Source: Promethearchaeum syntrophicum (GTDB lineage: Archaea > Asgardarchaeota > Lokiarchaeia > Sigyniarchaeales > Promethearchaeaceae). From it: a DNA stretch of 32,000 nt. The stretch is taken from positions 3,780,001-3,812,000 of the forward strand of contig NZ_CP042905.2 in the NCBI RefSeq assembly GCF_008000775.2, in the 5' to 3' direction. The notes below the pieces were generated by a model that did not search any database, was not told where the DNA came from, and was given only the letters and a program-made list of their open reading frames with translations. The translations under genes and the position numbers were made by a program. Positions 1 to 32,000 of this stretch are shown piece by piece; position 1 is the stretch's first letter, and the number at the start of each line of letters is the position of its first letter.

Positions 1-262
1 ATGGTGTCTCATTTTTGTTTGTTTTTTGGCATATTAGTATGTTACGAATTTTGTTCATATTAATTTGGTTGAAATATTAGTTGGAAATATAACATATTTT
101 TTGTTTCCATTTACTATGATCATAAAAAAATTCAATACATTTAATCCTTAGGGCTTAATTCCAATAGTTTTATTGAATAAAAGCTTAATATCGAAAATGT
201 TTTCCCTTAGAAATTTTAAAGAAAATAATATAGATCCATTTTAGAGAAAAAATGATAATTAA

Positions 263-826
263 TTAACTGATAGATTTTATTTTAATTTTTTTCGCATCAG
301 CTTTTTCGCAATAGGGGCAAGATACAATTCCACATAATTCATCAGGACTATCAAAATTCTCTATTGTAAAATCAACCGGAAGTATAAATGGCTCAGCAAA
401 ATCTGTGATTAAATCCATTTTAATTTTTTTAACGAATTCTTTATTTCTAAAATGCTTATCTAAAATAATATCTAATCTTTTAAGGGATGAACAAGCCATG
501 AAAATCATCACATTATAATCCCCACTTAATTTTAGGGCATTAATTATGTATGGACAAGAATCAACCATGTCAAATACGAATTGAGGTTGTGTTATTGACA
601 ATTCTATTTTGACTAAATTGAGCGAGGATGATACAAGATCTTTGGAAAAATCAACTCCAATCTGAGTAGCTAGAACCCCTTTTTCAGATAATTTTTTTAT
701 TCGAGCTCCAATTGCTGGTTGAGATCTTTCCAAGTTTTTTGCTATTTGGCTATGGGTAATAGATGGATTCTTTTGAAGAGTTTCGATTATTCTTTTATCT
801 ATATCATCAAGTTTTGTTAATTTCAT
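263..826 (-). CDS. Lrp/AsnC-family transcriptional regulator (wHTH plus RAM-like domain) with extra C-terminal Cys cluster
   Basis: 187-aa ORF with ATG start. The N-terminus DDIDKRIIETLQKNPSITHSQIAKNLERSQPAIGARIKKLSEKGV is a typical AsnC-type HTH. The central NLVKIELSI...LSGDYNVMIFMACSS resembles the RAM effector domain. The C-terminal CGIVSCPYCEK motif is an add-on. Confidence 0.75.
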   Translation of the reverse strand: MKLTKLDDIDKRIIETLQKNPSITHSQIAKNLERSQPAIGARIKKLSEKGVLATQIGVDFSKDLVSSSLNLVKIELSITQPQFVFDMVDSCPYIINALKLSGDYNVMIFMACSSLKRLDIILDKHFRNKEFVKKIKMDLITDFAEPFILPVDFTIENFDSPDELCGIVSCPYCEKADAKKIKIKSIS

Positions 827-875
827 TTAATCACTTTTAATTTACCTTTTTAGAATTTAACGAAAAAGGATTTAT

Positions 876-1427
876 CTATAATTTTTTATCTTGAATTTCT
901 GATATTTCTTTGGATTTCTTCATTAGTAATTCGGTTAATCCTTGAAATGATTCTTCTACATTTTCTCCTGTTTTAGCAGAAAGTTCTGTATGATTAGTTA
1001 ATAAAAATTCATCCGCTTTTTGAGAAGCTTCTTCAAAACTAATTTGACGATGATCTACCAAATCTTTTTTACTACCGATTAGGAAAATTGGAATATTTCC
1101 GGCATTTTTTCTGATGATTTGGATCCAAACTGATAGACTTTCAAGGGTCTTATGAGAGGTTATATCGTATAGAAAGAATGCAGCATTGCTTCCTTTACTA
1201 TAAGTTGGTAAAAGAAATCTGAAGCGTTCTTCGCCTCCAAAATCCCATATTTGTATCTTAACTGATTTATTATTATCTAATCTAATCTTTTTTGAGAAGA
1301 AATCGACACCTATTGTTAATCTTGGTGAGTCTACAAACACGCCAGTAATATATCTATGTGTCAGTGAAGTTTTCCCAACACTTGCATCCCCTAGCATTAA
1401 TAATTTAAATGTAAAATCTGGTGACAT
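876..1427 (-). CDS. Rab/Ras-like small GTPase (Asgard-type), non-canonical G3/G4
   Basis: G1 GDASVGKTS; switch I/RabF-like TIGVDF; G3 WDFGGEERF; G4 GSKKD; G5 SAK. I moved the start to the ATG at 1427 (MSPDFTFKLLMLGD). The 39 upstream codons of the tracked ORF (to 1544) look like translated AT-rich spacer. Confidence 0.85.
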   Translation of the reverse strand: MSPDFTFKLLMLGDASVGKTSLTHRYITGVFVDSPRLTIGVDFFSKKIRLDNNKSVKIQIWDFGGEERFRFLLPTYSKGSNAAFFLYDITSHKTLESLSVWIQIIRKNAGNIPIFLIGSKKDLVDHRQISFEEASQKADEFLLTNHTELSAKTGENVEESFQGLTELLMKKSKEISEIQDKKL

Positions 1428-1632
1428 TGTTCTCAAATTTTTGTTTATGTTATTAGATTGTAGAATTAATGTTAAATAATCATTGATCGTTATTAAAAAT
1501 TTTATAGCTTTTTTTGAAGATCGAGAGTGAGATTGCAATATCATCGTAAGAATAATTTCTACCTCAATGCAAAACTATAACAACTCTCGATCGCGTTTTA
1601 AAATGATTTTTCCCATATATTTGATTAGTATT

Positions 1633-3072
1633 TCAAAATAAATTGTCCAATTTTTCATGGCGTTTGGTTAAAAAAGTCCCAAAATATGATTTAAATGGCA
1701 AAGAAATTTCAATATTTCCGGAAATTTTATTTTTTTTCAGTGATGTATTCATTTTTCTTTCAAGAGATGACAAATGTTTTATCTTAAATTGGGATTCTAG
1801 TTGGTTAGTTATTAATTCAATTTCTGTATCTGGCAAATGCGCTCGTATATGTGCTTCTATTTGGGGTAATGGAATTGTACACTGAGGATTTATATGAGAA
1901 ATTGGAAACAAAATATTTGCGATTAAATTAATTCTCTTCTTTACATAATTAGAATCTACATTAGATAAAAATTCAAATCTCACAGGGACATCATAGGGAG
2001 AAATTTGTACGTAGGATCCAAATACACCAATTTTTTCAACAGCAGAATTTTTCTTATGAAAAATTTTTGAAATATCCGGATTAATGCAAAATACAGTTGA
2101 TCTATGTTTTGGAGGGATAATCTTAAATAAAAATTCAGAATCTGTAAAGTATTTCAAATGTGTTCTATAAGGAATTTCTTGTAAACTTTTTAAACTTGAA
2201 TAATGAGCTATGAAATAAGGTAAAGCTCTATTTAACAAATCTCGAAACATTGATGAACGGCTATCTTTTACGGAACCAATAAGAATAATATTTTTTTCAT
2301 TACAAAATTCATATAATTCTCTGTAACTTTCAATGCATGCATTGTAAAACTCCTTTATTATCTCAGTATTTTTCTGATAAATTAATGGTGGCGGAGGAAG
2401 CAAGCTTCCATCTAGCAGAACTAAATCTGGAAGATTTGATTCTGAGCGTAAAAAATTTAATAACATCGAATTTTCTGCTAAAGTTCTCCTTAATCCTGCC
2501 AAAGTTCTACCTAAATTCTCTGAAATAGGTAAATCATCAGAAAATAATGAATAATATTCATCATTGTATATCGGAGGAAAGTTTCTTATTGATGGAGAGC
2601 CGTCATATGAATCAAAATCGTATAGAACTACTGTAACCTTAATTAAAGTTAATTGCACACCCAAGTATTGTCGAAGACCTAATCCTCCATCCACGGCAGC
2701 AATCCTTAACCCACGTAATTGAGATATAGAATATGGAAAAACGGGATTGATAAGATTTCGTTCAAAAAATGGTTTAAAATCAGGATTAGAAAAAGAAGTT
2801 AGATCTAAATCATGACATTTCTTAAAGGCATCTAAAAAAATGCTTAAAAATTGTTCTTTTCCTTGTATATTTTTAAATATTTGTTCCGCATGATATGAGA
2901 GATTTAATGAAAGGAGCTGATCTTTAGAGAAGAAGGTTGGAGTTATAAAATTCTTTTTATTTTCAATTTTTAACTTTTCCTTTTCGATATAATAATTTAC
3001 TTGTTTTTTTCCTATCTTTTTTTTTTTAAGAAAATCAGAAGTAGAAAAGGAATCTCTTGAAGTAGCGGGCAT
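1633..3072 (-). CDS. NurA-domain nuclease-like protein
   Basis: 479-aa ORF with ATG start. The blocks RIAAVDGGLG, DLVLLDGSLLPPP and LIGSVKDSRS match, by eye, the three conserved acidic/Ser blocks of the NurA 5'-3' nuclease family (xxAxDGS, llDGsL, GxsKxS). No HerA-like ATPase is adjacent. Confidence 0.55.
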   Translation of the reverse strand: MPATSRDSFSTSDFLKKKKIGKKQVNYYIEKEKLKIENKKNFITPTFFSKDQLLSLNLSYHAEQIFKNIQGKEQFLSIFLDAFKKCHDLDLTSFSNPDFKPFFERNLINPVFPYSISQLRGLRIAAVDGGLGLRQYLGVQLTLIKVTVVLYDFDSYDGSPSIRNFPPIYNDEYYSLFSDDLPISENLGRTLAGLRRTLAENSMLLNFLRSESNLPDLVLLDGSLLPPPPLIYQKNTEIIKEFYNACIESYRELYEFCNEKNIILIGSVKDSRSSMFRDLLNRALPYFIAHYSSLKSLQEIPYRTHLKYFTDSEFLFKIIPPKHRSTVFCINPDISKIFHKKNSAVEKIGVFGSYVQISPYDVPVRFEFLSNVDSNYVKKRINLIANILFPISHINPQCTIPLPQIEAHIRAHLPDTEIELITNQLESQFKIKHLSSLERKMNTSLKKNKISGNIEISLPFKSYFGTFLTKRHEKLDNLF

Positions 3073-3363
3073 TGTTAATTTATTTAATGTCTAATCCCAA
3101 ATTAATAGAACAAACACTCTATTAGTTTTTTATAATACTAAAATCAGAAATAAAAAAAAAAGAAAATTTTGAGGAAATTCCTGAAACATCTCACGAAACG
3201 GAAGTTAGAATCCTCAAAGAACCACCGTCTCTCAAATATTTATTAAAATATTCGACATTAAGATCATTTTATTAATAGTTTTTATTCTATTTTTATTCGA
3301 CCTTCGTTGCTTCAGCAATCATACCATATAAAGTTAACTATTTAAATCTAACCCAAATGAAAT

Positions 3364-3966
3364 TTAAGAGCGTTTATTTAATAGAATCTCAATTGAAGCA
3401 ATTTCTTTTAGACAATTTGAACAAAAAGATACATTGGAATGGAAAACCTTCCCACATTTAGGGCACTTATAACTCACAACTTGCATTTTCCCATCTTCTT
3501 CTTCTTTTTTTTTCATTATTATGGTATATATAACCCAAATAATAACGAATTCAAATATTTGAATTCCGAATAAGTATAGAATTGAATAAAGAAAATCATA
3601 TAATAACTGATTCTCAAAAATCGGGCTATATTTGTGAACAAAAACCCAGAAAAAATAATGAATTAATCCTTGAATCAATAAAAAATATTTAATGAAATTC
3701 AAATATTCATTTTTGGATTGGATAGTTAAGATTGTTGAAATTATAAGTAGAAATATAAAACTGACAATGGAAGTTTGCCAAAAGATATAAAAATCACCAT
3801 GATAACAATAGGTACCTAAAAAAACAATTGCATTTTTTTGCATAAGTGTTTGTGTTTCAAAAGTAGAACCAAAGCTAAATGAATTTAAAAGAAATAATAC
3901 TAAAGAAATTCCAACATAATAGAAAAGCGTTGCAATTTTAGCATTAATGAATCTTTTTATCTGCAC
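3364..3966 (-). CDS. Polytopic membrane protein with C-terminal zinc ribbon
   Basis: 200-aa ORF with GTG start. It has several long hydrophobic segments and ends with YKCPKCGKVF...FCSNC (CxxC-x13-CxxC). I recognised no family. Confidence 0.55.
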   Translation of the reverse strand: MQIKRFINAKIATLFYYVGISLVLFLLNSFSFGSTFETQTLMQKNAIVFLGTYCYHGDFYIFWQTSIVSFIFLLIISTILTIQSKNEYLNFIKYFLLIQGLIHYFFWVFVHKYSPIFENQLLYDFLYSILYLFGIQIFEFVIIWVIYTIIMKKKEEEDGKMQVVSYKCPKCGKVFHSNVSFCSNCLKEIASIEILLNKRS

Positions 3967-4038
3967 TTTACTCTAGAAATAAATTATTTATTGTATGTGA
4001 AAAAATTATTTGTTTTGTTTAATTTTAAAAATCAATAT

Positions 4039-4908
4039 ATGCCTTCAATAAAATCACAAAAATACATCGTAAAACCTTCAGATAGTCGAGAATGGATAAT
4101 AATTCAATCTAATTCAGGATTAGCTGTTGATACTGAATTACGCATGTTGGATTATCATTACGATTGTCAACCAAAACAGATTGAAGTTAATGGAGAGAAA
4201 ATTTACTGCTCCCAACTTTGCTGTTACGCAGGTTGCTATGTAAGTGAAGATGAAATAAAGAGTGTAGAAGCGATTCTTCCTAAAATAAAACCTTTGTTAA
4301 AAAAAGATAGTTTAGAACTTCTTGAAAAAGTAAAAGATCAGATTTTTGTTCTTGAAGATTATGATAAAGATGAAAAATTATATAAAACACGCACTGCACC
4401 TGAAGAATGGGAATTTTCTGATAATGATGAAGAAAAAGAAGAAGTAGGAGAAAAAGATATTAAAGAGGAGAATGAATCAGAATCTTTAGAAATTGAGGAA
4501 GAAAATTATGAGGATGAGGAAGAAGAAAAAGAAATTCCAAAAAATCATTGCTTATTTCTCACCGATAAAGGTTTATGCGCTCTACATCAATATTATAATG
4601 ATAATGGAATTAATTGGGTAAAGGAAAAATTCAATATTTGTGTTACTTTTCCTTTAGATATTCGCCCTCAAGACAAGACATTGGCTTTTATGGATGAATT
4701 TGATTCATTCACGTATTTCAACGTAGATTGCATTAGTAAGGATGAGGATAAAAAAATTGAATTAGGAATGCCCCAAATCATCGATTCCATGAAATATGCA
4801 ATAGTTCATCGATTCTCTCTTGAATGGTGGGAAGCACTTTCAGCATTCTCAAAAGATTATCGAGCAGGAAAAATAGATTTAGATTTTATATATAAAGAAA
4901 TGGATTAA
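4039..4908 (+). CDS. Cys-rich (DUF3109/UPF0153-like) protein with a large poly-acidic insertion
   Basis: The Cys blocks YCSQLCCYAGCYVSEDEI and HCLFLTDKGLCALHQ...FNICVTFPLDIRP resemble the CxxxCC / CxFLxxxGxCxxxxxxP pattern of DUF3109-type proteins. They are separated by EEWEFSDNDEEKEEVGEKDIKEENESESLEIEEENYEDEEEEKE. Start set to the ATG at 4039; the tracked ORF begins at a TTG at 3991. Confidence 0.5.
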   Translation: MPSIKSQKYIVKPSDSREWIIIQSNSGLAVDTELRMLDYHYDCQPKQIEVNGEKIYCSQLCCYAGCYVSEDEIKSVEAILPKIKPLLKKDSLELLEKVKDQIFVLEDYDKDEKLYKTRTAPEEWEFSDNDEEKEEVGEKDIKEENESESLEIEEENYEDEEEEKEIPKNHCLFLTDKGLCALHQYYNDNGINWVKEKFNICVTFPLDIRPQDKTLAFMDEFDSFTYFNVDCISKDEDKKIELGMPQIIDSMKYAIVHRFSLEWWEALSAFSKDYRAGKIDLDFIYKEMD

Positions 4909-4922
4909 AAAATTATAGAATT

Positions 4923-5591
4923 CTATATTTTTGTAATTGGTCCTTCAACTACTTCAAATTTATCTTTAGTAATAACTACAATTTGGTTTTTAGACCCAGA
5001 ACCAATATCTAGACTTTTAGAAGCAGATAGGGCTTTTTCAACAAGTTTAACACCTTCTTCAACACTCATTTCAGGTTTCCACGACCCTTCCATAACACCT
5101 AATGCGAATGTGGATCCGGAACCTAAACTTGCAAAATTTTCAGAATCTGCCATATACCCTAAGAAATCGATTGGAAAAATTCTTCCAGACTGAGTTTTTG
5201 AGTCGTATCCTCCAATTATCATAAATGCTTGGAAAAATGAACGCCCATTGAATAATATGTTTCTTACGATATTTGCGATATATTCCAGACTAGGCTCTTT
5301 TTCATCTCGTACATTCAATAATCTAGAAATTGCTTGGGCTTGACCGACAACATACTGACAATCCGAAACGCCTCCTGCAATTGTAGCACCGCATTGATTA
5401 TTTATTTTAAACAATTTCTGCGCTTTCTTATTTGCTACAAAATATCCTGCAGTTGCTTGTGATTCTGTTGCTAAAATTACCCCATCTTTAATAACCATAC
5501 CAATTGTTGTCGTTCCAGTTTTTAACATTTCTAGTTTATGCATTTCTGGATTAGATTGTGCATCATGTAATGTAGGATTTTTAAAAGACAT
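4923..5591 (-). CDS. psmB: Proteasome subunit beta
   Basis: A propeptide is followed by the G|TTTIGMVIKDGVILATE active-site Thr context. The Ntn-hydrolase beta-subunit pattern (GSGS, GGYD) runs throughout. Confidence 0.92.
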   Translation of the reverse strand: MSFKNPTLHDAQSNPEMHKLEMLKTGTTTIGMVIKDGVILATESQATAGYFVANKKAQKLFKINNQCGATIAGGVSDCQYVVGQAQAISRLLNVRDEKEPSLEYIANIVRNILFNGRSFFQAFMIIGGYDSKTQSGRIFPIDFLGYMADSENFASLGSGSTFALGVMEGSWKPEMSVEEGVKLVEKALSASKSLDIGSGSKNQIVVITKDKFEVVEGPITKI

Positions 5592-5646
5592 GGTTAAAAA
5601 GAAGCAATTAAAACTTTTATTTTTTCTTATAATATTTAATAGTTAT

Positions 5647-6156
5647 TTATTCATAGAGGTTTTTAAAACGATCATCGGGTAAAATAACTAAAATTCCGTC
5701 TGATTTAACACATAACTTCCCTGAAGAATCTTTTCCACTATAAATTTTAGCATTGGCATATATTTCTTTTCCCGCTTTTCCTTCAAGTGATTTCGAAATT
5801 TTGCTATGAATAAATATAGGTTCGTCAATAAGAACAGGTCTAAGGAACTTTACATTAATAGATTTTGTTATTCCATATCTTCCAAATATAAAAAATGTAA
5901 CATGAGCCATCAATTCATCAACTAAAGTTGTTAAAATTCCCCCATGAGAATATTTGGGAAACCCACAAAATTCTTTTGGCACAATATACCGTGAGACAAG
6001 TTCTTCTGTTTCTATATTAGCAAAAAAGCGTAATTTTAAACCAATTGGATTAGATTTCGAGCAAGCGAAACAATAATGTCCATATCCGGGAGGGATGTGA
6101 ACCAGAATCTCTTTGAACCCTTGTTTAATCAAATCTGAATAATCAATTTCATGCAT
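5647..6156 (-). CDS. Hotdog-fold (PaaI-type) acyl-CoA thioesterase
   Basis: 169 aa. It has the CFACSKSNPIGLKLRF N-terminal block and the HGGILTTLVDELM catalytic-region block typical of PaaI/4HBT thioesterases. Confidence 0.7.
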   Translation of the reverse strand: MHEIDYSDLIKQGFKEILVHIPPGYGHYCFACSKSNPIGLKLRFFANIETEELVSRYIVPKEFCGFPKYSHGGILTTLVDELMAHVTFFIFGRYGITKSINVKFLRPVLIDEPIFIHSKISKSLEGKAGKEIYANAKIYSGKDSSGKLCVKSDGILVILPDDRFKNLYE

Positions 6157-6185
6157 AGTAAAAATCTCTTGTAATTTTTGGTTGT

Positions 6186-7970
6186 TTAATTTGTAAAATA
6201 ACCATAAATTTCTGATTTCGTTATTTTTTTTAATTTTACATAGCCATACCGTTCAAACTGCACAATATTCCCAGGTTTTAAGTTCCTCAAATTTAATTCT
6301 CCATATCCTTTAGTAATCTTTCCATCAGGTTGGAGAATTTTAACTCGAATTTTATCATTTTGTGGAACAACTTGGAGTTTTCGTATATTTTTTTCTTTTT
6401 CTTGGGATTCATAATGGACGTTTGGATTTTTTCCCAATTTATCAATTTTCACATTAAATATATCTTTAAATCGGATGGTTTGACCAATTTTTAATGCAGG
6501 AAAAATAATATTTCCTTTTTTACCTTTAATTTCTTTAAGATCGCTTTCAGAAATAAAAACTTTCGATATTCCCTCAACTATTTCAAGAGGAACGTTCCTT
6601 ACTCCTTTATCGGGATATTGGGGATTAATTAATGGATGAGCAATATATTCCTCCATTGGAATATCTGTAATTTTAATAGAATGGGGCTTTTCAACAAACC
6701 AATATCGATTTGAAGTTGGATCTATTATTGAAGAATTTTTTGAGTAAATCCATTCCTTATCAAAAACAATACCACGTTTTGATAAACCTAAATCTAATAA
6801 TGACTCTCTTAAAGCTTGGGGTTGAATTCCTCTTGCTTTTAATGATTGCAAACTCCAAGTTCGAGGATCATCCCAACCGTCGTATTTTCCTGAATGAACA
6901 TTTTGTCTAGCCAAAGTTTTGCTAAGTTTAAATTCATCATCAAATTTCATACGACCGTACAATGTAATTTGGGATTCTGGCCAACCATATAAATCCCATA
7001 TAATTTTTTCAACTTCTCCCTCTTTTTTTAAATCAATTCCTCGAATAATGTGAGTGATTCCTAATAAATGATCATCTAAACCCCAAGACCACTCTAACAC
7101 TGGCCATAACCGAACTTTGGTACCAATTCTTGGATGGGGTGCATCAGAAATTCGCATAATAATATGATCTCGAAGAGCAGGATCTTTTTGATCCATGCCC
7201 GTTTTCAAGCGAACAACTGCTTCCCCTTCTCCGATTTTACCTTCAAGCATTCTATCGTATAATTCTTGATGATACTCTCTTTCTTTGTTTCTACAAGGAC
7301 ATTCAATTCCTGGTCTCTTATATTTATCACGGAATTCTTTGGCCAAACAAGTACAAACATATGCATGACCTTCATCTATCATCCGTTTTGCTTCATCTTG
7401 ATAAATTTGAACCCGATCACTTTTATAATGAGTTTCATGATATTTTACTCCCAACCAATCAAGACCTTCAGGGATTAAATCATATGCTTCGGGAATTACA
7501 TATTTCGCCGATGGTTCATTCATTTTTAACTTTGTAGTCCCTATTGTATCATCAAAAACTAAGAGTAACTTTCCATCATATTTTTTCACATATTCATCAT
7601 TTAAAACTACCATTCTTGCGTTTCCAATGTGAAGGGCACCCGAAGGATAGGGAGCTAACCTCATAACTACTTTTTTTTGTTTAGCTCCAGGTAATTCTGG
7701 CAATATTTTCTTTTCGGGGCCAAGTTTTTCCTTTTTATCTAGAGCATGAAGATCTAATTTTAGAACTTTTTGCTTTTGTTCACTAATCGACAGAGAATTA
7801 ACTTTGGATATAATTTGGGCAACTCTTGGTTTTAATTCATTTCCCTTTTGCCGTAATTCAGGGAGATCTCTCATTAATTTGCCCATTATTGCTTTCGGAT
7901 TTGCTTTACCATTAAATTTTATTGCATTTTTCAATCCTTCTAACCAAATAATTTTATCAATTTCATCCAT
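6186..7970 (-). CDS. gltX: Glutamyl-tRNA synthetase, archaeal/eukaryotic type
   Basis: 594 aa. The class I HIGH motif is PSGALHIGNARM and the KMSKS-like motif is FKLSKT. The archaeal-type N-terminal roughly 100-aa extension and the C-terminal anticodon-binding beta-barrel region are present. Confidence 0.92.
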   Translation of the reverse strand: MDEIDKIIWLEGLKNAIKFNGKANPKAIMGKLMRDLPELRQKGNELKPRVAQIISKVNSLSISEQKQKVLKLDLHALDKKEKLGPEKKILPELPGAKQKKVVMRLAPYPSGALHIGNARMVVLNDEYVKKYDGKLLLVFDDTIGTTKLKMNEPSAKYVIPEAYDLIPEGLDWLGVKYHETHYKSDRVQIYQDEAKRMIDEGHAYVCTCLAKEFRDKYKRPGIECPCRNKEREYHQELYDRMLEGKIGEGEAVVRLKTGMDQKDPALRDHIIMRISDAPHPRIGTKVRLWPVLEWSWGLDDHLLGITHIIRGIDLKKEGEVEKIIWDLYGWPESQITLYGRMKFDDEFKLSKTLARQNVHSGKYDGWDDPRTWSLQSLKARGIQPQALRESLLDLGLSKRGIVFDKEWIYSKNSSIIDPTSNRYWFVEKPHSIKITDIPMEEYIAHPLINPQYPDKGVRNVPLEIVEGISKVFISESDLKEIKGKKGNIIFPALKIGQTIRFKDIFNVKIDKLGKNPNVHYESQEKEKNIRKLQVVPQNDKIRVKILQPDGKITKGYGELNLRNLKPGNIVQFERYGYVKLKKITKSEIYGYFTN

Positions 7971-8078
7971 CTTTGAACATTCCTAAAATATATTGTAGAA
8001 AAACAATTAAAAGAAAAAAATTTTTCTCTTATTACAATTCATATTATTTCATACAACCATTTTTTAAAAAAATAAACC

Positions 8079-9119
8079 TTGGTGTTAATTCTGTCTGAAA
8101 ACGATAAACAAGAATTCAAAGAAGATACAATAAATTCAAAAGAAATACAACTGGAAACTGATAATTTTTTTTGTTCAAAATGTAAACAAGTAAATCAAAA
8201 ATCTCAAAAAACCTTCTATTGTATACATTGTGGAAATCGATTTCCTGTGGATAGAAATAATCAATTAATTTTGGATGAAAATAATTTTTCAATGAAATAT
8301 CGAAATGATATGAAAAAAATTATCCCTAAGAAAAAAAAAAAAAAATGGAGGTTATTATCGGGATTTACAGTATCTTTTGGAACATATTTAGCAGTAACTC
8401 TAGTATCTTTAATTCTTTTCTTTATTTTCTCAGTTTTTACTAATGTTGAATTAGATTCTATTCTTTTTAGTTTTTTAATATCTATTTCTTCACTTTTATT
8501 CTTTATAATTCCGATTTTATGGATTCAAAGATATTATCCAAGAATATTAACAATGAAACAACGATTTAGTGAATTAGGAATACCTTTAGAGAGATATTCT
8601 CGAAAACAATTAATCCGAGAGATACTTTTAGGATTTTTATTAGGTTTAATTTCGGTTTTTCTTGTAATTCTACTTCAACTCATTTCTTATTATCTTATTA
8701 AATTATTATTCCATGTAGATTTCTATAATTTTCTGGAAGCTATACAATTTGAGGATTTTGCCTTAACCATCCCCGATAACATTTTCGAATTAAGCCTTTT
8801 CATTTTAATGATGACTTTTCTTATAGGCTTCCCAGAAGAAATCATGTTTCGTGGATTCGTTCAAAGAAGTTTTGAGAATTCGTTAAAAAAACCTGCTGCT
8901 TTGCTATTAACTGCTGTTTATTTTGCTTTCTTTCATATTTTTCTATATATATTGCAACCGATTATTTTCTTCTTTATGGTTATTCCTTATTTGGGATTAT
9001 CAATTCTTTTAGGATTGATTAGAAATTGGAGGGGAGATATTATTGCAACAATAATTGCTCATATAATTTACAATTGCACTCAAACGTTTATCATATTTTT
9101 AATTTTAAATTCAATTTAA
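8079..9119 (+). CDS. CPBP (CAAX/Abi) intramembrane glutamic protease with N-terminal zinc ribbon
   Basis: CPBP motifs EEIMFRGF, FFHIF and HIIYN lie in a multi-TM body. The N-terminal FCSKCKQ...YCIHCGNRF is a zinc ribbon. Only a TTG (8079) or GTG (8082) start includes the zinc ribbon; the first in-frame ATG lies beyond it. Confidence 0.85.
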   Translation: MVLILSENDKQEFKEDTINSKEIQLETDNFFCSKCKQVNQKSQKTFYCIHCGNRFPVDRNNQLILDENNFSMKYRNDMKKIIPKKKKKKWRLLSGFTVSFGTYLAVTLVSLILFFIFSVFTNVELDSILFSFLISISSLLFFIIPILWIQRYYPRILTMKQRFSELGIPLERYSRKQLIREILLGFLLGLISVFLVILLQLISYYLIKLLFHVDFYNFLEAIQFEDFALTIPDNIFELSLFILMMTFLIGFPEEIMFRGFVQRSFENSLKKPAALLLTAVYFAFFHIFLYILQPIIFFFMVIPYLGLSILLGLIRNWRGDIIATIIAHIIYNCTQTFIIFLILNSI

Positions 9120-9127
9120 ATGAAGGT

Positions 9128-10003
9128 ATGACTATGAATTTTCTAACTTATTTTAAAGAAAAAGCAAAAAAATTTGAAAGAATAATAGGGATTGGTCTAT
9201 CCAATGATATAGAAATAACTGAAAACATCATTCAGATAGCAAAGAAGATCGTAAAATCAACAAAAAATGAAGTTTTGCTTGTTGGAGACCATTCTACTAT
9301 TGATGTAATAAAAAAAAAAAAACAGAAATTAAATAAAAATATAAAATTCATTGCTAGTTCGGAACCGGCAAATTTTTTAGCACACCAATTATTTCAAGAA
9401 CATTCTTTGGATGCCATTATTCGTGGAGGCTTAAGCTCATCTGAATTTATTAAAAAAATTAAGAATTTCGGAAAATATGAAAAAATTAATCGTTTAGCCT
9501 TATTAGAAACAAATACGGGAAAACAATTCTTTTTTGCAGGTGTTGGGATAGATGAAATTAATAATTTTGAACAAAAATTTGAACTGATGCAAAATTCAAT
9601 TGTTTTCTTAAATAAAATTGGAATAACTCCCAAGATAGGAATATTATCTGGAGGCCGCAATAGTGATTTAGGACGGGACTCTTGGATCGATGAAAATATA
9701 AAAAGCTCAATTAGATTAGAAGAAAAATTAATAGAATTATATCCCAATATTACTATTAAACATTATCAGATCTTAATTGAGGCAGCTATTTCTGATAATG
9801 TGAATCTAATTCTTGCACCTGAAGGAATTGCGGGAAATTTAATATATAGAACACTTGTACATTTAGGCGGGGGAAGATCCTATGGAGCCATATATTTGAA
9901 ATCATATAATAACAATAAAATAATTATCGATTGCTCGAGAATCGCACCAAAATTTGAAATTGAGGGAGCGTTCTATTTCGCTCTTGGTGTTCAATCCGAA
10001 TAA
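9128..10003 (+). CDS. PTA_PTB/PlsX-fold protein (phosphate acyl/acetyltransferase-like, possibly MtxX-like)
   Basis: LILAPEGIAGNLIYRTLVHLGG resembles the PDxEAGNIxYK block of phosphate acetyl/butyryl transferases. Start moved to the ATG at 9128 (MTMNFLTYF), 8 nt after the upstream stop. The tracked ORF start at 9026 overlaps the CPBP gene. Confidence 0.55.
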   Translation: MTMNFLTYFKEKAKKFERIIGIGLSNDIEITENIIQIAKKIVKSTKNEVLLVGDHSTIDVIKKKKQKLNKNIKFIASSEPANFLAHQLFQEHSLDAIIRGGLSSSEFIKKIKNFGKYEKINRLALLETNTGKQFFFAGVGIDEINNFEQKFELMQNSIVFLNKIGITPKIGILSGGRNSDLGRDSWIDENIKSSIRLEEKLIELYPNITIKHYQILIEAAISDNVNLILAPEGIAGNLIYRTLVHLGGGRSYGAIYLKSYNNNKIIIDCSRIAPKFEIEGAFYFALGVQSE

Positions 10004-10032
10004 TTTAAAACAATATAAAATCTGATAATGTT

Positions 10033-10380
10033 ATGGATCCTAAAAAGAAGCATCCTTTGAAATACAAATTGAAATTAATTGTAAATCAGCATAGAATCGG
10101 TACTAAACCTTATATTTTGAATACTTTGGGAAATCTTTGTCAAGGATTTTTATCTGAACTAAAAGATGTTCCTAAAAATGAGAAGATCAATATTTTGATT
10201 GTTCCTAATTCAAAAGAAGATGAAAAAGTCAAAATTTTTAGTCCTTCAGAAACAATTCCCATCCAAATATTTGTTCAAGATTTAATCATGAAAACACTGT
10301 TGGGATTTATTTCAACTTTAGAAGGGATTCCCGATGATTTAGAAAATTCAGAAACCAAAATAATGATTGAACCTAAATGA
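10033..10380 (+). CDS. Hypothetical protein (115 aa), translationally coupled to truA
   Basis: ORF with ATG start. Its stop overlaps the truA start in an ATGA junction (10377-10380). No family recognised. Confidence 0.5.
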   Translation: MDPKKKHPLKYKLKLIVNQHRIGTKPYILNTLGNLCQGFLSELKDVPKNEKINILIVPNSKEDEKVKIFSPSETIPIQIFVQDLIMKTLLGFISTLEGIPDDLENSETKIMIEPK

Positions 10381-11231
10381 ATGAATTAAAGAGATATTTA
10401 ATTAAAATTTGGTATATAGGTAGAAATTTTGTTGGATCTCAAAGGCAACCTGAAAAAAGAACTGTAGAAGGAGAATTACTTAAAGCTTTAAAAAAAGCAG
10501 AATATCTTACAGAGACCCAAGTATCAAGTTTCAAAGCAGCAGCACGCACAGATGCAGGAGTTCATGCAAAAGAAGCAGCGTTCTGCTTTAATTCTATGGA
10601 AAAAATTTATATTCAAAGAATTGAATCATTTTTACCAGACGATATAGGCATTATTGGATATCAAGAGGTTAATTTAGAATTCCATCCTCGTTGGGAAGTA
10701 GAAATGAAGGAATATAAATGCATATATGTTTTAAAAGAAGGAGAAAATCCATCATTAAGTTTAATGAAAGAGGCATTAAAGTTTTATGAAGGAAATCATG
10801 ATTTTAAATTATTTTCAAAAACAGATGCTTCTAAAAAGAATAAATTAACTAATCTTACTATGAATAAAGCGAGTGTGGCTAATTATGATGAAGATAAACA
10901 GACATTAGTATTTAATTTTCAAAGCAAATCTTTTTTATGGCAACAAATTAGAAGAACTATTGCGTTCATACTGAAGATTGGGAATGGAAAAGCGAATTTA
11001 GAAGATTTGAAAGCAAAATTGGATCCTCAATCATTCAATAATCCATCCATAAAAAGAGATAAACCAATTGAACCAGGAGGATTAATACTCTGGAAGATTG
11101 ATTTTCCCGGAACACTTAATTTTAATTTTGAGAAGAAAAGCTCAAAAAAACAGAATGAATTCATCAAAGAATTTGAGCGAAATTTACACCAACAAAGAAG
11201 CACAATGCGATTATTTCTCACAGAAGATTAA
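10377..11231 (+). CDS. truA: tRNA pseudouridine synthase A
   Basis: YLIKIWYIGRNFVGSQRQP...RTVEGELLKAL and the catalytic AARTDAGVHA block are diagnostic of TruA. Confidence 0.9.
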   Translation: MNELKRYLIKIWYIGRNFVGSQRQPEKRTVEGELLKALKKAEYLTETQVSSFKAAARTDAGVHAKEAAFCFNSMEKIYIQRIESFLPDDIGIIGYQEVNLEFHPRWEVEMKEYKCIYVLKEGENPSLSLMKEALKFYEGNHDFKLFSKTDASKKNKLTNLTMNKASVANYDEDKQTLVFNFQSKSFLWQQIRRTIAFILKIGNGKANLEDLKAKLDPQSFNNPSIKRDKPIEPGGLILWKIDFPGTLNFNFEKKSSKKQNEFIKEFERNLHQQRSTMRLFLTED

Positions 11232-11241
11232 GGGATGAAAT

Positions 11242-12120
11242 ATGAATAGAAAATTAACAGATATCTTAGTAGGAAGACCACATTTAGATGAATTGCCCGA
11301 ATCTGCAAAAAGAGCCTACTATATTACTTCCAACTCAAATGTTCCAATTCAAAATCTAGAAGAAATTGCACAATATATTTGGAACCGTATTGATAAGGTA
11401 AATGTGGTTTCTATTTTTACAGGGTTTTACAGTAAATATGGTTATGAAACTGATGGTCCTGTGGGATCTTTAATATTAGCAGATTTTTTTGCAAAAGCCA
11501 ATATTTCGGTTCAGATTTGCTGTGAAACTGATCTTTTGGATATTATGAGACCAATCGCAAGTGAACTTTCTTTGTCAAAATTGATTTCCTTCACGAAATT
11601 TGAAAATTTTTTTTATAAGAAGAACTCAATTTTGATTACCATTGAAAGACCTGGTGAAAATAGCAGAGGAATTTGCCATTCTATGAATGGAAAAAAAATC
11701 AATCATTCAATCCTTCCAATAGAGTTAGAAATCCAAAAAAATCCACCAAACGCATGGATTTCAATCGGTGATGGAGGAAATGAATTAGGAACGGGTTATT
11801 ATCGAACTGCTGTCGAAAAAGTTATCCGATATGGAAAACAATGTAAATGTGGTTGTGGAGGAGGAATTGCAGCATATAAAAAAGCAGATAGATGCATTTT
11901 ATCAACAACCTCAAATTTTGGAGCGGTTTCTCTTTCATTGGAGTTAGCTAAACAGAACAATATCGAATGGAAAGTATCTACAATTAAAGTCACCAAAATT
12001 ATTGAGAGTCTTAATAAACTAGGGATAAAAGATGGAGTAACAGAAAAAGCAGGCACAGTTGATGGTATATCGGTTGATTTAAGGAATAAAATGTATGATC
12101 TGTTGAAATTTTCATTTTAA
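11242..12120 (+). CDS. DUF4392 / D-glutamate cyclase-like domain protein (tentative)
   Basis: YETDGPVGSLILADFF, TIERPGENSRG and ISIGDGGNELGTG resemble my recollection of the conserved blocks of the DUF4392 (D-glutamate cyclase C-terminal-like) family. This is unverified. Confidence 0.45.
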   Translation: MNRKLTDILVGRPHLDELPESAKRAYYITSNSNVPIQNLEEIAQYIWNRIDKVNVVSIFTGFYSKYGYETDGPVGSLILADFFAKANISVQICCETDLLDIMRPIASELSLSKLISFTKFENFFYKKNSILITIERPGENSRGICHSMNGKKINHSILPIELEIQKNPPNAWISIGDGGNELGTGYYRTAVEKVIRYGKQCKCGCGGGIAAYKKADRCILSTTSNFGAVSLSLELAKQNNIEWKVSTIKVTKIIESLNKLGIKDGVTEKAGTVDGISVDLRNKMYDLLKFSF

Positions 12121-13098
12121 ATCTTTAGGATTTGAATCCATAATTGCCATTTTTCCAATTAAAGCATTTAATTGAATCTCTTCGGTAGCGCCTTGTGATA
12201 ATCGGTATTCATACTCTGCTAGTATTTTTATAATATCCATTTTTGTTCTCTCATCAACATCCAAATTAAATGTCTCTTGGTGCATTTGTCTAACAATATT
12301 GCGTCCAGAAAGCCCGTAAGAATTAAAAAATTCATCTAATTTTCTTTTTGCAATCATAAATTGTTGAGCTAACGCAGCTTTCATTAGGATTCTTATTTCT
12401 TGAGGATTAATTTTTCCTGTAATTTGATAAACTATTTCTTCAGATACAACATCACCGATAGATGAACATGCTTGCAAATAATTAATAGCTCTTCTAAGAT
12501 CCCCATTAGATACATATATTAGCGCATCCATACCATCTGGTTGAATTTTTAAACCTTCATGCTTTACAACTTGTTTAATTCGACCTTTAATTTCATTTTC
12601 AGAAAGGGTTGAAAAACGAAACATTGAAGTCCTCGATTGAATCGGAAGGATTATTTTATTAGAGTAATTACAAATTAATATAAATCTACAATTAGCAGTA
12701 TATTTTTCCATTGTTCTTCTTAAAGCTTGCTGCGCCGCTGCTGTGGTACTATCTGCTTCATCTAAAATTAATATTTTAAATGGGACTCCTTCGGGAGGTT
12801 TAGATTTTGCAAAATCTTTAACATCGGTACGGATAACATCTATTCCACGAGCATCACTAGCATTCAGCTCTAAATAACTGATATTTCGTTTCATCTTTCC
12901 TTTAAACATATCACGAATTAAGGCAAGTGCACATGTAGTTTTGCCAGTCCCAGCAGGACCTGCAAACATCAAATGGGGCATAGAACTATCGTTTACAAAT
13001 ACTTTTAACCGTTTTAATATTTCAGTTTGGCCCACAACATCATCAAGATGGCGAGGTCGATACTTTTCAACCCAGGGTTGCTGACTCTGATTTGACAT
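12112..13098 (-). CDS. rfcS: Replication factor C small subunit
   Basis: PWVEKYRP box, Walker A GPAGTGKTT, Walker B ILDEADS, and an SRC-box region present as IQSRTSMFRF. The 3' end overlaps the convergent upstream gene by 9 nt. Confidence 0.93.
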   Translation of the reverse strand: MSNQSQQPWVEKYRPRHLDDVVGQTEILKRLKVFVNDSSMPHLMFAGPAGTGKTTCALALIRDMFKGKMKRNISYLELNASDARGIDVIRTDVKDFAKSKPPEGVPFKILILDEADSTTAAAQQALRRTMEKYTANCRFILICNYSNKIILPIQSRTSMFRFSTLSENEIKGRIKQVVKHEGLKIQPDGMDALIYVSNGDLRRAINYLQACSSIGDVVSEEIVYQITGKINPQEIRILMKAALAQQFMIAKRKLDEFFNSYGLSGRNIVRQMHQETFNLDVDERTKMDIIKILAEYEYRLSQGATEEIQLNALIGKMAIMDSNPKDLK

Positions 13099-13172
13099 AA
13101 TTCACATTAAATAAATATAATTTAAATAAAAATATGATTGTTAAAGCGATTTTTTAGATTTATTAAATTTCA

Positions 13173-14567
13173 TTAAAATAACTCATTCAGCTCTAAAAAA
13201 AGCTGCTGCAGTTTAGGATAGGTCAGTTTTATATATTGATTTTGTTTGGAAAGTCCAATTGAAGACACTTTTTTAAATGCAGCTTGAGTGGTTAATAATC
13301 TGATTTCAATATACTTTTTATGGAGATGAATTTTAGTGTTTGGATCATTTTTCATTGGTTTTATAACTTCATTCAATTGATTAAGAATGTCAAGTATTTC
13401 TTCGTATTTCCGTCCAGGCTCATAAGATTTCTCCATAAAATTGTTTAATCTTTGCAAAATTATAAAATAAAATTCATAGTACGAATTGACATTATTGAAA
13501 TCTATCCTAAATTTTGAACGTTTGAACATAGTAGCACTCATTTGCCAATAAAAAGGGTATTTCAAAGCATATGGATATAAAAGTTGGTTTATTTTCAGAG
13601 ATAATAGACCATTTTGTACTCTATAATCTTCTTTTCCTTGTTGTAGATTTATTAGATCCTCCTTAATTTCAGCAGATTCATTTTCTGGATTTAATGATAG
13701 AAGATCGATTCGAGGGAAAAATTTTACAAGTGAGCGACTTAAGTCTTTCTGGGGAAAAGAATGGCAAGGAACAACCGGAGTACCTAGTTTAAAATATAAA
13801 TATGTTAGTAATTGAGGGCAAGGTATGAGAAATTTATATTTTTCTCTCTTGTAAATAAAAGGAACACGGAGCTGTCGGTGATTGAAATAATCTTGCATGA
13901 TAAAAACACAGCGGTTTTTATTCAAATGATCTTCAATTTCAGCAGATAATGTCTTAAAATCAGAGGTTACGGGGATAAACAGATTATTGCAGCGTTTCAA
14001 CCAAGGTTGAAAAAGAAATTCATTTTCCTTAGAAGCAATGATTACCACTTCGTTTTTCTGTATTTTATTTTCAATCTTGATTTTAGTATGAACAAGAACT
14101 GAAACAGGATGATAAATTTCTCCCATATGTATAAAAGGAATTAAAACACCTTTCTTTTCTTGAAGGGCATCTAGGATTTCATTATAATTTTCCATTTTTA
14201 CATATTGATTAATACTTTGAAACGTATGCTTTGGTATATTAAAAGTGACATCCAAAAACAGATCACCCATATAAGATATAATTTGCAATGCCCAGCGCAT
14301 CATATTTACTTTTTGAAGGAATTCTTTACAATATAGAAAAATCCAGGCTTTTTTCAATATTGGGAATACTTTTTTTAATAGAAAAGGTCCTAAAATTATC
14401 GATACTAATCGAAAAGGAAGGAAAGATTTTTTGCCAATATGACGATATATGCCAGATGTTTGGATATAATGTGCAAAACGAAAGATAGGATTATAATCTA
14501 TGAAATTTTTGTGCATCTTCATTTTTGCAGTCTTATCTAAAGTTCTTGAATTGTTTTCAATATCCAA
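13173..14567 (-). CDS. LpxL/HtrB/PatA-like (LPLAT superfamily) acyltransferase-like protein, paralog 1, with C-terminal extension
   Basis: 464 aa. The blocks GVLIPFIHMGEIYHP, VFIMQDYF..LRVPFIY..FLIPCPQLL....LGTPVVPC and KYPFYWQM....FKRS line up by eye with the HxGnwE, Dq...v.FFG...t..g...LA...g.pvvP and PeQYxWxHxRfK blocks of the lipid A late-acyltransferase family. The TTG start is supported by comparison with the paralog. Confidence 0.55.
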   Translation of the reverse strand: MDIENNSRTLDKTAKMKMHKNFIDYNPIFRFAHYIQTSGIYRHIGKKSFLPFRLVSIILGPFLLKKVFPILKKAWIFLYCKEFLQKVNMMRWALQIISYMGDLFLDVTFNIPKHTFQSINQYVKMENYNEILDALQEKKGVLIPFIHMGEIYHPVSVLVHTKIKIENKIQKNEVVIIASKENEFLFQPWLKRCNNLFIPVTSDFKTLSAEIEDHLNKNRCVFIMQDYFNHRQLRVPFIYKREKYKFLIPCPQLLTYLYFKLGTPVVPCHSFPQKDLSRSLVKFFPRIDLLSLNPENESAEIKEDLINLQQGKEDYRVQNGLLSLKINQLLYPYALKYPFYWQMSATMFKRSKFRIDFNNVNSYYEFYFIILQRLNNFMEKSYEPGRKYEEILDILNQLNEVIKPMKNDPNTKIHLHKKYIEIRLLTTQAAFKKVSSIGLSKQNQYIKLTYPKLQQLFLELNELF

Positions 14568-14572
14568 ATCGA

Positions 14573-14633
14573 CTCATCTCAAAATAAATTCTCATTAAAT
14601 ATTTTTCTAAATTATGATAAGAATAAAAAGCCT
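14573..14633 (-). promoter_or_regulatory. Conserved upstream leader/promoter blocks of acyltransferase paralog 1
   Basis: ctcatctcaaaata (14573-14586) and aataaaaagcct (14622-14633) are identical to blocks at the same offsets upstream of paralog 2. On the sense strand they read TATTTTGAGATGAG (SD-like) and AGGCTTTTTATT (TATA/BRE-like). Confidence 0.35.
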
Positions 14634-14738
14634 TGGATTGAATTTTATCAAAGTTACATTAATTGCTGACTCCCAAATCTGTAAATGAGTTGAGAAGAAT
14701 CAAAAAATATGAGAAATTGATATTTTGTATAATAAGCA

Positions 14739-16133
14739 TTAAAAAAGGTTGATCAACTCTAAAAATAATTGCTGAATTTTTGGATAGTTTTGTTTTACAT
14801 AATGATTTCGCTTGGAAAGTGCAATTGAAGCCACCTTGTTTATTGCCGCTTGTGTCGATAATAATCCGATTTGAATATATTTTCTATGAATATTGAATTT
14901 GGTTTTCGGATCAACATTCATTGGTTTAATTTCATCATTCAAAAGATTAATAATCTCGAGAATTCTCGTATCTTTACGTCCTGGTTCATAGGATTTTTCA
15001 ATAAAAGTTTTTAATCTTTTTAAAATAATTGTGTAAAACTCATAATAGGATTTTACATTATTGAATTCAATTTTATAGCTTGAACGTTTAAATAAGGTAT
15101 ATATCATCTGCCAGTAATAGGGATATTTCAATGCATATGGATATAGAAGCTGATTGATTTTTAATGATAAAAGTCCATTTTGTTGTCTATAATTTAATTT
15201 ATTTTGACGCAATTTTAGAAGGTCCTCTCTAATTTCTGGAGATTCTTTATCTGGATCTAACAAATTTATATCAATTTTTGGAAAAAATTTAACCCGAGAT
15301 CTCGACATATCTTTTTCGGGTAATGAAAGACAAGGAACAATCGGAGTTCCTAATTTGTAATGACAAAATGACAATAATTGGGGACATGGGATTAAGAAAT
15401 TGTATTTTTTACTCCCGTATATAAACGGAACCCTCAGCTGATGTTTTTTAAAATAATCTTGCATGATAAAAACGCTTCGATTTTTAATTAAATGTTCTTC
15501 AATTTCTTTGGATAGAATTTTAAAATCAGCTGTGACAGGGATGGATAAATTATCACAACGTTTCAGCCATGGTTGAAAGAGAAATTCATTTTCCTTGGAA
15601 GCTATTATAACCACACCATTTTTTTGTACTTTATCATGAATTTTGACTTTAGTGTGGACTAGAGCTGAAATCGGATGATACATTTCCGCCATATGGATGA
15701 AAGGAATTAAAATTCCTTTATCTCCTTGCAGTGCTTTTTGAACCTCATCGAAACCTTCTAGTTTACAAAATCTATTCATGGAATCAAAATTATGATTAGG
15801 TACGAAAAAAGTTATATCTAAGAACATATCTCCCGTGTAAGAAATTAATTCTAAAGCCCATCTCTTTAAGTTTACTTTATGAATAATTTGTTTTGGATAT
15901 AGAAATTTCCAAGCTCTTTCAACAGTAGAATACCCTTTTTTAAGGATTAAAGGTCCAAGAATAATAGATAATAATCGGAAGGGATAAAACGGGAAACGGG
16001 AAAACTTACGATATATACCAGATGTTTGAATGTAATGCGCAAAGCGAAAAAGAGGATTGTAATCGATGAAGTTTTTATGAATTTTCATTGATGCTTTCTT
16101 ATCTAAAGATCTGGACTGATTTTCAACAACCAA
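14739..16133 (-). CDS. LpxL/HtrB/PatA-like (LPLAT superfamily) acyltransferase-like protein, paralog 2
   Basis: 464 aa, gaplessly alignable to 13173-14567 and roughly two-thirds identical by eye. Same motif blocks (GILIPFIHMAEMYHP; VFIMQDYF..LRVPFIY; KYPYYWQM....FKRS). TTG start. Confidence 0.55.
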   Translation of the reverse strand: MVVENQSRSLDKKASMKIHKNFIDYNPLFRFAHYIQTSGIYRKFSRFPFYPFRLLSIILGPLILKKGYSTVERAWKFLYPKQIIHKVNLKRWALELISYTGDMFLDITFFVPNHNFDSMNRFCKLEGFDEVQKALQGDKGILIPFIHMAEMYHPISALVHTKVKIHDKVQKNGVVIIASKENEFLFQPWLKRCDNLSIPVTADFKILSKEIEEHLIKNRSVFIMQDYFKKHQLRVPFIYGSKKYNFLIPCPQLLSFCHYKLGTPIVPCLSLPEKDMSRSRVKFFPKIDINLLDPDKESPEIREDLLKLRQNKLNYRQQNGLLSLKINQLLYPYALKYPYYWQMIYTLFKRSSYKIEFNNVKSYYEFYTIILKRLKTFIEKSYEPGRKDTRILEIINLLNDEIKPMNVDPKTKFNIHRKYIQIGLLSTQAAINKVASIALSKRNHYVKQNYPKIQQLFLELINLF

Positions 16134-16138
16134 TGTTT

Positions 16139-16199
16139 CTCATCTCAAAATAGTTCTTTTAATGTATTTTTTTTTAATTACTAAATAAATAAAAAGCCT
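16139..16199 (-). promoter_or_regulatory. Conserved upstream leader/promoter blocks of acyltransferase paralog 2
   Basis: ctcatctcaaaata (16139-16152) and aataaaaagcct (16188-16199) sit at the same offsets (6-19 and 55-66 nt from the start codon) as in paralog 1. Confidence 0.35.
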
Positions 16200-16342
16200 A
16201 TGGTTTAAAATATGAAAAAAAAATGAGTATTTGCCAAATCTATATAGTAAGGTGTTTATTTTTAGAAAAACTGTCAAGAAACCTAATTGAATTTATTAAA
16301 AAGAATAAAAAACAATTAAAAAATAACTGTAAAAAAACATAT

Positions 16343-17050
16343 TTAATTTTTTACAAGAAATCCACGTGCGATCTCAATCATTCCAATATTTAAGCATACT
16401 TGACCTATTATTTCTAAAACTATACCACCAGTCCCTGCTATCAAATTACCAACCAAAAACAGAGTAATTCCTAAAATAATAAATATCATGCCGATCGAAA
16501 ATAATTTCAACTGTTTTTTGACCTTTTCAGCTTGAGCTTGTTTTACCAAACTTACAAACTTAAAAAGAACATAAAACACTATAGCTAAGCGATAAAGTGT
16601 AATATATGCTAATAAGATAGGATCAGTACTAGTGTTTACTTCTCCTTGATTATATAAATTCATATCTTCTATCGTTGGATATTCGATTGCATATCCTACG
16701 ATTGAAGTTAAAAATAGACCAAATGCTATTAGTAGATATTTTGGTTTTATAGCGATAACTTCCGAATATTGAAGAATGAATTCAGTCATAAGCAAACAGG
16801 CTAGACTTAAATTGAGGAGAACATTGGTTGTCACCATTATAGCTAAGGTTAGGCTTGCATCCGTTGTTATCAGGTGATATACAGTGAAACCCCCAAATCC
16901 AAGCGCAACAAATAAGAAAAACAGAGCAAAGAATCGATTTAACCAATAATCTGGATTCTTTCTGATCTCTACGACTGCACTGATTAACGCAACAATAACG
17001 GTGATTATGGATAAAATAATCTTGACTTGACCCAAAGTAATAGGTGCCAT
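16343..17050 (-). CDS. Seven-TM integral membrane protein, unknown function
   Basis: 235 aa with ATG start. About seven hydrophobic segments of roughly 20 aa are visible. It has a KQAQAEKVKKQ loop and no recognisable catalytic motif. Confidence 0.6.
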   Translation of the reverse strand: MAPITLGQVKIILSIITVIVALISAVVEIRKNPDYWLNRFFALFFLFVALGFGGFTVYHLITTDASLTLAIMVTTNVLLNLSLACLLMTEFILQYSEVIAIKPKYLLIAFGLFLTSIVGYAIEYPTIEDMNLYNQGEVNTSTDPILLAYITLYRLAIVFYVLFKFVSLVKQAQAEKVKKQLKLFSIGMIFIILGITLFLVGNLIAGTGGIVLEIIGQVCLNIGMIEIARGFLVKN

Positions 17051-17130
17051 ACTTATTCAATTAGAATCTTCACTAAATAAATCTTTTCAAATAATATTAA
17101 GATGAGAATATAGGAAAAAAGAAAAAAAAT

Positions 17131-17811
17131 TTACCCAGTAATAACTTTAACTACACCCGTGTCGGTGTCAATTAAAACTCCTTCAAGTTTTCCCTCTTGA
17201 CATGTTCCTGAATTAGCATAGATGCGGTTTTCAATTTCTTCATATGTCGAACCATGACAATGACCACAAACAACGATATCATACCCTTTTTCAAATTTTT
17301 TAAGAGCAAATTTTCGAACTTTGTTCCGTAATGCTTGATTCCAAAATTTTTTTTTACAAAAGTGATTATCGATTCCTGGAAAAATTTTTTCAATTCCTCC
17401 TAATATCCATGAAAAAAACCTAGATATTGAAGATTTAAAGCCAGTATCTACTTGAAAACCATGAGTTATAAGTCCTAATTTATTGGTTTTTGTTGTAAAA
17501 TGATAAAACAACCGACCTCTTCTTCTATAATCGTGATTTCCGACTAAAAGCTCAACTCTTTCATCTGTTTCTAAAAAATTTATCATTTTTGGATGAGCGA
17601 CCCTAATTTTTTTCATCTTAACTTGCCATTTTTCATATATATCACCATTAGCAATTATTTTTCCAGGATTATATTGATTAATAAAGGAAATTAATTTATC
17701 CTCTCGCTCCGATGTGACTCCAAAATTACCAAAATCATCCGTTCCTGTTCCATCAGCTAAGTGTAAATCGGAAAAAACAAAAATATAATTTTTATTTATA
17801 TTATTCGACAT
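17131..17811 (-). CDS. Calcineurin-like metallophosphoesterase, LpxH/YbbF-like subfamily
   Basis: The full metallophosphatase motif set is present: FSDLHL, NGDIYEKW, VGNHD, ITHG, CGHCHG. The GDIYEKW block resembles the GDLFEAW block of UDP-2,3-diacylglucosamine hydrolase LpxH. Confidence 0.8.
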   Translation of the reverse strand: MSNNINKNYIFVFSDLHLADGTGTDDFGNFGVTSEREDKLISFINQYNPGKIIANGDIYEKWQVKMKKIRVAHPKMINFLETDERVELLVGNHDYRRRGRLFYHFTTKTNKLGLITHGFQVDTGFKSSISRFFSWILGGIEKIFPGIDNHFCKKKFWNQALRNKVRKFALKKFEKGYDIVVCGHCHGSTYEEIENRIYANSGTCQEGKLEGVLIDTDTGVVKVITG

Positions 17812-17894
17812 TTTCTTAATTAATTTTTAAGATTTTGGACCTAAATAATTTTCGTCTATGAAGTATTTATTAAACCAAAAAAAGGAAAAATATC

Positions 17895-20405
17895 CTATTC
17901 AGTTAGCATTCTTCTAAGGATTTTTCCAACGAAAGATTTTGGAAGTTCCTCACGAAATTCAATCTCCCAAGGTACCGCATATTCTTCAAGATGAGTTTTA
18001 CAAAGTTCTAGTAATTCTTCTTTAGTGAGTGTGGTACCTGGGCGAGGCACTACAAAAGCCTTTATTTTCTGATTACCTTCATTTACTTCTCCAGATGAAC
18101 CACTTTGAATGCCTACAACTGCTACTTCTAATACGTTACTATTTTCATATAGGACTTCTTCGACATCTCTAGGGTAAACACTAAATTCCCCAGCCATTAT
18201 TGTGTCACGTTTTCTGCTAATAATTTTGAAAAACCCATTTGGGTCCATTATTGCGACATCTCCAGTAAATAACCAACCATCTTTAATGACATTTTTCGTT
18301 TCAATTGTACCATCGGGTCGCCAATATCCCTTCATAACTTGTGGACCTTTAACAACCATCTCTCCAATTTGCCCAGGAGGGAGATCAGAACGGTTAATTA
18401 AACCTACGATTTTCGCATCAGTATTTGGAATCGGAATTCCAATCGAACCAACTTTTCTTTCTCCTACAAGTGGATTAATATGAGTTACAGGTCCTGCCTC
18501 GGTTAATCCGTATCCTTCAACCAATTGCCCTTTAGTCAATTTTTCAAATGCTTCCTGAACCTCTACAGGAAGAGGAGCTGCACCGCTAACACATGCTTTG
18601 ATAGATGATAACCCGTAAGACCTTGCATTAGGTGTACTATTTATTGCCATATAAATCGAAGGTACTCCTGGGAAAACAGTTGGTTCATATTTTTTAATAT
18701 GTTCTAAAACTTGTCCCATCTCAAATACGGGCAATAATACGATTTTTGCCCCTAAAGCTATAGCTATGTTCATAGCTATGGTCATTCCATAAGAATGAGT
18801 GAGTGGAATCACAGCTAAGAAGGTTTCTTTTCCCCATTTCAAATTTGGAATCCAATGACGAGTTTGAATTGTATTTGCAACTAAATTTTTATGAGACAAA
18901 CATACTCCTTTTGGAATATCGGTAGTTCCACTTGTGAATAAAATGGCCGCAAGATCTTCGCTTAAAACCTTTATATTTAGAGGTTCATCGGAAACATCCT
19001 TAATCATTTGACTCATCATATTTGGATTATCTACTTTTTTTTGAATTCCACCTATTTTAAACCCTGCTGCCTCCCAACGTGCAACAAGTTGCTTATAAAC
19101 GCGGCTTGAAACCACTTTTCGGAGTTCTGTGACAATTACTTTTATAGGAAATTGTTTCTGGATAATTTTTGTTAACCCATAAAACTCTTGCAATGTAATG
19201 ATCACTTTTGCTTGAGTTTGAATAATTTGCTTTAGAATTGCTGGACCATCCGCATCTGGATTTGAAAGCACAACAACTCCACCAATTTTTAGTGTCGCAT
19301 AATACGCAATTATCATCTGTGGAGTGTTTGGTAATATAATCATCACTCTATCTCCCTTTTTAACTCCTAATCCATGTAAAACATGACTAAATTGATTTAC
19401 TAACTTGTTTAATTGTGAATAAGTTAACTTTGAACCATAGAAAATTGTTGCAATTCTATGTGGAATCCAATTTGCTGCAGTTTCGAGGAATTTAAAGAGA
19501 GGTTGATTGGGAATAGGCACTGTTAAAGGAGTATAATCGCCATAACTTTTTAACCAAGGGCGATAATCAATAGGGGATAGCGAGCTTCCTTCTTCTCTCC
19601 ATGAAAGACGTTGTCCCCCTTCAATAAATCTTTCTATTGCCCGATTGACTGCCTTATGGCGTTCTAATTGAACTTTATGTTTAGAAGCTCCTACGTCAAT
19701 TATTTGAGCTCCCGGGACACTATTTGCTAAATCTTCAAAGACCCAACGTGGGAAGTATTTATCTCGAGCACCCATAATAACAAGAGATGTTGTCGAAATA
19801 TTTTTAATTAAATCCCAACCTTTCCAATGTTTCATGTTATTTGCCATCATTCTCTTTAAAACATGAACTTCGGCGTTCCATTTAGGCCTAAATCGCCAAA
19901 ATGGCTTATATACCCAAGTAGGAATTTTTTCAACAATTTTTGATGCTTTGTTTAAAGGATACTCTCCACCTGTAGATAAAAGTATTAATTTTTCTAATTG
20001 TTCGGGATGTGCATTCGCGTATTCAACGCAAATTGATCCTCCGAATGAATGCCCAATTAATATGAATTTTTCAGGAAGCTTCAGAGCTTTAGAAACCGTA
20101 TATATATCTTCAACCAATTCTTGCATAGTATATTCTGAATATGGTGCATCGCTTTGACCATGTCCACGGAGGTCGGGAATCACAACGCGAAACTCTTTTG
20201 CAAAGTAATTAATTTGATATTCCCAAGTTTCGGCACAACCTGCAAATCCATGAATAAAAACGATAGTTTTTTCTGCTTTTTCAGGGGAAATATCAATTAC
20301 ACTTAAATTTGCATCGGTTAAATTCTGTATGGGAATTTCTTTCCTATAAAGGCTAAAATCCAGCTGTATATCACGGTGCCCAAGACCACGTAGTTGTTTT
20401 TTCAT
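17895..20405 (-). CDS. Fusion protein: N-terminal alpha/beta-hydrolase plus C-terminal long-chain acyl-CoA synthetase (AMP-binding)
   Basis: Hydrolase part: VFIHGFAG oxyanion region, nucleophile elbow GHSFGG, GARDKYFP, SKHKV. Ligase part: FTSGTTDIPKG, EGYGLTE, WLFTGDV, SRKRD and the C-terminal GKILRR. Start taken as the ATG at 20405 (MKKQLRG); the tracked ORF begins at a TTG at 20420. Confidence 0.88.
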   Translation of the reverse strand: MKKQLRGLGHRDIQLDFSLYRKEIPIQNLTDANLSVIDISPEKAEKTIVFIHGFAGCAETWEYQINYFAKEFRVVIPDLRGHGQSDAPYSEYTMQELVEDIYTVSKALKLPEKFILIGHSFGGSICVEYANAHPEQLEKLILLSTGGEYPLNKASKIVEKIPTWVYKPFWRFRPKWNAEVHVLKRMMANNMKHWKGWDLIKNISTTSLVIMGARDKYFPRWVFEDLANSVPGAQIIDVGASKHKVQLERHKAVNRAIERFIEGGQRLSWREEGSSLSPIDYRPWLKSYGDYTPLTVPIPNQPLFKFLETAANWIPHRIATIFYGSKLTYSQLNKLVNQFSHVLHGLGVKKGDRVMIILPNTPQMIIAYYATLKIGGVVVLSNPDADGPAILKQIIQTQAKVIITLQEFYGLTKIIQKQFPIKVIVTELRKVVSSRVYKQLVARWEAAGFKIGGIQKKVDNPNMMSQMIKDVSDEPLNIKVLSEDLAAILFTSGTTDIPKGVCLSHKNLVANTIQTRHWIPNLKWGKETFLAVIPLTHSYGMTIAMNIAIALGAKIVLLPVFEMGQVLEHIKKYEPTVFPGVPSIYMAINSTPNARSYGLSSIKACVSGAAPLPVEVQEAFEKLTKGQLVEGYGLTEAGPVTHINPLVGERKVGSIGIPIPNTDAKIVGLINRSDLPPGQIGEMVVKGPQVMKGYWRPDGTIETKNVIKDGWLFTGDVAIMDPNGFFKIISRKRDTIMAGEFSVYPRDVEEVLYENSNVLEVAVVGIQSGSSGEVNEGNQKIKAFVVPRPGTTLTKEELLELCKTHLEEYAVPWEIEFREELPKSFVGKILRRMLTE

Positions 20406-20637
20406 ATTATTCTTCCACAAAAGTAGTTGAATGAGTGAACATTTTTACGACTTAATGCAAAACACTGACCAATGGAAGAATTCGTTATTGAAGTTTAAAA
20501 ATGCATTGCTGATAATTGAAAATCTGAAAGTTCATATTTTTCACGAAAAGAAATTTTAAAACTTTTTTAGGTCTTGCATTCCTTTTTAGTATTATACTTT
20601 TATTAAATTGGTTGCTTAATGGATTGCAGAAGGAAAA

Positions 20638-21459
20638 ATGAAATATTTATTTATATCCGCACACCCAGATGATTTAGAATTCAGCTGTGCTAACTTGATA
20701 CGATATCTAACTTCTAAAAAACACAGTGTTGAAATTCTATGTTTAACAAAAGGAGAATTTGGAACTTATGACGCGGAGTTAGTAGGCCCGAGTTTAGCTA
20801 AAGTTAGGGTGAAGGAACTTCAAAAAGCGGCAAAAATTAATGGAGTCCCTCAAGAAAAAGTTCATTTTGCAGATATTATCGATGGTTTTCTAAAGTTTAC
20901 TAGGAGTAATATTAAAATTGTTAAGGAATGGTTAAATCAAATTCAACCTGATATAATTTTTGCCCCCGAGGCTTATTATGCATATTATTGGCAACAAGAT
21001 CACATTAATTGTGGACGTTTATCGCATTATATTTTCTCATCATATCAAAAAGAATTAGTAAAACCGATAAAATCTTTATTCTTCTATGGAACTCTGAAAC
21101 CAAATTTTTGCTGGCCATTTAATGACCTTACTCTGGGTAAAGGTTCACTTTATCAGCATAAAAGCCAGTTATATTTTCTAAAATGGATGATTCCATTTTA
21201 TTCAATCGAAAAAATCAATTTTTATCGAAAAAAAGTCGGTAAATGGAACTATGTTGAACCTTATCGCCGGATCTCAAAAAAAAAAAACGGATTAAAGCCT
21301 TCCATATTTATTCAAGCAATTTTAGGAATTATCTCTCATCTACCATTTTTCAATCCAACAGGTGCGAGATATTATGTATCGAAAGGAAATTCATCTTTTG
21401 CCTTCACAGTTCGTAAATTAAGAAGCATCTATTACCCAAAAAAGAGCAAATATACATGA
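20638..21459 (+). CDS. PIG-L/LmbE-family de-N-acetylase
   Basis: The N-terminal ISAHPDDLEF metal-binding motif and the downstream QQDHINCG (HxDH-like) motif are characteristic of GlcNAc-PI de-N-acetylase/MshB/BshB-type enzymes. Confidence 0.8.
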   Translation: MKYLFISAHPDDLEFSCANLIRYLTSKKHSVEILCLTKGEFGTYDAELVGPSLAKVRVKELQKAAKINGVPQEKVHFADIIDGFLKFTRSNIKIVKEWLNQIQPDIIFAPEAYYAYYWQQDHINCGRLSHYIFSSYQKELVKPIKSLFFYGTLKPNFCWPFNDLTLGKGSLYQHKSQLYFLKWMIPFYSIEKINFYRKKVGKWNYVEPYRRISKKKNGLKPSIFIQAILGIISHLPFFNPTGARYYVSKGNSSFAFTVRKLRSIYYPKKSKYT

Positions 21460-21619
21460 AAGGTAAGAATAAGATATTAGTTCTTAATCAGAAGATTGAT
21501 GAATTTTAATAATACAACTATCGTTTCAAGGTTCTCTTATTCGATTTAAATATTGAACGAATCCCTAGTTTGTGTAAATATGCACGATTAACAATTATCA
21601 AATAAAATAACAAAAAATT

Positions 21620-22609
21620 TTATGTTTTTAATCCTCGATCACTACGACGTTTTTGTTTTAAATAGGGAGATCTGGAGAGAACATAAAAACGGGCAATTGG
21701 TCTGAATAATTTTCCCCAAAATCGTTGATTTCTCACCTTCGCTTTAACTTGATTATAGTATTCTTTTAAAGTGGTTCTCTGAAATTTCAAAAATTTTTGA
21801 CTTTTATTGGTTGTCATATAACCACAATGAAAATCTCCAGTCGCAAATGCTTCATTTGGTAATTTTATTGTTCCCACACCAAAAAGATCAAGCATTTTTG
21901 AGAGATATTCACGGTAAGTTGTACGACATTGTTCTCCACCAGCAATATGCAATGTTTCATCCCATATATCTCTGCTTTCTACTGCATTAGCCAATGCCAA
22001 GCCTACATCCTTTGTATCACAAATTTCTAAGCAGGTATCAAGAGGTACGTCGTACATAATTGGGTCCAATTGTAATTTATCCATAGATGTTATATAAGAT
22101 AACCGAAATATCGCAAATTCTAAAGATGATTCTCGAATTAATGTCTCACATTTAATTTTTTGTTCAGCATAATGATCTCCTTTACTCGGTGTTAGGGGAT
22201 CGCTAAGTTTAATGTATGGATTTTTTAATCTATCGCCATAAACAGAAATAGAAGATGTAAATACTAATTTTGGTTTGTTTTGCTGCTTTTCTATTGCTTT
22301 TATTATATTAATTGTTCCACCTACATTTATTGATTCAGCAAATTCAGGGAGTTTATCTGCTAATGGAGGAATAATCCCTGCAACATGTAATACAACATCC
22401 ACACCCTTTACTGCTTGCTCAACCATTTTATAATCTCTTATATCACCCCATATTATTTCGAGGTTAGGATTTGAAAAATTTTTTGCTATTCGAGAATTCT
22501 TCTTATTGAAAATTTCAAATATTCTAATTAGATAATCCTTTTTAAGAAGTTCTTCAATTGTAGATAATCCAACATTTCCAAAAGCACCAGTTAATAGAAC
22601 TTTAATCAT
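21620..22609 (-). CDS. NAD-dependent epimerase/dehydratase (extended SDR)
   Basis: N-terminal Rossmann motif VLLTGAFGNVG, a downstream SSISVYG block and a YAEQK (YxxxK) catalytic motif. Confidence 0.85.
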   Translation of the reverse strand: MIKVLLTGAFGNVGLSTIEELLKKDYLIRIFEIFNKKNSRIAKNFSNPNLEIIWGDIRDYKMVEQAVKGVDVVLHVAGIIPPLADKLPEFAESINVGGTINIIKAIEKQQNKPKLVFTSSISVYGDRLKNPYIKLSDPLTPSKGDHYAEQKIKCETLIRESSLEFAIFRLSYITSMDKLQLDPIMYDVPLDTCLEICDTKDVGLALANAVESRDIWDETLHIAGGEQCRTTYREYLSKMLDLFGVGTIKLPNEAFATGDFHCGYMTTNKSQKFLKFQRTTLKEYYNQVKAKVRNQRFWGKLFRPIARFYVLSRSPYLKQKRRSDRGLKT

Positions 22610-22866
22610 TTAAATCTCCGATTTTAATATTATTGTTTTTAAAGGTAAAAAAAAAATTTATATATTTTCTTCTACATATAGAATATGTAGCCTACATAAA
22701 AATATTTGCATAATAATTTTAACGTTGTTTATTCAAACATTTCTCTAGTCTGTTCAACATATAGAGAATAATATTTTTTCAAAAAAGTAATATTCCATGT
22801 CGGCATATATTTTAAGTTAAATTTCAAGACAAAAGAGAAAAAAAAGAAAAATGTTACTAATATTTT

Positions 22867-23208
22867 TTATTCAGATTTTTTTAAGAAGGGTTTTTTATCT
22901 GCACGAAGGTGAGAGTCGCGATCAACTTTATTAGGTTCAGCAAGACGAGCAAAAGACGATTTCGAGATTTCATCTAATTCCTTATTGAATAAATTTTCTC
23001 TCTCTTGGTTTTTTTTACCTTTATTAAACTTGGTTTTAGAGGGTTTGGATTTAATTTTCTGAACGGTTTTTGTTTTTTTTTCTTTTAATTTATTTTTATT
23101 CTTTTCATTATTATCTTTAATTTTCTTTTCCCCTTCTTTATCTAATTTTACTTTTTTTTTTTGAGGGTTTTCAATTGCATCTTTTGATTCTTCGACCATA
23201 ATAATCAA
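22867..23208 (-). CDS. Lys-rich low-complexity protein (hypothetical)
   Basis: 113-aa ORF dominated by K/E/N runs (KKKVKLDKEGEKKIKDNNEKNKNKLKEKKTKT...). Coding status is uncertain because K-rich ORFs arise easily in A-rich DNA. Confidence 0.4.
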   Translation of the reverse strand: MIIMVEESKDAIENPQKKKVKLDKEGEKKIKDNNEKNKNKLKEKKTKTVQKIKSKPSKTKFNKGKKNQERENLFNKELDEISKSSFARLAEPNKVDRDSHLRADKKPFLKKSE

Positions 23209-23287
23209 TTTTAAATTTAAATATTAAAGTGTATCGATAATTACATATTTTGATATGCTAAATTTCATAAAATCCAGATTATGAAAA

Positions 23288-23494
23288 TCAAGGAACTTCT
23301 ATAAGAATATCAAATTGACTCAAAAAATCCTTAATTTCACACATTTCCTGTCGTTTCATATAACGTTCGATTGGATCGTCCATATTATTGAATTTTTCTA
23401 AAAGTTTTTGAAATTCTTCTTGTTTTTCAGATATATTTGCTGAGAATTTATTTGATTTTGACATTAAAATACCCCACTTTTTATCATCAAACAA
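23288..23494 (-). CDS. Small hypothetical protein
   Basis: 68-aa ORF from a TTG start (58 aa from the ATG at 23464). No family recognised. Confidence 0.3.
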   Translation of the reverse strand: MFDDKKWGILMSKSNKFSANISEKQEEFQKLLEKFNNMDDPIERYMKRQEMCEIKDFLSQFDILIEVP

Positions 23495-23572
23495 ATTTGA
23501 AAAACATGAGTATTTAAAGCTAAAGGGAAGTCTAAGTCATCATTTTCGTGTTATTAAAATTAGTAAAAAATA

Positions 23573-23785
23573 TTAAATATAAAATGAATCCGTGGTTGTT
23601 TTTACCGATTTGAAAACATGATTAAATAATTCTTTATCGGTTTTGTTCATTTCTTCATTTATTTTCAAAGAATCCGTTTCAGAGGTAAATTCAGGTGAAG
23701 TAAGGATACAATAGTAGTTATCTATTGTGTGGAGTGAAGGTAAGTATTTAGAGAAATGAACTAAGATTGGCTGCATGGTCATCAA
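23573..23785 (-). CDS. Small hypothetical protein
   Basis: 70-aa ORF from a TTG start, with an ATG one codon downstream. No family recognised. Confidence 0.25.
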   Translation of the reverse strand: MMTMQPILVHFSKYLPSLHTIDNYYCILTSPEFTSETDSLKINEEMNKTDKELFNHVFKSVKTTTDSFYI

Positions 23786-23878
23786 CTAATCTAAGTTATT
23801 TTGAGTTCAAATAAAAATGGGAAACCAATTATTGTCACTGATTAAAATTTATCTTCTTAAAAATCAATTATATGACTA

Positions 23879-24667
23879 ATGTCATTTGATATCGAGAAAT
23901 TTCTTGATAATCCTTCAATTAATTCAATTATTTTTTATCCACGTAGATACCCAAAACCCTCAAGTGAAAGTAAAAAAAATAAAATATTAGAATTTGAAAT
24001 TGCTAAGGGAATAAATATTGGAGGGATTTTTCATTTTAGATCTTATGAAAATCCATCAGTTCTTTTCTTTCATGGAAATGGGGAGATTGCCAATGATTAT
24101 TCATATTTTATTGATAAGTTCTTAGATTGTGGAATGAATATTGCGATAATGGATTATAGAGGATACGGTTTTTCTACAGGAACTCCCACTTTCATGAATT
24201 TAATTCAAGATGCGGTTCCAATTTACAATTTATTTCTCAAATGGATTACGGAAAATGGTTTTTCTCAATCTATATTTCTTTATGCACGTTCACTTGGAAG
24301 CATTCCAATAGCTGAGATCGCATCACACAATCCTATTAACGTAAAGGGTATAATTTTTGAAAGTTCGATTTGCGATACTTACAAAATTATGCGGTCTCTT
24401 TTTATGATTAATCTACCTGAATTTACTGAAGAAGCGATTAAACCTTGGTCAAATATTACAAGAATCGCTAAGATTAAAAAACCCGTATTAATTATTCATG
24501 GAACAAGAGATCATATTGTACCATTCTATCATGGAAAGTTAATTTTTGATCTAATTTCAGAAGATTTAGAGAAAAAAATAATACCAATTGAAAATGCGGG
24601 GCATAATGATATTCAAAATTTCGAAGATCTGTACTTTCCTGCAATAAAAAATTTCATTCAAATTTGA
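23879..24667 (+). CDS. Alpha/beta-hydrolase, BEM46/ABHD13-like
   Basis: FFHGNGEIA, MDYRGYGFSTG, the nucleophile region ARSLGS, IIHGTRDHIVP and AGHND follow the block order of the ABHD13/Bem46 serine hydrolase family. Confidence 0.8.
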   Translation: MSFDIEKFLDNPSINSIIFYPRRYPKPSSESKKNKILEFEIAKGINIGGIFHFRSYENPSVLFFHGNGEIANDYSYFIDKFLDCGMNIAIMDYRGYGFSTGTPTFMNLIQDAVPIYNLFLKWITENGFSQSIFLYARSLGSIPIAEIASHNPINVKGIIFESSICDTYKIMRSLFMINLPEFTEEAIKPWSNITRIAKIKKPVLIIHGTRDHIVPFYHGKLIFDLISEDLEKKIIPIENAGHNDIQNFEDLYFPAIKNFIQI

Positions 24668-24744
24668 GTTAATTATTTTTTGCACTCCTATTTCTTGAAA
24701 AAAAATGGTAAAAGAAGAAATATTGTCCCTAATTAAAATGATTA

Positions 24745-25734
24745 ATGAATTCTAAAATACGATGGGGGATATTGGGTTGCGGTAAAATTGCACATGCTTT
24801 TGCTTTTTCTTTAAAAAATGTACCTGAAGCACAATTACTTGGTGTTGCATCTCGAACTCCGGGAAAAGCTCGAACATTCGGGGAGCATTTTGCAGTTGAA
24901 TATATATACACAACCTATGAAGAATTAGTTAATAATCCAAAAATTGATATCATCTATATTGCTACAACTCATAATTTTCATTACAAAAATATTTTACTTT
25001 GTCTTCAGGCGAATAAACCTGTTCTTTGTGAAAAAGCCTTTACACTTAATGCTAAACAAGCGGTTGAAGTAATTGAGATGGCAAGAGAAAAAAAAATCTT
25101 TTTAATGGAAGCCATGTGGATGAAATTTAACCCATGTATAGTAAAACTGCGTGAATTCTTAGCAGAAGGCATTGTTGGAGACATTCGTCTTATTAAAGCA
25201 GATTTCGGGGAAAAATTTCCACGTGATTTGAAAGATAGATTATTTAATATACATTTGGGTGGAGGCGCATTATTGGATTTAGGCATATACGCCATCTCAT
25301 TTGCTCGAATGATCTATGGCCATTCTCCAATATTGTACAAATCTGAGGCGTATATTGGAGAAACTGGAGTTGATGAAGAATCAGCCTACTTTCTTGAATA
25401 TGAAAATAAGAAATTAGCTATGCTTTATTCATCCAGCCGTATTGAAATGCCTAATGATGCAACTTTGTTTGGAACAAAAGGAATGATAAAACTCAAGGAT
25501 TTCTTCCACCCATCTAAAATCGAGTGGAAATTGAACGGAAAACGCAAAATTAAAACGATTGAAGTCCCATATGATCTTCCAGGGTACCAATATGAAATTT
25601 TAGAAGTCCACGATTGCCTAACAAACGGACAAATAGAAAGTAAAATCATGCCTTGGAGCGAATCTATTGAGAATATGAAGACAATGGATACATTAAGGAA
25701 ACAATGGGGTTTGAAATATCCAGAGGAGATATAA
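24745..25734 (+). CDS. Gfo/Idh/MocA-family oxidoreductase, dimeric dihydrodiol dehydrogenase-like
   Basis: IRWGILGCGKIA Rossmann N-terminus, VLCEKAF (EKP-type) motif and FLMEAMW block. Overall it is collinear by eye with DHDH-type enzymes. Confidence 0.88.
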   Translation: MNSKIRWGILGCGKIAHAFAFSLKNVPEAQLLGVASRTPGKARTFGEHFAVEYIYTTYEELVNNPKIDIIYIATTHNFHYKNILLCLQANKPVLCEKAFTLNAKQAVEVIEMAREKKIFLMEAMWMKFNPCIVKLREFLAEGIVGDIRLIKADFGEKFPRDLKDRLFNIHLGGGALLDLGIYAISFARMIYGHSPILYKSEAYIGETGVDEESAYFLEYENKKLAMLYSSSRIEMPNDATLFGTKGMIKLKDFFHPSKIEWKLNGKRKIKTIEVPYDLPGYQYEILEVHDCLTNGQIESKIMPWSESIENMKTMDTLRKQWGLKYPEEI

Positions 25735-25746
25735 TTATAGTTCAAC

Positions 25747-25777
25747 TAATTCAATGTTTTTTGAAAAAATTGAATTA
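25747..25777. terminator. AT-rich palindrome with T-runs on both strands between convergent genes (possible bidirectional terminator)
   Basis: A perfect 9-bp inverted repeat, taattcaat (25747-25755) / attgaatta (25769-25777), flanks gttttttgaaaaa. It lies between the convergent stop codons at 25734 (+) and 25818 (-). Confidence 0.35.
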
Positions 25778-25817
25778 ATGAAAATTGAAATTTAAAAAAA
25801 AGGAATTAATATTAAGT

Positions 25818-27080
25818 CTATTCTTTTACTTCTTCTTGAATGGTTTCTAGCGTTTTACTTTTGGTTTCGTATTTATTCCAAATGAAACTTAAAAGAGGAA
25901 GTAAAATAATTACTGCTGCTACCACATAATACATTTGGAATGTTCCTAATGTAGCTGCTGATGCCACATCTGGTAATAATGCAGTCCCCAATAAAGGTCC
26001 TACAACATAGCCAATTCGAGAAAGTGTTAAGGCAAGACCTAACCCAGTAGCTCTTATTTTAGTTGCAAACATTTCGGTAATATATACTAATAAAAAGCCC
26101 AAAAAGCTTGCCATGAAGAAGTATGTTAAAATCAAGAAAACTGGTGAATACACAAATGCAAGTCCCAGTATACTGATTGCTGCACCTAAACTACAATAAA
26201 TTAAAGCGAAAATTCTTCCGAGTTTTTCCATTATAATACCTATGGTTAAGGCACCCAAAATTGTTGATAGACCAGCGAATGTGTAAGATGAAGTCCAAGT
26301 TTCGGCATCTAATCCAATTACATCTTGAAAATAAATTGATACAGTAGTTGTCATCATTTTAAAAGATGTATTCCAGAAAATATAGATCGCTCCTGAAATA
26401 ATAACAAATAACCAATCTCTCTTATTTAATAGTTTCACGCTTTCTTTGTAATTTCCCATTCGGGTCTTTAGATCTGCACGATCTGTTTCCCATCTTTTGG
26501 TTTCTTTCATAAAGAACCACATAACGAGTATTACCAATCCAAAAATACCAAATAATCCATACATCCAAGTCCACCCTAAATTTTCTGCAATAGGTATTCC
26601 AATTACCGCATAGAGAGGAATTAGTCCAATCAAAAATGCCACACTGCCATTAATTGCTCTGTTTTTTGCAGGGGATTCTTCAGAAATAGGAATGGTCCAG
26701 AGATTTACGTTTGTTCCTAAGATAAGGATTGCATAAAGAATAAAGAAAATCCAAACTGAAATATCACCAATCAAACCAATAAGTAATGCACTAACACTCA
26801 TTACTAATACTAAGATAAGAATCCCAATTTTGCGTCCCCATAGGTCTGCAAACCAGCTTAAAATGAACACTAAAAATGCGGCAATTCCAAAAATGCCTTG
26901 CCATAAAGTAAATTCAGGTAAGGTCATTCCGAATTCGGCAATGATATAGCCTACTGCATCTGTTTCAATTAAAGATAAATAATTATCAAGAAGTGCAATA
27001 AGCCCCATAAAAATGATCAAAAATGACATATAACCTTTTGATCTCATACGATCTTCGGCCATGGTATTTATTCTGACCAT
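25818..27080 (-). CDS. MFS transporter
   Basis: 420 aa with about 12 hydrophobic segments. MFS motif A-like FADLWGRKIG lies after TM2, and a central cytoplasmic loop contains KETKRWE. Confidence 0.8.
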   Translation of the reverse strand: MVRINTMAEDRMRSKGYMSFLIIFMGLIALLDNYLSLIETDAVGYIIAEFGMTLPEFTLWQGIFGIAAFLVFILSWFADLWGRKIGILILVLVMSVSALLIGLIGDISVWIFFILYAILILGTNVNLWTIPISEESPAKNRAINGSVAFLIGLIPLYAVIGIPIAENLGWTWMYGLFGIFGLVILVMWFFMKETKRWETDRADLKTRMGNYKESVKLLNKRDWLFVIISGAIYIFWNTSFKMMTTTVSIYFQDVIGLDAETWTSSYTFAGLSTILGALTIGIIMEKLGRIFALIYCSLGAAISILGLAFVYSPVFLILTYFFMASFLGFLLVYITEMFATKIRATGLGLALTLSRIGYVVGPLLGTALLPDVASAATLGTFQMYYVVAAVIILLPLLSFIWNKYETKSKTLETIQEEVKE

Positions 27081-27139
27081 TTTATATATAAGACTATCTT
27101 TATTTAAATCAAAATATATCTATACAAAAAACATTAATT

Positions 27140-27625
27140 TTAGTTGTGGACGGAACAACCTTTCATTCCATTTTTTTCAAAATACTTCTGGTGATATTCT
27201 TCAGCAGGATAGAATTGAGTAGCTGCAACGATTTGAGTGACTATTGGTTTGGAATATAAATCAGTCTTCTCAATCGAATTCATTACTGATTTCGCCATTT
27301 CTGATTGTTCTTGAGTATGATAAAAAATCGCAGATCTATATTGGCTCCCTACATCAACACCTTGTCGATTCGGGGTTGTGGGATCATGATTCTTGAAAAA
27401 TGCATAAAGTAATTCTTCGTATGAAATAATACTTGGATCAAATATGATATCTACAGCTTCAGCATGGCCTGTATTTCTGGTACATACTTGTTGATAAGTA
27501 GGGCTCTTGGTTGTTCCACCAGTATAGCCTACTTCGGTTTTTACGACTCCTTTAATATTACTAAACATATATTCTACTCCCCAGAAACATCCTGCTGCAA
27601 AAGTAGCTTTTTCTTCTCTTGTCAT
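27140..27625 (-). CDS. msrA: Peptide methionine-(S)-sulfoxide reductase
   Basis: The ATFAAGCFWGVE active-site motif and the GHAEAV and YHQ(K)Y blocks are present. Confidence 0.93.
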   Translation of the reverse strand: MTREEKATFAAGCFWGVEYMFSNIKGVVKTEVGYTGGTTKSPTYQQVCTRNTGHAEAVDIIFDPSIISYEELLYAFFKNHDPTTPNRQGVDVGSQYRSAIFYHTQEQSEMAKSVMNSIEKTDLYSKPIVTQIVAATQFYPAEEYHQKYFEKNGMKGCSVHN

Positions 27626-27707
27626 TATACTAATAGGTATTTAAAAATTCAAAAATAATTGCCAAATCTTTCATAATTCAAATTAAGATTTAACTTATAA
27701 TTATTTT

Positions 27708-28172
27708 TCACAGAGTTTCAGGGTTTACTTCAAAAACAACAACCCATCTATTACCCGGATATCTTTCTAAACAAACAATTCCAGAATATTTGAATTTAAT
27801 ATCTGCTTTAGATTCATCTTTGGATATTAAAAAATTGCATAATTTTTGTAGGTGAGGTAAATGTCCTATTAACATAATGTTGTCATCTATATCTGATATT
27901 AAACCAGCCCACAAATGAATTGAATCTAAGGGGTTTAACCCTTTTGCAAATTCCAAACCATCAGAGGGCTCTAAATACTCATTAAAAATTACTGCCGTTT
28001 CTTTTGCCCGTTTTTTTCCGCTATGGTAAATTTTTCGGACTTCAATTGGGATATGTTTCGCAAAATCTGCGATTTTTCTAGTGATAATATATCCTTCCTC
28101 AGTAATGCCTCGCTCTGGATCTTCTTCTTTACTTTTTGCTAGTGCATGTTGAATCAAGAAAAGCTTCATCAT
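27708..28172 (-). CDS. SixA-like histidine-phosphatase-superfamily protein (RHG motif replaced by QHA)
   Basis: Collinear with SixA: LFLIQHALA (cf. FIMRHGDA), RGITEEG, SGKKRAKET, IMLIGHLPHL. Start set to the ATG pair at 28172/28169 (MMKLFLIQH); the tracked ORF starts at a GTG at 28223. Confidence 0.7.
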   Translation of the reverse strand: MMKLFLIQHALAKSKEEDPERGITEEGYIITRKIADFAKHIPIEVRKIYHSGKKRAKETAVIFNEYLEPSDGLEFAKGLNPLDSIHLWAGLISDIDDNIMLIGHLPHLQKLCNFLISKDESKADIKFKYSGIVCLERYPGNRWVVVFEVNPETL

Positions 28173-28237
28173 TTTTAATATATTATGACCATATAGATAA
28201 ATGCTCTTAAAAGCGATATGCACTTTTATTGAGTGAT

Positions 28238-28771
28238 ATGGAATTTTTTGGCGAGGAAAAAGCGGAATATTTGAAATTTTTTGATTTCTATAAAAAGAAA
28301 TTCAAGGAAGAAGTTGGCTTAGTCCCCAGTGTATTTGAAAATGATGATTTCGAAGTAGATCTGGTAGTTGGTGAAGATTCTGGGAAAATATACGGAACTC
28401 GTGTTATGCAAATCATCCCTTATGAGAGAGAAGAGGGTGATGAAGATGCAGATGAAGGGAAAGTTGATGTAGATGAGGAAGAAGCTGAGGAAGAAGAGGA
28501 AGAAATCGAAATGATTTGCTATGATTTCGCTAGAACTGAATCACCTTTAACTGCACTCGAAGGAGAACCATACTTTGATTTGAATTTTAAACCAAAAAAG
28601 AAAGGGAAAAAGAAAAAAAAGAAAACCGATGATGATATCTCTCTACCTTTAAAAATTCAAATATATTCAAGGAATGAGAAGGATAAAGTGATTCTTACAG
28701 GAGCTGTTATGATTAATAGCGAAGATCCAGAGGATATTACTGTATTATTGGAAAATGAAGAACTTGGATAG
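28238..28771 (+). CDS. Hypothetical protein with poly-acidic and poly-basic blocks
   Basis: The ORF contains EEGDEDADEGKVDVDEEEAEEEEEEIE, followed about 40 aa later by KPKKKGKKKKKKTDDD. Start taken as the ATG at 28238; the tracked ORF starts at a TTG at 28229. Confidence 0.5.
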   Translation: MEFFGEEKAEYLKFFDFYKKKFKEEVGLVPSVFENDDFEVDLVVGEDSGKIYGTRVMQIIPYEREEGDEDADEGKVDVDEEEAEEEEEEIEMICYDFARTESPLTALEGEPYFDLNFKPKKKGKKKKKKTDDDISLPLKIQIYSRNEKDKVILTGAVMINSEDPEDITVLLENEELG

Positions 28772-28879
28772 AGCTAATTTGAATTTACCCTAAATATACA
28801 TAGAATTATTTAATTTTATCTCATGATTTATTTCAATAACAAAAGTTTTTTTTTCCTTCCGTTTATTATCTTTTTTATC

Positions 28880-29425
28880 ATGCCCTTTGAAAATTGGAAA
28901 GAAGATCTTGAAATGAATCGTACATCCAAAGATTATTTTTTTGCTCAAAACCTACAAAGTCCAATCCCCATGGATGAAAGGGAAAATTTTGATGGGTTAA
29001 AATACTATCCTCCGGATCCTACATTTTATTTTGAATTAGATTTCCATGAACATGCAAAAAAAGAATCAATTCAAATTCAAGATACTAAAGAGAATATGCG
29101 AACTTTGATAAGATGGGGGAAATTTATATTCAAAATCGATGGCAAAGAATATATACTTCAAGCATATAAAAGCGATCCAAATGAAAAACACTTTTTTGTT
29201 CCGTTCCGCGATGCAACAAGTGGAAAAGAAACCTATGGAGCCGGAAAATATTTGGATCTCGATGAAAAAAACAGTAAAAACGGTATGGGAAAATGGATTT
29301 TGGATTTTAATTTAGCATATAATCCCTTTTGTGCATATAATGAAGATTATGCATGTCCTTTTGTTACTCCAGAAAATTGGTTGAAAGTTCCCATTTTAGC
29401 TGGAGAAAAAAAATATCATGATTAA
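28880..29425 (+). CDS. DUF1684-domain protein
   Basis: FDGLKYYPPDPTFYF, TYGAGKYLDL and DFNLAYNPFCAYNEDYACPFVTPENWLKVPILAGEKKY match the conserved blocks of DUF1684. Start moved to the ATG at 28880. Confidence 0.8.
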   Translation: MPFENWKEDLEMNRTSKDYFFAQNLQSPIPMDERENFDGLKYYPPDPTFYFELDFHEHAKKESIQIQDTKENMRTLIRWGKFIFKIDGKEYILQAYKSDPNEKHFFVPFRDATSGKETYGAGKYLDLDEKNSKNGMGKWILDFNLAYNPFCAYNEDYACPFVTPENWLKVPILAGEKKYHD

Positions 29426-30189
29426 TTTCTTTTATAAAATGAGAATTGATATAATTTTTTATAGCCAATTTTCTCATAAGTATGCACAGCAGGTGTATTA
29501 TCTGCTCGAACATGAATTAATCCTAATGGCACATGTTTAAATAATTCTTGAACTGCGTAAGAAACTAATACTGTAGCTAAACCTTGGTTTCGAAAATTAG
29601 GATCAGTTGCAACAGTAGATACAATTCCAATTTCATCCCCAATCCAAATTTGAGAAAAGGAAACAATTTGATTTGATCGTTTTATTCCGAACCATTTGTG
29701 AGTTTCACTGAATACCAATTCATTCCCCTTGACCTTACCCCAAAATTCAGGATCTGCTTTTCTAAAAAGAGAAGCAATTTCTTCTCTGTCGGATTCCTCC
29801 AAAATTTCAGGTTCAAGATTATTTGATATCAGATTTTCTCCCGGATAGATAACCATTCGATTTAAAAGAATTTCTTTTTTATTTTCTTTATCTTTTAAAT
29901 TCAAAAATTCTTTATGTGAGTTTAAAACCGTGATATCCATAGTGAGCATATCTACTTGGTTTATCAAGTTCTTTACTGCTTCATCGCTGCCTCGTATTTG
30001 AATGTTCTTCTCTTTATAATTTAGAAGCATTCCCTTTATTTTCTCATCTTCACCAAATGCCATCCAAATTTTTGTTGAGTCTGGATCCTGTTTATAATCC
30101 ATAATAAAAAAGAAATATTCTTCTATACGTTCTCCAACAAAATCCCAAAAAATAGGTTCAGTTGTGGAATCAAGTAGGATGATTTTCAT
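29422..30189 (-). CDS. GNAT-family N-acetyltransferase with uncharacterised N-terminal domain, paralog 1
   Basis: 255 aa. The C-terminal GNAT core is VATDPNFRNQGLATVLV (motif A, R/Q-x-x-G-x-A) plus NTPAVHTYEKIGYK. The N-terminal roughly 150 aa belong to no family I recognise. Confidence 0.8.
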   Translation of the reverse strand: MKIILLDSTTEPIFWDFVGERIEEYFFFIMDYKQDPDSTKIWMAFGEDEKIKGMLLNYKEKNIQIRGSDEAVKNLINQVDMLTMDITVLNSHKEFLNLKDKENKKEILLNRMVIYPGENLISNNLEPEILEESDREEIASLFRKADPEFWGKVKGNELVFSETHKWFGIKRSNQIVSFSQIWIGDEIGIVSTVATDPNFRNQGLATVLVSYAVQELFKHVPLGLIHVRADNTPAVHTYEKIGYKKLYQFSFYKRN

Positions 30190-30305
30190 ATGAATCTTTA
30201 CAAGTAGTTTTGATTCAAAAAACTTATGAACTTTAAAAATTCATTTTATCAAATTTGATATAATCTGTAATTCTCCTCAAGATGTCAGGTTATCTGTAGG
30301 ATAAG

Positions 30306-31076
30306 TTATTTCTTCGTTTTATATTCAGAATACTGAAATATTTTTTTATATCCGATTTTCTCATAAATATGGACAGCAGGGCTATTTTCTGCGCGAACAT
30401 GAATTAATCCTAAAGTTGTATGTTTAAACAATTCTTGAACAGAACGTGAAACCAGTGATGTGGCTAATCCTTGGTTTTGAAAATCAGGATCCGTGGCCAC
30501 AGTAGGAATTATTCCTATTTCTTCTCCAATCCATATATTTGCAAATGAAACAATTCTATCTTCACGTTTTATACCGAACCATATATGATTTTCATCAAGT
30601 TCCACATCCTTTCCTTGAACATGACTCCAAAATATTGGATCAGCTTTTCTATAAAGAGCAGCGATTTCTTCTCTATCAGATTCATGCAAAATTTCTGATA
30701 CATGTTCATTTATCATTAAATTCTCACCCAAATGAATGACCATTCGATTAATAAGAACTTCTTTTTTGTGTTCTTTATCTGCAGGGCTCAATAATTCTTT
30801 TTGGGTATTTATAACTGTTATTTCAGGAGTTCTAATATCCACATAATCTGCCAATTCCTTTACAGCTTCATTACTCCCACGGATATGAACATTTTTATTT
30901 TTATAATTTAGAAGCATTCCTTGTATTCCCCCAACATCATCAAACGCTATCCAAATTCTTGTTACATTGGGATTCTGTTTATAATCCATAATAAAAAAGA
31001 AATATTCTTCAATACGTTCTTCAACAAACCTCCAAAAAATTGGTTCTATTGTTGAATCAAGTAAGATAATTTTCAT
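30306..31076 (-). CDS. GNAT-family N-acetyltransferase with uncharacterised N-terminal domain, paralog 2
   Basis: 256 aa, collinear with 29422-30189 and highly similar. Motif A is VATDPDFQNQGLATSLV. Confidence 0.8.
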   Translation of the reverse strand: MKIILLDSTIEPIFWRFVEERIEEYFFFIMDYKQNPNVTRIWIAFDDVGGIQGMLLNYKNKNVHIRGSNEAVKELADYVDIRTPEITVINTQKELLSPADKEHKKEVLINRMVIHLGENLMINEHVSEILHESDREEIAALYRKADPIFWSHVQGKDVELDENHIWFGIKREDRIVSFANIWIGEEIGIIPTVATDPDFQNQGLATSLVSRSVQELFKHTTLGLIHVRAENSPAVHIYEKIGYKKIFQYSEYKTKK

Positions 31077-31235
31077 ATGGATTTTTAAAAGTTGATTTTA
31101 TTCATAAAATTTTGTGAAGATTCACTGCCCATGATTCGTAGATGATATCACGATGATGAACTTGTATTATTGCATTTCTTTATCCCAAATAATCTTACTT
31201 TTGATAACGATTAATTTTATTAAACGTGAGAAAAA

Positions 31236-31697
31236 ATGAGCGCTTTCAAAGCAGTTTTGGTAGGAGAAGCAGGTGTCGGCAAGTCAACATTATCTCGCAT
31301 GTTGAGATGTAAACCAGTTGCAGCTTTTAGAAGGACACCTACAATTGGTGTAAACATCGAACAGGTTAAAACTGATAACGGCAATATGTGTCTATGGGAT
31401 CTTGGTGGTCAAAGACGTTTTCAATTTATGTGGAATGAATTTATGCGAGGATCAGAATTAACAATTTTAGTAACTGATAGCAGTGCAGCTAATGTTATGA
31501 TGACCAAGGACATAATTGAGCGACATATGAATAATTCAGCCGCAAAGATCATCGCAATTGCAAATAAGCAAGATCTTAAAGGACGAATGAAACCCGATGA
31601 AATCGAGGCAGCATTGGGCGTTCCAACATTTGGAATGGTTGGAATCGAGTCGTCAAATGAAAAGAAATTAAAGAAGATAATTGAAAAGAGTCTTTAG
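31236..31697 (+). CDS. Arf/Arl-like small GTPase, minimal form
   Basis: G1 GEAGVGKST; Arf-type switch I PTIGVNIE; interswitch/G3 WDLGGQRRFQFMW; G4 ANKQDL. It is only 153 aa and G1 begins at residue 9, so there is no room for an Arf N-terminal amphipathic helix. Confidence 0.85.
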   Translation: MSAFKAVLVGEAGVGKSTLSRMLRCKPVAAFRRTPTIGVNIEQVKTDNGNMCLWDLGGQRRFQFMWNEFMRGSELTILVTDSSAANVMMTKDIIERHMNNSAAKIIAIANKQDLKGRMKPDEIEAALGVPTFGMVGIESSNEKKLKKIIEKSL

Positions 31698-32000
31698 AAT
31701 TAAAATTTTTTTCTATTTTATTAAATCACAATACTTCTATTCAGTAAATGTCATTCCAAAGCATTATTTCTTTAGAGAAATGGAACCTGTGAGAAATTAT
31801 AATGAATGATTATTGGAAATATTCATACAAAATGGGAATATTTTTTATTAATATATAAATAAATAAAAAAAAATCTTTTTATAATAATTATGCAAAATGT
31901 ATACTAAGGTTTCATTTTCAGTTTTGAACTTGGAATCCTAAGTTATTTAATGGTGAATTAATTGAAAAAAAAAATTTTAGTCGTATTTTTAGTTACTTCT

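Follow-up and report, generated by a model that had tools for sequence, protein, structure and literature searches.

Gene organization of the locus

The window, i.e., the whole stretch of 32,000 nucleotides analysed here, contains seven consecutive genes that an earlier note, made from the sequence alone, had read as one lipid module. All seven open reading frames were recovered in the window at the coordinates and on the strands reported there, and all represent real genes with homologues. The features are as follows:

13173..14567, minus strand: AT1, 464 aa, Lokiarchaeia-specific acyltransferase of the PatA/LpxL superfamily
14568..14645, minus strand: promoter-like element upstream of AT1, CCAAGGCTTTTTATT ... 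TTTTGAGATGAG
14739..16133, minus strand: AT2, 464 aa, tandem paralogue of AT1
16134..16211, minus strand: promoter-like element upstream of AT2, the same element as upstream of AT1
16343..17050, minus strand: 7-TM protein gene, 235 aa, integral membrane protein with ~7 TM segments
17131..17811, minus strand: metallophosphoesterase (MPE) gene, 226 aa, calcineurin-like
17895..20420, minus strand: fusion of an alpha/beta-hydrolase and a FadD-type acyl-CoA synthetase (ABH-ACS), 841 aa from a TTG codon (836 aa if started at the ATG at 20405, as in the earlier note)
20638..21459, plus strand: PIG-L/LmbE-family zinc de-N-acetylase, 273 aa, divergent from the fusion gene
21620..22609, minus strand: extended SDR, 329 aa, convergent with the PIG-L gene

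The genes ACS-MPE-TM-AT2-AT1 form a run on one strand with spacers of 80-209 bp, and the PIG-L deacetylase and SDR genes belong to other transcription units and are regarded as ordinary neighbours. Oligo-T runs follow the stop codons of the ACS, MPE and TM genes, several of them directly behind the TM gene and preceding the element upstream of AT2; T-runs are commonplace in this genome of 29% GC, and read-through co-transcription across the run is possible. The CCAAGGCTTTTTATT ... TTTTGAGATGAG element is likewise conserved upstream of the AT gene of the same-genus locus L001 and of the AT2-like copy of locus L002. It may act as a promoter and was duplicated together with the AT gene.

This arrangement bears on the possibility, which we regard as rather unlikely, that the genes lie together by pure coincidence and serve unrelated roles: the fusion in beta-oxidation, the PIG-L protein in GlcNAc/chitin catabolism, the SDR in providing nucleotide sugars for glycosylation, and the ATs without any connection to their neighbours. 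The terminator-like T-runs and the separate promoter-like elements are in line with such a reading, as is the position of the RFC gene, which is located only 74 bp from AT1 and thus closer than any spacer inside the proposed module.

AT1 and AT2 are members of the LpxL/PatA superfamily

AT1 and AT2 share 67% identity. Pfam Lip_A_acyltrans scores AT1 with 18 bits, below the cut-off of 22.3, and does not match AT2. Despite this failure, profile-profile comparison and fold identify both proteins as members of the superfamily, as the earlier note had proposed from motifs. Alignment of the AT family with 13 bacterial lauroyltransferase-type proteins by hhalign yielded a probability of 99.3% (E 8.8e-21) over residues 47-349, and the best PDB match of the AT profile is LpxM of A. 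baumannii, aligned as far as the catalytic His. In addition, Foldseek searches with an AF2 model (pLDDT 86.5, pTM 0.86) returned PatA (5F2Z/5F2T; E 5e-8, TM-target 0.67-0.72) and LpxM (5KNK; E 5e-8) at the top, followed by GPAT. In AT1 the acyltransferase domain comprises residues ~47-349 and a family-specific C-terminal domain residues ~350-464. No hydrophobic 19-mer indicative of a TM helix is present in AT1 or AT2.

HMMER, run exhaustively against 1.84 billion representatives, retrieved only 131 matches to the AT family. All taxon-named full-length members (420-490 aa) derive from Lokiarchaeia, Promethearchaeota or unclassified archaeon records, and the weak matches of ~300 aa are bacterial Kdo2-lipid IVA lauroyltransferases. 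Three Promethearchaeum MAGs harbor 4-5 AT loci each, some with tandem copies; at the same-genus loci equivalent to the window, one (L001) and two copies (L002) are present. Taken together, these results reveal the ATs as a robust unit of the locus and as a small branch of the LpxL/HtrB/PatA (LPLAT) superfamily that is confined to Lokiarchaeia. The literature searched contains no mention of this family.

G140, H147 and D226 are invariant in 56/56 members, and the corresponding His and Asp are invariant in the bacterial enzymes as well. The family motif reads H-x-G-(Q/E/N)-F-(F/Y), with F/Y at position +5 after the His in place of the acidic residue, and E150 is not conserved. The conserved C-terminal domain of ~115 aa carries a [YFW]-E-P-x-R motif, and E383 and R386 are retained in 49 and 53 of the 56 members, respectively.

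Since the ATs lack the acid of the classical HX4(D/E) motif, their chemistry could differ. One might consider that the family diverged from lipid acylation and now consists of acyltransferases with a regulatory or protein-modifying role, or of scaffolds devoid of catalytic activity. The loss of the acidic residue at +5 and of a conserved E150, the added C-terminal domain, and the PAS/HisKA sensor kinases (L032, L035) and Arf-like GTPase (L034) that abut family members are compatible with this idea. However, the His and Asp are kept throughout, and the nearest structural matches are enzymes that acylate lipids and bind long acyl chains. Moreover, PatA reportedly employs a His126/Glu200 pair and acyl-CoA as donor, its acidic residue likewise being distant rather than part of a contiguous HX4D motif. 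We consider such a divergence very improbable.

Comparison with known acyltransferases

The best fold match is the Mycobacterium phosphatidylinositol-mannoside acyltransferase PatA (PDB 5F2Z, 5F2T, 5F34, 5OCE), which superimposes over ~270-287 columns. Both lack a transmembrane anchor, as judged by hydrophobicity for AT1/AT2 and by the peripheral association given in PDB titles for PatA, and both preserve the catalytic His and draw its acidic partner from a separate motif. In contrast, identity amounts to just 11-14%, the archaeal ATs are ~200 aa longer, with an N-terminal helical extension and the C-terminal domain that PatA lacks, and genes of the PIM pathway are not found near them.

The LpxL/LpxM/LpxP enzymes (HtrB/MsbB; PF03279), with A. 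baumannii LpxM (5KN7/5KNK) as the equal-best fold match, share G-x6-H, the invariant Asp, (V/F)PF and P(E/Y)xW with the ATs. They differ in the catalytic motif, which reads H-x-G-N-W-E and includes the HX4E acid, in their N-terminal TM helix and in the lack of the extra C-terminal domain; furthermore, the window copies remain below the Pfam gathering cut-off, and no lipid A pathway genes were found among the window ORFs of >=100 aa.

Among the 'bacterial-type lipid genes' at issue in the lipid-divide debate are the PlsC/PlsY homologues of Lokiarchaeota, LPLAT-superfamily acyltransferases of unknown function (PMC9385802, PMC12993045). The ATs are likewise acyltransferases of this superfamily encoded by Lokiarchaeia, but belong to a PF03279-like family and not to PF01553.

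The 7-TM protein and the metallophosphoesterase form a conserved pair

The 235-aa protein contains about 7 hydrophobic segments, consistent with the 7-TM protein noted before, and matches no known family in Pfam or NCBIfam. Its gene adjoins that of the MPE also in locus L025, where the two show 61% and 52% identity and the gene order is inverted. The 7-TM protein and the calcineurin-like MPE thus represent a conserved gene pair and a second robust unit.

The MPE displays the motifs DLH, GDIYEKW, GNHD, HG and GHCH. It had been designated LpxH/YbbF-like, and indeed resembles LpxH in its calcineurin-like metal motifs, in the second motif GD(I/L)(Y/F)E-x-W and in length (226 vs 240 aa). However, Pfam assigns it only to the generic Metallophos/Metallophos_2 families, no NCBIfam LpxH model and no LpxH structure (E<=10) matched, and hhalign with E. 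coli LpxH gave a probability of 18.8%, confined to the N-terminal half. In addition, GNHD replaces the GNRD of the E. coli enzyme, and the conserved partner is the 7-TM protein, not lipid A genes. The assignment to LpxH is therefore not supported, and the protein is classed as a generic metallophosphoesterase.

The hydrolase-synthetase fusion has bacterial relatives

Matches to Abhydrolase_1 (1.7e-28), AMP-binding (1.1e-89) and AMP-binding_C confirm the fusion of an alpha/beta-hydrolase (residues ~48-270, with the nucleophile elbow GHSFGG) to a FadD-type synthetase (~287-841). Homologues inside the Promethearchaeota are 85-91% identical. Outside, proteins of Anaerolineae/Chloroflexota and Desulfobacteraceae exhibit the same two-domain architecture with 65-69% full-length identity. 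The archaeal copy adjoins the MPE, the 7-TM gene and the PatA-like ATs; in contrast, both bacterial contexts examined (n=2) are without any other gene of the set. Their unrelated neighbours comprise a patatin gene next to the fusion in one case and further AMP-binding, KAS III and hydrolase genes nearby in the second, and a polysaccharide deacetylase also occurs; these surroundings favor coincidental placement. The fusion is probably a single-gene acquisition from bacteria, the direction being read from distribution only; in GC3 it already resembles the host. Independent metagenome fragments of the genus retain the ACS gene next to that of the MPE, which argues against mere coincidence.

No supported link of the PIG-L and SDR genes to the remaining genes

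The de-N-acetylase call made for the 273-aa protein holds (PIG-L 2.1e-24, AHPDD motif). Its closest solved relative is the archaeal diacetylchitobiose deacetylase Dac of Thermococcales (3WE7, 3WL4, 8BGN; E 4e-15, residues 2-210), with which it shares the PIG-L domain and the AHPDD motif, although the similarity is moderate and the window protein has a C-terminal tail of ~60 aa. With the BshB1, BshB2 and Mca models it remained under the cut-offs. The proximity to Dac again fits unrelated roles. The SDR assignment is likewise borne out (3Beta_HSD 2e-19, Epimerase 6e-17). A link of either the PIG-L protein or the SDR to the other genes of the span is not supported.

Synteny is restricted to the genus

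The loci closest to the window are those of Promethearchaeum sp. MAGs, which bears out the Asgard-like archaeon proposed in the earlier note. Collinearity is confined to same-genus loci (L001-L003, L026, L027) and takes in RFC, TruA and GluRS; because the entire window is collinear there, this synteny is uninformative with regard to a module. In GCA_018238315.1 (L024), outside the close relatives, the housekeeping block persists together with RFC, behind which stand AsnC regulators and no AT, and the TM gene lies elsewhere. Likewise, no MPE, TM or PIG-L gene or SDR orthologue was found in ~13 other AT-family contexts, a sample that is thin outside the genus and includes many short contigs. Hence, the gene set is scattered in related genomes, and this absence of conserved synteny is also what pure coincidence would predict.

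The neighbours that do recur loosely around ATs point to a possible lipid-related theme. They include a CDP-alcohol phosphatidyltransferase (L019), a PlsC-type gene (L020), an epimerase-type SDR (L032), and GDSL lipase, GDPD and FGGY-family (glycerol-kinase-type) genes near the MK-D1 homologue. In L006/L013 an AMP-binding enzyme adjoins a 41%-identical AT paralogue, a hint that acyl-activating enzymes and ATs are paired repeatedly, which speaks against coincidence, whereas the enoyl-CoA hydratase near the AT in L034 is in accord with it.

The earlier note had combined all seven genes into one pathway towards a lipid-A-like or GPI-like glycolipid, in which ABH-ACS releases and activates a fatty acid, the PIG-L protein de-N-acetylates a GlcNAc-bearing lipid or nucleotide sugar, an LpxH-like MPE cleaves a pyrophosphate, and the ATs acylate the amino-sugar lipid. 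The family reading on which it was built stands for the ATs (fold included), the 7-TM protein, ABH-ACS, PIG-L and SDR, and is not upheld for LpxH. The set stays together in same-genus MAGs; in addition, an epimerase-type SDR lies directly upstream of a distant AT (L032), matching the window SDR over just 87 residues with 31% identity, and the L. ossiferum homologue has weak PIG-P and OST3/6 matches and a mannose-6-P isomerase within 5 kb. Nevertheless, the integrated route is unsupported, since synteny is limited to the genus, the fusion stands alone in bacteria and looks singly imported, the PIG-L protein is nearest to soluble Dac enzymes, and the MPE is not LpxH in any test. Moreover, PIG-L and SDR reside on separate, divergent and convergent units, and no LpxA/C/D/B/K, Kdo or GPI-GnT genes are present among the scanned window ORFs of >=100 aa. 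A single pathway is thus improbable.

Discussion

Taken together, we favor, with about an even chance of being correct, a genus-specific neighbourhood that contains three robust units, namely the AT pair, the 7TM-MPE pair and the ABH-FadD fusion, rather than a conserved pathway operon. The data show that the genes exist, to which families and folds they are assigned, how they are conserved and distributed, and that synteny is lacking; regarding function, we infer donor, acceptor, catalytic mechanism and competence of the ATs as well as any functional coupling. The ATs would be PatA-type O-acyltransferases that associate peripherally with the membrane and depend on acyl-CoA. In them, a His147-Asp226 relay would remove the proton from a hydroxyl of a probably membrane-bound acceptor, and the acceptor would then attack the acyl thioester. 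The ABH-ACS fusion would cleave an ester to free a fatty acid and subsequently convert the latter into acyl-CoA, which may feed the neighbouring ATs as well as beta-oxidation in the genus Promethearchaeum; such a supply of acyl-CoA to the ATs is a possible, looser link. The part of the locus worth following up is the overlooked, Lokiarchaeia-only family of PatA/LpxL-type acyltransferases.

Gene content of the locus

Seven open reading frames, which an earlier note had joined into an amino-sugar glycolipid module, were all found at the positions assigned to them there.

Open reading frames of the proposed module (window positions)
13173-14567, minus strand: acyltransferase AT1, 464 aa
14739-16133, minus strand: acyltransferase AT2, 464 aa
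16343-17050, minus strand: membrane protein TM, 235 aa, with about 7 hydrophobic segments and no known family in Pfam or NCBIfam
17131-17811, minus strand: phosphoesterase MPE, 226 aa
17895-20420, minus strand: hydrolase-synthetase fusion, 841 aa from a TTG start
20638-21459, plus strand: de-N-acetylase PIG-L, 273 aa
21620-22609, minus strand: extended SDR, 329 aa

For the fusion gene, the ATG at position 20405 chosen in the earlier note yields a protein of 836 aa, which fits the lengths of its homologues (830-836 aa) better than the product of the TTG start. The window is AT-rich, with a GC content of about 25-38% in 1-kb windows, and its closest loci are those of Promethearchaeum sp. MAGs. 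It also encodes NurA, a proteasome subunit and the small subunit of RFC, and neither Rfam nor a tRNA scan returned a match for it. Small GTPases of the Ras and Arf families, typical 'eukaryotic signature' proteins of Asgard archaea, are encoded at 876-1544 (minus strand) and 31236-31697 (plus strand). Just outside the seven-gene span, at 23879-25734 (plus strand) and 25818-27080 (minus strand), we observed a second alpha/beta-hydrolase (Hydrolase_4), which is collinear in the same-genus locus L001, together with a GFO/IDH/MocA oxidoreductase and an MFS transporter. The reading frame at 22867-23208 (minus strand) encodes an extremely Lys/Glu-rich protein of 113 aa without a family match, which is 74% identical over 57 aa in L001. 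An Rce1-like reading frame and the next one (8079-9119 and 9026-10003, both on the plus strand) overlap by 94 bp as listed, and the true start of the latter probably lies further downstream.

AT1 and AT2 represent a divergent branch of the LpxL/HtrB/PatA superfamily

The Pfam model Lip_A_acyltrans (PF03279) matched AT1 with 18.0 bits (E 0.0017), below the gathering cut-off of 22.3, and did not match AT2, while precomputed PF03279 matches exist for many homologues, including the protein of strain MK-D1. Pfam and NCBIfam searches with the window proteins are thus insufficient for the two acyltransferases, and the call was resolved only by family profiles and a structure model. A word-indexed search retrieved only 25 relatives, and every named one belongs to the Promethearchaeota; among the 25 are DSAG12_00960, a hypothetical protein of MK-D1, and one entry named "LpxL/LpxP family acyltransferase" by NCBI. 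When 1.84 billion representatives were searched exhaustively by HMMER with the AT-family profile (A1), only 131 matches were obtained, corresponding to about 60-90 clusters at 50% identity. The full-length matches (420-490 aa) are either named "lauroyl/myristoyl acyltransferase" by JGI or derive from Lokiarchaeia, including Lokiarchaeum ossiferum, and weak matches of about 300 aa are bacterial Kdo2-lipid IVA lauroyltransferases (E 1e-6 to 1e-3). The family is present in both cultured species, Promethearchaeum syntrophicum MK-D1 and L. ossiferum, and each of the three MAGs examined carries 4-5 loci, some with tandem copies. Unannotated genes of 442-448 aa beside AT paralogues (L008, L018 and L020) were tested as divergent family members and proved not to belong to the family.

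The profile A1 aligned by hhalign with a set of 13 bacterial lauroyltransferase-type proteins (A3) with a probability of 99.3% and an E-value of 8.8e-21 over 261 columns, covering AT residues 47-349, and its best PDB match is LpxM of A. baumannii, with an alignment that reaches the catalytic His. The AF2 model built on the family alignment (pLDDT 86.5, pTM 0.86) was compared with known structures by Foldseek, as the earlier note had envisaged. Ranks 1-14 were taken by PatA and LpxM (E 5e-8 to 1e-6), followed by GPAT, and the PatA matches showed an E-value of 5e-8 with TM-target values of 0.67-0.72. A non-lipid role for the AT family is highly improbable.

Residues G140, H147 and D226 are invariant in all 56 full-length members and match invariant residues of the bacterial set. 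In the alignment, the counterpart of H147 is the invariant His in the AHxGNWE motif of the bacterial proteins, and D226, aligned with an invariant bacterial Asp, may act as the partner of H147. In place of the acid at His+5 of the HX4(D/E) motif, the family has F or Y (Y152 in AT1, F in 35 of the 56 members), and E150 at His+3 is not conserved (Q in 19, E in 16 and N in 8 members). The C-terminal 115 aa or so form a domain in which the motif [YFW]-E-P-x-R is conserved and which lies outside the region aligning with the bacterial proteins. LpxL and LpxM possess an N-terminal transmembrane anchor and a lipid A gene context, whereas neither was found for AT1 and AT2: no hydrophobic 19-mer reached the threshold for a transmembrane helix, and there was no Lpx or Kdo gene among the scanned window ORFs of at least 100 aa. 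In anatomy AT1 and AT2 are closer to PatA, which is peripheral and pairs its His with a distant acid, than to LpxL.

Because of the concordant profile, fold and invariant-residue tests, we assign AT1 and AT2 to the LpxL/HtrB/PatA superfamily, as a divergent branch specific to Lokiarchaeia; the assignment proposed in the earlier note is therefore upheld despite the score below the Pfam cut-off. The AT family, a few members of which have already been labelled by automatic annotation, is a variant of a known superfamily.

The metallophosphoesterase and its membrane partner

MPE was matched only by generic Pfam models, Metallophos_2 with 32.2 bits (27 required) and Metallophos with 26.8 bits (21.5 required). 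The motifs D15-x-H17, G56-D57, G91-N92-H93-D94, H117-G118 and H184-x-H186 are invariant in three orthologues, and by these matches and motifs MPE is a calcineurin-like metallophosphoesterase. In LpxH, GNRD stands where the canonical motif is GNH(D/E), and there is a lid domain for acyl chains. MPE and E. coli LpxH (L033) have the motif GD(I/L)(Y/F)ExW in common; however, where the E. coli enzyme reads GNRD (GNRDF), MPE and its orthologues read GNHD (GNHDY). None of the NCBIfam LpxH models matched MPE at E<=0.1, the LpxG model scored 16.5 bits against a cut-off of 350, and no LpxH chain of the PDB was found at E<=10, either with the single sequence or with a profile of the three orthologues. 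Direct comparison with E. coli LpxH resulted in an hhalign probability of 18.8% over the N-terminal metal motifs and a BLASTP E-value of 0.23. Because of these model, structure and direct-comparison results and the GNHD motif, the LpxH-like step ascribed to MPE in the earlier note is unsupported. The single-sequence AF2 model of MPE has a pLDDT of 34.

A metagenome scan with the MPE profile returned same-genus fragments and two unrelated weak matches only. On the more distant contig L025 (1539-2986), the genes for TM and MPE (61% and 52% identity, respectively) adjoin one another in an order inverted relative to that in the window (16343-17811, minus strand), which suggests that the two proteins form a functional pair; as a gene pair they look like a genuine unit.

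The hydrolase-synthetase fusion is of bacterial affinity

Pfam confirmed the fusion of an alpha/beta-hydrolase to an acyl-CoA synthetase (Abhydrolase_1, 1.7e-28; AMP-binding, 1.1e-89 and 301 bits; AMP-binding_C, 52 bits). The best NCBIfam matches are long-chain-fatty-acid--CoA ligase models (E 6e-152), all below their curated cut-offs (for example 507 versus 1116 bits). Homologues of 85-91% identity occur in close relatives within the Promethearchaeota, the only archaea in which the fusion was found, and the next homologues are many full-length bacterial proteins of 65-69% identity from Anaerolineae/Chloroflexota and Desulfobacteraceae. AMP-binding genes that neighbour AT paralogues on other contigs of archaea share just 24-28% identity with the fusion. 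Neither of the two bacterial contexts inspected (L022 and L023) contains other members of the seven-gene set; a patatin gene lies nearby in one, and a polysaccharide deacetylase and further AMP-binding and KAS III genes in the other.

On distribution and identity only, the likeliest history of the fusion would be a single-gene transfer from a bacterium to an Asgard archaeon that was not very recent, and such a transfer argues against an anciently assembled pathway. A recent transfer was considered and dropped, since the GC3 of the gene (0.23-0.25) is host-like despite its higher total GC (0.36-0.37 versus about 0.30).

No link of PIG-L and the SDR to the acyltransferases is supported

The family assignments of the two remaining proteins were confirmed. 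PIG-L matched PF02585 with 86.9 bits (cut-off 28.2, E 2.1e-24) and carries the sequence ISAHPDDLEF at residues 5-14, which contains the AHPDD zinc/base motif. Its NCBIfam scores were 52 bits for BshB1 (182 needed), 35 for BshB2 (195) and 25 for Mca (277), and its nearest solved relatives are soluble diacetylchitobiose deacetylases of Thermococcales (E 4e-15). The SDR exceeded the thresholds of the Pfam models 3Beta_HSD (70 bits, 2e-19) and Epimerase (62 bits, 6e-17); it aligns with GalE-type structures over the N-terminal Rossmann half of about 160 residues only, and no equivalog cut-off was reached.

The PIG-L gene is transcribed away from the fusion gene and towards the SDR gene; PIG-L and the SDR thus belong to separate transcription units, and nothing ties them to the acyltransferases. 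An SDR encoded beside an AT member on contig L032 was rejected as an orthologue of the window SDR; the match comprises 87 residues at 31% identity, and recurrence beside an AT is therefore given at the family level only.

A conserved seven-gene module is not supported

Collinearity was confined to genomes and fragments of the genus (L001-L003, L026 and L027), where it extends over the entire window including GluRS, TruA and RFC; same-genus synteny is thus uninformative, and L001 contains one AT copy instead of two. The distance from AT1 to the RFC gene, downstream of it on the same strand, is 74 bp and thus smaller than every spacing within the proposed module (80-217 bp), and same-strand proximity is therefore no evidence of function here. 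In GCA_018238315.1, the RFC of which is 74% identical, the GluRS-TruA-RFC block is kept, yet RFC is followed by AsnC-type regulators and no AT, and the 7-TM gene is located on the far side of GluRS.

About 13 other AT contexts, comprising same-MAG paralogues, MK-D1, L. ossiferum and several Lokiarchaeia contigs, all have different neighbours. When the window MPE, TM, PIG-L and SDR were compared by tblastn with all loci, none was found beside another AT; in these contexts the gene set is not repeated.

Oligo-T tracts directly follow the stop codons of the fusion (ACS), MPE and TM genes. Moreover, the element CCA(A/T)AGGCTTTTTATT is located approximately 50-65 nt upstream of the AT1 and AT2 starts and is common to the orthologues in L001 and L002, while an AT1-like copy in L002 is without it.

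Regions carrying the conserved element CCA(A/T)AGGCTTTTTATT
14568-14645, minus strand: window, upstream of AT1
16134-16211, minus strand: window, upstream of AT2
9917-9994: L001
89-166: L002

The element looks like a BRE/TATA promoter, which would have been copied together with the gene. The oligo-T tracts and the separate upstream elements suggest separate promoters, as far as such signals can be read in an AT-rich genome.

Taken together, genus-restricted synteny, the differing contexts of about 13 ATs, the T-runs and the individual upstream elements leave the integrated seven-gene module without support. The reading of the earlier note, according to which all seven genes serve one amino-sugar glycolipid route, is improbable. 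Complete functional independence of the genes has an appreciable, though minor, probability. In L006 and L013 an AMP-binding gene is divergent from a 41%-identical AT paralogue, and some association of an acyl-activating enzyme with an AT therefore recurs.

Several further neighbourhoods were recorded. A tandem pair of GNAT (FR47-like) proteins of 255 and 256 aa is encoded in the window at 29422-30189 and 30306-31076 (minus strand), and a homologue of about 25% identity adjoins the AMP-binding enzyme and the AT paralogue in L006/L013; this trio of GNAT, acyl-activating enzyme and LPLAT is reminiscent, by analogy, of aminolipid synthesis. In the MK-D1 contig L017 (518-11921), DSAG12_00960 lies within 10 kb of genes for a GDSL lipase, a glycerophosphodiester phosphodiesterase, an FGGY-family (glycerol-kinase-type) protein and an actin homologue. 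AT members are located near a CDP-alcohol phosphatidyltransferase and a PEMT-like gene in L019, and near a PlsC-type acyltransferase in L020. Upstream of the AT member in L031 of L. ossiferum (1445-7614), we found weak Pfam matches to PIG-P and OST3/OST6 and, as a third match, a mannose-6-phosphate isomerase; all three belong to eukaryote-like families connected with glycosylation. On two unrelated contigs (L032, 3071-4684; L035, 5350-8004) divergent AT members lie directly beside PAS/HisKA sensor kinases, in L035 with an overlap of 4 bp between the two genes, and in L034 (6682-7926) an AT member lies beside a 414-aa Arf-like GTPase.

Proposed working and implications

The interpretation that we put forward, to which we give an even chance, comprises an AT pair with the PatA/LpxL fold, the TM-MPE pair and a fusion of bacterial affinity, without a conserved operon, and the following working. 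The fusion would hydrolyse an ester and subsequently activate the freed fatty acid to acyl-CoA. AT1 and AT2 would be docked peripherally on the membrane, where His147, polarised by Asp226, would deprotonate the hydroxyl of a membrane-bound acceptor. The deprotonated acceptor would then attack the thioester of acyl-CoA, the probable donor. In the genus, the activities of the fusion and the ATs might be coupled for no other reason than that their genes came to be neighbours.

It is an unsolved question how eukaryotes, with membranes of fatty-acyl esters, arose from an archaeal host whose membranes consist of isoprenoid ethers. Where Asgard archaea are concerned, the debate on "bacterial-type lipid genes" has turned mainly on homologues of PlsC and PlsY (PMC9385802, PMC12993045), and ester-lipid genes have been reported as absent from MK-D1 (PMC7015854). 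In the literature searched we found no discussion or earlier description of LpxL/PatA-type enzymes in Asgard archaea.

A lipid-A- or GPI-like operon is unsupported, and what this work defines is an AT family with the PatA/LpxL fold. The fusion documents the probable transfer of a fatty-acid-activating enzyme from a bacterium to an Asgard archaeon. The AT family is compact and Lokiarchaeia-restricted, and its His147/Asp226 signature and unexplained conserved C-terminal domain offer targets that can be tested by enzymology and, in the cultures already available, by targeted lipidomics. As a tentative and rather doubtful extension, the multi-copy ATs of Lokiarchaeia may use acyl-CoA to place fatty acyl chains on glycolipids of the membrane or on the head groups of polar lipids, with the acyl-CoA in this genus supplied by the bacterial-derived hydrolase-FadD fusion. 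If this were true, fatty-acylated membrane lipids would be made in the closest cultured relatives of eukaryotes through a pathway missed by PlsC/PlsY 'ester-lipid gene' surveys.
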